DNA from: an uncultured Alphaproteobacteria bacterium
GTDB lineage: Bacteria > Pseudomonadota > Alphaproteobacteria > CAAHEQ01 > UBA3637
Length of the DNA stretch: 64,000 bases
NCBI GenBank assembly: GCA_934203105.1
Contig: CAKPYQ010000001.1
Coordinates: 37,270-101,269 of the forward strand
Direction of reading: 5' to 3'
Shown here: positions 1 through 64,000 of the stretch, in pieces
Numbering within the stretch: position 1 is the stretch's first letter
Layout of the letters: the number at the start of each line of letters is the position of its first letter
Notes under the pieces: generated by a model
Told to the model about the DNA's origin: nothing
Seen by the model: the letters and a program-made list of their open reading frames with translations, nothing else
Database searches by the model: none
Position numbers and translations under genes: made by a program

Positions 1-37
1 GCCTCTTTTATCAATATATCTGGCGGAGGTAACACCT

Positions 38-412
38 ATGAAACAAAGCATTTTTTTGATTTTAATTGTTTTTGCATTGGCGGGCTGTCAAGCAAAAGTT
101 TCCAATTATGAACGTTTTTTAAATTCGTGGCTGGGTAAATCAGAGGCGGATTTAGTTGCTACTTGGGGAGCGCCTGTCAATATGCAAACGATCGCCCCTA
201 ATCGGCAGATATTCACCTATATTCAAGAAAAACAAATTACAGTTCCGGCCGGCCAACCCGACGAACAAATTTTGGGACAAAACAGCCTGTACAATCAAAA
301 CAACGATATGTTAGGTTCGGTTTATGATTATTACTGTCAAACGACATTTACGACGCAAGACGATATCATTGTTGATTATGCTTGGTCCGGTGATGCGTGC
401 CTGATGCAATAA
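38..412 (+). CDS. putative lipoprotein (signal peptide ending in lipobox L-A-G-C)
   Basis: The N-terminus MKQSIFLILIVFALAGCQ is a typical SPase II signal with a lipobox. An RBS-like ggaggt lies upstream. No recognisable catalytic motif. Confidence 0.55.
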   Translation: MKQSIFLILIVFALAGCQAKVSNYERFLNSWLGKSEADLVATWGAPVNMQTIAPNRQIFTYIQEKQITVPAGQPDEQILGQNSLYNQNNDMLGSVYDYYCQTTFTTQDDIIVDYAWSGDACLMQ

Positions 413-1369
413 TTATTTTTGCTTTTGATATTTACCGCGACGCAAAAGCCCATAAATCCAATCGGACAACAAAAACAAACAACTGATCGCAAGCGGTAGA
501 AAATAATACAAAACCCGAAAGCTGATCAATACGGCAAGCAAAGGCAATTTTTCGGCGGGGGTGTGTTGAAACAGGTATAAAAAGCCGGCCTCAAACACGC
601 CCAACCCGCCGGGGACTTGCGTTGAAATCCCAATCATTTGCGCTAATAGGAAAATAACGGCTACATGAATATACGGCGCATCCAAATGCGCACAAAACAA
701 TGTATAAAACACCAAAGACGCCGAAAAAATATCAACGCCGCCCACAATCATTTGCTTTAATGTTAAGCTCAATGTCGGCGCCGTAATTTCAATATTCCCC
801 CATTTAAATCGACGTTTCGGGCACACGACAAACAAAACGTACGCAAGCAAAGCCAAAGAAACAAAGATTGCACCGGCGTCCAGCCAAAATTGATAGGCCG
901 CTAAATGCCCCAAATGCATAAAGTGAGACAAAATCAAACAAATATCCAAAACGATCCCCATCCCCATCAAAAATGTCAGGCTTTCAAAGGCGATCATTTT
1001 CAAAACTTGAAACTCAGTTAATCCGGCTTTGGAATAGAAGAAATATCGCACAGAGCCGCCGGCCATATAAGCGTGACCTGTTGTATTCGTTACTGAAAAG
1101 CCTACAAACGCCGTTTTTAAAACCAATTGTTTTTTCAAATGCGCGCCGATATAACGCAAAGCCAAAAAATCATACCCTGACAAAGCCACATAATCGCACG
1201 CGATAAAAAGCAATGTTAAACCCAAAATCCACAAAGGCAATTCGGTGACTTTATCGACGATTTGATCAAATCCCAAAGTGTGGATTTCTCGGTATACCAG
1301 CCATAAGGCAAGTCCGAAAAAAAACACGCCCATAAACTCAATACCGATTTTTAATATCTTCTTCAACAT
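413..1369 (-). CDS. polytopic membrane protein of the UPF0104 / lysyl-phosphatidylglycerol-synthase transmembrane-region (flippase-like) family
   Basis: The 318-aa product is highly hydrophobic with about 8 predicted TM helices. The N-terminal region resembles the LPG_synthase_TM / UPF0104 family from memory. The family assignment is tentative. Confidence 0.45.
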   Translation of the reverse strand: MLKKILKIGIEFMGVFFFGLALWLVYREIHTLGFDQIVDKVTELPLWILGLTLLFIACDYVALSGYDFLALRYIGAHLKKQLVLKTAFVGFSVTNTTGHAYMAGGSVRYFFYSKAGLTEFQVLKMIAFESLTFLMGMGIVLDICLILSHFMHLGHLAAYQFWLDAGAIFVSLALLAYVLFVVCPKRRFKWGNIEITAPTLSLTLKQMIVGGVDIFSASLVFYTLFCAHLDAPYIHVAVIFLLAQMIGISTQVPGGLGVFEAGFLYLFQHTPAEKLPLLAVLISFRVLYYFLPLAISCLFLLSDWIYGLLRRGKYQKQK

Positions 1370-1463
1370 AACTTAATAAATGGCGCAAATGACAAAAAAA
1401 ACAATTGATTTATAGCCGAAAAAAGAGTAAAACATATTTACTTATGTAAAAGGATATAACAAA

Positions 1464-1865
1464 ATGAAACATATTTTATTTGCGCTTTCAATCTGTCTGG
1501 TTTTATCCGGTTGTACGTCCGTCACCGAAACAATAACAGCCACCGACAAAACGAATGATGTCAACTTACAAACGGCGATAATCCGTAAAGATTATAAACC
1601 GATGGGACGTGTTCATGCAGAATATTCCAGAACGTGTTTTTTCTTAAACCTGTTTTGCACAGCACCCTATTATCCCCACAACGATTTAATTGCCCAGGCC
1701 GAAAAGTTGGGTGCAAATGAAGTAATAAATACAGTATTAGACATATCTCAAACGCCGGCGATTTGGTCTGTTTTCTTTTCTCATACAACGGTTAAAGCCA
1801 ATGGATTGGCGATATTATTAACGCCCGAAGATTTAACCCGATTAAAAACAATCAATAAAAAATAG
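1464..1865 (+). CDS. putative lipoprotein (lipobox L-S-G-C)
   Basis: The signal peptide MKHILFALSICLVLSGCTS is followed by a hairpin plus T-run terminator. Confidence 0.5.
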   Translation: MKHILFALSICLVLSGCTSVTETITATDKTNDVNLQTAIIRKDYKPMGRVHAEYSRTCFFLNLFCTAPYYPHNDLIAQAEKLGANEVINTVLDISQTPAIWSVFFSHTTVKANGLAILLTPEDLTRLKTINKK

Positions 1866-1867
1866 AT

Positions 1868-1907
1868 AAAAAAAGCGCCCCGATAAAAGGACGCTTTTTG
1901 TTTTTTA
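1868..1907. terminator. putative bidirectional rho-independent terminator between convergent genes
   Basis: The sequence aaaaagcgccccgataaaaggacgctttttgtttttt forms a short GC stem (aaagcg/cgcttt) flanked by an A-run and a T-run. Confidence 0.4.
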
Positions 1908-1921
1908 AAGGATCAAAGCTT

Positions 1922-2191
1922 TTAGTCTTCTTCGTCCAAACGTTTATTGATTTTTGCGATTTTCTTTTCGCAACCATCGGCCAATTCGTCTTGTCCGTTT
2001 TTATCCGCCCAAGCTTTTAATTCCTTTAAAACCGCCACTTTTTGCGTATCCAAACTGCGCAACATATCTTTGACGTTTTCCGGTAATTTGCTCCATACGG
2101 GGTGGATTAAATGATGCAAATGAACTTTGCCATCGGCCATACAGCCGCAATCTTTTTCGGTTGTGCAACCGCAGTTTTCTTTATTTTCCAT
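1922..2191 (-). CDS. hypothetical small cytosolic protein with paired CGC cysteine motifs (possible metal-binding)
   Basis: 89 aa beginning MENKENCGCTTEKDCGCMADGK. A Shine-Dalgarno ggaggt precedes the ATG. Confidence 0.4.
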   Translation of the reverse strand: MENKENCGCTTEKDCGCMADGKVHLHHLIHPVWSKLPENVKDMLRSLDTQKVAVLKELKAWADKNGQDELADGCEKKIAKINKRLDEED

Positions 2192-2288
2192 CTGAATACC
2201 TCCTTTTTTTCATATCAAGATGACACAAAAATATTTAAGGCGTTATTCAAATAACGTCAATCGCACTTTGGTCTATAAGACTTTTGAT

Positions 2289-2603
2289 TTAAGCGTCCAA
2301 CGCCGGCAAGCGTTCGACTTTTTTCAACGGAACCATATATTCACGAACAATCGATTCATCGTGTACTTCGATCATCAGCAACTTTGACACTTTTTGCAAA
2401 GCCTCGCGCACTACTTCCGGAACGTCCGCCAGATAAATCGTTTGATCTTGGTTGCGGTAAAGCAAAATCTTATCCGCACCATCATATAAAATTTGCGGTC
2501 TGTTGACACCACCCAAGCGCGCACGAATCGCAATCAAGACTTCGTCGTCTTCATTCAACAGAATGTCATATTCATCTACCGGTTCAATAATTACTTCTGA
2601 CAT
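2289..2603 (-). CDS. hypothetical protein (start chosen at internal Met with RBS)
   Basis: The ORF track begins at 2663, but the Met at 2603 (MSEVIIEP...) is preceded by aaaaaggacgatat. No family recognised. Confidence 0.4.
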   Translation of the reverse strand: MSEVIIEPVDEYDILLNEDDEVLIAIRARLGGVNRPQILYDGADKILLYRNQDQTIYLADVPEVVREALQKVSKLLMIEVHDESIVREYMVPLKKVERLPALDA

Positions 2604-2718
2604 ATATCGTCCTTTTTTATAAAATAAGACTGCTCCTTTTTCTATAATACTTGATTTTAGCAATAATTGAAAGAAAAAATTTATTTTTTTTATGACAAAA
2701 AGCTTGGCAAATAGCGCA

Positions 2719-3504
2719 TTAGCCTAAAATCAAAAAGCTAAGCAAGATCGCACCCAACAAAACACGATAAATCATAAAGGCAAAAAATGAATGTTTCTTA
2801 ACAAAGCCCATTAAAAACCATATAACGATCAAGCCGCCCGCAAAAGAAAACAGCACGCCTTGCAAAAACACTTCGTTCAACACCCGCATTTGATGATTAA
2901 GCACCAATTTTAACAACAGCCAACCGCCGGCCGCACCAATCGCCGGAATAGAAAGCAACATTGAAAACTTGGCCGCGTCCGAACGATTAAGCCGGCAACA
3001 GCGCGCGCTGGTCATCGTAATGCCGGATCGGCTGGTCCCCGGAATCAGCGCCAAACATTGGGCTATACCAATCAACAAAGCGTCTTTATATGTCATTTGA
3101 GAGATATTTTTATCTGCTTTATTGTATCGATCTGCCAACCACAGAATAACGCCAAAAACAATCAACATAACGGCAACGATATAGGGGCTGCGAAAAACTT
3201 GTTCGATACAATTTCCCGCAAACAATCCCAAAACCAAAATCGGCAACGTTGCCACAATCAACAACAACGCCGTTTTACGGGAATTTCCGCCCGTAAAAAG
3301 CCCGATAAACATCGTCCATAAATCACGAGCAAAATAAACACAAACCGCCAACAATGTGCCAATGTGCAAGGCGATATCCAATGCAACGCCTTGATCCTGC
3401 CAGCCCAAAATAAAGGGGAGTAAAATTAAATGACCGGAAGAGCTGACCGGCAAAAATTCGGTTATACTTTGCAACACGGATAAAACAAGCGTATGAATAA
3501 ACAT
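2719..3504 (-). CDS. uppP: undecaprenyl-diphosphatase (bacitracin-resistance protein BacA/UppP)
   Basis: The signature ITEFLPVSSSGHLIL and an about 8-TM profile match UppP. The length of 261 aa is typical. Confidence 0.9.
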   Translation of the reverse strand: MFIHTLVLSVLQSITEFLPVSSSGHLILLPFILGWQDQGVALDIALHIGTLLAVCVYFARDLWTMFIGLFTGGNSRKTALLLIVATLPILVLGLFAGNCIEQVFRSPYIVAVMLIVFGVILWLADRYNKADKNISQMTYKDALLIGIAQCLALIPGTSRSGITMTSARCCRLNRSDAAKFSMLLSIPAIGAAGGWLLLKLVLNHQMRVLNEVFLQGVLFSFAGGLIVIWFLMGFVKKHSFFAFMIYRVLLGAILLSFLILG

Positions 3505-3561
3505 TTTTTCCTTTTATTTTTTACTGGCTATTTAATGCGAAAAAGGATATCATCTTTTCAT

Positions 3562-5580
3562 ATGTTTGAAAAGAAAATAATGAAGAATTTAACAAATTTT
3601 ACACAAACCTTATTTGAATGCGAAAGCCAAAGACTGAACTTATGGCTGCCGGTGGCATTTGCTTTGGGAATCATTTGCTATTTTTCATTACCCTTTGAGC
3701 CAACACTTTTTATCCCCATCCTCGCTTTTATTTTATCCTTGACGGGATACATGGTTTTGCGCTTAAAAAGCAATGCCGCACTTTTGCTTTTGTTTATCGC
3801 ATTTTTCTTGGGCGGTTTTATACGCATTTTAATCCAAACGGATATAGCGGCCGCGCCCTTTATTCATAAAAGCTATTCTTTCGTATCCGTTGTCGGACGC
3901 GTCGAAAAAGTCGAATGGCGACAAGCCGGCATTCGGTTGACTTTATCCGAACTTACAATCAACAAAATCCCCGAAAAAGAAAAGCCCGTTCGGATTCGCG
4001 TCTCCGCAAATGGCCATAAAATCATACCAAAAGTCGGTGATTTTGTCGCATTAAAAGCCAAACTATCGCCGCCATCGCTTGCGTGGTACCCGAACGGATA
4101 TAATTTTGCAAGATTGGCTTTTTATCAACAAATCGGCGCAACCGGTTTTGCAACCAGTCGTTTAAAAGTCATTTCAACCAACAATAAAACCAGCCGTCTG
4201 GAAAATATCAGAATGGCCATCTTAAAACGCATTTTAAGCATTTTGCCCAAAGACACGGGAAACATAGCCGTTGCTTTGGTAACCGGAGAACAAGGCGGTG
4301 TTTCACCCGCCATTCGCGACAATTACACCGGCGCCGGCATTGTTCACGTTTTGTCCGTATCCGGATTTCATATGAGCTTAATTGCCGGATTTATCTTTGC
4401 CCTGCTCCGGTTTATATTCAGCCTTATTCCCACGATATCTTTACGCTATAACACCAAAAAGATTTGCGCTTTGTTGGCATTGATTTTAACATTCGGCTAT
4501 TTACTGATTTCCGGAATGGCCATACCGGCCGTCCGATCCTATTTAATGATTGCTTTCGTCTTAATTGCGGTCATATTGGACAGACAAGCATTATCAATGC
4601 GTTCGGTTATGTGGGCCGGATTTTTAATTTTACTGATCAGCCCGCAAGTCTTACTAACCGCCAGTTTTGCATTATCTTTCGGCGCAGTGATTGCTTTGAT
4701 TGCCGGCTATGAAAGCTTGGGCCAACAGTTCAAACACTTCTTTGCGGCAAAGCCCGCATGGGTTAAATGGACGTTGGGTGCTTTTTGTGTTTTCATCATT
4801 ATGAACTTAATCGCCCATTTTGCAACCGCACCGATTGCCGCTTACCATTTTCACCGATATAATAATTACGGCGTACTGGGCAACTTTTTAACCAGCACGA
4901 CATTCAGCTTTTTAATTATGCCACTGCTGTTTATCGCTACTATTTTAATGCCGATCGGATTGGATCGCCCGTTTATTTTCATCGTCGGATTTTTATTGGA
5001 GAAAATCAATTCAGTGACTGCGTGGATTAACTCGTTGCCTTATGCTACGATTTTTATTCCGTCCTTTCCCGATTGGGGATACGGGCTGATTTTATTCGGC
5101 GGATTATGGATTTGCATTTGGCAAAGCAAAATCCGTTATTTAGGCTTTGCGATTTTAATGATCGGAACGCTTTCGCTTTTCTGTCATCAAACGCCGGACT
5201 TGATTATCGGGCAAGGCGGCAAGTTAATCGCTGTGCGCCAAGACGACTCTTTTGCCTTTACGGATTTGCGCAAACAAAAAGCTTTTCGCAAAGCGTGGTT
5301 GGAAGCCAACGGCATAGATCCGACCGAACACCAATATAAAATAAACAACACCGACAACTTCACCGTCAAAGGATTAAAAATCAACCCGACCGGCAAAGGA
5401 TCGGGCGACATCATCATTAACACAAGCGGTAAAGCTTGCTTTGCCCGAAAGCTGTGTATCCCGCGCGGCAAATTATGGAAAGAAGGAACGCATACGTTAT
5501 TTATCAAGAACGGGGACATTAAAATTGAAACTTCGGCCGACGGCACTTTTAACCGCCCGTGGGGACAAGGAAAGTTTTAA
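3562..5580 (+). CDS. comEC: ComEC/Rec2-family DNA-internalisation competence membrane protein (start uncertain)
   Basis: The competence-domain motif GAGIVHVLSVSGFHMSLIAGF lies in a polytopic membrane protein of about 670 aa. The ORF-track start at 3493 would overlap the divergent uppP start. The start was therefore moved to the Met at 3562, with 3535 or 3580 as alternatives. Confidence 0.75.
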   Translation: MFEKKIMKNLTNFTQTLFECESQRLNLWLPVAFALGIICYFSLPFEPTLFIPILAFILSLTGYMVLRLKSNAALLLLFIAFFLGGFIRILIQTDIAAAPFIHKSYSFVSVVGRVEKVEWRQAGIRLTLSELTINKIPEKEKPVRIRVSANGHKIIPKVGDFVALKAKLSPPSLAWYPNGYNFARLAFYQQIGATGFATSRLKVISTNNKTSRLENIRMAILKRILSILPKDTGNIAVALVTGEQGGVSPAIRDNYTGAGIVHVLSVSGFHMSLIAGFIFALLRFIFSLIPTISLRYNTKKICALLALILTFGYLLISGMAIPAVRSYLMIAFVLIAVILDRQALSMRSVMWAGFLILLISPQVLLTASFALSFGAVIALIAGYESLGQQFKHFFAAKPAWVKWTLGAFCVFIIMNLIAHFATAPIAAYHFHRYNNYGVLGNFLTSTTFSFLIMPLLFIATILMPIGLDRPFIFIVGFLLEKINSVTAWINSLPYATIFIPSFPDWGYGLILFGGLWICIWQSKIRYLGFAILMIGTLSLFCHQTPDLIIGQGGKLIAVRQDDSFAFTDLRKQKAFRKAWLEANGIDPTEHQYKINNTDNFTVKGLKINPTGKGSGDIIINTSGKACFARKLCIPRGKLWKEGTHTLFIKNGDIKIETSADGTFNRPWGQGKF

Positions 5581-5583
5581 GCT

Positions 5584-7290
5584 TTATTCGGCGTTATCTT
5601 GTGTCACATACAAAGGCCAACGCCCTTCGATCAAGTTATCCAAAGAATCGACATTTTGGTTCATCAAAGTTTGATAGATCCAATAATTTGCCATAATTCG
5701 TTCGACAAAACCCCGCGTTTCACGGAAAGGAATGCTTTCGATAAACAACAAAGGATCGTCATTATACTTCATTCTGGTTTTCAACTTGTACAAATTACCG
5801 GGGCCGGAGTTATAAGCTACCGCCGTAAAAAGCAAATTGTTTTGAATTTGTCGATCCTTCATCAACCACAGCAAATAATTTTGCCCCAAAGCCAAATTGT
5901 ATTCGGGCTCGGTCAACTTTTTTTGATCCCATTCCAATTTTAAACGCCGCGCAATTTGGCGCGCATTTGATGGCATTAACTGCATCAACCCCAGCGCACC
6001 GACCGAACTTTTAGCCTTTTCATTAAAACACGATTCTTGTTTAACAAAAGCAAATACCAACGCTTTATCAACCGTCCAACCGTTTTGCGGTTCCCAATCA
6101 GGAGCCGGATAGCGTGGCGCTTTTTCATCATTATCCAAGTTGCCGGCAATACGCGTTAAATCCGCGGCTATGCCATTTTTTTCGGCCACCGCCACCAATA
6201 AAGAACGCGTATCCGAATCGGCCTTTAAGAACAAGGCGGCCAATTCTTCGCGTGCCATTTTTTCTTGCCCTATTTGCTTTAAAGCCAAAACACGGCGGAA
6301 AGTCGGGTGCGAAAATGTTTCGGTCACATCATCTTCCGGTAACACAGGCTTTGCCCAAGTATGGTTTAAATCTTGCCCCAGCGCACGCGTTGCCATAATA
6401 CCATAGAATGTACGCGACGATTCGGCTGCCTTTTCCAAATATGAATTCACCACAGCAAAATTGCCCATTTTTAAATTAGCACGACTGGCCCAAAAAGCCG
6501 CTGCGGATTTTAACAAAGGATACGCTTTAGGGCTGTTGACAATCTTATCAAAATGAAAGGCAGCCTGTTCAATTTTGCCCATACGCCAAGCGGACAGCCC
6601 AAGCGTCCAATGCCCCAATGGCAACTTGTCACCGGATCTGGCCACCGCTTTTTGCCCCATTTCAAAAACTTTATCGTCCATACCGTCCAAAAAGTACGAA
6701 AAAGCCAACGCTATCCGCGCCGCATCATGATCCCGAACATTAAATAATTGTTTGGCGTCACTGCCTTCAATTAACTGTTTAGCATTCAACGTACGGCCGG
6801 CTTTAATATAGCGCACAATTTGTTTCATTGTCTTTTGTGCTTTTTTGCGCTTGTCCCCCGAAAGATATGAAAATGACAAGTTTTCAATGCTGTTAATCGG
6901 CTCTGCCCGATACACAAAAGAGCATGTTCCGGCACGCCCGCCATATAAAGGCGTCGGTTGTTTTTTGGGCAATTTAGCTTTCTTTTTAACGCCCAAAGAA
7001 TACATGCGGGACGCTTCGGGGTGATCCGAATATTTTTTCATCCACGCTTCGATTTCCTTTGCTTTTGTGCGCCACGTTTTGGAAAAATATCGCCCCGCCA
7101 ACACATGCCCCATTAACAAAGGGTCCGATAATTTTGCAATTTTTTTATCCGCCGTCGTCCAATCTTCTTTTTTTTGCAACGCAAAGATTTTTTCATACAG
7201 TTCAGCGTCCGAAGATGATAAAACACCTTCGCCATACGCCGGACAAACAAGCACGGACAAAAATAAAATAAACGCAAAAATTCGTTTCAT
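5584..7290 (-). CDS. soluble lytic murein transglycosylase (Slt70 family), signal peptide
   Basis: The C-terminal lysozyme-like domain carries ESCFNEKAKSSVGALGLMQLMP ... AYNSGPGN. The N-terminal region is superhelical and alpha-rich. The signal peptide is MKRIFAFILFLSVLVCPAYG. Confidence 0.8.
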   Translation of the reverse strand: MKRIFAFILFLSVLVCPAYGEGVLSSSDAELYEKIFALQKKEDWTTADKKIAKLSDPLLMGHVLAGRYFSKTWRTKAKEIEAWMKKYSDHPEASRMYSLGVKKKAKLPKKQPTPLYGGRAGTCSFVYRAEPINSIENLSFSYLSGDKRKKAQKTMKQIVRYIKAGRTLNAKQLIEGSDAKQLFNVRDHDAARIALAFSYFLDGMDDKVFEMGQKAVARSGDKLPLGHWTLGLSAWRMGKIEQAAFHFDKIVNSPKAYPLLKSAAAFWASRANLKMGNFAVVNSYLEKAAESSRTFYGIMATRALGQDLNHTWAKPVLPEDDVTETFSHPTFRRVLALKQIGQEKMAREELAALFLKADSDTRSLLVAVAEKNGIAADLTRIAGNLDNDEKAPRYPAPDWEPQNGWTVDKALVFAFVKQESCFNEKAKSSVGALGLMQLMPSNARQIARRLKLEWDQKKLTEPEYNLALGQNYLLWLMKDRQIQNNLLFTAVAYNSGPGNLYKLKTRMKYNDDPLLFIESIPFRETRGFVERIMANYWIYQTLMNQNVDSLDNLIEGRWPLYVTQDNAE

Positions 7291-7295
7291 CAGCC

Positions 7296-7964
7296 CTACA
7301 TTTCAGCCAATCTTAAACGACATTGCTCGGCTGTCAAACCTTCCATAGAGCACGTTGTAACATTAAACTTTGCCCCCTTTGTCACGCGGTTGCATACATC
7401 GCCTGCCAAAGCGATGCCGACCGACGCATTGCCTCTGATGCCGACGTCGGTAAAGTCTGCAAAAGTTTTGGTGTCGCCCCAAGTATATTCAACATGTATT
7501 TGCTTTAACTGGCGCGGCGTGTAGTTAAAAACATTTAAACGCATTTGACAATATTGCATACCGGTCGATGTCGTCGTAATACGAAAATCGGTTGTCGATA
7601 AAAAGATTCTGTCCTGCATCATATAATCGGCATATTGTTGTTGTTGCTCAGGTGTCATTTTTTCCATCAAATCACCACGCAATCCGCGTCTGGTTGCTTC
7701 AATTTCTTCGTCTGATTTGGCAACCGGAACGGGCGCTTTGCTACCGTCGTCCATATCCATCATTTCCGGATTCGAGTTTTGCGGAATAACCAATTCGCCC
7801 GTTTTTTTATCAAAATAAACTGGTTCGTTTTCCTCCGACAATCCATCAGGCGCAATATCGCCCCTGCTTTTCAGCATTTCCAACTGCTGCGGGGTTTGAG
7901 CCAAAGCCGACATAGCGGTGAAAATCACTCCCAACCCAAGCGTTAAAACAAAAGAATGTTTCAT
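7296..7964 (-). CDS. hypothetical secreted protein
   Basis: The signal peptide is MKHSFVLTLGLGVIFTAMSALAQ. No recognised domain. Confidence 0.4.
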   Translation of the reverse strand: MKHSFVLTLGLGVIFTAMSALAQTPQQLEMLKSRGDIAPDGLSEENEPVYFDKKTGELVIPQNSNPEMMDMDDGSKAPVPVAKSDEEIEATRRGLRGDLMEKMTPEQQQQYADYMMQDRIFLSTTDFRITTTSTGMQYCQMRLNVFNYTPRQLKQIHVEYTWGDTKTFADFTDVGIRGNASVGIALAGDVCNRVTKGAKFNVTTCSMEGLTAEQCRLRLAEM

Positions 7965-8042
7965 TTTTATCTCCTTTATTTCTTTACATAAGCGAATTTA
8001 TTTTATAGTATACAGTAATAAGTTCAATTCGTAAAGGAAGAA

Positions 8043-9422
8043 ATGATGAAATATTATTTTTGTGGTATCGGCGGCATTGGTATGAGTTCCATTGCTCAGT
8101 ATTTTGCTTTAAAAGGTCATACAGTTTGCGGTTCGGATCGAGCGTTTGATTTGGGTGACAACAAACGCGGCAAAGACTTTTTGCAAAGTTTAGGCATTAC
8201 CATTTTCCCGCAAGACGGCAGCGGTGTCACAAAAGATATCGATTATTTTGTTACGTCTACGGCGGTGGAGGTACAAATTCCCGATGTGAAAAAAGCCGTT
8301 GATTTAGGCTTGACAATGCGTCGGCGCGCCGAAATGTTGGCCGAAATCCTACACTCTTATACAGGCATAGCCGTTGCCGGAACCAGCGGAAAGACAACGA
8401 TCACCGCGATGATCGGCCATATTTTAACGATGTGCGGCTTATCGCCGACAATCATTAACGGCGGGATTTTAATCAACACCTATCACGAAAATGCAACACC
8501 TTCTAACTTCATCATGGGAAGCGGTAATTTTTGCGTCATCGAATCGGATGAATCCGACGGCACTATCGAACTTTATCACCCCGCAATTTCGGTTGTTTCA
8601 AACATTTCTTTGGATCATAAGCCTTTGGACGAATTGCGCCCGTTATTTATCAACTTCATCGAGCGCACAGAACAAAGCGTTATTTTAAATTTGGATTGCG
8701 CGGAGACAGCGGCGTTGAAAAACATTCATAAAAACACCCTGACCTTTTCGTGCAACGCAGACAGCGGCGCAACTTTGATTGCTGCGGACATTACGCCCGC
8801 CGAACAAGGAATTGATTTTAAAGTCAACGGCATTGACGCACATTTGCAGGTAATGGGTCTGCACAATGTACAAAATGCTTTGGCTGCCGCAGGAGCGGCT
8901 ATGGCGGCCGGCGTTGAATTAAAAGATGCTTTATCGGCTTTATCTTCATTCAAAGGCACCAAAAGACGATTAGAAAAAATCGGCACAATAAATGGTGTGA
9001 CGGTTTTTGATGATTATGCTCATAACCCCGAAAAGATCGCAGCTTCGCTTCAAACACTGCATCAAGATGATCATACTTTGTGGGCAATTTTTCAACCCCA
9101 CGGTTTTACGCCGACAAAGCTGATGAAAAACGATTTAATCAAAGCTTTTATCGAAAAATCGGGAGTCAACGATGTTTTGCTTTTCCCTGAAATATTTTAT
9201 CAAGGAGGGACCGTTTCAAAGGATATTTCCTCAAAAGACTTGGTTGATGCGTTGATTAAAGCCGGCAAAAAAGCTTTCTTTTTTGAAAATCGTCCGGATA
9301 TTGCCGATTTCATCGCAAGCAAAGCCCAAAACGGCGACCGCGTTGTTGTTATGGGCGCAAGAGATAACAGCTTAACGGCTTTGGCAAAGGACATTTTAAA
9401 TAAAATCGGAGAAAAACAATGA
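8043..9422 (+). CDS. Mur ligase of the MurC/Mpl type (UDP-N-acetylmuramate:L-Ala or murein tripeptide ligase); genomic context favours the recycling enzyme Mpl
   Basis: The N-terminal YFCGIGGIGMSSIAQYF...GSD is the MurC/Mpl nucleotide-binding signature. The central GTSGKTT is a Mur-ligase P-loop. The gene is immediately followed by an LD-carboxypeptidase (peptidoglycan recycling pair) and lies outside any dcw cluster. Confidence 0.7.
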   Translation: MMKYYFCGIGGIGMSSIAQYFALKGHTVCGSDRAFDLGDNKRGKDFLQSLGITIFPQDGSGVTKDIDYFVTSTAVEVQIPDVKKAVDLGLTMRRRAEMLAEILHSYTGIAVAGTSGKTTITAMIGHILTMCGLSPTIINGGILINTYHENATPSNFIMGSGNFCVIESDESDGTIELYHPAISVVSNISLDHKPLDELRPLFINFIERTEQSVILNLDCAETAALKNIHKNTLTFSCNADSGATLIAADITPAEQGIDFKVNGIDAHLQVMGLHNVQNALAAAGAAMAAGVELKDALSALSSFKGTKRRLEKIGTINGVTVFDDYAHNPEKIAASLQTLHQDDHTLWAIFQPHGFTPTKLMKNDLIKAFIEKSGVNDVLLFPEIFYQGGTVSKDISSKDLVDALIKAGKKAFFFENRPDIADFIASKAQNGDRVVVMGARDNSLTALAKDILNKIGEKQ

Positions 9423-10303
9423 AAACAGTCGGTTTGTTTAACCCGTCCAGCCCGTCGTACAGCCCCATCAATATGGAGCGCATCACGGCGTGGTTTCAAA
9501 GCAAAGGATTGAACATTATTCAATCCGAACATTTGTTTTCATACGAGCGTTTTTTATCGGGAACAGACACTGAACGCGCCGCCGATGTAATGGCTTTGTT
9601 TCAAAACAAAAATGTCGATATGATGATCGCATTAAAAGGCGGATACGGTTCGGCACGCATTTTGGATTTATTGGATTTTGATAAAATTGCGCAACACAAA
9701 AAAACGTTAATCGGCTTTTCGGATACAACCGCTTTACAATTGGGATTGTTGGCAAAGGTTGGCCTAAAAAGTTGGACGGGATTATCTCCGCGGCGCGATA
9801 TTGCCGACGCTCAAACGATGGATCAGCTTCTTTCGAAAAGCTTTGATTTGTTTTTGTCCGGCGGCTCTGTTTCATTACAATTGCAACCCTTAACAAAAAC
9901 CGCATCAAAAGATATATCGACCCCGTTAATCGGCGGGACATTATCGCTTTTTTGCGAATTGCTTGGCACACCTTATTTGCCGGATTGTACAGGGGCTTTA
10001 TTATTTTTGGAAGACGTTAAAGAAGAACCGTATAAAATCGACAGAATGTTAACGCAACTGCGCTTATCGGGCATTTTAAGCAAAGCAGCCGGCGTTATTT
10101 TCGGCGATTTTTATAAGTGCATATCCAGCGATGAAAACGACGGCTTGATGATCGAAGTATTAACGGATTTAGCCGAACGATTACCCGAAGTTCCGATGTG
10201 GACGGGCCTGCCGTACGGGCACAGCGATACACGAATCATTATGCCGATCGGATATACGGGTCGCATTCAAAAAAATACTTTATTATTTGACTATCACACT
10301 TGA
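9419..10303 (+). CDS. LD-carboxypeptidase (peptidase S66, LdcA-like muramoyltetrapeptide carboxypeptidase)
   Basis: The S66 pattern is present: GFSDTTAL (Ser nucleophile region) and a C-terminal HSDTRIIMP-like His region. The gene overlaps the upstream Mur ligase by 4 bp. Confidence 0.7.
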   Translation: MKTVGLFNPSSPSYSPINMERITAWFQSKGLNIIQSEHLFSYERFLSGTDTERAADVMALFQNKNVDMMIALKGGYGSARILDLLDFDKIAQHKKTLIGFSDTTALQLGLLAKVGLKSWTGLSPRRDIADAQTMDQLLSKSFDLFLSGGSVSLQLQPLTKTASKDISTPLIGGTLSLFCELLGTPYLPDCTGALLFLEDVKEEPYKIDRMLTQLRLSGILSKAAGVIFGDFYKCISSDENDGLMIEVLTDLAERLPEVPMWTGLPYGHSDTRIIMPIGYTGRIQKNTLLFDYHT

Positions 10304-10324
10304 AAAAAAACGAAAGGATTACAA

Positions 10325-11143
10325 ATGACAAAATTAATGGAAAATAAACGCGGTTTAATTATGGGCGTTGCAAATGACCATTCGATTGCGTGGGGAATTG
10401 CAAAGGCTTTGGCCGACGCTGGCGCCGAACTGGCTTTCACATACCAAGGGGAAGCATTAAAACGCCGTGTACAGCCTTTGGCCGAATCCGTCGGCAGCCA
10501 CTTTGTTTTGCCGTGCGACGTCACCGATGAAGATTGTATGAATGTCATTTTTAATGAATTAAAACAAGAATGGGGCAAAATTGATTTTATCGTTCATGCA
10601 ATTGCTTTTGCCGACAAAAACGAATTAAAAGGACGCTATGTCGATACCAGCAAAGAAAACTTTACAAACGCTATGCGTATTTCGGTTTACTCTTTTACCG
10701 AAGTGTGCAGAAGAGCTGCCGAGTTAATGCCCGACGGCGGTGCGTGCTTAACGTTGTCCTATTTGGGAGCGGAAAAGTATATTCCGAACTATAACGTTAT
10801 GGGAATTGCAAAGGCTGCTTTGGAAGCATCTGTTCGCTTTTTGGCTTTTGATTTAGGAGTAAACAACATTCGAGTCAACGCCATTTCAGCCGGACCGATC
10901 AGAACTTTGGCCGCATCAGGAATCGGCGATTTTCGCAATATGTTGGAATGGAACAAAGCCAATTCGGCATTACGGCGGAATATGACCATTGAGGACATCG
11001 GCAAATCGGCCGTTTATTTATTGTCCGATTTAGCGTCCGGTGTCACAGGCGAAATCATTCACGTTGACGGTGGCGTTAATAAACAAGGTATGATCAATTT
11101 GGACGACACAAACGCTTTATCCGAATTGCTAAAATCTTTTTAA
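10325..11143 (+). CDS. fabI: enoyl-[acyl-carrier-protein] reductase (NADH), FabI
   Basis: Motifs MGVANDHSIAWGIAKAL and LSYLGAE...Y..MG.AKA. match the SDR-type FabI family. Length 272 aa. Confidence 0.9.
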   Translation: MTKLMENKRGLIMGVANDHSIAWGIAKALADAGAELAFTYQGEALKRRVQPLAESVGSHFVLPCDVTDEDCMNVIFNELKQEWGKIDFIVHAIAFADKNELKGRYVDTSKENFTNAMRISVYSFTEVCRRAAELMPDGGACLTLSYLGAEKYIPNYNVMGIAKAALEASVRFLAFDLGVNNIRVNAISAGPIRTLAASGIGDFRNMLEWNKANSALRRNMTIEDIGKSAVYLLSDLASGVTGEIIHVDGGVNKQGMINLDDTNALSELLKSF

Positions 11144-11166
11144 AGACGTTTAAAGGAAAAAAAAGA

Positions 11167-11197
11167 AACGCCCTTCATCACGAAGAGCGTTTTTTAT
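11167..11197 (+). terminator. rho-independent terminator downstream of fabI
   Basis: aacgcccttcatcacgaagagcgttttttatt forms a 9-10 bp stem with one mismatch, followed by a T-run. Confidence 0.55.
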
Positions 11198-11337
11198 TAT
11201 TTATCTTCCGCCGGCAAAAAATCCATCATCGGATAACTTTGCGTTGGAGCAAAAGGGCTTTCCTCGACATTCATTTTAATATTCACGGAACAGCCCGTTA
11301 AAAAAATGAACCCGATCAGGAACAACAGATTTTTCAT
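11197..11337 (-). CDS. tiny lipoprotein (46 aa), entericidin-like in size and organisation; not in the ORF track
   Basis: Hand-translated as MKNLLFLIGFIFLTGCSVNIKMNVEESPFAPTQSYPMMDFLPAEDK. It carries a lipobox L-T-G-C. The stop is at 11197-11199. Confidence 0.4.
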   Translation of the reverse strand: MKNLLFLIGFIFLTGCSVNIKMNVEESPFAPTQSYPMMDFLPAEDK

Positions 11338-11338
11338 C

Positions 11339-11455
11339 TTATCTTTGTGCCTCTGCTACTTTCTTGGGAGTCCCTTGCGCAACAGAAACTTCATAGTTAA
11401 AAGTACAAGCCGACAAAGCGACACAAGCCAACATCAATGCAAATAAAACTTTCAT
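11339..11455 (-). CDS. tiny lipoprotein (38 aa), second of a tandem pair; not in the ORF track
   Basis: Hand-translated as MKVLFALMLACVALSACTFNYEVSVAQGTPKKVAEAQR. It carries a lipobox L-S-A-C. Its stop is 1 bp before the start of the downstream tiny lipoprotein gene. Confidence 0.4.
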   Translation of the reverse strand: MKVLFALMLACVALSACTFNYEVSVAQGTPKKVAEAQR

Positions 11456-11552
11456 AATATAACCTCAAAATAAAAAAATAAAAACAAGGTTTGCAATTAT
11501 ACACGATTCAATAGAATTGTCAATATATTTTTTTACTTTTTGTTAACTTTTT

Positions 11553-11774
11553 TTATGATGGCCGATTCTCAATGTCTTTTATTTTAGTTTCTTCGCGCAC
11601 AATTTGTTCGTGATAATGTTCAACAATGTGACTTACTTTATGAAAAAGGCCACCCTCATAAGCTTTAAAAGTCCCCCACAGCGCCATAATGGAAACAATA
11701 ATCGTAAAAAAGGCTTCCAAAATATCCATTTTATCTTTAAACGTTAATTGTTTCCAATCGCTGCGTAAACTCAT
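11553..11774 (-). CDS. hypothetical small membrane protein
   Basis: 73 aa with one hydrophobic helix (FFTIIVSIMALWGTF). It overlaps the upstream BOF-family gene by 4 bp, suggesting co-transcription. Confidence 0.35.
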   Translation of the reverse strand: MSLRSDWKQLTFKDKMDILEAFFTIIVSIMALWGTFKAYEGGLFHKVSHIVEHYHEQIVREETKIKDIENRPS

Positions 11775-12115
11775 TTTTCTTTAACCAAATCAATGCGCTT
11801 TACGTCAATTTCCGTTGACATAAATTCTTTTTCTATTTCCCCGTCTATCGTTACGGTATCTTTCGGGCTGACATCTTGTCCACGCCAAACATATTCGTCT
11901 ATTTCAACAACAATCGTATCCGTACCGTCGGTAAAAACATACTTTTCATCACCCAAGCTTTGCGTAATACGACCGGTTAATTGAACACGCATATTGTCTT
12001 GTAAATCCTTTGCGTCCGCCACACTTAAATGATAGCTGTTATCCGGAACAAATCCGGCAGACGCCAAAGCGGGCAGCCCCAACAAGCAAAGCATCATCAA
12101 TAATATTTTTTTCAT
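11771..12115 (-). CDS. YgiW/YdeI-family periplasmic OB-fold (BOF) protein
   Basis: A signal peptide is followed by the family-typical layout: ...VADAKDL.DNMRVQLTGRI...LGDEKYVFTDGTDTIVVEIDE..W.G..VSPKDTVTIDGEIEKEF..TEIDVKRI. Confidence 0.65.
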   Translation of the reverse strand: MKKILLMMLCLLGLPALASAGFVPDNSYHLSVADAKDLQDNMRVQLTGRITQSLGDEKYVFTDGTDTIVVEIDEYVWRGQDVSPKDTVTIDGEIEKEFMSTEIDVKRIDLVKEK

Positions 12116-12245
12116 TTTAAATACTCCTTTTTAAAAACAGATATAACTTAAAAACAAAAGCCGCAAGAGCCTCTTTTTATTTTTACCATAAAAAAAGCCC
12201 CTTTGCAAATAAAGAGGCTTTCTTTTTTTTATCCGTTCATAGGGA

Positions 12246-13487
12246 CTAATACGCAGTTAAGAAATTGGAAATCTGACCAAGGGTACCCAGCGCTCTGTTT
12301 GCCGTACCAACTATTCTGTTATAGTTTCTTTCAGCACCGCTGAACTCGCCCATTGTATCGCCCATAGCCGAATGATAGGACAAATGACCGAATTCATAGG
12401 GGCGCAACATATACGAACGCAACATACCATAATCCATTGTCCACCAATGATATCCAAACATACTTAACAATTGGATTTCCGTATCCAATGCCATCATATG
12501 TCTTTGTACTCCGGTACGTTGAGCATTACCGCCCAAGCCCTGAGTTGTATCACCGACAGCCAAAACTCTTTTGGCATTCGTACCGACACCTTGCTTTGTA
12601 TCACCGACTTTCAGTCGAACAACCGGCTCTTTACCTTCGCCGAATGTCGCCGAACTGTTACCCACTTGACCTCTGGACGCAACAGCCCTGTCACCTTTAA
12701 TTAAATTGGCTCTTACTTGGTTAAAAATCGAATATGTACCAGTGTTCAGTCTGTCAATACTTGCCGTCAACTGATCATCATCATCGTTTGTATCACTATC
12801 TGGTGTAGCACCTCCGGCATTTGTATCGCTGTCCGGTGTTGTCCCGCCGGTGGTGGTGTCGCTATCCGGCGTTGCTGTTCCGGCGTTTGTGTTGCTATTC
12901 GGCGTCCCAGTCGAGTTGTTTTTCTCTACCGTTTTTGTTTCAGCTTCGCCGACCCGATTACCGTTTTTATCGTAATTAGTCGTCGTTTGTCTGTTTCCAC
13001 GCGTAATAACTTCCGTTTTTGTCCCGTCCGGACGAGTTGTCACTTTTTTTGAAAACGTTGATCCGTAAGCGGTAAAGCTGTCCTCTTGCACAACAGTACC
13101 GTCTTTATGCGTTGTTGTGGCAGTGCTGGTTCCCGCACTGGATCTTTTGTATTTAGTTACACTGCCATCTTCATTTGTTTTTTGCCCAGCGGTTACAAGC
13201 GTATTTCCGTACTGAACCGTTCGTTCTCCGTCTTTGGACTTATTTGCCGTTTGATTAGCCCCCGCAGCATTGCTATTTGTTGCGTTTTTATTATCCTTGG
13301 CAGAACCTTTATTATCTGTCGACTTATCCGCCGACTTATCCGTCGATTTATCTGTCGACTTATCGGCAGATGCGGCAGGAGCGGTTGCATTATCGTTTGA
13401 CTTTACGTCCAACGAAGCCAATGCATTTGAAAGCGGCATAATACATACACCCAATAAAGCAATCGCAATAAGCAAATTTTTCTTCAT
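12246..13487 (-). CDS. secreted low-complexity repeat protein (signal peptide; KSTD and TPDSDT repeats; YadA-head-like VGDT.QG repeats)
   Basis: Signal peptide MKKNLLIAIALLGVCIMPLSNALA. Repeats (ADKSTDKSTDKSADKSTD) and 3x ...ATPDSDT.... The C-terminus lacks an obvious beta-barrel terminal F/W. Confidence 0.45.
   Translation of the reverse strand: MKKNLLIAIALLGVCIMPLSNALASLDVKSNDNATAPAASADKSTDKSTDKSADKSTDNKGSAKDNKNATNSNAAGANQTANKSKDGERTVQYGNTLVTAGQKTNEDGSVTKYKRSSAGTSTATTTHKDGTVVQEDSFTAYGSTFSKKVTTRPDGTKTEVITRGNRQTTTNYDKNGNRVGEAETKTVEKNNSTGTPNSNTNAGTATPDSDTTTGGTTPDSDTNAGGATPDSDTNDDDDQLTASIDRLNTGTYSIFNQVRANLIKGDRAVASRGQVGNSSATFGEGKEPVVRLKVGDTKQGVGTNAKRVLAVGDTTQGLGGNAQRTGVQRHMMALDTEIQLLSMFGYHWWTMDYGMLRSYMLRPYEFGHLSYHSAMGDTMGEFSGAERNYNRIVGTANRALGTLGQISNFLTAY
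12786..12915. repeat. about 4 degenerate tandem copies of a 33-36 bp unit inside the secreted-repeat-protein gene (encodes G(T/A)TPDSDT)
   Basis: The unit tttgtatcRctRtcYggYgt... recurs in frame. Confidence 0.5.
13318..13365. repeat. 4 x 12-bp tandem repeat (gtcgacttatcc) encoding the KSTD/DKSA repeats
   Basis: gtcgacttatcc gccgacttatcc gtcgatttatct gtcgacttatcg. Confidence 0.6.
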
Positions 13488-13581
13488 TTTTTACCCCTCT
13501 TTATTATGAAACTGTATATAGTATATTATACCGCTTTTTTTGCATTTCGTCAAATAAATATCGCAACCGATAGGATTTTTT

Positions 13582-14139
13582 TTATTTAGCCGTAACAGGA
13601 ACAACCAACATTCCCATCATTTTGCCTTCCAGTTTCGGCTCTTGTTCGACTTTGCCAAGTTCGGCCAAGTCTTCCTTGATTTTCAACAAAACGTCCAAGC
13701 CTTGTTGTTGGTAAGACAGCTCACGGCCGCGGAATTTTAAAGTGAACTTCACCTTGTTGCCGGCAGTTAAAAATTTCTTTGCGCTTTTCAATTTCACTTC
13801 ATAATCATGCGTGTCGATCATCGGCGTCAACTTTAATTCTTTGACTTCCACGACCTTTTGTTTTTTCTTGGCCTCATTTTTGCGCTTTTGCAATTCGTAT
13901 TTATACTTGCCATAGTCCAAGATTTTGCATACAGGCGGTACGGCACCCGGTGATATTTCAACCAAGTCCAAACCGGCCGCTTTGGCTTTTGATAAAGCCT
14001 CTTTAATATGAACAACACCCACATTTTGCCCATCAGCCAAGATTAAACGCACCTCTTTAGCATTGATGGCTGCATTGGCTTTCGGACCGCCCGCATTATC
14101 CACAGCGTCAAAGCCAGCATTATTTTCGATAACTATTAT
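13582..14139 (-). CDS. infC: translation initiation factor IF-3, probably initiating at a non-AUG (AUA/AUU-type) codon
   Basis: Conserved EVRLI...GVV...EAL..A...GLDLVEISP.A.PPVC.I.DYGK..YE and the C-terminal KFRGRE motifs. The IF-3 homology begins (INAKEVRL) with no in-frame ATG upstream, except one 13 codons further up that has no SD. The minus-strand sequence ggaggtttATAATAgtt places ATA codons 5-8 nt after a perfect SD. Confidence 0.85.
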   Translation of the reverse strand: MIVIENNAGFDAVDNAGGPKANAAINAKEVRLILADGQNVGVVHIKEALSKAKAAGLDLVEISPGAVPPVCKILDYGKYKYELQKRKNEAKKKQKVVEVKELKLTPMIDTHDYEVKLKSAKKFLTAGNKVKFTLKFRGRELSYQQQGLDVLLKIKEDLAELGKVEQEPKLEGKMMGMLVVPVTAK

Positions 14140-14258
14140 AAACCTCCGTTTAAAAGTATTATTACGACATTCGGACACCTTTTATGGCGCCCTTTCAGCT
14201 AATAAGGATACAAATTTTTTTTGACAAAATCAACACTTTTTATATATACTTGTTATAA

Positions 14259-15692
14259 ATGAGGTACTTTTTTTGTTTATTTTTATGTTTTGTGTTCTTT
14301 ATTGGCGCTGCAAATTCGGCCGCCAACGCGACGCAAAGCGCTTTATTTAACAAAGGAAACCTGCTTGAACTGTTCAAAGGCAGCACCGATGGCAGCAGTG
14401 TCATATCGGGATCCGCCGGAGTCGGTGCTTGGCAACAAACGCCGTATGGTAAGATTCGCTTACTTGCCAGCGACTCGGCGACCGACGATTTAAAAGATAC
14501 TTTATTCGGTCTGCAAGTTGAAATCAATTCGGGTGTAACGTTGTCCGCGCCGAAACTGGATTTAAAAAGTCAAACAAATGTAGCGAAACATAAATTTTTT
14601 CTGCCTGTATCCTTGCCATTGCAACCGGACAAAGGATTAGTTTATACAAAAAACGTCACTTTTCCTTTTATTATATCGCTTCAAAAAAGCAACGAAGCTC
14701 TGCAAATAGCCGTCGATTTATCGATTGATTATTGCCAAAACGACGCTTGCACGCCGGATAATCAAACGATTTTATTGTCCATTCCCGCCGGCAAAAACTA
14801 TTTCACGCCGTTTGGCGGCTTTGTTCGCAGAGCCTTTGACTTTGTGCCGGCCGAATCTGATAAAGGGCAAATCAATGCCGGCCGACTTTCATACGATTCG
14901 ATTTGGCTGGCAATTGACTTACCCGACACAATCAAAGATCCCGTTTTTTTATTGTTAGACAGTGCCACAAACAAAGCTATTCCCTATATCATTATTCGAC
15001 AAGACATTCAAAACAATAAAGCGCTGTTTATCGTAAAATTAAAGCAAACAGATATCCAAAAAATAAGCATTTTTTTCAACGCCCGTATGCAAATGTATGC
15101 GCAAACGACACCTTTGATCCAAAAGCCGATCCCTTCTGATTTTTTCCAAAATAATACTAAATTCCCCTTTGGGCTGTGGTTTATTTTTCTGTTGATGTCG
15201 CCGACGCTGTGCCTGCTTTTCAAACAAGCGCCGCGCAACGAAATAATCGCAAAAACGCAAAGCCTTCAAAACATCGTTTGTATTATGGCGGGCGTTTTAT
15301 GTGGCGTTATGATCAATCTTTGTTGGCCGTATGCCGCTTTGTCACAAAGCCCGATTTGGTTAATTTTCGGTGCTTTATTATTTGCTTTTTTGTCCTTTGT
15401 TTCATACCCCGTCACATCGTTCGGATATGGATTTTTAACGGCTATTTTGCCTTTGTTCGCGTTCTTTGAAGCCCATAACGTCACCGTCCCAACATCGTTT
15501 TTAGAATTGCTCAACTTTTATTGTATCTTGGCGGTTGTCTGTGCATTACCGTTTACGGTCTTTTTATTTAAACCGTTTTGGGCGGTTCGTTTAGGCAAAG
15601 CCTTATTGCACAAGAATCATTATTCTATGCGTTTTGCTTTTATATTGGACACATTTTTATTTTTATATTTATTGCTTATCCGATTTTTTTAA
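14259..15692 (+). CDS. hypothetical membrane protein: signal peptide, about 300-aa periplasmic domain containing a C-x4-C motif, and a C-terminal polytopic membrane domain
   Basis: Signal [21 protein letters not shown]. The [10 protein letters not shown] motif is faintly reminiscent of DsbD-N-type domains; this is a weak inference. There are 5 or more C-terminal TM helices. Confidence 0.4.
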
Positions 15693-16124
15693 GTTCAGCG
15701 TTTCGATAAAGCCGCGCGCCAGTGCATCACATCGTTCATTTTCCGGATGTCCCGCATGACCTTTTACCCATTGCCAACGCACCGTATGAGGGCGCGTCAA
15801 ATCCGCCAACTGTTGCCACAATTCTTGGTTTGCCACCGGTTTTTTAGAGGCTGTCTTCCACCCCTTAGCAATCCAACCGGGCAGCCATTCCGTCATTCCT
15901 TTAACCACATATTGACTGTCAGTTGTTAACGTAATGTCGCACGGCTCTTTTAATATTTTCAACGCTTCGATCACGGCCGTCATTTCCATTTGATTATTGG
16001 TTGTCATTTCGGCACCGCCGGACAATTCACGCTCATTGCCCTTATAACGCAAAACAACGCCCCACCCGCCGACACCGGGGTTACCGCTGCACGCGCCGTC
16101 CGTAAAAATATCAACGTGCTTCAT
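15669..16124 (-). CDS. rnhA: ribonuclease HI
   Basis: [20 protein letters not shown] ... [13 protein letters not shown] ... TDSQYV ... W..KGHAGH.ENE.CD. These are the RNase H catalytic DEDD context. Confidence 0.9.
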
Positions 16125-16142
16125 TGCTTTTATTCCTTAAAA

Positions 16143-16190
16143 TAAAAAGCCCTGCCCCGTTTGTTTTTTTAAAAGCGGGACAGGGACTTT
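16143..16190 (-). terminator. rho-independent terminator downstream of leuS (minus strand)
   Basis: ccctgccccg / cgggacaggg is a 10-bp stem with 1 mismatch. On the minus strand it is followed by TTTTT. Confidence 0.55.
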
Positions 16191-16196
16191 ACACCT

Positions 16197-18725
16197 TTAT
16201 TTGACAACGATGTTTAATAACCGTTTTGGTACATAAATTACTTTAACAATCTGCTTGCCGTCCACAAAGCCTTTGACATGAGATTCAGACGTGGCAATTT
16301 GCAAAACTTCGTCTTGCGTCGCGTCAACTGGAACTTTCACCGTAGCACGCTTTTTGCCCATAACTTGAACCACGATATCAGCTTCGTTTTCAACCAACAC
16401 GTTTTCATCAAACGTCGGCCATTTTTCATAGGCCAAAGTATCATTATGCCCCAAACGTTGCCATAATTCTTCCATCATATGCGGTGCAATCGGCGACAAC
16501 ATCAAAACAAAGTTTTCCATAACGGTTTTGTTGACTTTATCCGCTTTGTAAATCGCGTTCGTCAATTCCATCAACTTGGCAATCGCCGTGTTATAGGACA
16601 TATTTTCCATATCTGCCGTAACACTTTTAACCGTCTTATGCATTAACTTATCCAATGCCTCATTGCCACCCGAAGCAACAATTTTTGCCGATATTTGGTC
16701 GTTGTCATCAATAAACATTCCCCAAACACGTTTCATAAAGCGATACGCACCGTTAATGCCTTCGTCCGTCCATGGCTTTTCGGCCGAAACAGGCCCCATA
16801 AACATTTCATACAAACGCAACGTATCCGCGCCAAATTCGCGGACAACATCATCAGGGTTGGCCACGTTATAACGTGACTTGGACATTTTTTCAACTTGCG
16901 TATTGACGCGAACATCGGATCCTTTAACATACCATTCTTGACCGCGGCGCTCAACTTCGGACGAATGGTAATATTTACCGTTGTCGTCACGATAAGAATA
17001 CGCCGTAATCATACCTTGGTTGAACAATTTTTGGAACGGTTCTTTTGTGGAAACCAATCCCGCATCAAACAAAACTTTGTGCCAAAAGCGCGCATATAAC
17101 AAATGCAAAACAGCGTGTTCCGCACCACCGATATAAGTATCTACCGGCATCCAATAATTTTCGGCTTCTTTGCTCCAAGCCTGTTCATCATTATGCGGAT
17201 CGCAGTAACGCAAAAAGTACCAACTGGATCCGGCCCATTGCGGCATTGTGTTTGTTTCGCGCTTTGCCGGCTTTCCCGTTTCGGGATCAACCGTATTGAC
17301 CCAATCGGTTGCTTTGGACAGAGGCGGCTCACCGTCTGGTGACGGATTAAAGTCACGCATATCAGGCAAAACAACAGGCAAATCCTTGACAGGAACGGAT
17401 TTAATTGTACCGTCTTCACAATGGATAATCGGGAACGGTTCGCCCCAATAACGTTGACGCGAAAACAACCAATCGCGCAGTTTATAATTGACCGTGCCTT
17501 TACCCAGGCCGCGTTCTTCCAACCATTCAGTCATTTTCTTTTTTGATTCGGCAACATGCAACCCGTTTAAAAATCCGGAATTCACCAAAGCGCCGTCACC
17601 TTCCCAAGCGGCTTTTGTCAAATCAAAATCTTTGGGGGCTTCGATCACCTCAATCACCGGCAAATCAAACTTTTTGGCAAAGTCCCAGTCGCGTTGATCG
17701 TGTGCCGGCACCGCCATAATTGCACCGTATCCGTAATCGCCCAAAACATAGTCCGCGATATAAACAGGAATCTTGCGCCCGTCAACCGGATTGATCGCAT
17801 AAGCACCAGTAAAAGCGCCTGTTTTTTCTTTGGCTTCCGCCAAGCGATCCTGCGTTGATTTTTTGGATGCTTCTTCAACATATTTTTCAACTTCGGCACG
17901 TTGTGCGTCCGTCGTAATTTCTTTAACCAAAGCGTGCTCCGGCGCCAATACGCAGTAAGTGGCACCAAACAATGTATCCGGCCGCGTCGTATAAACCGTA
18001 AATTCGGCATTTGTACCGTCGACTTTGAATTTAACATCAGCGCCGGTTGATTTACCGATCCATTCGCGTTGCATAATTTTAACGCCTTCCGGCCAATCCA
18101 AATCGTCCAAATCGTTTAACAAACGTTCTGCATAGGCTGTAATTTTCAACATCCATTGGCGCATCGGCTTTTTAATCACTTCGTCGCCCGTTTCGACATA
18201 CTTACCGTCTTTGACTTCTTCATTAGCCAACACCGTCCCCATTTTCGGACACCAGTTGACCGGCATTTGAACTTCATAAGCCAAACCTTTATCAAACAAC
18301 AGCTTAAAAATCCATTGTGTCCATTTATAATAAGACGCATCAGAGGTTTTAATCAGCCGATCCCAATCATAAGAGAAACCGACATTTTTCATTTGTTGCG
18401 TGAAATAGTCACAGTTTTTAACCGTCACTTCGTGCGGGTGAATGCCTTTACGCGCCGCATAGCGTTCTGCGGGCAAGCCAAAACTGTCATATCCCATCGG
18501 GTGCAAAACATTAAACCCGTTCATTCGTTTATAGCGCGCGATAATATCGGACGCGGTATAGCCTTCCACATGCCCGACGTGCAAACCGTCACCGGACGGA
18601 TACGGGAACATATCCAAAACATAATATTTGGGTTTTGTTTTATCAATTTGGGCTTTAAAAGTTTTGTTATCTTCCCAAAACTTTTGCCACTTTTTTTCGA
18701 TTTCCTGATGTTTATATTCAGCCAT
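16197..18725 (-). CDS. leuS: leucine--tRNA ligase
   Basis: HMGH-type motif [16 protein letters not shown] and KMSKS ([11 protein letters not shown]), with class I LeuS architecture. The start is placed at MAEYKH (ggag RBS) rather than the upstream in-frame ATG. Confidence 0.92.
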
Positions 18726-18829
18726 TTTATTAACTCCTAGACAATATAGAATATACAAGACGCTAACACAATTTTTACTAAATTGCAAGAGTAGTTTTTG
18801 TTATTTTAAAAAACAGCGAAATAAAACGC

Positions 18830-18858
18830 TTGCATTAACACTAAAAGGAGATTATAAT
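18830..18858 (+). promoter_or_regulatory. sigma-70-like promoter of the first Cys-rich pilin-like gene (TTGCAT-17-TATAAT)
   Basis: ttgcat at 18830-18835, a 17-nt spacer, tataat at 18853-18858. An RBS aggga lies before the ATG at 18896. Confidence 0.5.
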
Positions 18859-18895
18859 TGACTATGTTATTTTATATTTATAGGGATGTATCAAA

Positions 18896-20899
18896 ATGAA
18901 ACCATTTTTTCAAATCGGTCGAAGTATGATCGAAATGCTGGCGGTATTGGCAATTATCGGCGTGCTGTCAATTGCGGGGATTTTGGGCTATAAATTGGCT
19001 TTAAACAGCTTCATCGCAAACGACATTCTAAACGACGTCCGTTTGGCTGCGGCGACTGTACTGCACCAAGACCAACGAAAAATTGAAAATCAAAAATTGA
19101 TTGATATATCCGAATTTCATCAAACTATTAAATTTGATATGGAAGCATTTCAAGACGATTGGGAAATATTTTCCATTCGTGTTTACGATGTGCCAAAGGG
19201 CGTTTGTCGATCCGTTTTGCGCAAAATCACCGATGAATATAAAATCCGTGTCGGAGAAGAAGGCCCGATTTACATCGATGACATTTCAATATGTGATCAA
19301 GAATTAAATGAAATGTTGTTTTATTTCGGAGATGCGGGCTATATTTGCTCGACCCCTTGCGAAGACGGTGAAATCGGTTGTTGCAACGGCTGCAAATGTG
19401 ACGACGGTGCCGATTGCGTATCCGACGAAGTTTCCGGCGAACAAATGTGTTGCCCGTCCGAACAAATGGCGTGCAACGGACGTTGTTACACCGCTTGCGG
19501 ACAAGGAATGCAGTTTGATCCGACCACTTGCACATGCGTTTGCGGCACCGACAGCAGTGGCCGCCCGCTGTTCCAAGATGCCGACGGCAAATGCACACGT
19601 TGTCCCGACATCGGTGGCGCGATGCAACTGCTTTTGAAGAACGGAACTTGTGAATGCGAAAAACCCGGTTATGTTTATATTGAATCGGCTGGTGAATGCC
19701 AAAAGATCAGCTGTGACCCGCAAGAAGGTGCCGGCGGATACAAATGTACCATTAACGGCATTTTATGTGGCGTCGGCTGTGACGAAAACGCCAAAAGTTG
19801 CAACGGCATTTGTTGGCCAAACGGTTGTCCGGACAAAACTACGTTTAACAGAATGCCCAATGCACACAGGGGTTTCGGGCAAGAATTCCATTGTCAAAAA
19901 AACAAAAATGACAGTTGCTATTACGACTATGATATAGGCGAATGGTCCGTCAACAAATATTTGGGCAAAGAAAGAACCGATTTTCGTTGTTGTCAAGCCG
20001 ACAGCAATTGCAACTGCCAAAGCGGGCTTTGCGATCAAAGCTATTGCGCTGCAAGATGGCCGGGAAAAGCAAACTATGAAGTCATTTATTATAATGAAGG
20101 TCGCGGCGGTTGCTATTTTGCCCAAGAGCACGTTTTCTGCTACCCGACCGAAAGTAATTTAAATGGAAATTGGCATTGCTTTATCACCAGCGGATTAAAA
20201 ACAGGCGAACAAAAAACATGTGATACAACTTGTTCGGCGGCCGATATGCCGTCATGCAATGCAAAATGCGATCCGGATGCGCTTTGCAATGTTTATAACA
20301 TGGGTATGCACGCAGACAGCAATGGTTATTGTTGCACCACGATCAACGGACGAAACATCTGCGCCAAAGGAACGTATTTTTACGTCAAGACATCGGATTT
20401 AAAATACAATCGTTGTGGCGTGGATTGTTCGGCCGACGGCACATGTGAATTGGGCGATTGTTCCGGACAATGCCCAAGCGGCGAATATACCGAACTGAAC
20501 AATGTTTACGGTTGTGCTCATGGCAGAATCGGTTGTTACTATAACGGCAATTATATGGCCGGCAGAGAAGGCTTTTCATATGATTGCACTGTTGATAAAA
20601 CAACGCCTTGCGGTTCCAAATGCGACATCGATGGCAATTTGTGTGAAATCGTAAAAGATTTGGCTTGCGCACCGGACTTTATCGGCGCTTGCACAGACGC
20701 AAACGGCAATACGGTCGATTGCAAAAAGTGCCAAGACACCAAGGGCAACGAAGTTGTTTGCAAACAATGTGTAGCAGATCAACCGGTTACAAAAGAATGT
20801 ATTTGTCCGGCTCATACCGAAACGGCCGAAGGACAGCTTTGCTGTTTAAAAACGCACCAATTGGTCAATGGCGGATGTAATTTGTTAAGCGGATCTTAA
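18896..20899 (+). CDS. giant cysteine-rich secreted protein with type IV prepilin-like (class III signal) N-terminus
   Basis: The N-terminus MKPFFQIG|RSMIEMLAVLAIIGVLSIAGILGY has a short basic leader, then Gly, then a hydrophobic helix with Glu at +5. These are the hallmarks of the prepilin-peptidase substrate. About 500 residues follow with more than 70 Cys in CxC/CC/CxxC arrangements. Confidence 0.6.
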   Translation: MKPFFQIGRSMIEMLAVLAIIGVLSIAGILGYKLALNSFIANDILNDVRLAAATVLHQDQRKIENQKLIDISEFHQTIKFDMEAFQDDWEIFSIRVYDVPKGVCRSVLRKITDEYKIRVGEEGPIYIDDISICDQELNEMLFYFGDAGYICSTPCEDGEIGCCNGCKCDDGADCVSDEVSGEQMCCPSEQMACNGRCYTACGQGMQFDPTTCTCVCGTDSSGRPLFQDADGKCTRCPDIGGAMQLLLKNGTCECEKPGYVYIESAGECQKISCDPQEGAGGYKCTINGILCGVGCDENAKSCNGICWPNGCPDKTTFNRMPNAHRGFGQEFHCQKNKNDSCYYDYDIGEWSVNKYLGKERTDFRCCQADSNCNCQSGLCDQSYCAARWPGKANYEVIYYNEGRGGCYFAQEHVFCYPTESNLNGNWHCFITSGLKTGEQKTCDTTCSAADMPSCNAKCDPDALCNVYNMGMHADSNGYCCTTINGRNICAKGTYFYVKTSDLKYNRCGVDCSADGTCELGDCSGQCPSGEYTELNNVYGCAHGRIGCYYNGNYMAGREGFSYDCTVDKTTPCGSKCDIDGNLCEIVKDLACAPDFIGACTDANGNTVDCKKCQDTKGNEVVCKQCVADQPVTKECICPAHTETAEGQLCCLKTHQLVNGGCNLLSGS

Positions 20900-20992
20900 T
20901 TTATTGTATTGAACCGTCTTTATATTTACCTTTTATTAACAAAAGCCACGCTATATTAAAGACAAGCGTAAATTATTAAAAGGAGATTCGAT

Positions 20993-22063
20993 ATGAAACG
21001 GACGCGCAATATTGCTTTTGTTTTGTCCACCGTGGCGGCAGTCAGCTTGATTGCGGCATGCCAAAGCGCAAAAGAAGAACAACCGCTGCAAAATGCGGCT
21101 TGTCCGGAAGGCTTTGTTGAAACGACTAATATCGGCATGGGTGATGAAATTATTTGCTGTCCGTACGGAACAACCGGCCAAGACGGTTATTGCGTTGATA
21201 CACCGATGGATTATCAACCTGCCCCGTCCGAATATCCGCAAACAGATACGATCGTTGATACGGGCTTTGCCCCGCAACCCGATCAATCCGAAACGCAAGC
21301 TCCATCAGAAGAACAAACAAAACCAACTGAACCGGCTGAATTTGATGCTCGAACAACGCCTGCAGAGCCGGCCGAATCAGCTTCTGCACCGGCACAAGTT
21401 ACGCAAGTTGCCGGCGAATTCGTTTATTTAACCGCCCCGAACGGCAAAGGAAGCGCTTATTGCCAAAAAAGAGCCAATTCTTTGGCGTGGAACGGCATTC
21501 AATACAAATGTTGCGGATACGGATTAACGTCAACCGTCGTTCCGTCTCGTGATGATTCGATTTGCTGTCCGGTCGGTTCTACTTCGGCACGTTGGGTTGG
21601 AACAGCCGGCTTTGATTATCAATGTTGTCCGGTCGGAACGGTTGAAACCCAAAATGAAGGTTCGGGCGATAAATACATTTGTTGCCAAAAAGGTATGGTC
21701 GGCAAAGACGGCGTATGTCGCACCAAAACCGAATTGCAAAAAGAAGGCAAAGTTTTAATGACCGCAATCGGCAATAAAGGCCAAGCCTATTGTCCGCAAA
21801 ACGCAAACTCTTTAGCGTGGAATGCGGTTGAATTTCAATGTTGCGGCAAAGGAATGAAAGCGGCGTTGATTCCATCACGCGGCGATTCGATTTGCTGTCC
21901 GGAAAGCTCCGACGAAGCACGTTGGGTCGGACAAAAGTGGAATGATTTCGAATGCTGTCCGGCCGGTACAGTCGAAACAAAGAATGAAGGCGAAGGCGGC
22001 AAATATATTTGCTGTCCAAAGGCAAGCAGAGCTTTGAACGGGGAATGTTTAAGCGTTCAATAA
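20993..22063 (+). CDS. cysteine-rich lipoprotein with internal about 107-aa duplication (CC-P-x-G / CCG motifs)
   Basis: Lipobox L-I-A-A-C. Two repeats contain YCQKRANSLAWN..CCGYG...SR.DSICCP..S..ARWVG....CCP.GTVET.NEG.G.KYICC. A Pro/Glu-rich linker is present. Confidence 0.55.
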   Translation: MKRTRNIAFVLSTVAAVSLIAACQSAKEEQPLQNAACPEGFVETTNIGMGDEIICCPYGTTGQDGYCVDTPMDYQPAPSEYPQTDTIVDTGFAPQPDQSETQAPSEEQTKPTEPAEFDARTTPAEPAESASAPAQVTQVAGEFVYLTAPNGKGSAYCQKRANSLAWNGIQYKCCGYGLTSTVVPSRDDSICCPVGSTSARWVGTAGFDYQCCPVGTVETQNEGSGDKYICCQKGMVGKDGVCRTKTELQKEGKVLMTAIGNKGQAYCPQNANSLAWNAVEFQCCGKGMKAALIPSRGDSICCPESSDEARWVGQKWNDFECCPAGTVETKNEGEGGKYICCPKASRALNGECLSVQ

Positions 22064-22100
22064 ACGGCTCTTGCGCCTGAAAAGCCCACAAGTTGGGGGA

Positions 22101-22136
22101 GGAAAGCACCGATGACTGATCATCATTGGTGCTTTT
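22101..22136 (+). terminator. rho-independent terminator after the Cys-rich lipoprotein gene
   Basis: gaaagcaccgatgactgatcatcattggtgcttttc forms a 13-bp stem with 1 mismatch, followed by a T-run. Confidence 0.55.
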
Positions 22137-22261
22137 CATAATATAGATTAACCGCAAGCTTGAGGTTTTATTTACGCTATGAATGCAAGGCAATATGCGG
22201 CAAAAAACAAACCTTGTTTTAATAATAAAGTACCGATCAGGGAAAAATTTTAAAAAAGCAC

Positions 22262-22290
22262 TTGACACGTTAAATTTAATGATATATAAT
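22262..22290 (+). promoter_or_regulatory. consensus sigma-70 promoter of the tRNA gene (TTGACA-17-TATAAT)
   Basis: ttgaca at 22262-22267, spacer cgttaaatttaatgata (17 nt), tataat at 22285-22290. The tRNA 5' end lies about 29 nt downstream. Confidence 0.65.
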
Positions 22291-22318
22291 TCTGCTATCT
22301 TTCACGGAAAGATCCCAT

Positions 22319-22396
<78 letters not shown>

Positions 22397-22405
22397 ATAA
22401 AGATA

Positions 22406-22432
22406 AGAGGAAGTTTTGCTTCCTCTTTTTTT
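22406..22432 (+). terminator. rho-independent terminator after the tRNA
   Basis: aagaggaag tttg cttcctctt is a perfect 9-bp stem followed by a T-run. Confidence 0.65.
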
Positions 22433-22644
22433 AACATTTAAATACATGGAATGCGATTATATTTAGATGAACTAAATCCAACAGCAGGAAAACACAAAGA
22501 TTTATTACTTCCAGAGTGCGGAGTATTTTGTGAATTGGAAAAAGTATATTTTTAGTACCAGGCTTGAAGACATAATTCTAATATATACTGATCTCTATGA
22601 GGTTATTTTTTCCTACAATATGTTAATAACGGTTATTAAAATCA

Positions 22645-25600
22645 TTACACGTCCATCACGTTGTCTGTCCAAAGTTCGCATTGTGTCATAACTGTTTGAA
22701 CGGCATCATCAACACCTTCTGGGGGATATTTATGCTTTTTTAACAATTTTTTTATCATCATACGCATTTTGGCGCGCGCTGTTTCTTTTTTCTGCCAATC
22801 TATTGTTTTATTTTTGCGCAAAGTTTCGGTGAGTTCTTTTGTAATAGCAATTAATTCATCATTTTCATAAAAATCTTTAACTGCTTGTGGACGAGCCAAT
22901 GCATCATAAAAAGCTGCTTCTTCAGCATTAAGCCCTAAATCATCACCTTCCTTTTGTGCTGTGGCAATTTGTTTTGCCAAATTAAGCAGCTCCTCAATAA
23001 CTTGTTCATTAGTCAACATACCGTTCAAATAGCGGTTCATAGATTCTTGTATCATTTCACTGAACTTTTCCGAACGCACAACATTGGTATGGCGATAAAT
23101 AGAAATCTGCTCAGCTATTAATTTTTTCAACAATTCGACCGCCAAATTTTTTTCTTTCATCTTGGACACTTCATCCAAAAATTTCGGGTCAAACAGCGAA
23201 AATTCTTCTTTTATATCTGAAAACAGATTAATTACACCATCGCTTTTTATACTCTGCCCCAACAGCTCGTTGATACGCTTATTCATTTCCGGCAAAGATA
23301 TTTTCTTTTGCCCACCGCCTTCGGTAAAACGCAAAATCATAATACGAACAGCTTCCATAAATGCTGCCTCAATACGCAATATTTCTTCAACAATAGATGC
23401 GCAAAGAGACAAAGCCTGATGTAACATAAGGGCTTGCTTAATAAATGCGTCTTTTTCTTTATTTTTCTCTCTGGCAATAATAAAGTTTGCGGCACCGCTT
23501 ATCAATCTTGCTCGGACTAAATTTGAACCGGTAGCAAATTCGCTATAATCAAAACCGTGCAATAAATCGCGACAAACCTGCAATTTTTCTTTGAATTTAT
23601 TATATGCTGTGGTAGCAATATCCATATTACCATAGTTCTTTCTGTCGCGGAGAGTATAATCATTCATCGCCTTTTTCAAAGCACTGGCAATACCGATATA
23701 ATCAACCACCAAACCGCCTTCTTTATCTTCAAATACGCGATTAACACGAGCAATCGCCTGCATCAGGTTATAACCTTCCATCGGTTTATAAATATACATT
23801 GTCGCAAGCGATGGTACATCAAAACCGGTTAGCCACATATCAACAACAATCGCAATCTTCAAAGGATCATTATTATCTTTAAATTTACGTGCTAAATCTT
23901 CCTTATGAGATTTATTACCAATAATAGCTCGCCAATCTTCTGGATCATCATTACCGGATGTCATAACCACAGCAACTTTATCTTTCCACGCGGGGCGTAA
24001 CTCCAAAATTCGATGATAAATTTTCAATGCAATCGGACGAGAATAAGCTACAATCATAGCCTTACCGGTTAATAAATTTTCGCGGTAATTTTCGTAGTGA
24101 TCCAAAATATCGCAGACAAGCGAATTGATAGTATCATCGTCGCTTAATATTGTTTCCATTTGCCCGAGTTGTTTTTTACTTTTTTCAATGACCTCTGGAT
24201 CGGCATTTTGTGCCATTAAATCATATTCAGCATCAATCAGTTGTAAAATTTCCGGTTTTAAATGAAGTTTTATCACGCGGCTTTCATAATAAACCGGACG
24301 CGTTGCACCATCTTCTACTGCTTGTGTCATATCGTAAACATCGATATAATCGCCAAATACCTCTCGCGTGTTGCGGTCATCAAGAGAAAGCGGTGTCCCC
24401 GTAAAGCCAATATATGTCGCATTTGGCAGAGAATTACGAATAATTCGTGCCGTTCCGACTTTGATATTTCCTTTTTTATCTATCTTTTCAGACAAGCCAT
24501 ATTGACCGCGGTGCGCCTCATCAGCCATAACGATAATATTCCGTCGCTCTGACAGTGGCTCAACTGCTTCCTCAAACTTTTGCATCGTGGTAAAGAAAAT
24601 ACCATTGGCTTTGATACCATTCAAAAGCTGTTTCAAATGTTCTCGGCTTGTTGCTTGCACCGGTTCTTGGCGCAAAAAATCTTTGCATTTAGCAAATTGC
24701 GTATAAAGTTGGTCATCTAAATCGTTACGATCTGTAATAACTACTATTGTCGGGCTGTTTAATGCGCTTTGCAGTAAATGAGCATAAAATACCATAGAAA
24801 GAGATTTGCCACTACCTTGCGTGTGCCAAAAGACACCGCCTTTACCATCAGTTTGCGTGGCGCGTTTGGTCGATTCGATCGCTTTTTTTACCGCAAAGTA
24901 TTGATGATAACCAGCCAAAATTTTTGACCTCCCCTTATTTTCGGCAGAAAAGCAAATAAAATTTTTCAAAATATCCAGCAGGCGCGATTTTTCAAAAATC
25001 CCATTAAAAAATGTATCAAATTGCGCATATTTGGTGTTTTCGTAGGAACCATCAACCGTTTTCCATTCCATAAAACGAGTCTCATCAGAAGTAATCGTTC
25101 CGGCTTTAGATACCGCCAAATCACTCATGACACAGATTGCATTATATATAAACATAGACGGGATTTCGTGCTTATAGTTTTGAATTTGCCGATATGCTTC
25201 CGAAGCATCTGTTTCTTCTCGCGACGGAGATTTCAATTCCATCAGCACAAGTGGCAACCCGTTGATAAACAGCAACACATCCGGACGTTTTTCGCTGTTT
25301 TCAATGAAGGTCCATTGGTTGGCAACAATGAAGGAGTTATTATCCGGATTTTCATAATCAATCAGATAAACAATCGTATCGCGTGGCTCGCCTTTTTCAG
25401 TATAGCGGACGGTAATGCCATTTTGCAAATAATCCATAAAAATGGCATTTTTTTGCGTCAATTCGGCATTTTCAAAATTTTTGAGCTTAAAAAGAGCCTC
25501 GTTTATTGCCTCATCCGGCAAATCTGGATTGATTTGATGTAGAGAATTTGTCAGTATCGGTTCATACAATGGCGAAGTAAAATCCCGCGTTTCCACATCC

Positions 25601-25698
25601 GGCCCATAAACATGTGTATAGCCAATTTCTTCAAACAACTCAATAATCGACTTTTCATACGCTTCTTCATTTACTGGATTGATGAAAGTATTTGTCAT
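22645..25698 (-). CDS. hsdR: type I restriction enzyme R subunit (HsdR)
   Basis: 1017 aa. The SF2 helicase motif I is HTQGSGKSLSM and the DEAH motif II is VMADEAHRGQ. The N-terminal nuclease region and the size are typical of HsdR. The start overlaps the upstream gene by 4 bp. Confidence 0.88.
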   Translation of the reverse strand: MTNTFINPVNEEAYEKSIIELFEEIGYTHVYGPDVETRDFTSPLYEPILTNSLHQINPDLPDEAINEALFKLKNFENAELTQKNAIFMDYLQNGITVRYTEKGEPRDTIVYLIDYENPDNNSFIVANQWTFIENSEKRPDVLLFINGLPLVLMELKSPSREETDASEAYRQIQNYKHEIPSMFIYNAICVMSDLAVSKAGTITSDETRFMEWKTVDGSYENTKYAQFDTFFNGIFEKSRLLDILKNFICFSAENKGRSKILAGYHQYFAVKKAIESTKRATQTDGKGGVFWHTQGSGKSLSMVFYAHLLQSALNSPTIVVITDRNDLDDQLYTQFAKCKDFLRQEPVQATSREHLKQLLNGIKANGIFFTTMQKFEEAVEPLSERRNIIVMADEAHRGQYGLSEKIDKKGNIKVGTARIIRNSLPNATYIGFTGTPLSLDDRNTREVFGDYIDVYDMTQAVEDGATRPVYYESRVIKLHLKPEILQLIDAEYDLMAQNADPEVIEKSKKQLGQMETILSDDDTINSLVCDILDHYENYRENLLTGKAMIVAYSRPIALKIYHRILELRPAWKDKVAVVMTSGNDDPEDWRAIIGNKSHKEDLARKFKDNNDPLKIAIVVDMWLTGFDVPSLATMYIYKPMEGYNLMQAIARVNRVFEDKEGGLVVDYIGIASALKKAMNDYTLRDRKNYGNMDIATTAYNKFKEKLQVCRDLLHGFDYSEFATGSNLVRARLISGAANFIIAREKNKEKDAFIKQALMLHQALSLCASIVEEILRIEAAFMEAVRIMILRFTEGGGQKKISLPEMNKRINELLGQSIKSDGVINLFSDIKEEFSLFDPKFLDEVSKMKEKNLAVELLKKLIAEQISIYRHTNVVRSEKFSEMIQESMNRYLNGMLTNEQVIEELLNLAKQIATAQKEGDDLGLNAEEAAFYDALARPQAVKDFYENDELIAITKELTETLRKNKTIDWQKKETARAKMRMMIKKLLKKHKYPPEGVDDAVQTVMTQCELWTDNVMDV

Positions 25699-26546
25699 TT
25701 TTTCTCCTTTAATCCTTTAAGAAATTCAGCCATTTTGTTTTTCCGTTCTTTATTATCTTTAGCTAAAACACAGAATAAAAGTAATTGATAAATTTCGTCA
25801 TATAGGTTTTCCAATTCGTTATCACTCATCTTAGCAATAATTTCTTTTTTATCTGCACCCTCTTTGTTATTATGACGTATATGAGCATTGTTAATCATTC
25901 CGCGAACGGTGGTAAAATAGGAATTGAAATCTGGTATACCGTCATCCAGCAATGGTTCATATTCTGTCGCAATGGTTAGTAATAATTTTCTTTTTTCCTC
26001 TAATTGTCCTTTTAACGATGCATGATGATATTTCAAAATAGCCATTGCTGTATCTTTTGATGAAATCTCTGCCACTGCAAACGCGGCAGGATCTTTAGGA
26101 ATAAGTAAAATTTTCTCTTCATCTTCAATACAATATTCTTTGTAATTCAAACGCTCTAAAATTAGATTCAAATTTTGCAATAGCATAATATATTCTTTGG
26201 AGCTTTGAAAATTCATATTTTGTCCCAGTCCAACTTTATTTTGAGCAAGTCGTATTAGATTAATAAAATATTCCAAAGTTAAAATTAAATCATCTTGTTC
26301 GTTCGGAAGTTTACCAATTTTCAGTTTTTTCCGAATTTCTGCACAATTTAAACATCCATTTCTTTGTTTCCATCCATGCAGTAAAAATGTATCAACAATC
26401 CCCTCAATATTTAATTGTCCTTGATGAAAATTCATTGGGTTTACATATGTGAACATAGGCAATGCAAAAAGTTTGATAATCTTTTTCATTTCTGCATTTA
26501 TATCATATTCACTGGCTAAAATTTCAAAGATATTTTTACGAGTCAT
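25695..26546 (-). CDS. hypothetical protein embedded between hsdS and hsdR (possible HEPN-like R-x6-H motif; function unknown)
   Basis: 283 aa, AT-rich, no P-loop, so it is not a PrrC-type ATPase. Its only motif-like feature is RGMINNAH near the C-terminus. The gene overlaps both neighbours by 4 bp. Confidence 0.3.
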   Translation of the reverse strand: MTRKNIFEILASEYDINAEMKKIIKLFALPMFTYVNPMNFHQGQLNIEGIVDTFLLHGWKQRNGCLNCAEIRKKLKIGKLPNEQDDLILTLEYFINLIRLAQNKVGLGQNMNFQSSKEYIMLLQNLNLILERLNYKEYCIEDEEKILLIPKDPAAFAVAEISSKDTAMAILKYHHASLKGQLEEKRKLLLTIATEYEPLLDDGIPDFNSYFTTVRGMINNAHIRHNNKEGADKKEIIAKMSDNELENLYDEIYQLLLFCVLAKDNKERKNKMAEFLKGLKEKK

Positions 26547-27754
26547 GGAGTATCCTTTTGTTCTGAAATATCCACATTATCGACATTGATTTCACCAGAC
26601 ATGAGTTTGGGTAATAATGTGTCACGAATAGAGGCTAATTTAATATTTTCTAAGGCATTAGCTGCTATTTTATGCATTAGAGGAGATACAATATTTGTAA
26701 ACTTTTTAACTGTATCTGGCAATGGAATAAATATTGGTAATCCTAGTAATTCACTTTGATTTAGACCTGGTTGAGCAGCTTTACTACACGCTAGCGTGTG
26801 CAGATAATTTTTATTTGTTTCATAACTTAAACAAAAGTAAATAAAAAATTGTGATGATATGTTTGATTTTCCACGTATAATAAACACATGCTCATTAACC
26901 GCACAAACTTTATGAGGAAATCCATCTAATGCAAGAGATACTTTTCCTGTGTATGCACCATCTTTATATAATAAAACATCCTCCGATAAGACCTTTCCTC
27001 GTTTCATTTGCTTGTAAAATTCTTCACTAATAAATTTTTCTTTACTGTAATCATATACACCAAATTTTTCAATATTTTCAGCTCCGATACTAGGTATTCC
27101 TTGACTTAGAGCTCCTCCTTTTGGTCGGCTACCACTTTCTGCAATATTAACAATATCTGCTAAAATGCCATTATTTTCAGAGCCATAAATAGATTTAAAC
27201 AGAGCCTGAGCCTGTTGTTCTAAATTATTATTTATCCTATTATTCAGCTCGATTTTATCATCCAGCACCCCCAACACCCTTGCAATCTTCTTCTGAATAT
27301 CAAGCGGAGGAACTGTGAATTCTAAATTTTTAACTTGTGTACCAGATATTTCTGCAAAAGTTGATCCTGATCCCATTCCTACAATATATTCAATGTTATT
27401 TTTTAGTAAATAATAGAAAAATTCAGAACAATATCCTTTTTTTAACACAAGACTTTTAAATCCTTGATTAGTACAAACATCATTTTTTGCAATCGCTACA
27501 TATCCAATAGGAGCTCGACTTGTTAATAAAACACTACCTTTAGGTAACATATGAGCACTACTATTTTGAAGGCCTTCTTGAGCTATATTTCGTTCACCTT
27601 TAGAAATGTATCGACTATTATAACCTGATAAATCTTTAGGAGTTAGCCATGGGATATCTCCATTCCAAAAATCATAATTTTTAGTACTAGGAGTGCCTCC
27701 ACCTATGACTTCACAAACATCACTTAATTTAATCTTCTGCCAATTACTATTCAT
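26543..27754 (-). CDS. hsdS: type I restriction-modification specificity subunit (HsdS), two target-recognition domains
   Basis: 403 aa with a duplicated TRD architecture and conserved central and C-terminal coiled regions. It is very AT-rich, as is typical of hsdS. Confidence 0.7.
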   Translation of the reverse strand: MNSNWQKIKLSDVCEVIGGGTPSTKNYDFWNGDIPWLTPKDLSGYNSRYISKGERNIAQEGLQNSSAHMLPKGSVLLTSRAPIGYVAIAKNDVCTNQGFKSLVLKKGYCSEFFYYLLKNNIEYIVGMGSGSTFAEISGTQVKNLEFTVPPLDIQKKIARVLGVLDDKIELNNRINNNLEQQAQALFKSIYGSENNGILADIVNIAESGSRPKGGALSQGIPSIGAENIEKFGVYDYSKEKFISEEFYKQMKRGKVLSEDVLLYKDGAYTGKVSLALDGFPHKVCAVNEHVFIIRGKSNISSQFFIYFCLSYETNKNYLHTLACSKAAQPGLNQSELLGLPIFIPLPDTVKKFTNIVSPLMHKIAANALENIKLASIRDTLLPKLMSGEINVDNVDISEQKDTP

Positions 27755-28784
27755 CGGCTACCTCCAAATTTTCATCATCTATGCGAATTTCTTCTATTGA
27801 AAAAGAATAATCATCACAACTATTAATCCATAGTGTCATATCAAGTTCATCTGTAAAGGATAAAGCAGAATTCGTATCAACGGTTATTTCTGCTCGTATC
27901 ATAACCTCATATTCTAAAAATATTTCATCTTCATGGTGTTGTTCTATATTGTATATATTTTTTACAATAAATTTGCTTAAAGACAAATATTTTGTATCTC
28001 CGATAATTTCATTAGAAAATGATCTTAAATCATTAAGAATATTATCTGAATTTAGATATTCTTTTATCTCGGAGTATTCTTCAGGATATTGAGGTGGAAT
28101 AGGATATGTGTCATCTTTATCTTTTGCTATTTGATCTAATTTTGAGTTTAAAATGTCTTCATTTTTTGAATTAATAAAAATAATTTCTTGATTTGGAAAT
28201 AACTTTTTATACTCTTCTTTTAACTCTTCATTGAACATTTTATCATTTGTATATAGGATGATATTTGTATCCGGATGTTCTTTTTTGTATTCTAAAATTG
28301 TTTCCCAAAGTAATGCATCTTTAAAACCCTTATCTGAGTTATTTTCTTTTCCCTCAAAAGGTGGTCTTTTATCAAATGCTCTATTTATAAGATTAAAATA
28401 ACATTTATCAGATGGAAAATTTAATTCTACAATGTTAATAGGCTTATTTTTTAATGCATTTTTATAGGCATTAATGTTTTCATCAAGATAAGTATCATAA
28501 TTTTTTGTTGTATCAACTTTATACGAATGGAAAGGAAATTTATGTTTTTTAAGCATATCTTCAAATTCTTTAACTTTTTTATGGTATGCTATAATATTTT
28601 GTTTTTTAGTTTCAGACCATACAATTTGAGGAATAGCAATTGATACAATATCATAAATATCTAACTCTTCAATGCGTGTCATGAAATTGTCAAGAGTACC
28701 ATTAAAAGAAAAATCTGTAAAATCACAGCATCGAGTATAGTCCTTATATAAAGCATTTGTATCAAAAATAAGTAGATAGTCCAT
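27747..28784 (-). CDS. hypothetical protein embedded in the R-M operon; N-terminal region with PIN-like acidic-residue pattern (tentative)
   Basis: 345 aa. The N-terminus LLIFDTNAL resembles the first PIN strand with its conserved Asp. Later acidic or threonine positions (VWSETKK, ILYTNDKMF with T-x-D) are compatible with a PIN-like fold carrying insertions. There is no database support. Confidence 0.3.
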   Translation of the reverse strand: MDYLLIFDTNALYKDYTRCCDFTDFSFNGTLDNFMTRIEELDIYDIVSIAIPQIVWSETKKQNIIAYHKKVKEFEDMLKKHKFPFHSYKVDTTKNYDTYLDENINAYKNALKNKPINIVELNFPSDKCYFNLINRAFDKRPPFEGKENNSDKGFKDALLWETILEYKKEHPDTNIILYTNDKMFNEELKEEYKKLFPNQEIIFINSKNEDILNSKLDQIAKDKDDTYPIPPQYPEEYSEIKEYLNSDNILNDLRSFSNEIIGDTKYLSLSKFIVKNIYNIEQHHEDEIFLEYEVMIRAEITVDTNSALSFTDELDMTLWINSCDDYSFSIEEIRIDDENLEVADE

Positions 28785-28792
28785 TTTAACCT

Positions 28793-29203
28793 CTATTCAT
28801 AAATTACTCTTTTTGCAATCGATATAAGTTTCTGTAATAAATGCTTTAATTTTTCTCTATATTCATTATGTTCTCTACCAGTATAATACCCGCTTATTGC
28901 AGAATGAGGCAGTGGAATATAGTTTTGATTAAATGGACTTATATAATTCTTTGTCGGATTAAAATAATCACTTATCCAATTATTACGTGGCATACAATAT
29001 CCAAAATTTTCAGATAAATATGAAGTATAATTTTGTAAATACGCTTCATCCATAAGTTTAATTGTTGATGAGGCATATTTTTCAAATGCTTCATATAAAT
29101 CTTTATCTAAATGTTCATTGGCTAATAAATCTATTCCTTTACCTAGGGCTTCAAGCAATTCATTTAGAGCCTTTTGTTTATTAGGATCCAACATAATCAT
29201 CAC
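28793..29203 (-). CDS. hypothetical protein embedded in the R-M operon
   Basis: 136 aa with no recognised motif. It is translationally coupled (ATGA overlap) to the upstream small membrane protein gene. Confidence 0.3.
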   Translation of the reverse strand: MMIMLDPNKQKALNELLEALGKGIDLLANEHLDKDLYEAFEKYASSTIKLMDEAYLQNYTSYLSENFGYCMPRNNWISDYFNPTKNYISPFNQNYIPLPHSAISGYYTGREHNEYREKLKHLLQKLISIAKRVIYE

Positions 29204-29469
29204 TTTCCCTCCGTTGATTTCATTATAATTTCTTCTTCCTTATTATTTTTTTCTTCAGCTTTTTTTATAAGTAATTCATCAAATGTTGTTTTATTTTCCT
29301 TTTGTTCTTCTACAGTTTCAGGATTAAGCTCAGCCCCACCAGGGAGTTTAGTTAAACGAGAAAGAATTTTGCGAATATCATTTTTAAAAATAAAAATACA
29401 TCCACCAACTAAAATAGGCCACGCTAGATGTTCACATAATCCTAATATGAAAGTTTGCCAAGGATACAT
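29200..29469 (-). CDS. small single-TM membrane protein embedded in the R-M operon
   Basis: 89 aa. The hydrophobic helix WPILVGGCIFIF is followed by a charged KE-rich tail. The start is 2 bp after the hsdM stop. Confidence 0.35.
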   Translation of the reverse strand: MYPWQTFILGLCEHLAWPILVGGCIFIFKNDIRKILSRLTKLPGGAELNPETVEEQKENKTTFDELLIKKAEEKNNKEEEIIMKSTEGK

Positions 29470-29471
29470 TT

Positions 29472-30980
29472 TTACATCTCCCAGCCGATGGCTTTCAGTT
29501 TGTTTTTAATCTCTTCTTGCAAAGCATCAGACTGCCTAAACATCTCTGCAAGCTCTCCGGTCAGGCGTTTCATTTTATCTTCAAAAGGTTCACCGTCATC
29601 TTTCTGTTCCTCAATGCCAACATAGCGTCCAGGCGTCAAAATGTAATCCTGTGTCGCAATTTCTGCCGTTGTTGCTACCGCACAAAACCCTTTAACATTT
29701 TCCAACTTTCCTTTTTGAAATGCAGTAAATGTGTCTGCAATCTTTTTAATATCTGCATCCGTAAAATCGCGGTGTTTGCGGTCAACCATGTAGCCCATTT
29801 TCCGCGCATCAATAAAGACTGTTTTACCTTTTTGAGCTTTGTTTTTACTGATAAACCATAACGTTACCGGAATTGTTACACTATAAAACAGTTGTGGTGG
29901 TAGAGCGATAATACCCTCTATCAAATCGGCCTCAATAATATTTTTGCGAATTTCACCTTCACCGCTTGTTTGGGTAGAAAGCGCACCATTTGCAAGGACT
30001 AAACCGATTTTCCCATTAGGTGCTAAGTGATGTATCATATGTTGAATCCACGCATAGTTTGCGTTTCCTGCCGGTGGAATTCCATATTTCCAACGCACAT
30101 CATCTTGTAACTTATCCTGTCCCCAATTAGAAAGGTTAAACGGAGGATTAGCCATAATAAAATCAAACTTTTCATGCGGGTGCAGGTCATTAAAAAATGT
30201 ATCTGCCTGATATGGCCCGAAATCAGCATCAATGCCGCGAATAGCCATATTCATCTTGGCCATTTTCCATGTATCAGCATTGGATTCTTGTCCATAAACC
30301 GATATGTGGTCGCGGTTTCCGCCATGTGCTTGTAAAAATTTAACCGACTGAACAAACATACCACCGGAACCACAACAAGGATCATAAACGCGGCAATTAT
30401 CAAATGGTTTCAAAACCTCGACAATGGTTTTAACAATGCTTTGTGGCGTATAAAACTCACCGCCTTTGGTGCCTTCATATGCCGCAAATTGTGCAATACA
30501 GTATTCATAAGTTCTACCGAGTAAATCTCTATCTCCGTTGGTATCAGACATATCAATATTGTTTGTAAAAAGGTCAACAACATTGCCTAAAACACGTTTA
30601 TCAAGATCTTGATTGGCATAATTTTTAGGTAATACATTTTTAAGCGATTTATTTTCTGCTTCAATCGCTCGCATAGCATCATCAATAATAATGCCGATTT
30701 CCGGAGTGTGTGCCGCTTCAGCAATTTTACTCCAACGTGCGGCCTCAGGAACATAGAAAATACCTTCTTCAATATATGCATCTTTGTCGTTTTCAAAACC
30801 ATCACCTTCGGCGACAAGCTGATTATAGCGCTTTTCAAAGGCCGCAGAAATATAACGCAAAAAGATAAGTCCAATAATTACTTTTCGGTAATCTGCCGCA
30901 GGAATATGTCCCCAAAGTTCACAAGCTGCACCCCAGATTTGCTTTTCAAAACCTAAATTTGCATTATTTTTACCAGCCAT
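29472..30980 (-). CDS. hsdM: type I restriction-modification methyltransferase subunit (HsdM), N6-adenine
   Basis: The N-terminal HsdM domain (WGAACELWGHIPAADY) is present. The SAM motif is DPCCGSGGMF. The catalytic NPPF lies in IMANPPFNLSNW. Confidence 0.88.
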   Translation of the reverse strand: MAGKNNANLGFEKQIWGAACELWGHIPAADYRKVIIGLIFLRYISAAFEKRYNQLVAEGDGFENDKDAYIEEGIFYVPEAARWSKIAEAAHTPEIGIIIDDAMRAIEAENKSLKNVLPKNYANQDLDKRVLGNVVDLFTNNIDMSDTNGDRDLLGRTYEYCIAQFAAYEGTKGGEFYTPQSIVKTIVEVLKPFDNCRVYDPCCGSGGMFVQSVKFLQAHGGNRDHISVYGQESNADTWKMAKMNMAIRGIDADFGPYQADTFFNDLHPHEKFDFIMANPPFNLSNWGQDKLQDDVRWKYGIPPAGNANYAWIQHMIHHLAPNGKIGLVLANGALSTQTSGEGEIRKNIIEADLIEGIIALPPQLFYSVTIPVTLWFISKNKAQKGKTVFIDARKMGYMVDRKHRDFTDADIKKIADTFTAFQKGKLENVKGFCAVATTAEIATQDYILTPGRYVGIEEQKDDGEPFEDKMKRLTGELAEMFRQSDALQEEIKNKLKAIGWEM

Positions 30981-31233
30981 TTTATCTCTCTTCGCATTGA
31001 AACTATTAATAGATTGATATTCAAAAGTACTTTTTGTAGTATATTAATTTTCAATAAAAAAGTCAAAGAAAATGTAAAGACTTACGCTAAAATCTTTATA
31101 CTTTTGAGATAAATATCGTTAAACCACTGAGAGTCGACAAAATAAAAAATACAATTATTAATGAAGTTATGTTTAAAATGCAAATTTAGGATGCCTTTAA
31201 AATCAAAACTCATCCAATTTAACGTCTTGCCTT

Positions 31234-31701
31234 TTAGTCATTGTAACAATCCGTATTTTTCAGCACTTCTTTGGAATAAGAATTCTTATAAAGATTCATA
31301 TACATATCTGCAAAATCAAGGGTATAGTTTAATTGAAAAATTATAATAAATAATGCAACATGCAACGATGATATATATAGGAAATTATTATAGCTATAAT
31401 TAAAAGACAACACATTTAAAAAGAATAAAATAAGTAAAGAAAATAGAGACATCTTTAAGAATTTTTTATTATCACTAATAAAAATCTTAAACATATTACG
31501 CTTTTTCATATAGAGATTAATGTTTTGATTAGCATAGGCAGCCAAAAGAAATGACAGTGAAAAGGCAAAAATAATAGAAACACATGTAATTGCATCAGAA
31601 AGCAGGTTATCTTTTAAAGGAAATCCCAAACTTATTATTAACAAGAATAGCAATATCCATGTTCTTATTCTACATTTTAGCAAAAATTTCTTCGATTTCA
31701 T
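31234..31701 (-). CDS. small polytopic membrane protein (about 4 TM), unknown function, overlapping the upstream gene
   Basis: The start is placed at MKSKKF, preceded by the strong RBS aaaaggaagaaggatatt. There are four hydrophobic helices. The gene is very AT-rich and overlaps the upstream 251-aa gene by 32 bp in a different frame. Confidence 0.4.
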   Translation of the reverse strand: MKSKKFLLKCRIRTWILLFLLIISLGFPLKDNLLSDAITCVSIIFAFSLSFLLAAYANQNINLYMKKRNMFKIFISDNKKFLKMSLFSLLILFFLNVLSFNYSYNNFLYISSLHVALFIIIFQLNYTLDFADMYMNLYKNSYSKEVLKNTDCYND

Positions 31702-32425
31702 AATATCCTTCTTCCTTTTCAAATTCAAAAATTTCCTTTGCCACAACGCTTTGTTCATTAATAGAAATAAAACCATCAGAGCTTTCCCCTTTTATATTGA
31801 AACTTTTTATGTATGAAGGAGACATTAATTTCTCGTATAATTTTTTTATATACTTAACATTAAGCGCTCTTTTAAAATCCATTTTTACAACGGTTGTCTC
31901 GGGTTTTTCTTTTTCTTCTAAATCATCACCCCAATGAGGATTCAAAAATTCATTTATAAATAAGTTGTTTGTTGCGGTAATAGAAATTGTTTCTATTGAT
32001 TTCACCTGTTTGATAAAATCATCAATAGAAGTAGAAACGGCCAACAAATCACAAGAAAAATTCTTGTCCGTTTCATGCAATAAATTCAAAATTATATTTC
32101 TTTTATTATGATCTGAACTCAATACCTTATTTTGATAAATCACAAATATAAACTGATGCGTCATATGAACAATTTCATCTGACAAGACGCTGTCGTCATA
32201 AATCCTTTGATTCCTATTATAGCATCTATTGGGTTTTGATTTTCCATATGACACTAAAAAAACGATTTTATCTTGATCCATCATATGACGTATCGTATAT
32301 GTGGTTTCACGCAATGGGTAATCTATGATTTCTTTGTTTTGCAGTTTTTCTTTTAAAATTCGTGTTCCTGCTCCTAAAAGGTCAACACATTCCGGAATAT
32401 AACTAAACATACGCACAGAGCTCAT
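31670..32425 (-). CDS. hypothetical cytosolic protein (251 aa), AT-rich, unknown function
   Basis: No recognisable catalytic motif by eye. A glutamate-rich C-terminus (EFEFEKEEGYYEIEEIF) overlaps the downstream membrane-protein gene. Confidence 0.4.
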   Translation of the reverse strand: MSSVRMFSYIPECVDLLGAGTRILKEKLQNKEIIDYPLRETTYTIRHMMDQDKIVFLVSYGKSKPNRCYNRNQRIYDDSVLSDEIVHMTHQFIFVIYQNKVLSSDHNKRNIILNLLHETDKNFSCDLLAVSTSIDDFIKQVKSIETISITATNNLFINEFLNPHWGDDLEEKEKPETTVVKMDFKRALNVKYIKKLYEKLMSPSYIKSFNIKGESSDGFISINEQSVVAKEIFEFEKEEGYYEIEEIFAKM

Positions 32426-32587
32426 CGTTCTAATCCTTTCAATATTTTTGGTTTCTTATCTATCTCCACTAATGTTTGATATTTTAACAATTTATTCTAT
32501 CGTATCAACATTTGATAAAAAGGTCAAGTAAATATCGAAATTTGATAAAATTTTTATGTTTTTTTGAAAACACATCAATATCAATTG

Positions 32588-33487
32588 TTACAAACAAATA
32601 TTGATTAAAAGATTTTTCTTTTCCTGATAACTTTTTACTAAACTCAAAACAAAATCGTTAATGACTTCCGCCAAGGGTAATTTCCCTTTGTCAGTATAAA
32701 TAACCTGCGCAGTAAGACCGGCAAGCACTCTTTTTATTTCTGGTGTTAATTGCCCCATAAATGACCCCATTTTTAAAATATCCAAAACAGCCTGATCTGC
32801 AAAGGGGCGAAATGGTTCAATCAAATCATCAACAAGTGGCATTGTATTTGCCGATTGGCAATGCTTTAATCCCAAATAAGGTAATAACCCGTTAGCACAG
32901 ACGCTGCGCGCAACCATTGCCCGTAAAATTGTATAAGCATAATTTAAAAGCATATTTATATCTGCCGCATTGCGATTGCGAATAAAATCAGAACCAAATA
33001 ATTCATTAAAATAAAGATGCGCCGCCTGCCCTTCATTATTTTGCAGGTCATCGTTTTTAACCGTTTTTGACAACATTTGTAAACGCACTTTTATCGTCGA
33101 GTTCGGATGAACAAAAGCTAATAACTTAGCTTGATTGCTGATCTTCATTTGCACAATTTTCTTCCACAAATTTTTACGCAAGGACTCCGGCAAGGCCGTT
33201 TGCGCTTTAATTCTGGCCGACGTTAACCAATGCCCGACAATCGGTAAAGTTATTGCGGCAGGCATATATTTATCATTGCAAAAAATAAGGCATGCTTGAT
33301 TTTCACATAAAGCATTAACGATATTTTTTGAAATCAAAACATTATGTGCGGAAATAATTAAACATAAAATGCTATCCAACGGGATCTGATTAACTTGATT
33401 GGTCCGTACATCTGTAACAATTAAAAAACCTTTCGATAAAGAAAGTTTGAAATGATCAGACGATATTTCTATTACCCGTTTTAACAT
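32588..33487 (-). CDS. cas1: CRISPR-associated endonuclease Cas1, type II-family-like, apparently solo (no cas9/cas2/array in the window)
   Basis: 299 aa. Long collinear similarity to type II Cas1 as I recall it from Neisseria: NEGQAAHLYFNELFG..F.RNRN...INMLLNYAYTILRAMVAR......LLPYLGLKH......PLVDDLIEPFRPFADQ. The putative metal-binding E, H and D positions are present. GC content is lower than in the adjacent core genes. Confidence 0.8.
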   Translation of the reverse strand: MLKRVIEISSDHFKLSLSKGFLIVTDVRTNQVNQIPLDSILCLIISAHNVLISKNIVNALCENQACLIFCNDKYMPAAITLPIVGHWLTSARIKAQTALPESLRKNLWKKIVQMKISNQAKLLAFVHPNSTIKVRLQMLSKTVKNDDLQNNEGQAAHLYFNELFGSDFIRNRNAADINMLLNYAYTILRAMVARSVCANGLLPYLGLKHCQSANTMPLVDDLIEPFRPFADQAVLDILKMGSFMGQLTPEIKRVLAGLTAQVIYTDKGKLPLAEVINDFVLSLVKSYQEKKNLLINICL

Positions 33488-33490
33488 TAA

Positions 33491-34756
33491 CTACTTTAAT
33501 CCTAAATTGTCGGCGGTCAGCAAACCGGCGCCGGATAAAACCGAAAAATAAGCCGATATTTGCGCATGCTTTGCCCGCGTCAACGATACCTTCGAATCTA
33601 ATAATTCCTGCTCGGCATTCAATACATCTAATACCGTACGACGCCCGCGTTCCTGAGCGTCTCTGACGCCTTCCAACGCTAAACGATTTGCATTGATGCG
33701 CATTTGCGCTGTTTCTATCGCTGCACCTTGCGCTTGGTAAATATTCCACGCTTGACGCAACTTTTCTAAAACAATCCGCTGGGTGTGAGTGATATTTTCT
33801 TTTAAAGCAGATGCTTCATACTCGGCCTTATCCGTCCGTGCAAAAGCCGTTCCTTTATCATACAACGGCACCGTCAAATAAATGCCGATCCGGCCGTCGG
33901 AAACTTCGTCAATCACAGGAACATCTTTTAATTTCACGGCAGACGCTTTGATATCAATCGACGGCATATAGCTTTCACGCGACACCGTAACGTTGGATTT
34001 TGCCGCTTCGTATCCCGCGGCGGCAGCCAAAATAGCCGGATGCGATTTTAGAGCTGTCTTTTCGGCGTCATTAATTGACTTTGGGAAAAATTGCCGTGTA
34101 CCGTTTAATTCAATATCTGTATAATTTTCTTGCAACGATCCGTAAATTCGGCGGAACGTTTCCAAAGCATTTTCATATCCGGCATTGGCATCAATAACCG
34201 CATACTTTGCCAATTCTAAACGCGCTTTTGCTTGGGCTAAATCTGTTTTAGTCAGCACGCCGACTTTTTCTTTTTGCTCACACAAACTGAAATACTCTTC
34301 CAATACCTTTTGGTTATTTTTATCCAAATTCAATACTTCGCGTGCATTCAAAACATTGATGTAAGCATTAACGGCTTGCAAAAACACATCTTGTTCGGTC
34401 GCATATAAATTCGCCTTTTCCAAAACCGCCATACTTTTGGCTGCGTCAATTTGCGCCGTTGTTGAAAAGCCGTGAAAAATATTTTCCGATAACGTTATGC
34501 CAACCTGTTTTTGCGTATAGTCAAAATCCGTGTTATTCAATTTTGTTTTTGCACGTGCTATGCCGGCCGTTGCCCCGACGGACGGTTGCCAACCTGTACG
34601 CGCTAAATCAACTCCGGCCGATGCGCTTTTGACTTTCTGCCGCGCGGATAAAATCTGCGGGTTGGTTTGATAAACTTGCTGCAAAGCCGAATACATATCC
34701 GCATTTGCCGGCACACAAAATAAAAAGCAAATTAAAAACAGTAAATACTTTTTCAT
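33491..34756 (-). CDS. TolC-family outer-membrane efflux protein
   Basis: A signal peptide is followed by the two-repeat alpha-helical and beta-barrel OEP architecture (YQTNPQILSARQKVKSA...; repeated coiled segments). It is the last gene of the ABC-2 efflux operon. Confidence 0.8.
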   Translation of the reverse strand: MKKYLLFLICFLFCVPANADMYSALQQVYQTNPQILSARQKVKSASAGVDLARTGWQPSVGATAGIARAKTKLNNTDFDYTQKQVGITLSENIFHGFSTTAQIDAAKSMAVLEKANLYATEQDVFLQAVNAYINVLNAREVLNLDKNNQKVLEEYFSLCEQKEKVGVLTKTDLAQAKARLELAKYAVIDANAGYENALETFRRIYGSLQENYTDIELNGTRQFFPKSINDAEKTALKSHPAILAAAAGYEAAKSNVTVSRESYMPSIDIKASAVKLKDVPVIDEVSDGRIGIYLTVPLYDKGTAFARTDKAEYEASALKENITHTQRIVLEKLRQAWNIYQAQGAAIETAQMRINANRLALEGVRDAQERGRRTVLDVLNAEQELLDSKVSLTRAKHAQISAYFSVLSGAGLLTADNLGLK

Positions 34757-34765
34757 TTTTTTCTC

Positions 34766-35857
34766 CTATAAAGTCGTTTTAAAGCGCTTCACCGCCCAAA
34801 GGGCTATCAAAAATCCCGAAACAATCATCACCCAAGCATGCGCGAAAAAATAGTTCCAATCCGCTCCTTTCAAGATAATGTTGCGCACCAAATAAGTATA
34901 GTGCGTCAACGGATTAACATACGCAATCCATTGCAAAACAAGCGGCATATTTTCGCGCGGAAACAACGCTCCCGATAACATCAACGCCATAAAAGCAACA
35001 ATCATCAAGCCCAACATCGCTTGTTGTTGTGTTTTGGTATAATTGGCCAACCAAACAGCAATCGCACACGCCGGAAAGCAAAACACCAAAAACGACGCCA
35101 TAAACATAAAAAACGATCCCGTGAAAGGCAATGAAAAGAAAATCACACCCACCAGCTGAATCAAAAACATATTGATTAACGCCACCAAAATATACGGCAA
35201 TGTTTTACCCAAAATAATATCATACTTTGAAATCGGCGCCGAAATTAAAGTTTCAATCGTGCCGTTTTCTTTTTCTTTGGTAATCGAAATACTGATTAAA
35301 GTCAACAAAGACATAAACACCAAAACCGCCATAATCGCCGGCACCAAAAACCATTGCGTATCCAATTCCGGATTAAACAAAACACGCACGTTAAAACCAA
35401 TCGGCCGAACGCCTTGCGTGTGCGTTGCATCAGATAATACATTTACAATAATGCCTTGTAAATACGCTTCAATGCTTTGCGCTTTGAGCACATTCGTCGA
35501 ATCGATCAATATTTGTAATTGCCCTTCCCCGCGCATCAAAGATTTTGTCAGTCCATCTTTGGGCGCAATCAATGCCACATCAGCTTCGCCGGCTTGCACA
35601 GCCTCTACTGCGCTTTTTTCCAACGGATCAATACGCACAAACCAACCGGAACCGATTGCGTGATTATAAACGCGCTCCATAATCACATCGTTTGGAATGG
35701 TGTCAACAGCCAAACGCAAATTGCGGGCTTCCATTGTAATGGCTTGGCTTAAAACAATCACCTGAACCACCGGCATCAGCAAAATCGCCACCAGCATAAC
35801 CGGATCACGCAGCAATGCAATTAACTCTTTTTTGATAAAGCCCCACAAAGTGTTCAT
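34766..35857 (-). CDS. ABC-2 family transporter permease (YbhR/YbhS-like)
   Basis: An N-terminal TM is followed by a large periplasmic loop and then 5 C-terminal TM helices. The gene is adjacent to a second paralogous permease. Confidence 0.75.
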   Translation of the reverse strand: MNTLWGFIKKELIALLRDPVMLVAILLMPVVQVIVLSQAITMEARNLRLAVDTIPNDVIMERVYNHAIGSGWFVRIDPLEKSAVEAVQAGEADVALIAPKDGLTKSLMRGEGQLQILIDSTNVLKAQSIEAYLQGIIVNVLSDATHTQGVRPIGFNVRVLFNPELDTQWFLVPAIMAVLVFMSLLTLISISITKEKENGTIETLISAPISKYDIILGKTLPYILVALINMFLIQLVGVIFFSLPFTGSFFMFMASFLVFCFPACAIAVWLANYTKTQQQAMLGLMIVAFMALMLSGALFPRENMPLVLQWIAYVNPLTHYTYLVRNIILKGADWNYFFAHAWVMIVSGFLIALWAVKRFKTTL

Positions 35858-36975
35858 TCTATTGTCCTTTTAAACCTGAAAACACACGCAAGCATCAGCA
35901 CAATCGCCTGCACAGACAAAGCCGCAAACGGGATCCATAAATCCGCTATTGTACTGGCTTTTAAAAACTGGTCGCGCGATATTTCAACATAAAAACGCGC
36001 CGGAAACAAAGCCGATACCCATTGATAAATCCGTGGCATATACTCGATCGGGAAAATAAAGCCGGACAATAAAGCGGTCGGCAACAACCCGATAATAGCG
36101 GCATATTGAACCGCAACTTGTTGTTCGTGACTGACAACCGAAATATAAAGCCCCAAAGCCAAATACCCCAAAATAAATAAAATCGTCGCAATCGTTAAGG
36201 TGATATAGCTGCCGACAAACGGAACACCAAAAACCAATCGCGCCGCCAAGAAAACAATAATAAATCCGCAAAAGCTTAAAAACGCATAAGGAAACAACTT
36301 ACCAAACATAATTTCAAGCGATGTCACCGGCGTTGACAATAACATTTCCATTGAGCCTTGTTCCCATTCTTTGCATACCGTCAGAGCGGTCAACATAATC
36401 GCAACCAATGCAATAATCACCGCAGAGATGCCGGGGATTGCAAACCATTTTGTATTCAACTCCGGATTAAATAAATAACGCGGTTTGAAAACCAACAAAG
36501 CATCTTTGGATATCGGAATATCTTTGATTTTATAAATCGCGTTGACGTTAATTGTGTTTAAATAATTCATAATAGCCGATATGGACGAATTATCCGCGCC
36601 GTCCAATAAGATTTGAACTTGTCCCGTACGCCCCGCCATAATTTCTTTTTCAAAGTTGGGCGGAATGACCAACATCATTTTGGCTTTTTCGGCAACTAAA
36701 TCGTCTTGACCTTTCGTCGGCGTTTGAACAACATAAGGCTTAAAATATCCCGAACTGCCGAACGTTTCAACCAATTTTCGTGAACTTTGCGTTCTGTCGT
36801 GATCCATATAAGCCAAATCAATCGATTTGACATTAAACTCGATCGAATTGCCCAAAATCAGCACGATCATCAACGGCAACAACAACGCCATCATTAACGT
36901 AAACGGATCGCGAAAGATATGTTTAAATTCTTTGCTGAACACAGCGTGCGCACGGCGATAAGAAAAATATTTCAT
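35854..36975 (-). CDS. ABC-2 family transporter permease (YbhS/YbhR-like)
   Basis: Same architecture as the downstream ABC-2 permease, with 4-bp overlaps on both sides. Confidence 0.75.
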   Translation of the reverse strand: MKYFSYRRAHAVFSKEFKHIFRDPFTLMMALLLPLMIVLILGNSIEFNVKSIDLAYMDHDRTQSSRKLVETFGSSGYFKPYVVQTPTKGQDDLVAEKAKMMLVIPPNFEKEIMAGRTGQVQILLDGADNSSISAIMNYLNTINVNAIYKIKDIPISKDALLVFKPRYLFNPELNTKWFAIPGISAVIIALVAIMLTALTVCKEWEQGSMEMLLSTPVTSLEIMFGKLFPYAFLSFCGFIIVFLAARLVFGVPFVGSYITLTIATILFILGYLALGLYISVVSHEQQVAVQYAAIIGLLPTALLSGFIFPIEYMPRIYQWVSALFPARFYVEISRDQFLKASTIADLWIPFAALSVQAIVLMLACVFRFKRTIE

Positions 36976-37877
36976 CTGTTTTTTCCTTCCACCTGACGGA
37001 TAAAGACGTCCTCTAACGACGGGTTAATTTTTTCAACTTCAAAATCGGATTGAAGACGCTTTAAATCAGCATTATCTTTTAAAATAATATGAAAGTGTTG
37101 ACCGTACGGTTCCCACATTTCAAACAAAGCTTTATCCGGCAAAACAACCTTGTCCGTCTTGGGCGTCAAGTTATATAACTGTTTTGTAAAAGTTTTTGCT
37201 TTTAAGTTTTCGGGTGAATCCAACGCAATTAACTGACCGGCACGCATCAGCGCTATTCGGCCGCAGTTTTCGGCTTCGTCCATATAATGAGTTGTTACAA
37301 AAACGGTCTTGCCCGTTTTGGCCAACGCTTTAATCAATTGCCAAAAACGATAGCGTGCCGTCGGAGCAACACCGGCTGTCGGCTCGTCCAAAAAGACAAC
37401 CTGCGGATTATGCAACAACGACACACACAAAGCTATTTCCTGTTTAATGCCGGTCGGCAATGCTTTGACTACCGTTGATAACTTTTCCTTAAAACCGATA
37501 AAGTCCAATAATTTTTGCCGTTGCAGCTCGTACGCTTTTTTGTTTAAATGATGCAATGCGGCCGCAAAATCCATATTTTCTTTGATCGACAAATCATCGT
37601 ATAAAGTAAAGTGCTGCGACATATATCCGACTTTTGATTTAATCAGGTTTTCTTTGCCCGCTACAAACTCTTCATTATCGATTTTAACTTGGCCTTCACT
37701 GGCTAAAAGCAAGCCGCACAAAACGCGAATTGTCGTTGTTTTACCGGCGCCGTTTGCGCCCAAAAATCCGAATATTTCACCACGCGCAACCGAAAAAGAA
37801 ACATCTTTTACCGCATAAAAATCACCAAAGCGGACAGATAAATGATGCACATCAACAACATAAGGATTGCTTGTCAT
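36972..37877 (-). CDS. ABC transporter ATP-binding protein (efflux, YbhF-like half)
   Basis: Walker A GANGAGKTT, signature LSTVVKALPTGIKQE-like, Walker B VVFLDEPT. Confidence 0.85.
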   Translation of the reverse strand: MTSNPYVVDVHHLSVRFGDFYAVKDVSFSVARGEIFGFLGANGAGKTTTIRVLCGLLLASEGQVKIDNEEFVAGKENLIKSKVGYMSQHFTLYDDLSIKENMDFAAALHHLNKKAYELQRQKLLDFIGFKEKLSTVVKALPTGIKQEIALCVSLLHNPQVVFLDEPTAGVAPTARYRFWQLIKALAKTGKTVFVTTHYMDEAENCGRIALMRAGQLIALDSPENLKAKTFTKQLYNLTPKTDKVVLPDKALFEMWEPYGQHFHIILKDNADLKRLQSDFEVEKINPSLEDVFIRQVEGKNR

Positions 37878-38602
37878 TTCGCCCCTCCGCGTGATAGGAA
37901 AAATTCATCAAAGTTTTTGACTTTTTCTTGCAAAAGCAATGCCTTTGGCTCACCTAAACCCAGTACTTTACCTTGCTCCATCAAAACGACTTGCCCGCAT
38001 CTTTCGGCTTCGTCCATATAGGCGGTTGTCATAATCACTAAAATTCCCTGATTCACCGACGTGTGCAACATATCCCAAAACTCACGACGCGAAATCGGAT
38101 CAACACCGTTGGTCGGCTCGTCCAACAACATCACCTTGGGCGATCGCAACAAAGCACACATCAACCCTAATTTTTTATACATACCGCCCGACAATTTACC
38201 CGCCGGACGATCCAAAAATTTGTCCAATCGGGTCAATTGCAACAACTCTTTTTTCTTTTTGGCATATTCTTCGGGATCGATGCCGTATAAATCTTGGAAA
38301 AAATTCAAATGCTCCTCGATCGATAAATCGGCGTACAAGCTTTGCGTTTGAGGCATATAAGCAATGTTTTGACGAAAATCATCAAAACGCGTTTTCACCC
38401 CGTTCATAAAATAGGATATTTCGCCTGCCGTCGGCTTTAACAGTTGCAAAATCAAGCGAAATAACGTTGTCTTACCAGCGCCGGCAGGACCGATAATCCC
38501 GTAAAGTTTACCCGTTTCAAAGTGCATAGACACATCGTTCAGCGCTTTTGTTTCGCCGAAATCTTTTTTAATATGCGATATGTCCAAAGCAACGTTAATC
38601 AT
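37874..38602 (-). CDS. ABC transporter ATP-binding protein (efflux, YbhF-like half)
   Basis: Walker A GPAGAGKTT, signature LSGGMYKKL, Walker B VMLLDEPT. Confidence 0.85.
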   Translation of the reverse strand: MINVALDISHIKKDFGETKALNDVSMHFETGKLYGIIGPAGAGKTTLFRLILQLLKPTAGEISYFMNGVKTRFDDFRQNIAYMPQTQSLYADLSIEEHLNFFQDLYGIDPEEYAKKKKELLQLTRLDKFLDRPAGKLSGGMYKKLGLMCALLRSPKVMLLDEPTNGVDPISRREFWDMLHTSVNQGILVIMTTAYMDEAERCGQVVLMEQGKVLGLGEPKALLLQEKVKNFDEFFLSRGGAK

Positions 38603-39338
38603 TAAACAGCGCGCTTTCGATTGTCATTCCTGACTTTAACACCAAATCTGGATTTTCAAATTGAACTTTAACCCCGTAAACCAAGCGCGTCCGCTCTTGC
38701 CTTGTTTGTACATTTTTGGGTGTGAATTCGGCTTCTTCGTTGATTTTGATAATCCGTCCGGTAAAGGTCTTATCTCCGGCTTCCGGCAAAATGCCCACGA
38801 CTTTTTGCCCCACTTTTAAACGATACAGCTCGTCATGCGGCACATAAAAATACGCCCATATATCATAGGGATTGGCAATCGACAACAACGTTGTTCCCGC
38901 ACCGACAACTTCGCCTTTTTCACGGAACTTTGTAATGACAACACCATCAATCGGCGATTGCACCTGACACCAAGCAAGCTTTAAATCATTATCGCTTTTG
39001 TTGCGTTGCAACACATCGAATTCGGCCTTTGACATATGCCCTTTTTTCACCAAAGCTTCTGCACGAGCGTAATCATTATCGATTTGTTTGGCAAGCACTT
39101 TATAAACGTCACAGCTCATTTGCAAAACGACCTGCCCTTTTTTCACAAAATCCCCTTCGGATACCGGCAAATCCGTAATATCAGAAGCCACTTTTGATGA
39201 CAAAATAACTTTTGTCGTCTCCAACGTCCCCGCATAGCGGAACGGTTCAGCAAACAGCCAATATTTTGCAAGCCAAGCGCCCGTTGCGACAAGCGTTAAA
39301 GCCACCGCCCCGATAATTAAATTTTTCTTTGTAATCAT
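38595..39338 (-). CDS. HlyD-family periplasmic adaptor (membrane fusion protein, YbhG-like)
   Basis: An N-terminal TM anchor is followed by biotinyl/lipoyl-like hairpin segments (VVLQMS...SPIDGVV) and a coiled-coil. The start is chosen at MITKKN. Confidence 0.7.
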   Translation of the reverse strand: MITKKNLIIGAVALTLVATGAWLAKYWLFAEPFRYAGTLETTKVILSSKVASDITDLPVSEGDFVKKGQVVLQMSCDVYKVLAKQIDNDYARAEALVKKGHMSKAEFDVLQRNKSDNDLKLAWCQVQSPIDGVVITKFREKGEVVGAGTTLLSIANPYDIWAYFYVPHDELYRLKVGQKVVGILPEAGDKTFTGRIIKINEEAEFTPKNVQTRQERTRLVYGVKVQFENPDLVLKSGMTIESALFND

Positions 39339-39436
39339 AGTTTTTCTCCTTATCTTTTGGATATTATAAACAAGCAAAAGCAAAGAGTAAAGACTTTATC
39401 TTTAAAAAAAGCCACTTTTCATAAAAATGTAAAGCA

Positions 39437-40006
39437 CTAACGGATCAAAGCAATCCTTTTTGCAATCTGCGTGGAAAGCTGGCCCATTATCTCACTTTGC
39501 TTTAAAACCAAGTCGCTATAATCCGTCGTAATGTCTTTGGATATGACCGTTTGTGTTTGATAAATTGTATTGCCGTTTTGATCAAACAAGCTCCATCTGG
39601 CGCCAAAAGTCAAACGCTGCCCCAACACGGCGTCAAATTGATTGACGTCAACAAAGACAATGACTTTTGCATCCGTGCGTGAAAAAGTTTTCGGCACGAT
39701 CACCGATTGCGGCATTACCACCGTCAAATCGTTAATCAAAGTTCTTTGCAATAAATCGGATAACGATTCTGCCCAACGGCTCGTTTCGGAAAAGTTCAAA
39801 GAAATGTTATTTTCCTTTAAAGTCACAATCTGCGGCCGATCCAAAAAAGCGGGAATCTTAACCGGTTCAACAGCCACTTGCATTGACACTTGCGTTACGG
39901 GTTTTGCCTGCACAGTTTGCAAAGTGTAAAAATCGGCTTTCGGGCTGACACCGATGCACCCGCTCAAAAATAAAACCGCGATACCCAAAACAAATAATTT
40001 TTTCAT
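39437..40006 (-). CDS. ABC-type transport auxiliary lipoprotein (YmbA/PqiC-like, DUF330) of the MCE system
   Basis: Lipobox L-S-G-C, about 190 aa, and positioned downstream of an MCE-domain gene. Confidence 0.55.
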   Translation of the reverse strand: MKKLFVLGIAVLFLSGCIGVSPKADFYTLQTVQAKPVTQVSMQVAVEPVKIPAFLDRPQIVTLKENNISLNFSETSRWAESLSDLLQRTLINDLTVVMPQSVIVPKTFSRTDAKVIVFVDVNQFDAVLGQRLTFGARWSLFDQNGNTIYQTQTVISKDITTDYSDLVLKQSEIMGQLSTQIAKRIALIR

Positions 40007-40789
40007 TTAATATTTATCCTTTCCTTTTAATAAAGCCTCCGGATGGCGTTCCATATAATCCGCAAAATTGCGTATAGACTTTGCTGCATCGGAAATACTT
40101 TGCAATGTTTGGTTAAAGTTATTTAAAGTCATATCGGTTTGCGGTACATTTTTTTCAACCGACACCCGAACAACAGACGTAATTTTTTGCATATCCGGTA
40201 AAATCGTATCCAACCCTTTATCCAACTTATCCAACACTTCATTTAACCGAACCAACGTCGTGCGCAAAGGCAAAGTTTGAATGTCTTGCGACAACTGTTC
40301 GATCGGAGATAAAACCGTCGGAATTTCCAAAACTTCCGGATCGGGGCTTTTCAAAACGATCGGCGTTTTGGGCAACACTTCTAATTCAATCATCAACTGT
40401 CCGGTCAACAAGCTTTGATTTATCAACCGCGCGCGTAACCCTTTTTCAATAAAAGCATTCAATAACGCTTTGCGATATCTGTAATGACGTGCTACTTCAA
40501 CGATATTTTGCGACTTTGCAAAGCGAACATATACCGGAATATTAAAGGTTAAAGTTTCCGGATTTCCAAACAAATCAATGCGCGTCACCTTGCCGATTTC
40601 AACACCTTTGAAAACAACCGGAGACCCGACGCTTAATCCTTTAACGGACTCATCAAAGTACATCACGATCAAATTATCATTGTTGGGGAAAAGTTTGTCC
40701 CAAACAAAGTTCAATACAATACCAAAAAAAGCAATCAAGCCTATCAGTACAAATAATCCTACTTTCTTTTTATTTGGTTCTTTGTGCAT
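40007..40789 (-). CDS. MCE/MlaD-family substrate-binding protein (N-terminal TM anchor + MCE domain)
   Basis: A TM helix is followed by the MCE core (VMYFDESVKGLSVGSPVVFKGVEIGKVT.I). It is encoded with MlaE-like and MlaF-like genes. Confidence 0.7.
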   Translation of the reverse strand: MHKEPNKKKVGLFVLIGLIAFFGIVLNFVWDKLFPNNDNLIVMYFDESVKGLSVGSPVVFKGVEIGKVTRIDLFGNPETLTFNIPVYVRFAKSQNIVEVARHYRYRKALLNAFIEKGLRARLINQSLLTGQLMIELEVLPKTPIVLKSPDPEVLEIPTVLSPIEQLSQDIQTLPLRTTLVRLNEVLDKLDKGLDTILPDMQKITSVVRVSVEKNVPQTDMTLNNFNQTLQSISDAAKSIRNFADYMERHPEALLKGKDKY

Positions 40790-41540
40790 TTGTTTTTCCT
40801 CTTGTTAAAAATGAATAGACTTTTTCGTTGGGCGGATCTTTTAACAATTGTCTTGGATTGCCGTAAGCTTGAATACTTTTCGTTTCGCCGTCCAAGAAAA
40901 TTGAGTTTGTTCCAATGTCAAAAATAGAACTTAATTCGTGCGTGACAACAACAATTGTCGTCCCGAACGAATGGTTAATATCCAAAATTAAATCGTCCAA
41001 TAATTTAGAGCTGATCGGATCCAATCCGGCGGACGGTTCATCAAAATAAACGATTTTCGGATCCAAAGCCAATGCTCTTGCCAATCCGGCGCGTTTTTTC
41101 ATTCCGCCGCTGATTTCGGCAGGATAAAATTCTTCAAAGCCCGCTAAACCGACCAAAGCTAATTTCAATGAAACTAACTCATCTATTGTCTTTTTGCTGT
41201 ATGATGTATATTGTTGCAAAGGCAGTGCGATATTCTGCGCCAAAGTCATTGAACTGAACAAAGCGCCGCTTTGATACAAAATACCGGATTGCATTGCGAT
41301 TTTCTTTTTGGTATTTTCATCGGCATCGGTAAAGTTTTCACCATCGATAAAAACGCAACCCGATAACGGTTCCGACAATCCGGTTAATACGCGCAGCAAA
41401 CTGCTTTTACCGCAACCGCTGCCGCCCATAATGATAAAAATGTCGTGCTGTTTGATTTCAAAATTGATATCCTTTAACAACACAAAGTCGTCATAACCGA
41501 TCGATAAGTTTTTTGCCGCAATTTGAATGTTGTCTGTCAT
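40770..41540 (-). CDS. ABC transporter ATP-binding protein (MlaF-like)
   Basis: Walker A GGSGCGKSS, signature ISGGMKKRAGLARAL, Walker B IVYFDEPSAGLD. Confidence 0.85.
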   Translation of the reverse strand: MTDNIQIAAKNLSIGYDDFVLLKDINFEIKQHDIFIIMGGSGCGKSSLLRVLTGLSEPLSGCVFIDGENFTDADENTKKKIAMQSGILYQSGALFSSMTLAQNIALPLQQYTSYSKKTIDELVSLKLALVGLAGFEEFYPAEISGGMKKRAGLARALALDPKIVYFDEPSAGLDPISSKLLDDLILDINHSFGTTIVVVTHELSSIFDIGTNSIFLDGETKSIQAYGNPRQLLKDPPNEKVYSFLTRGKTNAQRTK

Positions 41541-42652
41541 ATTCCGATCACCTCAAAAATCGCCGTTATGATACCGGTCATTACAATCATCCAAACAATC
41601 GCGGATACAACCGCTTTGGTGGTTGCTTTACCGACGCTGTCCGCATTACGTCCGCAATGAATGCCGTAATAGCACCCGCACAAAGCAATCACAACCCCAA
41701 AAATAAGCCCGTGAAAAACGCCGACCAAAAAGTTGGTCAAACCAAAAGCTTCAATCGAAAAGCGCCAATATTCCTGAGCCGGTATTCCCAACAACAGAAC
41801 GCCGACGAAACCGCCGCCCAACATCCCCATAAAGTCCGCCAGTATCGTCAACAAAGGCATTGCTATGATTAACGCCATTAAACGCGGCAAGACCAAAAAA
41901 TCAATCGGCGATATGCCCATCGTTTTCAGTGCATCGATTTCTTCATTGACTTGCATTGTTCCGATTGTGGCTGCATAAGATGCTCCGGTTCGACCCGCCA
42001 TAATAATAGCCGCCATAATCGCCCCCATAATACGGATCATTGCGATTGTTACCAAGCTGGCGACATAAACTTGCGCGCCGAATGTTTTTAATTGCAACGC
42101 ACCGACAAAAGCCAATATCAGACCGACCATAAAGCTGATTAACGACACAATGCCAATCGCTTTGGGTCCGCAATCGTCCAAAGCAAAGAAAAAATCTACC
42201 GGCTGCATAATGGCTTTTTTATGCAAAAGACGGCTAAACGATTGTTTGGCCTGCCCCATAAAGGAAAGCCCCTTTTGCACCGCGCTCCAACAAATAAGAG
42301 CTTTATTTCCCAAAGCGGATAAAAATCCCAAATGCCGAACGCGTTCTTGCGGCGGTTTGCGATCCACCGAAAAAGCCAATTCCAACAGTTGCCGCAACCC
42401 GGCCGGCAAGCCCGCTTGATCAACCTTTATATTCTTTTGGTTCGCATATTTTGTTAATTCAAACAAAACCAACAATAAAGACGAATCCCACGCGCCTAAT
42501 TCTTTGCAATCAAAGGCTATTCGCTGCGGGTCTTGCTTTTTTAACGCAGCGAACAAAAGCGATTTTTCGTGCCCGTTATCATAAGCAATATAATCACCGC
42601 TGAATGATACCGTCAGAGTTTGATTTTTTGATGAATACAAAGCCTGCATCAT
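41537..42652 (-). CDS. MlaE-family ABC permease with N-terminal STAS (anti-sigma-antagonist-like) domain fusion
   Basis: The C-terminal 250 aa show the MlaE/YrbE pattern (GAIMAAIIMAGRTGASYAATIGTMQVNEEIDAL). The N-terminal 110 aa (TLTVSFSGDYIAYDN...AFDCKELGAWDSSLL) are STAS-like. Confidence 0.7.
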   Translation of the reverse strand: MMQALYSSKNQTLTVSFSGDYIAYDNGHEKSLLFAALKKQDPQRIAFDCKELGAWDSSLLLVLFELTKYANQKNIKVDQAGLPAGLRQLLELAFSVDRKPPQERVRHLGFLSALGNKALICWSAVQKGLSFMGQAKQSFSRLLHKKAIMQPVDFFFALDDCGPKAIGIVSLISFMVGLILAFVGALQLKTFGAQVYVASLVTIAMIRIMGAIMAAIIMAGRTGASYAATIGTMQVNEEIDALKTMGISPIDFLVLPRLMALIIAMPLLTILADFMGMLGGGFVGVLLLGIPAQEYWRFSIEAFGLTNFLVGVFHGLIFGVVIALCGCYYGIHCGRNADSVGKATTKAVVSAIVWMIVMTGIITAIFEVIGI

Positions 42653-42659
42653 ACACCGA

Positions 42660-43382
42660 TTATTTTAAGTAATATTCAACGGTAGACACAACACGGACGG
42701 TTTTGTTAATTTGATCACGCTCCATTTGATCGGGGACAGCTTCTCGGGCCGTAATAGAAAAAACACCTTGGTTTGCATTTTTGATTTTACCGACCTTTGA
42801 ATTCGAATTAGCCGCAAATTCGTCCGCAGCGCGCTTTGCATTTTGCGTTGCTTCTTTTAACATTTCCGGTTTGATCGCATTCAACCCCGTAAAGATGTAA
42901 GCTACGCCGTTACCATAGGAATTAAATGTAACACCTTTGGAAACCAAATTGCCGATATTGGGCGCTGTTTTTTGGACTAAATCAACATTCAACGAACGCA
43001 CGATAATATTTTCCCCCAACGTATAACGCGCCGAAATCGTGGACTTATCGCGATAAGAGTCCGCATAAGCATCTTGCGTTGTCAATCCTTGCACCATAAT
43101 TTCATCGTCCGTAAAGCCGGCGGCTTTTAAAAACTCAATGACGGTTTTGGCATGTTGTTCGATATTTTTCTTTTCCTGTATAATGTCGTTGCCGGCCGTT
43201 TGGAAACGGATATTCCACAAAGCCAAATCCGCTTTAACGTCTTTTTCCGCCAAACCCTTTACAGTCACCGTACGAAAATCCATCTTCGTTCGATAATAAT
43301 AGTATCCGGGGAAAAATCCGCCGACTGCCAATCCCAAAGCCACGCAAAGCGCCGGTATAAAATATGTTTTATTCATTGTCAA
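42660..43382 (-). CDS. SIMPL-domain (DUF541) periplasmic/outer-membrane protein
   Basis: Size and sequence (TVTVKGLAE.DVK.DLALWNIRFQTAG ... QNAKRAADEFA) match the SIMPL/26-kDa periplasmic immunogenic protein family. Confidence 0.6.
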   Translation of the reverse strand: MTMNKTYFIPALCVALGLAVGGFFPGYYYYRTKMDFRTVTVKGLAEKDVKADLALWNIRFQTAGNDIIQEKKNIEQHAKTVIEFLKAAGFTDDEIMVQGLTTQDAYADSYRDKSTISARYTLGENIIVRSLNVDLVQKTAPNIGNLVSKGVTFNSYGNGVAYIFTGLNAIKPEMLKEATQNAKRAADEFAANSNSKVGKIKNANQGVFSITAREAVPDQMERDQINKTVRVVSTVEYYLK

Positions 43383-43479
43383 TCTCCTTTATTTTCTTGA
43401 TTTAATAACAGTTTATACTATTTTCAACAAAAAAGAAAAGTTTTTTTTATTTTTTTCTTGCAATCTTTAGAAAAAGAAA

Positions 43480-43494
43480 TTAACCTATTATTAA
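43480..43494 (+). promoter_or_regulatory. CtrA-box-like motif TTAA-N7-TTAA in the ctrA upstream region (possible autoregulation)
   Basis: ttaacctattattaa matches the Caulobacter-type CtrA recognition pattern. It lies 36 bp upstream of the ctrA ATG in an AT-rich region. Confidence 0.35.
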
Positions 43495-43529
43495 TAATGA
43501 TTAATAACTTTATATGAATAGAGGGCAAA

Positions 43530-44216
43530 ATGCGGGTACTGTTAATCGAAGATGATAAGTCAATGGCTCAAAACATCAATATGATTTTGACCAAAGAAGG
43601 TATGGTTGTTGATGTTGCAAACTGTGGCGAAGACGGCGCGGAATATGGCAAGCTTTATGATTACGACATCATCATTTTGGATTTGATGTTGCCTGATGTC
43701 GATGGCTTTGAAGTTTTGAAAAAATTCCGTTTGGAAAAAATTTCAACACCGGTTTTGATTTTGTCCGGATTAACTGCTCCTGACAAAAAAGTGCAAGGAT
43801 TTATGGACGGCGCTGACGATTATTTAACCAAACCGTTTGATAAATCTGAATTAATTGCCCGTATCAAAGCGATTGTTCGCCGCTCGCAAGGACATTCCAA
43901 ATCCGTTTTAAATGTGGGAAAATTAGAAATCAACCTTGATTCGAAAACGGTTTCCGTCGGCGGAGAAGTCGTTCATTTAACCGGCAAAGAATTTGCTATT
44001 TTGGAATTATTAGCATTGCGACAAGGGACGACCTTAAATAAAGAACAATTTTTAAATCATTTATACGGCGGAATGGACGAGCCGGAATTAAAAATTATTG
44101 ACGTATTTATTTGCAAACTGCGTAAAAAATTACAAAAAGCAACCGGTGGAGAAGATTATATCGGTACGATTTGGGGACGCGGATATTTGTTGCAAGCTCC
44201 GGAAGCAAAAAAGTAA
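43530..44216 (+). CDS. ctrA: cell-cycle response regulator CtrA (OmpR-family DNA-binding response regulator)
   Basis: The protein aligns along its whole length with the Caulobacter CtrA I recall. Shared segments include [46 protein letters not shown], and especially the C-terminal [28 protein letters not shown] and TIWGRGY.L. Confidence 0.9.
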
Positions 44217-44416
44217 AAGTTTCACAAAGAATATTTAAAATCAGCATCGTCTTAATTTTTTGAAGATGTTTATTGTTGTGAATATTTTGCCCCCCTTGTG
44301 CTGTTATTCTGAACGAAGCAAAGAAGCTGTTTAAATCACTGTCATGGCCAAATGTGCGCTGCGCCAAAATTCGCGCGCCCGCGCCGCACATTTCACCATG
44401 AGTGAATGAGGTATCC

Positions 44417-44459
44417 CAATCGTCCCCGCGGATTGATCCGCGCGGCGCGGGGACGATTG
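44417..44459. repeat. palindromic element Q1 (14-bp perfect inverted repeat caatcgtccccgcg / cgcggggacgattg, 15-nt loop)
   Basis: Read directly from the sequence. Confidence 0.8.
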
Positions 44460-44519
44460 ATTCTTGGTGTCATTCTGAGCGAAGCGAAGAATCTCTTAAT
44501 ATGTGGCCTTGGGCGCAAA

Positions 44520-44558
44520 GTGGGGGACGCGAAATTTTCGCGCCGCGCGTCCCCCCAC
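44520..44558. repeat. palindromic element Q2 (gtgggggacgcg ... cgcgtccccccac with nested cgcgaaattttcgcg palindrome)
   Basis: Read directly from the sequence. Confidence 0.8.
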
Positions 44559-44626
44559 TTGATAAGCTGTTTTTTTCCACTCGTCATTCTGAACGAAGTG
44601 AAGAATCTTTTGAAGTATGGCACCCT

Positions 44627-44671
44627 AAAATGTGCGGCGCGCAAATCTCCGCGCGTCCGCGCCGCACATTT
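44627..44671. repeat. palindromic element P2 (aaaatgtgcggcgc ... gcgccgcacatttt, 14-bp perfect arms)
   Basis: Read directly from the sequence. P1 at 44350-44393 is a diverged copy. Confidence 0.8.
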
Positions 44672-44932
44672 TGCTATATTCGATGACGCACATCAACTCA
44701 ATAAAAAATCCTCCACAACTCATTCAAAAAAACTTCTTTCCTATATGAACAAAAACGATCGTTTAAAGTCAATAGATTTTTTTGCGGCGCGACCCTCTAT
44801 AACTTATTGAAAATAAACAAAAGCCAATTTTTATATTTTGCTTGAAATACGACGAACACAAACGATCGTTTATGTAATATATGAAAGAAGCGGTTTTTTG
44901 ATTTAGTTTAACAGAGAAAAAAGGAGATAAAA

Positions 44933-47140
44933 ATGAATAAAAATCAGCTATTAAACATCAAAAAAATGATTTTTGAGTTGGGGCGTGGGGGCAGCAAAAA
45001 TCATTTTTTTGATCGGGTGAATAACGTGCGGGAAGTTGAGAGATTCTTCGCTATCGCTCAGAATGACGATTGCGAAAACGCCAGCAAGAGGGGACGCGCC
45101 GTGCGAAAATTTTCGCGTCCCCTCTTGGATTGTTTTATTCGCCGTTATTCGGGAAAAAGCGCCCAAACACAAACCGGCCGGTCAATGCTTGAAATGCTGG
45201 GTGTGCTGGCGATCATCGGCGTGCTGTCGGTCGGCGCAATCATGGGCTTTCGGTACGCCATCAACCGCCACAAAGCAAACGAAACGATTTACGACGTTAT
45301 GCTGCGCGCGACCAACGTCCCGATGGCTTGGGACAATTACGCCGAGCTGCACGACTTTAAATATCTGTTCCCCGAGCTTCGTCCAAACGATGTCAATCCG
45401 GTCGGCTTTGCGGTTGAAACTTGGGCCGAACCTGCGACCAGCAAATACGCTTACCGAGTCGAAGTCGCGGACGTTCCAAGCGCTGTGTGCCGGCAAATTA
45501 TTGCTTTAAATCCGCCGGATATCTCGCTGTACAAAGCAGGCTCCGCAATCGATCGAACGGGCATTCATGCGACACAAAACGATTGCGGATCGGACAAAAC
45601 GAACATGTACTTTTTGTTCGAAGAAGGTTGGTTTGATCCTACGCCTGGTCCTGATCCAACGCCGGGTCCGGGACCGGAGCCGGGACCAGAGCCTGGACCT
45701 GAACCGGAATGCGCGACGAACAATGATTGTGCAGCGGGCCAAGTTTGCAAAAACGGCATTTGCGAAGAGTGTACTTTGAACTGTACAGGCGCTTGCGAGC
45801 GATTGAATGCAACGACTTGTTCGTGCGAGGTTTTAGCGGGATGCACGCCGTGCGCTGATGCCTCTGATTGCCCCTCCGGCAACTATTGCGATGAAGGCGA
45901 ATGTCAGACTTGTGATAAAACTTGCGCCGGCGCGTGTGAAGAATTGGATACCGCGACGTGTTCGTGCGTTGCTAAATCAGATTGCACGCCTTGTTCCGAT
46001 AGCTCCGAATGTGGCGACGGGCAATACTGCAACGGAGACAAGTGCGATAACTGCGATCTGACTTGCGACGGGGCTTGTGAAGAATTGAACACCGCGACAT
46101 GTTCGTGCGTTGCCAAGTCAAACTGTACGCCGTGTTCCGATAGCTCCGAGTGTGATGACGGACAATACTGTAACGGCGGCAAGTGCGACGGTTGCGATCT
46201 GACTTGTTCGGGCGCTTGCGAAGAATTGAATACCGCGACGTGTTCATGTGTCGCCAAATCCAACTGTACGCCGTGCTCCGATAGCTCCGAATGTGGTGAA
46301 GGACAATACTGTAACGGAGGCAAATGCGATACTTGCGATCTGACTTGTTCGGGCGCTTGTGAAGAATTGGACGCTGCGACGTGTTCGTGCGTTGCTAAGT
46401 CAAACTGCACGCCGTGCACCAGCAACGCAGATTGCGAAACGGGCAGCTATTGCGACGGCGTCGTTTGCACGCCGTGCCCCAGCGCTCAAAGCGGGTATGT
46501 GTGTTGTTCGGTCAAGCCGATCGACGGCGACAATCCGTTCGATCATGTATGGGTCGGCGATCCTTTGGGCGAGGGTTACTGCTGCACCAGCAAAGACGAA
46601 AGCGAGGAGTGTTGCACAGCCTATAACGCGGACTACGTTTACAAAGACGGTAAGTGTCAAGAATTTAAGTGTGACGACGGTTATCAAGCGGTAACGAATT
46701 ATGCTTCCGACGGCACAAAATCCGGCAAAGCCTGTTGCGAGGTGAAGGAGGATGAAACCTCTACAAACTCATACGGATGGACAAGACAATCAACAGGATG
46801 GACAATAGCAGGAGCCATTAACGGTAGTTGTTGTTCAGGATGGAGTTTTATAGGAGAAACTGAAGGAACTGTTGATTCATATCACACTGCTACTACATAT
46901 AACAATTCTTATGATTTAAAAACAAATGGTGGAGTAATGTATTGCGCTAAGCCGTTTAATTATGAAAAGAAAGTCTGGTATCCTGGACAAACAGATCCCG
47001 TGCAAGGCCCTAAGCGCGAAGATTATTATCCGAGCGCTTCGAAATATTGCTGTAAGACCAATTCTAGTTACGATAGTAGTACTACAACTTGTACATGTTC
47101 CGATTCCGGTGATCCGAAAAATGGATCGAGATGTGATTAA
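44933..47140 (+). CDS. giant cysteine-rich secreted protein, paralog of the 18896 gene, with prepilin-like segment (QTG|RSMLEMLGVLAIIGVLS) and 4 tandem 47-aa Cys modules; true start ambiguous
   Basis: A strong RBS (aaaaaggagataaaaATG) precedes 44933, but that start gives an 84-aa leader that runs through a palindromic repeat. Alternatives are TTG at 45125 or degeneration of the 5' end. Downstream there is a Pro-rich linker (PTPGPDPTPGPGPEPGPEPGPEPE). The repeat unit is CTPCSDSSECGDGQYCNGGKCD.CDLTC.GACEELNTATCSCVAKSN, and the C-terminal region is Cys-rich. Confidence 0.55.
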   Translation: MNKNQLLNIKKMIFELGRGGSKNHFFDRVNNVREVERFFAIAQNDDCENASKRGRAVRKFSRPLLDCFIRRYSGKSAQTQTGRSMLEMLGVLAIIGVLSVGAIMGFRYAINRHKANETIYDVMLRATNVPMAWDNYAELHDFKYLFPELRPNDVNPVGFAVETWAEPATSKYAYRVEVADVPSAVCRQIIALNPPDISLYKAGSAIDRTGIHATQNDCGSDKTNMYFLFEEGWFDPTPGPDPTPGPGPEPGPEPGPEPECATNNDCAAGQVCKNGICEECTLNCTGACERLNATTCSCEVLAGCTPCADASDCPSGNYCDEGECQTCDKTCAGACEELDTATCSCVAKSDCTPCSDSSECGDGQYCNGDKCDNCDLTCDGACEELNTATCSCVAKSNCTPCSDSSECDDGQYCNGGKCDGCDLTCSGACEELNTATCSCVAKSNCTPCSDSSECGEGQYCNGGKCDTCDLTCSGACEELDAATCSCVAKSNCTPCTSNADCETGSYCDGVVCTPCPSAQSGYVCCSVKPIDGDNPFDHVWVGDPLGEGYCCTSKDESEECCTAYNADYVYKDGKCQEFKCDDGYQAVTNYASDGTKSGKACCEVKEDETSTNSYGWTRQSTGWTIAGAINGSCCSGWSFIGETEGTVDSYHTATTYNNSYDLKTNGGVMYCAKPFNYEKKVWYPGQTDPVQGPKREDYYPSASKYCCKTNSSYDSSTTTCTCSDSGDPKNGSRCD
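45087..45126. repeat. palindromic element Q3 (aagaggggacgcg ... cgcgtcccctctt, 13-bp perfect arms, same loop core gcgaaaattttcgc as Q2), located inside the 5' extension of the second pilin-like ORF
   Basis: Read directly from the sequence. It is in frame with the 44933 ORF and translates as KRGRAVRKFSRPL. Confidence 0.8.
45843..46440. repeat. about 4.3 tandem copies of a 141-bp coding repeat (47-aa Cys module), very high nucleotide identity between copies
   Basis: Protein-level repeats read from the translation. The nucleotide copies, for example ...acgtgttcgtgcgttgctaagtcaaactg..., recur at a 141-bp spacing. Confidence 0.75.
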
Positions 47141-47151
47141 ACAAAGCGAAG

Positions 47152-47188
47152 GCAGGCGCTGTTGACAGATGGCGCCTGCATCCTTTTT
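47152..47188 (+). terminator. rho-independent terminator after the second pilin-like gene
   Basis: gcaggcgc tgttgacagatg gcgcctgc is a perfect 8-bp GC stem, followed by atcctttttac. Confidence 0.6.
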
Positions 47189-47224
47189 ACAAATACATAC
47201 TTTCAAACATATTCTTTGTTTTGC

Positions 47225-47253
47225 TTGACAAAAATCAAAAATTGATATATTAT
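47225..47253 (+). promoter_or_regulatory. sigma-70-like promoter TTGACA-17-TATTAT whose -10 box overlaps the first ATG of the downstream lipoprotein ORF (suggests leaderless or short-leader mRNA starting near the second ATG)
   Basis: ttgaca at 47225-47230, a 17-nt spacer, tattat at 47248-47253. The ORF-track ATG is at 47252 and the next in-frame ATG at 47261. Confidence 0.4.
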
Positions 47254-47260
47254 GTTTGCC

Positions 47261-47596
47261 ATGAAAAAAATAATTACAGCTTTATTTATGTTGGCTTTGT
47301 CCGGATGTATGGCGAATTCGCAAGATAAACAAGTCAATACCATTTTATCTATGGCTCGCCCCAAATCAATTGGCGTTTTGGAGGGCAAAACCCCCGACCA
47401 AATCCGCGATTTAATGGGAGAGCCGACTTTTGTCCGCAAAGAAGATCCCAACGAATCTTGGGTCTTTAAAGCGCCCGATTGCGCGGTGTTCGTCTTTTTT
47501 AATGAAACCGGTATCGCAACCTTTACCGAAAGCAAAGGATCTTGCGATAAAAAAGTCGCGCGCCGGATTTTGTCCGAACGCGCAAATATGTTGTAA
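47261..47596 (+). CDS. putative lipoprotein (lipobox L-S-G-C), start set at second ATG
   Basis: MKKIITALFMLALSGCMANS is a better signal peptide from the second Met. See the promoter note at 47225..47253. Confidence 0.5.
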   Translation: MKKIITALFMLALSGCMANSQDKQVNTILSMARPKSIGVLEGKTPDQIRDLMGEPTFVRKEDPNESWVFKAPDCAVFVFFNETGIATFTESKGSCDKKVARRILSERANML

Positions 47597-47637
47597 TCAT
47601 AAAACGCTTCTTTTACACGCACAACGCTTATAAAAAA

Positions 47638-48354
47638 CTATGCCGTTTTGACTTTACCAAAGCGCCGATCACGCGTATTATAAGCCTCTATGGCTTCGTC
47701 CAAATCCGCCTCTGAAAACTCCGGCCAATGAACGCGCGGAAAGTAAAATTCGGCATAAGATGCTTGCCACAATAAAAAGCCGCTTAAACGTTGTTCACCG
47801 CTGGTGCGTACAATCAAATCCGGATCGGGCAATCCCGCCGTATCCAAATAAGATGAAACCACATCTTCCGTCACATCGTCCGGATTTAAGCGCCCCGCCA
47901 ATGCATCACGGATCATTTTTTGCGTAGCGCGCTTGATTTCGTCGCGGCCGGAATAGCTTAAACACACCGTCAGGTGATAGCTTTCGCGCCCGCTGCACAA
48001 CCCTTCCAACGTCGCCATACGTTGCTGAATATCGTCCGTAAAGCGGCTGCGATCGCCGATAAAGCGAAACTGCACATCATTTTCGGGTTTAAATTCTTTA
48101 ATCGCTTCGGCCAAGTATTGGCGAAACAAAGTCATCAGCAAATGAACTTCCGGTTGCGGTCTGTTCCAATTTTCGGTCGAAAAAGCATAAAGCGTCATAT
48201 AGTGAATGCCGCGTTTTTTACACGCTTCCAGCACGCGCTTTAAGTTTTTTGCGCCCTCTTTATGGCCGTCGGAACGGGTCAGCCCGCGCTTTTGCGCCCA
48301 ACGCCCGTTGCCGTCCATAATAAAACCGATATGATTTAAGGGCTTATCCGTCAT
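47638..48354 (-). CDS. uppS: ditrans,polycis-undecaprenyl-diphosphate synthase
   Basis: HIGFIMDGNGRWA..RGL.R..GH and the later ...FSTENW.RP..EV and ...IVRTSGE.R.S.FLLWQ motifs. The gene is part of the pyrH-frr-uppS cluster. Confidence 0.9.
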   Translation of the reverse strand: MTDKPLNHIGFIMDGNGRWAQKRGLTRSDGHKEGAKNLKRVLEACKKRGIHYMTLYAFSTENWNRPQPEVHLLMTLFRQYLAEAIKEFKPENDVQFRFIGDRSRFTDDIQQRMATLEGLCSGRESYHLTVCLSYSGRDEIKRATQKMIRDALAGRLNPDDVTEDVVSSYLDTAGLPDPDLIVRTSGEQRLSGFLLWQASYAEFYFPRVHWPEFSEADLDEAIEAYNTRDRRFGKVKTA

Positions 48355-48915
48355 TTAAACCTGCCGAATTTCAGCCTCTTTGGCTTTTAACAATTCGTCC
48401 ATTTCATGAGTTGCAGCGTCCGTTATTTTTTGGACTTCTTCTTCGTAACGCTTTTGGTCGTCTTCGGAAATATCGCCGTCATTTTTCATCTTTTTGACTT
48501 TGTCCAAAATGTCGCGGCGAATGTTGCGAACAGCAACTTTGGACTCTTCGGTATAACGGCCCGCGATTTTACCCAACTCAACGCGGCGTTCTTCCGACAA
48601 AGGCGGCAAAGGAATCCTTAACCCCGCACCGTCATTCATCGGATTCAAACCCAAAGACGATTCCCGAATCGCTTTTTCAACGTGTTTTAACAAATTTTTA
48701 TCCCATACGTTCACGGACAACATACGCGCTTCGGGAACATTGACCGTCGCCACTTGGTTAATCGGCACAATCGACCCGTACGCGTCCACCATAATACTGT
48801 CCAGCAAACCGGCAGAAGCACGACCTGTGCGTAATCCTTGGAATTCTTTTTTCAACGCGTCAATCGTTTTTTGAACGCGCGTTTGCATATCTGATTTTAA
48901 TTCATTAAAGCTCAT
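48355..48915 (-). CDS. frr: ribosome recycling factor
   Basis: 186 aa. The motifs ...L..E....RTGRAS..LLD.I.V..YG and the C-terminal DDQK.YEEEVQK.TD are typical of Frr. Confidence 0.88.
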   Translation of the reverse strand: MSFNELKSDMQTRVQKTIDALKKEFQGLRTGRASAGLLDSIMVDAYGSIVPINQVATVNVPEARMLSVNVWDKNLLKHVEKAIRESSLGLNPMNDGAGLRIPLPPLSEERRVELGKIAGRYTEESKVAVRNIRRDILDKVKKMKNDGDISEDDQKRYEEEVQKITDAATHEMDELLKAKEAEIRQV

Positions 48916-48934
48916 ACTTTTTCCTTTCTTTTTG

Positions 48935-49642
48935 TTACTTTAAAACAGAATAAACGCCTTTGCCGCAAACAATATCGGCCAATTTGTCCGATTGATTAAA
49001 TACAACAACCGGCAAAGCGGCGTCAGAAGCCATTGCTATGGCCGTTAAATCCATAACCCCCAATTTGTTATCCAAAGCGGTTTTGTAATCAACCACATCA
49101 TAACGCTTGGCATTGGGATTTTTATGCGGATCAGAATCGTAAATGCCGTCCACCTGAGTCGATTTAAAACACGCATCACAATGCATTTGAATGGCGCGCA
49201 AAACCGCGCAAGTGTCCGTCGTAAAGAACGGATTGCCCGTCCCACCGGCAAATAAAACAACAAAATGCTGATCCAAATATCGCAAAGCTTGCTTTTGATT
49301 AAAAACTTCACCAATCCCGCCGATCGGCATGGACGTCATCACACGAGCGGGAACGCCGCATTTTTCCAGCACGTCCGCAAAAGCCAACGCATTCATCACG
49401 GTTGCCAACATACCGATATAATCGCCGGTAATGCGATCAACACCTTTTGAAGCGCCTTTTGCCCCGCGCCAAAAATTGCCCCCGCCCAACACCAAAGCAA
49501 TTTGAACGCCCTTATCATAAGCCGCTTTGATTTCATGGGCTAAGCGCGTCATAATTTCACTATCCAACGCACCGTTTACCGATCCCAATCCTTCACCGGA
49601 TAATTTCAGCAAAATACGTTTATAAGCAGTTTGGTTTGTCAT
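48935..49642 (-). CDS. pyrH: UMP kinase
   Basis: YKRILLKLSGE.L, GGGN..RG and VDGIYD.DP motifs. Confidence 0.9.
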   Translation of the reverse strand: MTNQTAYKRILLKLSGEGLGSVNGALDSEIMTRLAHEIKAAYDKGVQIALVLGGGNFWRGAKGASKGVDRITGDYIGMLATVMNALAFADVLEKCGVPARVMTSMPIGGIGEVFNQKQALRYLDQHFVVLFAGGTGNPFFTTDTCAVLRAIQMHCDACFKSTQVDGIYDSDPHKNPNAKRYDVVDYKTALDNKLGVMDLTAIAMASDAALPVVVFNQSDKLADIVCGKGVYSVLK

Positions 49643-49798
49643 AACATTTCCTTGATTTAGGGTTGTTTTGCAGTAATTTTAATCGCTTCTCCCCCATTTT
49701 GTCAATAGAAATATGATTTTTATACGCATAAAAAAAAGCACCACAGGCGAACCTGTGGCACTCTTTTTTTTGGAAAGACTTACAAGCTAACAGAATTA

Positions 49799-50173
49799 CT
49801 AATTTTTCTTCATCGTATCGGGGTAATCACCAGTTGATCCACCGCGATTTCCTACGTCAACAGCACCTGAAGTTGAATCAACAGTTACGTAGTCGATGAT
49901 CAAACCGGCGATCGCAACAATACCCAAACCAACGCACAATGCCGCGAACCATTTCCAGTTCAATTTACCGAAAATTGCAAAGAATGCCAAAACAATCAAA
50001 CCAAAACCGCCAACGATGAAAATCATCTTACGGGAATATTGGAACGCTTCGGAAACTTTAGTAAATGCGATACCCCAAGCAGTTTCAGATGAGCTAGTAG
50101 CAAAAGCATCGCCCGCCCACAACATAACGCCGGCCACCAAGGCCATTGCCATAATAGAGAATAATTTGTTCAT
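49799..50173 (-). CDS. putative TrbC/VirB2-family T4SS pilin-like protein (orphan)
   Basis: 124 aa. A long signal peptide ends in AFA. Two hydrophobic helices (MIFIVGGFGLIVLAFFAIFG and WFAALCVGLGIVAIAGLII) are separated by a short basic loop, which is the VirB2/TrbC topology. The segment GLGIVAIAG resembles VirB2 LGIVAIGI. No other T4SS genes are in the window. Confidence 0.4.
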   Translation of the reverse strand: MNKLFSIMAMALVAGVMLWAGDAFATSSSETAWGIAFTKVSEAFQYSRKMIFIVGGFGLIVLAFFAIFGKLNWKWFAALCVGLGIVAIAGLIIDYVTVDSTSGAVDVGNRGGSTGDYPDTMKKN

Positions 50174-50382
50174 AATAACCTCCTTGTTATAAAGTTGTTT
50201 TTCCCTATACTCTTTTTTTATTATACTAAAAAAATTACTTATTGTCTAGCATTTTTTTATGCACTTGTCCAGCACTTTTTTATGAGAAAATCCATATTAC
50301 TACTTTTGCACGTATAAAATAGGAATTATACAACCATTTTAGGAAAACATTCCAAAACCACATTAAATAATTGAATAAAATC

Positions 50383-50994
50383 CTATCTTAACGCATTAAC
50401 TTTTTCAAATACGGAATCCAGCATTGCCTGCGTCAATCGGCCGGTGTTCATGTTATAACGCGAACAATGATAACTGTCAATCAAACGCACGCCGTTTGGC
50501 AATTCGTGAACCGCTCCGTGAGCAAAAGGATATTTGGATTTGGGTTGATTTAAAACACTTAAAACCGCATCATGCGAAATGCGCCCCAAGCAAAAAAGAA
50601 TGTGCAAGTTTTTCATACTGTCAATTGTTTGTTTTAACCGACCGCTACAATTTTTAATTTCAGCCGGGGTGGGCTTATTTTCGGGCGGAACACACCCCAC
50701 CGCATTGGTAATCAAAACATTTTTTAATTCGAATCCGTCCTTTGGATCGGCTTTGTATTCGCCCTTTGTCCAACCGAATCGCTTCATTGTTTCATAAAGC
50801 GAGACACCGGCATAATCCCCCGTAAACGGACGCCCCGTACGATTAGCGCCTTTCAACCCCGGCGCCAAGCCCACAATCAACATAATCCCCGCCGAGTCGC
50901 CAAAATTTGGCACCGGAGCGTTGAAAAAATCCGGATACTGTTGCTTGTTTTTTTCGATAAAAGCGCATAAGCGCGGACATTTATTGCATACCAT
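50383..50994 (-). CDS. uracil-DNA glycosylase, family 4 (UdgA-type)
   Basis: Cys-rich N-terminal MVCNKCPRLC..., GLAPG..GAN.TGRPFTG and the C-terminal HPS-like region. The size is typical at 203 aa. Confidence 0.7.
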   Translation of the reverse strand: MVCNKCPRLCAFIEKNKQQYPDFFNAPVPNFGDSAGIMLIVGLAPGLKGANRTGRPFTGDYAGVSLYETMKRFGWTKGEYKADPKDGFELKNVLITNAVGCVPPENKPTPAEIKNCSGRLKQTIDSMKNLHILFCLGRISHDAVLSVLNQPKSKYPFAHGAVHELPNGVRLIDSYHCSRYNMNTGRLTQAMLDSVFEKVNALR

Positions 50995-51068
50995 AAAAAA
51001 ATCCTTGTCATTTGGTTTGTTTTTTTGATATGATAAAGCAAATCAGTTGGTTTGACAAGGAGAAATTG

Positions 51069-51434
51069 ATGTCTAAAATTTTAATTGTAGAAGATAATGA
51101 AATGAATATGCGCTTGTTTTCGGACTTGCTGAAATCAAAAGGGTACGACGTACTGCAATGCTTGGACGGCAAAAAAGCGTTGGGAATTGTCAAAGATCAA
51201 CACCCCGATTTGGTGTTGATGGATATTCAAATGCCCGGTATTTCCGGTTTGGAAGTCACGGCTTTGATTCGCAAAACGCCCGAGGTGGCCGACACAAAAA
51301 TCGTTGCTGTGACGGCCTTTGCGATGAAAGGCGACGAACAAAAAATCATCGACGGCGGGTGCAACGGGTATATTGCAAAGCCTATTGCCGTGGCGGATTT
51401 TTTGCAAACCGTCGACAATTTTTTAAAAAATTAA
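51069..51434 (+). CDS. divK: single-domain CheY-like response regulator, DivK orthologue
   Basis: KILIVEDNE.NM.LF.DLL...GY..LQ...G..AL.I......DLILMDIQ.P.ISGLEVT......PEVA...VVAVTAFAMKGDE..I..GGC..YI.KPI.V..FL.T. This is near-collinear with the Caulobacter DivK I recall. The RBS aaggag lies 9 nt upstream. Confidence 0.8.
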   Translation: MSKILIVEDNEMNMRLFSDLLKSKGYDVLQCLDGKKALGIVKDQHPDLVLMDIQMPGISGLEVTALIRKTPEVADTKIVAVTAFAMKGDEQKIIDGGCNGYIAKPIAVADFLQTVDNFLKN

Positions 51435-51466
51435 ACGCAGCGGATTTTTATTTAAGCAAACAACAT

Positions 51467-51607
51467 TAGCACCGCCGCTATTACCGGCGGTGCTCAGCAT
51501 TTGCGGCGGCGCTATTACCGGCAGCGTTCAACACTAGCAGCGGGGCTCAACAATCCGGGCGGCGTTTAGCATTACCGGTGGTGCTCAACACTAGTGGCGG
51601 CGTTTTG
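51467..51607. repeat. 4-5 degenerate tandem copies of an about 33-bp GC-rich unit containing a 9-bp hairpin (gcaccgccg ctattac cggcggtgc) between divK and ppiD
   Basis: The unit attaccggYRGYGYTCARCAYTAGYRGCGGSG recurs at 51480, 51514 and 51571, with partial copies at 51534 and 51591. Confidence 0.6.
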
Positions 51608-51671
51608 TAAAATGCACCGATGCTTTTTTTAAGGATAGCGCCCCTCATAAGGAGAACGCCCATATAACACA

Positions 51672-51714
51672 AAAAAGCGCACCGCTGTTTTATCAGGCCG
51701 GCGCGCTTTCTTTG
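51672..51714 (-). terminator. rho-independent terminator downstream of ppiD (minus strand)
   Basis: aaagcgcgccgg ... cggtgcgctttttt on the minus strand: a GC stem followed by a T-run. Confidence 0.5.
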
Positions 51715-51733
51715 CATCACGACAAGTTATTTA

Positions 51734-53629
51734 TTATTTGTCCGCATTGTCGCCCTTCATATATGGCGCAAACGTTTCTTCAATGACGGCTTGATTTACT
51801 TGAACCTTTTCCTTATCCGCATAAAAAGCCATCATCTCGTCCACCACAGAAGCAACCATTTGACGTTGTAAAGCCAAATTTAAAGTTGCTTTGGATACAG
51901 CGTCCGTTGCGTCCGCCGGCGTAATCTTTTTAATTTGTGCGACAACATAATTGCCGTCCGCCAACGGGATCAATTCAATATCGCCTTGCTTCGCATTAAA
52001 CAATCGCCCCACAACGTCCGCCGGCAAATCCGTTACATCAGCCCGTTTCACACCGTCCAAAGTTTTTTCATCCAAGTGATAGAACAACGCCACCGTCTTT
52101 AAGGCTTTGTCTTTTTGCGCCGCATTTAGCACAGTATCCGCAAAAGCCGGAGCTTGTTTCTTTTGCTCGTCTTTTAACCATTCAGCCTTTAATTCTTTTT
52201 GAACGGCGTCAAAGGGTTTTAAATAAACCGGCTCGATTTCTTGGACTTCGGCCACAATGAAACCGTTTTGATAATCCAACAAAGACGTTGCGTCGCCTGC
52301 TTTGGACAAGAAAACTTCCTGCACCAAATCGGTCGGCAAGGAAGCCGATTTCCCGTCTTTATCCATACCGCCGGCATCAATGGGAACAGCCTTTTCAGTC
52401 GTCATACCGATACGCGCGGCCGCGTCACTTAAAGCCAAACCTTCACCCAAAGTTTCATCCAATTGCTTGGATTTTGCATACAAAATATCATACGCTTTTT
52501 CGGCCTGAACTGCTTTTTTCAAATCGTCCTTGACCGCAGCAAAAGGCGTTTTTTCGGCCGCTTGCACATCGCGGACAATCAAAATGTGATAGCCGAACAT
52601 CGATTGAACCGGCTTTAAAACTTGATTGACCGGCGCACTAAAGACGGCATCGCCCACTTCCTCAACAACGCCATTTTTTTCCAACCAACCCAAATCGACC
52701 GTCTCCTGACCGGCTTTGTCTTTCGCAATTTGGGCAAAGTTTTTATCCGTCAATAACGCAAACAATTCATTTGCTTTTTCTTCGCTGTCAACCAAAATTT
52801 GCTCAACGCGACGGCGTTCCGGCTTTGAATACAAAGCTTGTTTTTCTTCATACATTTGCTTTAAAAAAGCATCATCAACCTGAATGTCGGCGGCCACTTT
52901 ATCCGGCGTCAACTTCAACACCGAAACCGTCCGATATTCCGGCGCATAAAGTTGATCTTCCATACTTTCATAGTACGCTTGCAACGTATCTTTGTCCGGT
53001 GTCGAGTTTACCTTGACAGCTGTGGAGGGCACCAAAATCACATCAATGTCGCGCGCCTCATTCACATAGCCATACATTTTATCGCTCAACACTTCCGGAA
53101 CAGCAATAACCGCTTCGATTGCGTCCGTTAAATGCTTGCGGGATAGTTCTTCTTGCAAAGCCGATGTGAACATTTGTTCGCTCATTTGCATTTGTTGCAA
53201 ATAGGCCATTAACAAAGCACGATCAAAAGTTCCCGTGATCGTTTGAAAGTTTTGATTATTGACGATGTAATTACCAACGGCGGCATCAGAGGCAATCAAG
53301 CCCATATCATCAGCAATTTGTTGATATAGCAAGCTGTTAATATCATTTTGGATCACTTTATCCAAAACGCCCATTTTGACCGCATCACCAATGCTTATAT
53401 AGGTGCGATTTCCCGTCATTGCGGCAATTTTCTTTGTTTCCGTATCAACGCTGCGGAGCAACTCTTGCCCCTTTACGGTCGCATTGCCGACACGAATAGC
53501 GGTTTGCTCTTTGCCCCACATACTGGTCATAGAACCCAAACCGAACAACCCCATCATACTGACCGTAATCAAAGCCAGTAAAGCTTTTACGAACCAAGAT
53601 TCGCTGATATTTCGAAAGAAAGTAATCAT
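51734..53629 (-). CDS. ppiD: periplasmic chaperone / peptidyl-prolyl cis-trans isomerase D (PpiD/SurA-like, N-terminal TM anchor)
   Basis: 631 aa. The N-terminus SWFVKALLALITVSMMGLFGL is the PpiD anchor pattern. The parvulin-like segment is FGYHILIVRD. Size and architecture are typical of alphaproteobacterial PpiD. Confidence 0.65.
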   Translation of the reverse strand: MITFFRNISESWFVKALLALITVSMMGLFGLGSMTSMWGKEQTAIRVGNATVKGQELLRSVDTETKKIAAMTGNRTYISIGDAVKMGVLDKVIQNDINSLLYQQIADDMGLIASDAAVGNYIVNNQNFQTITGTFDRALLMAYLQQMQMSEQMFTSALQEELSRKHLTDAIEAVIAVPEVLSDKMYGYVNEARDIDVILVPSTAVKVNSTPDKDTLQAYYESMEDQLYAPEYRTVSVLKLTPDKVAADIQVDDAFLKQMYEEKQALYSKPERRRVEQILVDSEEKANELFALLTDKNFAQIAKDKAGQETVDLGWLEKNGVVEEVGDAVFSAPVNQVLKPVQSMFGYHILIVRDVQAAEKTPFAAVKDDLKKAVQAEKAYDILYAKSKQLDETLGEGLALSDAAARIGMTTEKAVPIDAGGMDKDGKSASLPTDLVQEVFLSKAGDATSLLDYQNGFIVAEVQEIEPVYLKPFDAVQKELKAEWLKDEQKKQAPAFADTVLNAAQKDKALKTVALFYHLDEKTLDGVKRADVTDLPADVVGRLFNAKQGDIELIPLADGNYVVAQIKKITPADATDAVSKATLNLALQRQMVASVVDEMMAFYADKEKVQVNQAVIEETFAPYMKGDNADK

Positions 53630-53719
53630 ATTTCACACCTTCAAGTTAATTGATACCCAATGAATAAAAGACAGCATACGCGATTTTTTTTATTTTTTCA
53701 ACCGAAAAATACACGCTTT

Positions 53720-54148
53720 TTACAGTTTCTTTTTCAAAACCAGCGCATCCGACTTTTCCGCCCCCGAAACATAGTAATTCGGACGACAACCGACTTGGAC
53801 AAATCCCGCCTTTTCATACAAAGCTCGCGCCGGCGTATTTTTCACATCAACGTCCAAAAATAAATCCTGCACACCCAAGCGTTTTAAATAAGCCATCGTA
53901 TGCGCAAGCAAAGCCGTACCGAGCCCTTTTTGTCGTGCGTTCGGCAACACACCCAAAGTCAAAATTTCGGCTTCCGTTCCGCAAACCGAACACAAAATAA
54001 AGCAATCCGAATTGATAAAGCCGCGCGTCGTCGGCAACATCAGCAAAGATAAAAATGTGCTTTTATCCCACGCCTTATCGAAGCAAGCCGTATGCATTGC
54101 GGCAAAAGCGTCTGCATACATAATACCGGCTTCATCAAAGTGTGACAT
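53720..54148 (-). CDS. rimI: ribosomal-protein-alanine N-acetyltransferase (GNAT), RimI
   Basis: GNAT motif A (QKGLGTALL) and a conserved C-terminal ..ARALYEK.GF. The gene overlaps tsaB as in the classic tsaB-rimI pair. Confidence 0.7.
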   Translation of the reverse strand: MSHFDEAGIMYADAFAAMHTACFDKAWDKSTFLSLLMLPTTRGFINSDCFILCSVCGTEAEILTLGVLPNARQKGLGTALLAHTMAYLKRLGVQDLFLDVDVKNTPARALYEKAGFVQVGCRPNYYVSGAEKSDALVLKKKL

Positions 54149-54743
54149 CTGCGTCCCTCATGTAAAACGGTTCCGGCGGCAACGGCTTATTCAAACGCGA
54201 CAAAGCAATTCGCCCCGCTGCCAATGCAATCGGGGAAAGTTTAAATATTGTTTTACAGCCGATCTCATCGGATAAAGTTTCCGCCCCTGTCCCGATGGCT
54301 TCAAACGGCATTTCGGTTTTTAATTGAGCGGATGATTTAATCGCCGGTAAATTTAACGGCTTATCTTCTCCGTCAAAGCTTTGTACAAAGTAATCATCAC
54401 GCTTTGAATCCAAAACAACCGTGCACGGACGCCCCAAATGATAAGCCCATGCTTCAAAACACGTCACGCCGTAAACCGGAATATGCAAAGCCAATCCGAA
54501 CGCACGCGCCGCCGCAAGTCCGATCCGAACACCGGTAAAGGATCCGGGTCCAACCGTCACAGCAATACCTTGTACATCTTGCATTGTTTTATGTGCCTGC
54601 TGCATTACATTTTGTATCATTGGCATCAAAGCTTCCGCCTGACCACGTTCCATTTCTTCTTCCGCAATCGCCAATACTCTGCTTTCATCAAGCAACGCTA
54701 TTGAAACAAAATTCGCCGATGTATCCAACGCTAATATTAACAT
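54135..54743 (-). CDS. tsaB: tRNA threonylcarbamoyladenosine biosynthesis protein TsaB (YeaZ)
   Basis: MLILALDTSANFVSIALL is the TsaB/YeaZ N-terminal ASKHA fold. The start is set at this Met rather than the upstream ATG at 54821. Confidence 0.75.
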   Translation of the reverse strand: MLILALDTSANFVSIALLDESRVLAIAEEEMERGQAEALMPMIQNVMQQAHKTMQDVQGIAVTVGPGSFTGVRIGLAAARAFGLALHIPVYGVTCFEAWAYHLGRPCTVVLDSKRDDYFVQSFDGEDKPLNLPAIKSSAQLKTEMPFEAIGTGAETLSDEIGCKTIFKLSPIALAAGRIALSRLNKPLPPEPFYMRDADVTL

Positions 54744-54807
54744 TTTAACCTCTTTTCTTTTTATTGACTTTATACCACAATTAAAGCGTTTTGAAAAGAA
54801 GAAAATA

Positions 54808-55734
54808 TTAAAGGTTTGCAAAAATACTTAAAAAAAACAAACTGATAATCATCACCAATCCTGCTCTGGGCGATGTATAGTCTTTGTGATTGATGACGTG
54901 ATCATACAGCATAATCCACAACGGCGCCGTCAACGAAAGCGCATTGACATAGCCCGTGTTGGGGGTATAATCCAACGCAATCCCTTTGCTGATGATCAGC
55001 AAAACACTGAACAAAACAATCAACAAGCCAATATACATCACTTTTTGATTAAAGATTTCCTGAACGGCTCTTTTCATTGTCGGACGCTCGGTTTTAATGT
55101 AAAAATACAGATTGTAAAATCCGCTGACCAACGTCACATAAAATAAGTAATACACAATGCCTTCAAACAACAAATGGCGTTGCATAATCATTTGCGTCAA
55201 AGAGCTCATCAAAGACCACACGACCACGACCGGTAACATATAGCGCAACAATTCGCGCGTCAAAGGCGTTTTCAACATTTGAACATAAGAAGCAATTGCA
55301 CAGGCAACCGATACCAAAATAGCCAGCAAAATAAATTGCCTGTGCCATAAAGACAAAAAAACTTCGGGGTGCATCGTCCACCACAAAACCATAGACAATA
55401 AAATCGACAGCACCAAGACCCGTGATGTACCGGCGGCCCCGAAACGCGCGGAAGCAAAAAAGATGCGAGAATCATAAAAACCCGTCATCATACCTTGTAC
55501 AATCAACATAAAAACAAAAACAATGTCCCATTCAAACGGTGTAATCAGCACCAACGGAAAACAGGCAAAGGCGACACCAAAGCCACGCCAAAGCCCCAAA
55601 ACATAACCATTGACTTTATTGTTTTGGTTAATGTAGGTGTAAAAGCTCATAAACAGTCCGTAAAACAGACCCGTAATGACCCATAACATAAACGGCACCC
55701 CTTTCCTATCCAAAGGAAAAGATAGGCCGCGCAT
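54808..55734 (-). CDS. hypothetical polytopic membrane protein (about 9 TM)
   Basis: Hydrophobicity only. No motif recognised. Confidence 0.4.
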   Translation of the reverse strand: MRGLSFPLDRKGVPFMLWVITGLFYGLFMSFYTYINQNNKVNGYVLGLWRGFGVAFACFPLVLITPFEWDIVFVFMLIVQGMMTGFYDSRIFFASARFGAAGTSRVLVLSILLSMVLWWTMHPEVFLSLWHRQFILLAILVSVACAIASYVQMLKTPLTRELLRYMLPVVVVWSLMSSLTQMIMQRHLLFEGIVYYLFYVTLVSGFYNLYFYIKTERPTMKRAVQEIFNQKVMYIGLLIVLFSVLLIISKGIALDYTPNTGYVNALSLTAPLWIMLYDHVINHKDYTSPRAGLVMIISLFFLSIFANL

Positions 55735-56444
55735 TAAAACTTATCAAGCAGGTAAGCGGCGCACGCGATCAAAACGATATGCAACGGGTAGTAAACATAA
55801 AATATCCACCAACGGCGCAACAACCTTGGCTCTGATACGGGATAAACAAACAACAACAATCCGATCGTCGTTATAAGTGACACCACGCCGCCCCAAGATT
55901 CGTTGATCATTGCGGAAAATATCAAACAAAAGACAATCCAATCGGGCGTTTGACGGCGAAAATAAAAGTAAAAGCAAAGAATAAAACAAAATCCCGCAAA
56001 GCCGTAATCCGATAAAACCGACGTTCCGCCGGCAATAGCAATGACACCCCACAATAAAACGTACTTGATAAAGGTATTCAGCGGACTGTTTTCAATCATA
56101 TAAATCAGGTAAAGCGCCGCCACGGCGATCCAAAAGCTGATCAAAATATTAAACGGAAAAGCCAATGAAACGCCAAACAATCCGTGTATCGGCGCAAAGA
56201 TGAAAAATGAAAGCACGCCGAAATACCCCAATCGCATCAGATACTTTTTATATCCGGACAAATCCATTTGCGCCAAATGCAACATCATCAAATAAGCAAA
56301 TATCGGAAAAGCCGTCCGCCCGATTAAATACATCGCCGCATTAACTGCTTGCGGAACATCGATAAAGTGCCTTAAATGGTCGCAAGTCATCGTCACCAAA
56401 GCGATTATTTTTAAAATATCTTGATTGATTGCAAGCCGTTTCAT
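55734..56444 (-). CDS. TraX-family membrane protein (F-pilin N-acetylase-like family)
   Basis: The N-terminal LKIIALVTMTCDHLRHF matches the TraX family signature (LK.IA...M..DH). A polytopic membrane profile follows. Confidence 0.5.
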   Translation of the reverse strand: MKRLAINQDILKIIALVTMTCDHLRHFIDVPQAVNAAMYLIGRTAFPIFAYLMMLHLAQMDLSGYKKYLMRLGYFGVLSFFIFAPIHGLFGVSLAFPFNILISFWIAVAALYLIYMIENSPLNTFIKYVLLWGVIAIAGGTSVLSDYGFAGFCFILCFYFYFRRQTPDWIVFCLIFSAMINESWGGVVSLITTIGLLLFVYPVSEPRLLRRWWIFYVYYPLHIVLIACAAYLLDKF

Positions 56445-56558
56445 CTTTTGTCCTTAATTTTTTTAGCTTTACTTTAAAATAAATCTGTAAAAAAGTATAG
56501 CTTTTTTATTTTTTTTGTTTTATTTTTAAAATAGGGACAATAAAAAAAGGTGGATAGA

Positions 56559-57536
56559 ATGCATACATTAGTCATAGGCGGAGCCGGTTATATCGGATCT
56601 CATGTCGTTAAAGAGTTATTGAAAAACAATGTCAAAGTGACTGTTTTTGACGATTTATCGACCGGACACGAAATCAATTTATTTCCAAATGCGCACTTTA
56701 TAAAGGGCAGCATTTTGGATACGGACGCGTTGGGACGCGCGATGTGCCAAAACGTTGACGGTGTTATCTTTCTGGCCGGCAAAAAAGCGGTCGGCGAATC
56801 GATGCAAAATCCGGCAAAATACGCTAACACAAACTTAATCGGCGCGGTTAATGTGTTAAATACGATGTTGGAATGCAACGTTAAAAAGTTTATATTTTCG
56901 TCTTCGGCTTCTGTTTACGGAAAGCCGCAATACTTGCCGATTGATGAAAATCACCCGATCAATCCGATGAGTTTTTACGGTTACACCAAACAAGCAACGG
57001 AACAGCTGTTGCATTGGTACAGCAAATTAAAAGGCATTCGCTTTGTTGCGTTGCGTTATTTTAATGCCGTCGGATATGATGCAAACGGCGACATTAAAGG
57101 ATTAGAAAAAAATCCGCAAAACTTGCTGCCCATTATTATGGAAGTTGCTTGTGGCGTGCGCCCGCAGTTGAGCATTTACGGAAACGATTATGAAACATCG
57201 GACGGCACATGTATTCGCGATTATATTCACGTTACGGATTTGGCCATCGCACATTATGACGCATTAGAATATTTAAATAACAACGGGAAAAGCGATATCT
57301 TTAACTTGGGAACAGGCAAAGGCTTTTCCGTATTGGAAATGCTGCAAAAAACAGAAGAAGTCATCGGGCATAAAATCCCGTGTTCCTTTACGTCGCGCAG
57401 AGCCGGAGATCCGGCGGTCGTTGCTGCCTGTGCCGACAAAGCCAAAAAAGTTTTAAATTGGCAAGCACAAAACAGCGATTTAGAAAATATCATCAAAACA
57501 ACGTGGGCAGTATATAAAACCAGTCAAATTAAATAA
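56559..57536 (+). CDS. galE: UDP-glucose 4-epimerase
   Basis: The Rossmann motif is VIGGAGYIGSH. The catalytic YGYTK region (YxxxK) and the overall SDR-extended pattern match. The RBS aggtgg is 6 nt upstream. Confidence 0.85.
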   Translation: MHTLVIGGAGYIGSHVVKELLKNNVKVTVFDDLSTGHEINLFPNAHFIKGSILDTDALGRAMCQNVDGVIFLAGKKAVGESMQNPAKYANTNLIGAVNVLNTMLECNVKKFIFSSSASVYGKPQYLPIDENHPINPMSFYGYTKQATEQLLHWYSKLKGIRFVALRYFNAVGYDANGDIKGLEKNPQNLLPIIMEVACGVRPQLSIYGNDYETSDGTCIRDYIHVTDLAIAHYDALEYLNNNGKSDIFNLGTGKGFSVLEMLQKTEEVIGHKIPCSFTSRRAGDPAVVAACADKAKKVLNWQAQNSDLENIIKTTWAVYKTSQIK

Positions 57537-57611
57537 CAATCCAAACCCATAAAAAAAAGCGGAAAAGTTTATTGCTTTTCCGCTTTTGTTTTTGTCGCAA
57601 ATCTTTACGGC

Positions 57612-58517
57612 CTAATAGCCTTTTAATTGCTCTTCCAAACTTCCCGGAATAAAGTCAACCAAAGGTCGTTCAATCATCGTATAAGCACCGAATTGTTCCG
57701 ATTGTTTTGCACGATATGCCGCACGGACTGCACCAACCAAAACATTGGCCGTCATCAACGGATTTATCCCTTCGATCGAATACTTTTGTGCAACATCAGG
57801 AGCAACACGCTCTAACAGGCCACCGTGATTGAGCGTATCGTATTCGGAAACATCTTTAACGGCCACAACATCCGTCGGATCATTTTTAAAATAATCATCT
57901 GTACGAATAGCCTCTGCAACCGCGTTAAAATCCGCATTGTCTTGCAATTCGACATAAACCAAACGTTTTTGAAGGCCTGCACCGTTCGGAAGCGTTAAAG
58001 AAACCGCATCTTTTACTCCGCTGATTGCTTTTACGGCCGCCGTATGGCCCATGCTGCGACCGCCTTTTTCACCGCCGAAAGTCGTTGTCGTCACCGAATG
58101 CGGACAAACAATTTGCATCAAACAACGCACAACGGAATCGCTGCCCGGATCCCAACCGGCACCGAAAATAGAAACGGCTTTATTTTCCTTTGCAATCGCA
58201 TCCAAACGCTTTTTGCTTTCGATGATTTTGTCGTGAATGTCAAAGCTGTCCACTGTCGAAATACCCAACTTTAAAGTTTCGGCAACACGATCACCCGCCA
58301 ATCTGGACGGCACGCATACCAAAGCCACATCAATATCTTTTAATGCCGTAATATCAGATACCACGGTCACATCGGCCAATTCTTCGTCAACATTATTCAA
58401 AGACGAAGAACGACGCACAACGCCAACCAATTCCATATCGGCTGTTTCATCCAAAACATATTTACAATAACGTCCTACATTTCCCCAACCTATAATAGCT
58501 ACTCGAATATTTTCCAT
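57612..58517 (-). CDS. ddh: meso-diaminopimelate D-dehydrogenase (Ddh)
   Basis: The N-terminal IRVAIIGWGNVGR and the GAGWDPG motif match Corynebacterium-type Ddh as I recall it. Length 301 aa. Confidence 0.65.
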   Translation of the reverse strand: MENIRVAIIGWGNVGRYCKYVLDETADMELVGVVRRSSSLNNVDEELADVTVVSDITALKDIDVALVCVPSRLAGDRVAETLKLGISTVDSFDIHDKIIESKKRLDAIAKENKAVSIFGAGWDPGSDSVVRCLMQIVCPHSVTTTTFGGEKGGRSMGHTAAVKAISGVKDAVSLTLPNGAGLQKRLVYVELQDNADFNAVAEAIRTDDYFKNDPTDVVAVKDVSEYDTLNHGGLLERVAPDVAQKYSIEGINPLMTANVLVGAVRAAYRAKQSEQFGAYTMIERPLVDFIPGSLEEQLKGY

Positions 58518-58519
58518 AC

Positions 58520-59977
58520 TTATCCTTTCAGTTGTTGGTACAACGAATAATATTTTTTAGCTGAACGTCCCCAAGAAAAATCTTGTCCCATAGCGGTCTT
58601 GATCATATTATCCATATGCACCGGCCGGTCATAATACGTCGAATTTGCCCAACCGATTGTGTTGTATAAAGCGCCGGCAGATATATCGTAAAACTTAAAT
58701 CCGGATCCTGTTCCGTTACTTTCATCATAATTTTGAACAGTATCGGCCAAACCGCCCGTCGAACGGACAATCGGTAATGTTCCGTACAGTTGGCTGTACA
58801 TTTGCTTTAATCCGCACGGTTCATAAATCGACGGAATTAACGTAAAGTCACTGCCTGCATCAACCAAGTGCTCCAAAGGCCCGTTGAAACGATTAACGCT
58901 GATGCGGCCCGGATAATAATTTTGCAAATTTCCCAAATAAGCTTGCGCCCATACTTCGCCGTCGCCCATAATCAAAAATTGAGCCTGCATATTACGCAAA
59001 ACACCTTCGATACATTCGGTAACCATACGAATGCCTTTTTGCTCGCTTAAACGCACGCACATCGAAAAAATCGGCATATCATTATGTTCCAAACCAAAAT
59101 GATCTCGCAAAACTTTTTTATTTTTGGCTTTACCTTCCTTAAACGATTTGACATCGTACGGATAAGCAATATTCGGATCTTTCATCGGATTCCACAAATC
59201 CAAATCGATGCCGTTTAAAATACCCGAAACATCTTTTGCCCGCTCTTGAAGCAACCAATGCAAGCCGGCGCCGCCCAAAGGCGTCATAATTTCTTCGGCA
59301 TAGTGCGGGCTGACCGTCGTGATTTTATCCGCAAAGCGAATCCCGCCCTTTAACAAATTAACGCGACCGTAATTTTCAAACGCATACATATTAAAATCGT
59401 TCCAATCGATTTTGGCGTAATTTAAAACGTCCGCATTATAAATGCCTTGATACGGCAAGTTGTGGATCGTCAAAACGCTTTTGGTATCAGCAAAGAACGG
59501 ATTGCCGTCTTTTTTCAAATAATACGGAATAAGCGCCGTTTGCCAATCGTGCACGTGCACTACATCCGGCTGATAGCCCATATCTTGCGTCAACTGCAAA
59601 GCGGCACGACAAAAGAAAGCATAACGATAAGCATTGTCTTGATATTCTTCGTGAGTGTTTTTATCGTTATACACGCCATAACGATCAAAATATTTATTAA
59701 ATTCAATAAAATAAGCATCATAATGGCACGGCGTTTCGGCATGATAAACGCTGTACCATTCTTCGCAATTTCCCATTTTGACACAGCAACCGTCATACAT
59801 TTTGTGCAGTTGATATTTTTCACGGTCAATTAAAGAATAAAGCGGTAAAATTAACTTAACATCAGCACCCTGTCTTTTCAAATACTTCGGCAAAGCAGCC
59901 GCAACATCGGCCAAACCTCCGGTTTTAATGAACGGAGCCGCCTCACTGGCGACGAACAGGATTTTCATTTTTGACAT
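58520..59977 (-). CDS. glgA: glycogen synthase (ADP-glucose transglucosylase)
   Basis: MKILFVASEAAPFIKTGGLADV carries the K-T-G-G-L signature. Length 485 aa. Confidence 0.9.
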   Translation of the reverse strand: MSKMKILFVASEAAPFIKTGGLADVAAALPKYLKRQGADVKLILPLYSLIDREKYQLHKMYDGCCVKMGNCEEWYSVYHAETPCHYDAYFIEFNKYFDRYGVYNDKNTHEEYQDNAYRYAFFCRAALQLTQDMGYQPDVVHVHDWQTALIPYYLKKDGNPFFADTKSVLTIHNLPYQGIYNADVLNYAKIDWNDFNMYAFENYGRVNLLKGGIRFADKITTVSPHYAEEIMTPLGGAGLHWLLQERAKDVSGILNGIDLDLWNPMKDPNIAYPYDVKSFKEGKAKNKKVLRDHFGLEHNDMPIFSMCVRLSEQKGIRMVTECIEGVLRNMQAQFLIMGDGEVWAQAYLGNLQNYYPGRISVNRFNGPLEHLVDAGSDFTLIPSIYEPCGLKQMYSQLYGTLPIVRSTGGLADTVQNYDESNGTGSGFKFYDISAGALYNTIGWANSTYYDRPVHMDNMIKTAMGQDFSWGRSAKKYYSLYQQLKG

Positions 59978-60124
59978 TTTTCTCTCCCTTTATCTGTCTG
60001 AACTTTATATAACTTAATCGATTTTTTAATAAATAGCAAGGGAAATTTTTAACTTTTTTTTAACTTTTAATAATTGTATGCAAAACACCTGATGAACACA
60101 GATAAAACAAGCATTTACAACACG

Positions 60125-61198
60125 TTAAGCGTTACTTTCGGCTTCGGTTTCGGTTAAAGTTGTCGTCGCCGGGGTTAAAGCCGGAGTTTGAGTTGGTGCT
60201 TTTGCCTTCAATAAATCTTCCAATACGGGCAAATCGTCGCCTTTTGCCTCATCATCAAGCAAAGCCACAACACCTTTTTTAGCCTGCCACACCGGCGCCA
60301 TAGCCGATGCATTCAATAACGTCCCGCGTGCCAAAACAACCGTCGGGATAACTTCCGAATCCGGCTCTTTTTCCCGCAGCAATGCACTGGCTTTTTCCAT
60401 TAAATAAAACGGAGAGGTAATCAAACCTTGCGCCGAAAACCAAGTCGGCTCTAAATCGTCATCGGCGGCATCTTCATCGGCAATCCATTCGCGGTCTGCC
60501 GTTAAAAAAGACATCATAAAAGCAACACTGTCCGTAGCCAAAACCAACGCAACATTTAAATCGTCCAAACGCACATTTTCAAATAATTCGTATCCGTATT
60601 TAGCCCCCAAAGCTTTAATTTGTTCGGCTAATTCAGGGGTCAGCGCATCAACGGCATCTGCATCAACAGCGCTCGCCATTTTAGAAATTTCATCTGACAA
60701 GTCGTCGTTTTCATTTTCGGCCGATTGATTTTGTGCTTTTTGTTGTTCGGCTTGCTTTTGTTGTTCGGCCAACGCCAACGCGGCGCCGCCAAATCCGCGC
60801 ATTTTAGGCATTGCCGCCGGCCGAGCAGTCATACTTTGCGCCACAACCGGTGTTTTTGGCAAAGGCGCAGCATGATGATGCCGCATATTTAAGAAAGGTT
60901 TGAAAATCAAGTGCAGCCAATGGACTTTACGCACCCAAAGCCACAGGCCGAACCAAACGGGAAAATAAAATAAAAAAACAAAAAAGATCAACAGATTTTT
61001 TGGCGAATTCACAGCCCAATTATCATATTGAAAACGCATATAGAGCGTATACCAGTCAGAAAAAGGATTCAAAAAAACTTCTTTTGTCGAATACGAAAAA
61101 CAAGCAAACGGAGAATAGCCCAAATAAAGGCCGATTAAACTGCCTCCGACGCATAAATATAAAAAGCTGTACAACAAAAACAAAAAGAAATTGCGCAT
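60125..61198 (-). CDS. hypothetical membrane-anchored protein with acidic/Ala-rich cytoplasmic or periplasmic domain
   Basis: Two or three N-terminal TM helices, a Gln/Ala-rich linker (EQQKQAEQQKAQNQ) and an acidic C-terminal domain. No family recognised. Confidence 0.4.
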   Translation of the reverse strand: MRNFFLFLLYSFLYLCVGGSLIGLYLGYSPFACFSYSTKEVFLNPFSDWYTLYMRFQYDNWAVNSPKNLLIFFVFLFYFPVWFGLWLWVRKVHWLHLIFKPFLNMRHHHAAPLPKTPVVAQSMTARPAAMPKMRGFGGAALALAEQQKQAEQQKAQNQSAENENDDLSDEISKMASAVDADAVDALTPELAEQIKALGAKYGYELFENVRLDDLNVALVLATDSVAFMMSFLTADREWIADEDAADDDLEPTWFSAQGLITSPFYLMEKASALLREKEPDSEVIPTVVLARGTLLNASAMAPVWQAKKGVVALLDDEAKGDDLPVLEDLLKAKAPTQTPALTPATTTLTETEAESNA

Positions 61199-61307
61199 AT
61201 TAATCCTTTCTTATTTTTTAAATCATAACAATATTTAAAATAAAAAACAAGAAAAAATTAAAAAAGCCCCGCAACATAAGTACGGGGACTTTTTTTAATC
61301 GGCAAAC

Positions 61308-63599
61308 TTAGCGTTCTGCGCCGGTATTTTCGATCGAAATCGAACGATTGACATCTGCCCGCGGCATACGCGCCAACTTTAAAGCTTCACGGTTGGCAGA
61401 TACTTCGGCTTGTTGGCTTCTGACCCCGGCCGCCGCAGTTGAGAAATGACCTATTTCATTTTTCAAAGCCGCCGGCGTCGTTACGGAAATCGAAAAATCA
61501 TGCGCTTGCGACAGATTCATTTTCGGACGTTCAGACAAAGGCTTTGTATCAATCGCAATCATTTGATCACGTCCGCTTTGCGTGGTACGCAACATTGTCG
61601 GATCAACTTGCAAGTCCTCCGCTTTTATCGGTTGTTCCGGCGTCGGTTGTTCCGGTGTCGGCTGCTGTGGCGTTGGTTGTTCCGGTGTTGGTTGCTGTGG
61701 CGTTGGTTGTTCCGGCGTCGGTTGCTGTGGCGTCGGTTGTTCCGGTGTCGGCTGCTGTGGCGTCGGCTGTTCCGGTGTCGGCTGCTCCGGCGTCGGTTGT
61801 TCCGGCGTTGGTTGCTCCGGTGTCGGCTGCTGCGGCGTCGGTTGTTCCGGTGTCGGTTGTTCCGGTGTCGGTTGCTCCGGTGTCGGCTGTTCCGGTGTCG
61901 GTTGTTCCGGCGTCGGCTGTTCCGGTGTCGGTTGCTGTGGCGTTGGTTGCTCCGGCATCGGCTGCTCTCGTCTTTGCTTTTGCCGACCCAATCGTTCGTA
62001 TTCCCCGCCTTTCATCATCGATTTAGACGTATCCGCTAACTTTTTCAACGTTGCATTTGTCGGCGGATGGCCGTACGTTTGGAAATATCCGTAATCTAAC
62101 ATACGATTACGCAATTCTTCCATTTGACCTTTGCTTAAATCGCCAATCATACGCCCGTCTTTATCAAACTTTAATTTCAAACCGTCCAATAACTCGGGAT
62201 GTTCTTTGCGCAATTTTGCGGCCGCTTCCGGCATATTTCCGCAGCTTTCAATAAAAAGCTGGTGCACCGATTCAAATCGATCGTGCGCGCTCATTCCGCG
62301 AGCATCAGCCACGGTTTGATCATATTGTTCTACTTTGTCTTGAATATACTTTGTTTTTTCCTTAACCTTTTCGGCGGCCAAATCCAAGCCCCATGCGACT
62401 TGGTTAGGCAAGTAAAGCAACGCGCGGATAAACAAATTTTGGAAAGCTTGTTCCGGCGATTTTGCTTTTGAAAACTCTTCGACTATTCCCCAAAACGAAT
62501 TTGCATGATTACGTTCGGCAATTTTTTCCCGTGCTTCTTCACTTAATTTAAAACCTTCGGAAAAGTCCATGCCTTCACGGACGGGAGGTTGATTTTCGGG
62601 TTTTGACGCCGGCCCCGGCACATACGGTTCGGCCGGCGTATCGTTATTGTTGCCGTCCGGAGCATAATAGTATGGTCCGTTATTGGGCACATTGCCTTGA
62701 ATAGTAATCGGGGCAGCCTCCGCCATTTTTTGCGGATCATACGTAAAGTTATCATTTTCCAAACTGCCATCCACTGTAACGCCCGGTGTTGTCGGTGTTT
62801 CGCCCGTCGTTGCCATTGATGGTGTTTGTGGAATAGCTCCGTTTATCGTCGCGCCATTTTCCATTAAGCGATCAGCTTTCGGCTTATCAGCAATACTGAC
62901 TTTGTCGGGATCGTAAGTGTATGGACTTTGCTCGTTACCGGTAACAGAGATATTGTCCTTGCTGTTTGAAAACAACGGCGCGCGATACGTCGCATCTTGC
63001 GCATTGTTTTGTTCAAACGGATTGCCCCCCAACAATTGCACGGCTTTTTGATGAGCAACCGGTTCCAATTCGCTCCAAATCGTATTCAAATTATCCATAC
63101 GATTTTTATCGTAATCAATAACAGCTTGGCGTTCATCAAAAGCTTTTTGCGCTTCTTTTAAATACATCGAATCTGTACTGATGTTTCCCGTATTCAACGC
63201 TTTAATTTCATCGGTATTCATCAAAAAATCAGCCTGTTCTTTGGTCAGGTTTTCAATATTATCAACACCATAGTGTGAAGCCGCCAAACTTTTAAACACT
63301 TCCTTTGCTTTGGAGGAAGAAAGCGTTTCCAACTTTGAAAAAGCGTCCGGATCTCGGATCGGCCGAATTTGTGCGTTCAAATCCAATAAAGCTTGCTGCA
63401 CATTCGGCGATAATTCACGCTCCGGATTGATTGTCAACGAACTCATAAATCCGATCGGCGCTTTGATAAAATCGGCATAATTTTCCGCCGAGCTTTTCGA
63501 TAAAAACTCTTTTGCTTCCGATGTACCGATTTCCTCATCGACGTGCGCCGTACTGATGTTTTTGTAATCGTCCAGCTGTTGATTGTATCCGTCTGCCAT
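61308..63599 (-). CDS. large hypothetical protein with about 22 tandem PTPEQ pentapeptide repeats near the C-terminus
   Basis: 763 aa with no signal peptide. The C-terminal stretch ...QPTPEQPTPEQPTPQQ... runs for about 110 residues and is encoded by 15-bp tandem repeats. Confidence 0.5.
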   Translation of the reverse strand: MADGYNQQLDDYKNISTAHVDEEIGTSEAKEFLSKSSAENYADFIKAPIGFMSSLTINPERELSPNVQQALLDLNAQIRPIRDPDAFSKLETLSSSKAKEVFKSLAASHYGVDNIENLTKEQADFLMNTDEIKALNTGNISTDSMYLKEAQKAFDERQAVIDYDKNRMDNLNTIWSELEPVAHQKAVQLLGGNPFEQNNAQDATYRAPLFSNSKDNISVTGNEQSPYTYDPDKVSIADKPKADRLMENGATINGAIPQTPSMATTGETPTTPGVTVDGSLENDNFTYDPQKMAEAAPITIQGNVPNNGPYYYAPDGNNNDTPAEPYVPGPASKPENQPPVREGMDFSEGFKLSEEAREKIAERNHANSFWGIVEEFSKAKSPEQAFQNLFIRALLYLPNQVAWGLDLAAEKVKEKTKYIQDKVEQYDQTVADARGMSAHDRFESVHQLFIESCGNMPEAAAKLRKEHPELLDGLKLKFDKDGRMIGDLSKGQMEELRNRMLDYGYFQTYGHPPTNATLKKLADTSKSMMKGGEYERLGRQKQRREQPMPEQPTPQQPTPEQPTPEQPTPEQPTPEQPTPEQPTPEQPTPQQPTPEQPTPEQPTPEQPTPEQPTPQQPTPEQPTPQQPTPEQPTPQQPTPEQPTPQQPTPEQPTPEQPIKAEDLQVDPTMLRTTQSGRDQMIAIDTKPLSERPKMNLSQAHDFSISVTTPAALKNEIGHFSTAAAGVRSQQAEVSANREALKLARMPRADVNRSISIENTGAER
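61630..61965. repeat. about 22 x 15-bp tandem repeat (YGGYTGYTSYGGYGT on the plus strand) encoding PTPEQ/PTPQQ
   Basis: Read directly from the sequence. The unit is nearly perfect with wobble variation. Confidence 0.85.
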
Positions 63600-63678
63600 T
63601 GCCTTATCTCCTTAATAATGATCTTTGATTGGTTTAATTATAGCATGCATTTTGTGTTCTGTCTACTTTTTTTAACAT

Positions 63679-63969
63679 TTAAGCTTTTATTTTTTTAACA
63701 AAAGCACCTATTTTTTTGTTAATGTCTTTTGCGTCAGCAATGGACAAGATCCGTTTGCCGTTTTCGTCTTCGACGATAATCGGAGAAAAGAACGCCGGAT
63801 TTTCAATCAAAACGTCCCATGCTTTTTGAGCATCTAAATCCGCCATATTCAAATAATTTCTAAACAACCGTTCGGCATTAACCGGAAAGTTTTCCGGCGC
63901 CATTTTAGAGGCAAAACTGTCAATAATTTCTTTGCGGCGACGTTGGAAATTACGCAATTTTTCGTACAA
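63679..63969 (-). CDS. hypothetical small protein
   Basis: 96-aa ORF. No motif recognised. Confidence 0.3.
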   Translation of the reverse strand: MYEKLRNFQRRRKEIIDSFASKMAPENFPVNAERLFRNYLNMADLDAQKAWDVLIENPAFFSPIIVEDENGKRILSIADAKDINKKIGAFVKKIKA

Positions 63970-64000
63970 AGATAAGCCCTGCGATTGAATTTGTTGTTGT

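Follow-up and report, generated by a model that had tools for sequence, protein, structure and literature searches.

An in-frame, length-variable PTPEQ repeat array forms the linker in one member of a lineage-restricted protein family of uncultured Alphaproteobacteria

The 22 PTPEQ-type repeats encoded in the window (the whole stretch of 64,000 nucleotides analysed, from an uncultured alphaproteobacterium) are this species' version of a linker that is found at the same position throughout a small protein family. About 16 credible relatives were detected among 1.84 billion representative proteins, and in the family layout a hypervariable Pro/Gln/Ala-rich linker connects a helical core (about 200 residues) with a C-terminal tail. 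As an in-frame, copy-number-variable, proline-rich linker, the array is a familiar phenomenon and a fairly ordinary kind of repeat. It marks an unannotated family whose confidently folded core has no specific structural match, and a conserved, rapidly diverging island of poorly known gut Alphaproteobacteria that unites three VirB6-like paralogues and several orphan envelope proteins. The features of the gene and its product are the following.

63637..63665, minus strand: promoter-like site, TAGACA-17-TATAAT with TG (11 of 12 matches, a consensus match only)
61308..63599, minus strand: gene of the 763-aa orphan protein, a single ORF with its stop codon at 61308-61310
63000..63599, minus strand: N-terminal region, residues 1-200, predicted as helical with low confidence (AF2 pLDDT 27-73)
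62583..62999, minus strand: disordered acidic region, residues 201-339 (pLDDT <40)
61962..62582, minus strand: conserved helical core, the family signature, residues 340-546 (confident fold, pLDDT 89)
61632..61961 (codon register), minus strand: PTPEQ/PTPQQ array, residues 547-656, 22 in-frame 15-nt units
61311..61631, minus strand: conserved C-terminal tail, residues 657-763, defined by family alignments
61258..61287, minus strand: intrinsic-terminator-like hairpin and T-run (7-bp stem with 5 GC pairs, CTTTTTT tail)
61439..62094, plus strand: three overlapping ORFs over the array, artefacts with low-complexity translations

The gene is genuine and codes for a protein. A spurious or non-coding ORF was rejected on the basis of the excess of synonymous changes and the conservation of the relatives: in the flanks of the array, the codons of a second strain differed from those of the window synonymously in 16 cases and non-synonymously in 7 (23 of 1962 nt, about 1.2%, or about 98.8% DNA identity). 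The exact 763-aa protein was also found in public collections. A collection of species-representative genomes did not contain it, and among the matches listed there for LeuRS the identity reached 65% at most. The promoter-like site is located 38 nt 5' of the start codon and the terminator-like hairpin 21 nt past the stop codon. Stop codons are present in none of the six frames of the 15-nt unit, and the plus-strand ORFs are therefore artefacts of the repeat, as an earlier reading made from the sequence alone (hereafter the sequence-only reading) had proposed.

With a GRAVY of -0.95 and a pI of 4.77, the protein is both hydrophilic and acidic; its N-terminus is MADGYNQQLDDYKN. Hydrophobic segments are absent (best 19-residue Kyte-Doolittle mean 0.98, at residue 389) and, consequently, signal peptide and transmembrane helix are also absent; neither a signal peptide nor a lipobox for Sec/Tat export was recognized by hydropathy and inspection of the N-terminus. 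The sequence-only reading was right about the missing signal peptide. It had also described everything outside the array as one unique hydrophilic domain, which holds for the hydrophilicity but not for the unity, since this portion comprises at least four parts: the N-terminal region, the disordered motif-bearing region, the helical core and the tail. The N-terminal region is limited to some members of the family, being common to P0039/L090 and missing in P0002/P0003. Residues 201-339 bear the short, conserved recurring motifs [FY]TYDP..K and I[ST]V.G, which occur in increased number in some relatives (P0040, P0038 and P0003, among others). The tail carries the motif RPxMNL..AH..TTPxxLK..NRxAL..ARxPR and a single predicted helix of low confidence (residues 709-743).

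No match to the 763-aa protein was obtained in Pfam, NCBIfam, PHROGs or PADLOC, and Pfam searches with ten relatives yielded chance-level matches only. Family profiles compared with PDB sequences gave a best E value of 0.66 and, in another case, 0.012 over 42 residues. The helical core had no specific structural match among solved or viral predicted structures. The full-length AF2 model, built from a 3-sequence alignment, was poor (pLDDT 43), with values of about 30 for the array and about 25-35 for the array together with the tail, and its Foldseek comparison with the PDB was uninformative.

The array is formed by 15 PTPEQ, six PTPQQ and one PMPEQ unit, in agreement with the approximately 22 tandem repeats reported previously from the sequence. 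TRF delimited it at 61628-61967, with 22.3 copies and a score of 360 at period 15 (match level 78%) and a score of 421 at period 30. Two statements of that reading had to be corrected: the repeats are not perfect or near-perfect, as the 22 units include 13 distinct 15-mers with a mean pairwise identity of 82%, and the array is not C-terminal, as it is followed by the conserved tail of 107 residues. The units differ almost exclusively at wobble positions; all five third-codon positions are polymorphic for A/G, while just one first or second codon position varies appreciably, leading to E or Q.

In the other members of the family the PTPEQ motif is absent, and for this reason PTPEQ is not the conserved function of the family. 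Unrelated fillers take the same position there: P0039/L090 have an AQ/P-rich one, P0003 a 22-aa repeat, P0038 a 33-aa repeat and L088 a PQ-rich one. The proline-rich spacer suggested by the sequence-only reading is thereby supported. A literature search for 'PTPEQ' retrieved irrelevant matches only.

Thirteen orthologues from other assemblies, 98-99% identical, carry 8, 13, 16, 17, 19 or 22 units, all of these copy numbers being derived from metagenome or MAG assemblies. Besides number, the orthologues differ in the E/Q pattern and in the order of the units, which between the two strains mentioned above is unrelated. Every length variant retains the reading frame and the tail. With a 15-nt unit (a multiple of three), 8-22 copies and conserved flanks, the array has the characteristics of a protein-coding VNTR. 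A phase-variable on/off switch was rejected, as gain or loss of 15-nt units inside the ORF leaves the frame intact in all variants. The variation in length had been anticipated from the sequence; the contrary case, a repeat number fixed in a protein with known homologues, was not encountered, since known homologues were not found and the copy number varies.

All relatives with readable context are encoded at the same chromosomal locus of related uncultured Alphaproteobacteria. Between them the identity of the target is 22-44%, in comparison with 84-94% for glgA, and no gene of the locus evolves faster than the target, save that of a neighbouring Pro-rich secreted protein. The neighbouring features are the following.

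63679..64000, minus strand: 3' part of a conserved 215-aa gene upstream of the target and co-directional with it, cut by the end of the window (L082 alignment)
60125..61198, minus strand: 357-aa membrane protein, downstream, a conserved neighbour adjacent to glgA in L087 and L089
55734..56444, minus strand: TraX-family pilin acetylase (Pfam PF05857, E 1.1e-26)
49799..50173, minus strand: TrbC/VirB2 pilin gene (Pfam PF04956, 29.5 bits, cutoff 27.9)

The window end corresponds to position 9600 of L082, within the 215-aa gene (9274-9921). Wherever a related locus has kept the upstream gene, its product is 215 aa long, without signal peptide, and the similarity of its product to a 281-aa protein is limited to a 10-residue motif. 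The 357-aa membrane protein is probably outside the unit of the target, because it adjoins glgA where target and island are missing and a terminator-like hairpin lies between both genes.

A divergent operon beside the target, on its upstream side, encodes three VirB6/TrbL-like membrane proteins. Its further products are an HTH regulator, a lipoprotein and a Pro-rich protein that is secreted. The three membrane proteins are paralogues of each other and one of them has a long hydrophilic extension. The only recurrent Pfam match was PF04610 TrbL, obtained with 4 of 10 paralogues or orthologues (best E 2.5e-6); the first VirB6-like member reached 19 bits, below the PF04610 cutoff of 25.9, and the paralogue profile matched no VirB6 chain of the PDB. 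A P-x7-[FT]-x2-T-x7-W loop, close to the RvhB6 motif, was present in 6 of 10 VirB6-like sequences. The VirB2 and TraX genes are located at most 12 kb from the target. VirB4, VirB8-11 and VirD4 were not found within about 20 kb upstream or among the annotated genes of the window, and no T1SS or T3SS genes are adjacent to the target. The 477-aa lipoprotein was considered as a secretin, without Pfam support. An origin from a mobile element was rejected after comparisons with plasmids, in which tblastn produced no match, and megablast of galE, DAP dehydrogenase and glgA (56550-59977) none either. In L086 the surroundings of the locus include a gene for an ankyrin-repeat protein. Island, 215-aa gene and target are present together in L082, L086, L088, L090, L092 and L093, and absent together from L087 and L089, in which the flanking genes are kept; the target is thus dispensable.

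The explanation that we favour, at somewhat less than an even chance, is that the target is a lineage-restricted, acidic, mostly disordered modular protein in which the array acts as a length-variable spacer, and that it is a partner of a type-IV-secretion-like envelope machinery. The in-frame minisatellite would encode a proline-rich spacer of negative charge and extended, probably polyproline-II-like shape, separating the helical core of about 200 residues from the C-terminal module of about 105 residues. Across the family the position of this spacer is fixed and its sequence and length are free, with a different Pro/Gln/Ala-rich filler in each lineage. Here the filler may have become a five-residue repeat, whose units would be gained and lost by unequal recombination or slippage, resulting in 8-22 copies, while selection would hold the peptide unit constant. 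In concert with the envelope machinery, the protein may be a tethered adaptor or else a substrate, and its spacer may set the distance between two interaction modules. Such cooperation is suggested by the gain and loss of the target together with the divergent operon and by the proximity of VirB2 and TraX. On the other hand, searches of the target revealed neither a secretion signal nor an anchor nor a known domain, the VirB4, VirB8-11 and VirD4 genes were not found in the surveyed region, the VirB6 assignment comes from sub-threshold matches with no PDB VirB6 chain, a promoter-like site and a terminator-like hairpin of its own flank the target, and the copy numbers come from metagenome assemblies. 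Synteny could also reflect common descent instead of functional coupling, because all members are at one locus of related genomes.

Several known bacterial systems are partly comparable. The pneumococcal proteins PspA and PspC possess PAPAPKPEQ-type proline-rich repeats, and wall-spanning spacers similar to these are known; such proteins occur in Gram-positive bacteria, begin with a signal peptide and are anchored by choline binding or LPXTG. The target resembles them in the short P-x-P-E-Q-like units, acidic or neutral and of strain-variable length, that separate two modules, but it lacks signal peptide and anchor and belongs to a Gram-negative alphaproteobacterial lineage. TonB and TolA have periplasm-spanning proline-rich or helical spacers and an N-terminal membrane anchor. 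As in these proteins, a rigid proline-rich segment joins a module at the N-terminus and an interaction domain at the C-terminus; however, the target has no N-terminal membrane anchor and no TonB_C or TolA domain, and with neither hydrophobic segment nor Pfam match it was not assigned to TonB. The Ehrlichia TRPs and the FliK/YscP rulers are acidic and disordered, with in-frame tandem repeats of strain-variable number, and the length of the rulers is functional. The target shares with them its acidity, disorder and in-frame repeats of strain-variable number, but neither sequence or domain similarity nor a T3S4 domain, and its repeat is a lineage-specific filler instead of a conserved feature.

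The rvh T4SS of Rickettsiales contains 3-5 tandem VirB6 paralogues, and the cytoplasmic-loop motif of RvhB6 has been listed (PMC10732058). The neighbouring operon resembles this system in its three tandem VirB6/TrbL-like paralogues, one of them hydrophilically extended, and in a similar loop motif, and the T4SS genes VirB2 and TraX are likewise scattered in an alphaproteobacterium; it differs in that the VirB6 matches of the island are sub-threshold, virB3/virB4 are not adjacent and no ATPase is present within about 20 kb. To our knowledge, the target has no counterpart in the rvh system.

A different role for the units is contemplated if the target is an effector, exported by type IV or other secretion into a eukaryotic or bacterial cell, in which PTPEQ units act as ligand motifs and their copy number tunes avidity; we consider this unlikely. 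The units would be PxxP/SH3- or WW-type binding sites, or proline-directed Thr-Pro phosphorylation sites. In accordance with this are the fast evolution of the target, its acidic, disordered nature with short linear motifs, the T4SS-like genes nearby and the ankyrin-repeat protein of L086. Additionally, the PTPEQ unit is under purifying selection, unlike 'any linker', and the last 30 residues of the tail (pI 8.8) are mildly basic (pI 10.6, net charge about +2), NRxAL..ARxPR being conserved; the candidate translocation signal was assessed on composition and alignment. Nevertheless, PTPEQ is not shared by the rest of the family, the gene is present once, at a fixed and syntenic place, in contrast to the patchiness of typical effector repertoires, and neither coupling protein nor ATPase was found nearby (about 20 kb). 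The surface or secreted effector-like character attributed to the protein by the sequence-only reading was not supported: signal peptide, anchor and recognizable secretion domain are all absent, and what speaks for an effector-like role is contextual (the VirB6-like, VirB2 and TraX genes, the fast evolution and the mildly basic end).

It is equally improbable that the target is a cytoplasmic scaffold or regulator apart from secretion, its proximity to the VirB6-like genes being inherited gene order. Disordered Pro/Gln-rich linkers occur in FtsK, ZipA and PopZ. The absence of signal peptide and transmembrane segment, the separate promoter-like and terminator-like sites, the constant partner gene of exactly 215 aa, likewise without signal peptide, and the confinement of all relatives to one locus of closely related genomes are compatible with such a scaffold, but the very fast divergence would be unusual in a housekeeping one, and the loss of the target along with the island in L087 and L089 also speaks against it.

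A more far-reaching proposal, which we regard as distinctly improbable, is that the 215-aa protein, the target, the three VirB6-like paralogues, the Pro-rich protein, the lipoprotein and the other orphans constitute an undescribed envelope machine, T4SS-derived or T4SS-related, and that the target is its fast-evolving, length-adjustable substrate or ruler, its repeat number setting a physical reach under diversifying selection by host or phage. Should the island prove to be a machine of the secretion type, the target would be the obvious substrate or adaptor candidate, and the natural series of 8-22 units a ready-made spacer-length experiment.

Finally, it is very unlikely that the real array length is constant and the copy-number differences are artefacts of short-read metagenome assembly: every variant does come from such an assembly, and assemblers often collapse tandem repeats longer than one read, but the longest exact internal repeats (35 nt in the window array, 39 nt in that of L001) do not reach the length of usual reads or large k-mers, the variants are distinct in unit order and E/Q pattern besides number, and several array lengths were seen in more than one contig each. 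The array could be used as a strain-typing marker in this uncultured species. L082, a metagenome contig with an ENA record of its own, matches the window without a difference along the 2693 nt that were compared, the 22-unit array included, which likewise speaks against assembly artefacts.

The PTPEQ array of the 763-residue protein is an in-frame, proline-rich repeat that varies in length and keeps its peptide unit conserved, and it forms the linker joining two conserved modules. The protein itself is an orphan, evolves fast and is disordered over most of its length. The encoding frame, 61308-63599 (-), carried the array in codon register at 61632-61961, with 22 five-residue units (15 PTPEQ, six PTPQQ and one PMPEQ). 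In this gene, Tandem Repeats Finder delimited it at 61628-61967, as 22.3 copies of period 15 with 78% matches (86% at period 30). The sequence-only reading had correctly recognised a tandem array of about 22 such units, but was wrong in describing its DNA as perfect or near-perfect 15-nt repeats and its position as C-terminal. The 22 units comprised 13 different 15-mers (mean pairwise identity 82%; longest exact internal repeat 35 nt), and the array occupied residues 547-656, followed by 107 more residues. All five third-codon positions of the unit showed A/G polymorphism, and among its ten first- and second-codon positions only one varied appreciably (G/C, giving Glu or Gln), besides a single Thr-to-Met change. 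The peptide unit is thus conserved while the DNA drifts, as predicted by purifying selection on the peptide and unlike the prediction of recent perfect duplication. Three + strand open reading frames overlying the array are artefacts, as the same reading had supposed, since all six frames of the 15-nt unit are free of stop codons.

The exact protein sequence occurs in public collections, and its 90%-identity cluster comprised 13 distinct sequences, about 98-99% identical outside the array, with arrays of 8, 13, 16, 17, 19 or 22 units that also differed in Glu/Gln pattern. Length variation among strains, as expected in the sequence-only reading, is supported by these sequences. Compared with a second strain of the species (locus L001), the coding flanks showed 23 differences over 1962 nt, with 16 codons changed synonymously and 7 non-synonymously, and the DNA unit types followed one another in unrelated order in the two arrays, indicating that the array turns over much faster than its flanks. 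The copy numbers rest on metagenome assemblies, for which repeat collapse is a concern; however, an assembly artefact is unlikely, as exact internal repeats were at most 35-39 nt long in the window and L001, a separate ENA metagenome contig was identical to the window over 2693 of 2693 nt compared, 22-unit array included, and several array lengths were found again in more than one contig.

The protein had no match in Pfam, NCBIfam, PHROGs or PADLOC, nor among PDB sequences, plasmids or 185,579 species-representative genomes. Three clusters were retrieved from 5.8 billion proteins by a word-indexed search, and 18 matches came from an exhaustive HMMER profile search covering 1.84 billion representative proteins, two of them resembling low-complexity noise. 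The aligned members shared a modular plan of five parts.

Parts of the family, in order, from the alignment
(a) N-terminal part, variable, found in a subset of members only
(b) disordered acidic region, with short motifs [FY]T[YV][DN]P..K and NI[ST]V[DN]G, their number varying by member
(c) conserved helical core, about 200 residues (residues 340-546 of the window protein)
(d) Pro-, Gln- and Ala-rich linker, hypervariable
(e) conserved tail, about 105 residues, RPxMNL..AH..TTPxxLK..NRxAL..ARxPR

Core-tail linker in different lineages
Species of the window: PTPEQ x22
Relative P0039 (locus L090): about 45 AQ/P-rich residues, without repeat
Relative P0003: 22-residue repeat
Relative P0038: 33-residue repeat
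Locus L088: PQ-rich stretch

Each lineage has a linker of its own, and the PTPEQ array is the form taken in this species by a spacer conserved in position and free in sequence. The orthologue P0044 of a related MAG (L086 7362-9911, +) lacked the array; it carried ten tandem copies of a 23-residue core piece, GLxLQFDSxGKVxxxxSDDQKK, which is single-copy in the window protein, and a PQ-rich stretch ahead of the core. The sites of repeat expansion differ between members of the family.

Modelled with a 14-sequence alignment, the core gave a confident fold (pLDDT 89, pTM 0.75), predicted to be a bundle of helices packed around one of 52 residues; Foldseek searches with the structure retrieved no specific structural relative of the core (E at least 0.37). 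In the full-length model, pLDDT was about 25-35 in the array and tail. With a pI of 4.77 the protein was acidic; it was also very hydrophilic, contained a single Cys and no hydrophobic segment, and its last 30 residues were basic.

A promoter-like site (11 of 12 consensus matches, with TG) was located just 5' of the start and a terminator-like hairpin just 3' of the stop. The upstream gene, in the same direction, extends past the window end and has 215 codons in every related locus that keeps it. The downstream gene, 60125-61198 (-), encodes a 357-residue protein that has a membrane domain at its N-terminus, a soluble and conserved domain at its C-terminus, and no family match; it always adjoins glgA, also in loci lacking the island, and diverges fast (36-51% identity). 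An NCBI MAG with its orthologue is labelled 'Alphaproteobacteria bacterium'.

All family members with readable context, the most distant included, were found at the same locus adjoining glgA, across which identity dropped steeply, the protein under study and the secreted Pro-rich protein being the fastest evolving.

Amino-acid identity to the species of the window
GlgA: 84-94%
DAP dehydrogenase: 65-83%
215-residue protein: 44-63%
Downstream membrane protein: 36-51%
First VirB6-like protein: 30-47%
Array-bearing protein: 22-44%
Pro-rich secreted protein: 21-32%

In the related genomes of L087 and L089, glgA and the downstream membrane protein were kept, and the array-bearing gene, the 215-codon gene and the VirB6-like operon were all missing together; the block thus behaves as a dispensable unit. 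The strongest argument for a functional link is this joint presence and absence; synteny alone is weak evidence among such closely related genomes.

The operon, divergent and beyond the 215-codon gene, was seen in L082 and L091.

Operon content (L082 coordinates)
2845-9153 (-), three multi-pass membrane proteins, just beyond the window end
6377-7771 (-), signal-peptide Pro-rich protein with TDGSGTPPPPP repeats
1828-2745 (-), double-HTH regulator with two HTH_3 domains
Several orphans, one a lipoprotein

The three tandem membrane-protein genes, also present in L086, L088, L090, L091, L092 and L093, are paralogues (E 9e-26 and 3e-19). The only Pfam family matched repeatedly by them and their orthologues was TrbL/VirB6 (PF04610), a weak similarity (4 of 10 sequences, best E 2.5e-6). 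Six of the ten contained a loop P-x7-[FT]-x2-T-x7-W, close to the motif that has been tabulated for RvhB6 of Rickettsiales, in which three to five rvhB6 copies are usual (PMC10732058). A CxxC motif was also conserved in these paralogues. Two further type IV secretion-related genes stand among housekeeping genes of the window.

49799-50173 (-), TrbC/VirB2 pilin (29.5 bits, above the Pfam cutoff)
55734-56444 (-), TraX pilin acetylase

The components (VirB2, TraX, VirB6-like) thus look scattered, like those of Rickettsiales. The type IV secretion flavour is real but incomplete, since no VirB4, VirB8-11 or VirD4 gene was found within about 20 kb of the island and a profile of the three paralogues matched no VirB6 chain in the PDB; the operon held orphan proteins and no ATPase. 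The Pro-rich secreted protein provides a second copy-number-variable repeat of the island, with four TDGSGTPPPPP copies in L082 and five in L001 (6354-7781, -). The regulator, with a weak S24-peptidase-like match at its C-terminus (E 0.018), recalls the LexA/CI-type repressors of mobile elements.

The array may act as an extended acidic spacer setting the reach between core and tail, and the protein may work with the neighbouring secretion-like envelope genes, as adaptor or substrate. Alternatively, the protein could be translocated as an effector, with the PTPEQ units serving as ligand motifs in their own right, or could be a cytoplasmic scaffold unrelated to secretion. Of the sequence-only reading, the observation is partly confirmed and the interpretation partly supported. 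Many bacterial proteins are known to have variable in-frame spacers rich in proline, and the repeat itself is therefore of a familiar sort; the uncharacterised and more interesting parts are the protein family and its surrounding island.

Two large orphan proteins of the window, 18896-20899 (+) and 44933-47140 (+), had prepilin-like N-termini (GRSMIEML..AIIGVLS) and cysteine-rich bodies, the latter with a 141-nt tandem repeat (x3.5, 45929-46417) and a PG/PE-rich linker (45634-45707). In L087 and L089, similar genes fill the place of the island, and another was found in L091. LeuRS, 16197-18788 (-), had a top identity of 65% among the matches listed from the species-representative genomes, in which the organism appears poorly represented. 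A low-GC block (0.30-0.32, about 22600-33500), adjoined by tRNA-Met at 22319-22396, was probably acquired horizontally.

22645-25698, hsdR, and 29472-30980, hsdM (type I restriction-modification)
32588-33487, Cas1

A 12-nt tandem repeat (x4.4) was present at 13312-13364, within an orphan 413-residue frame, 12246-13487 (-).
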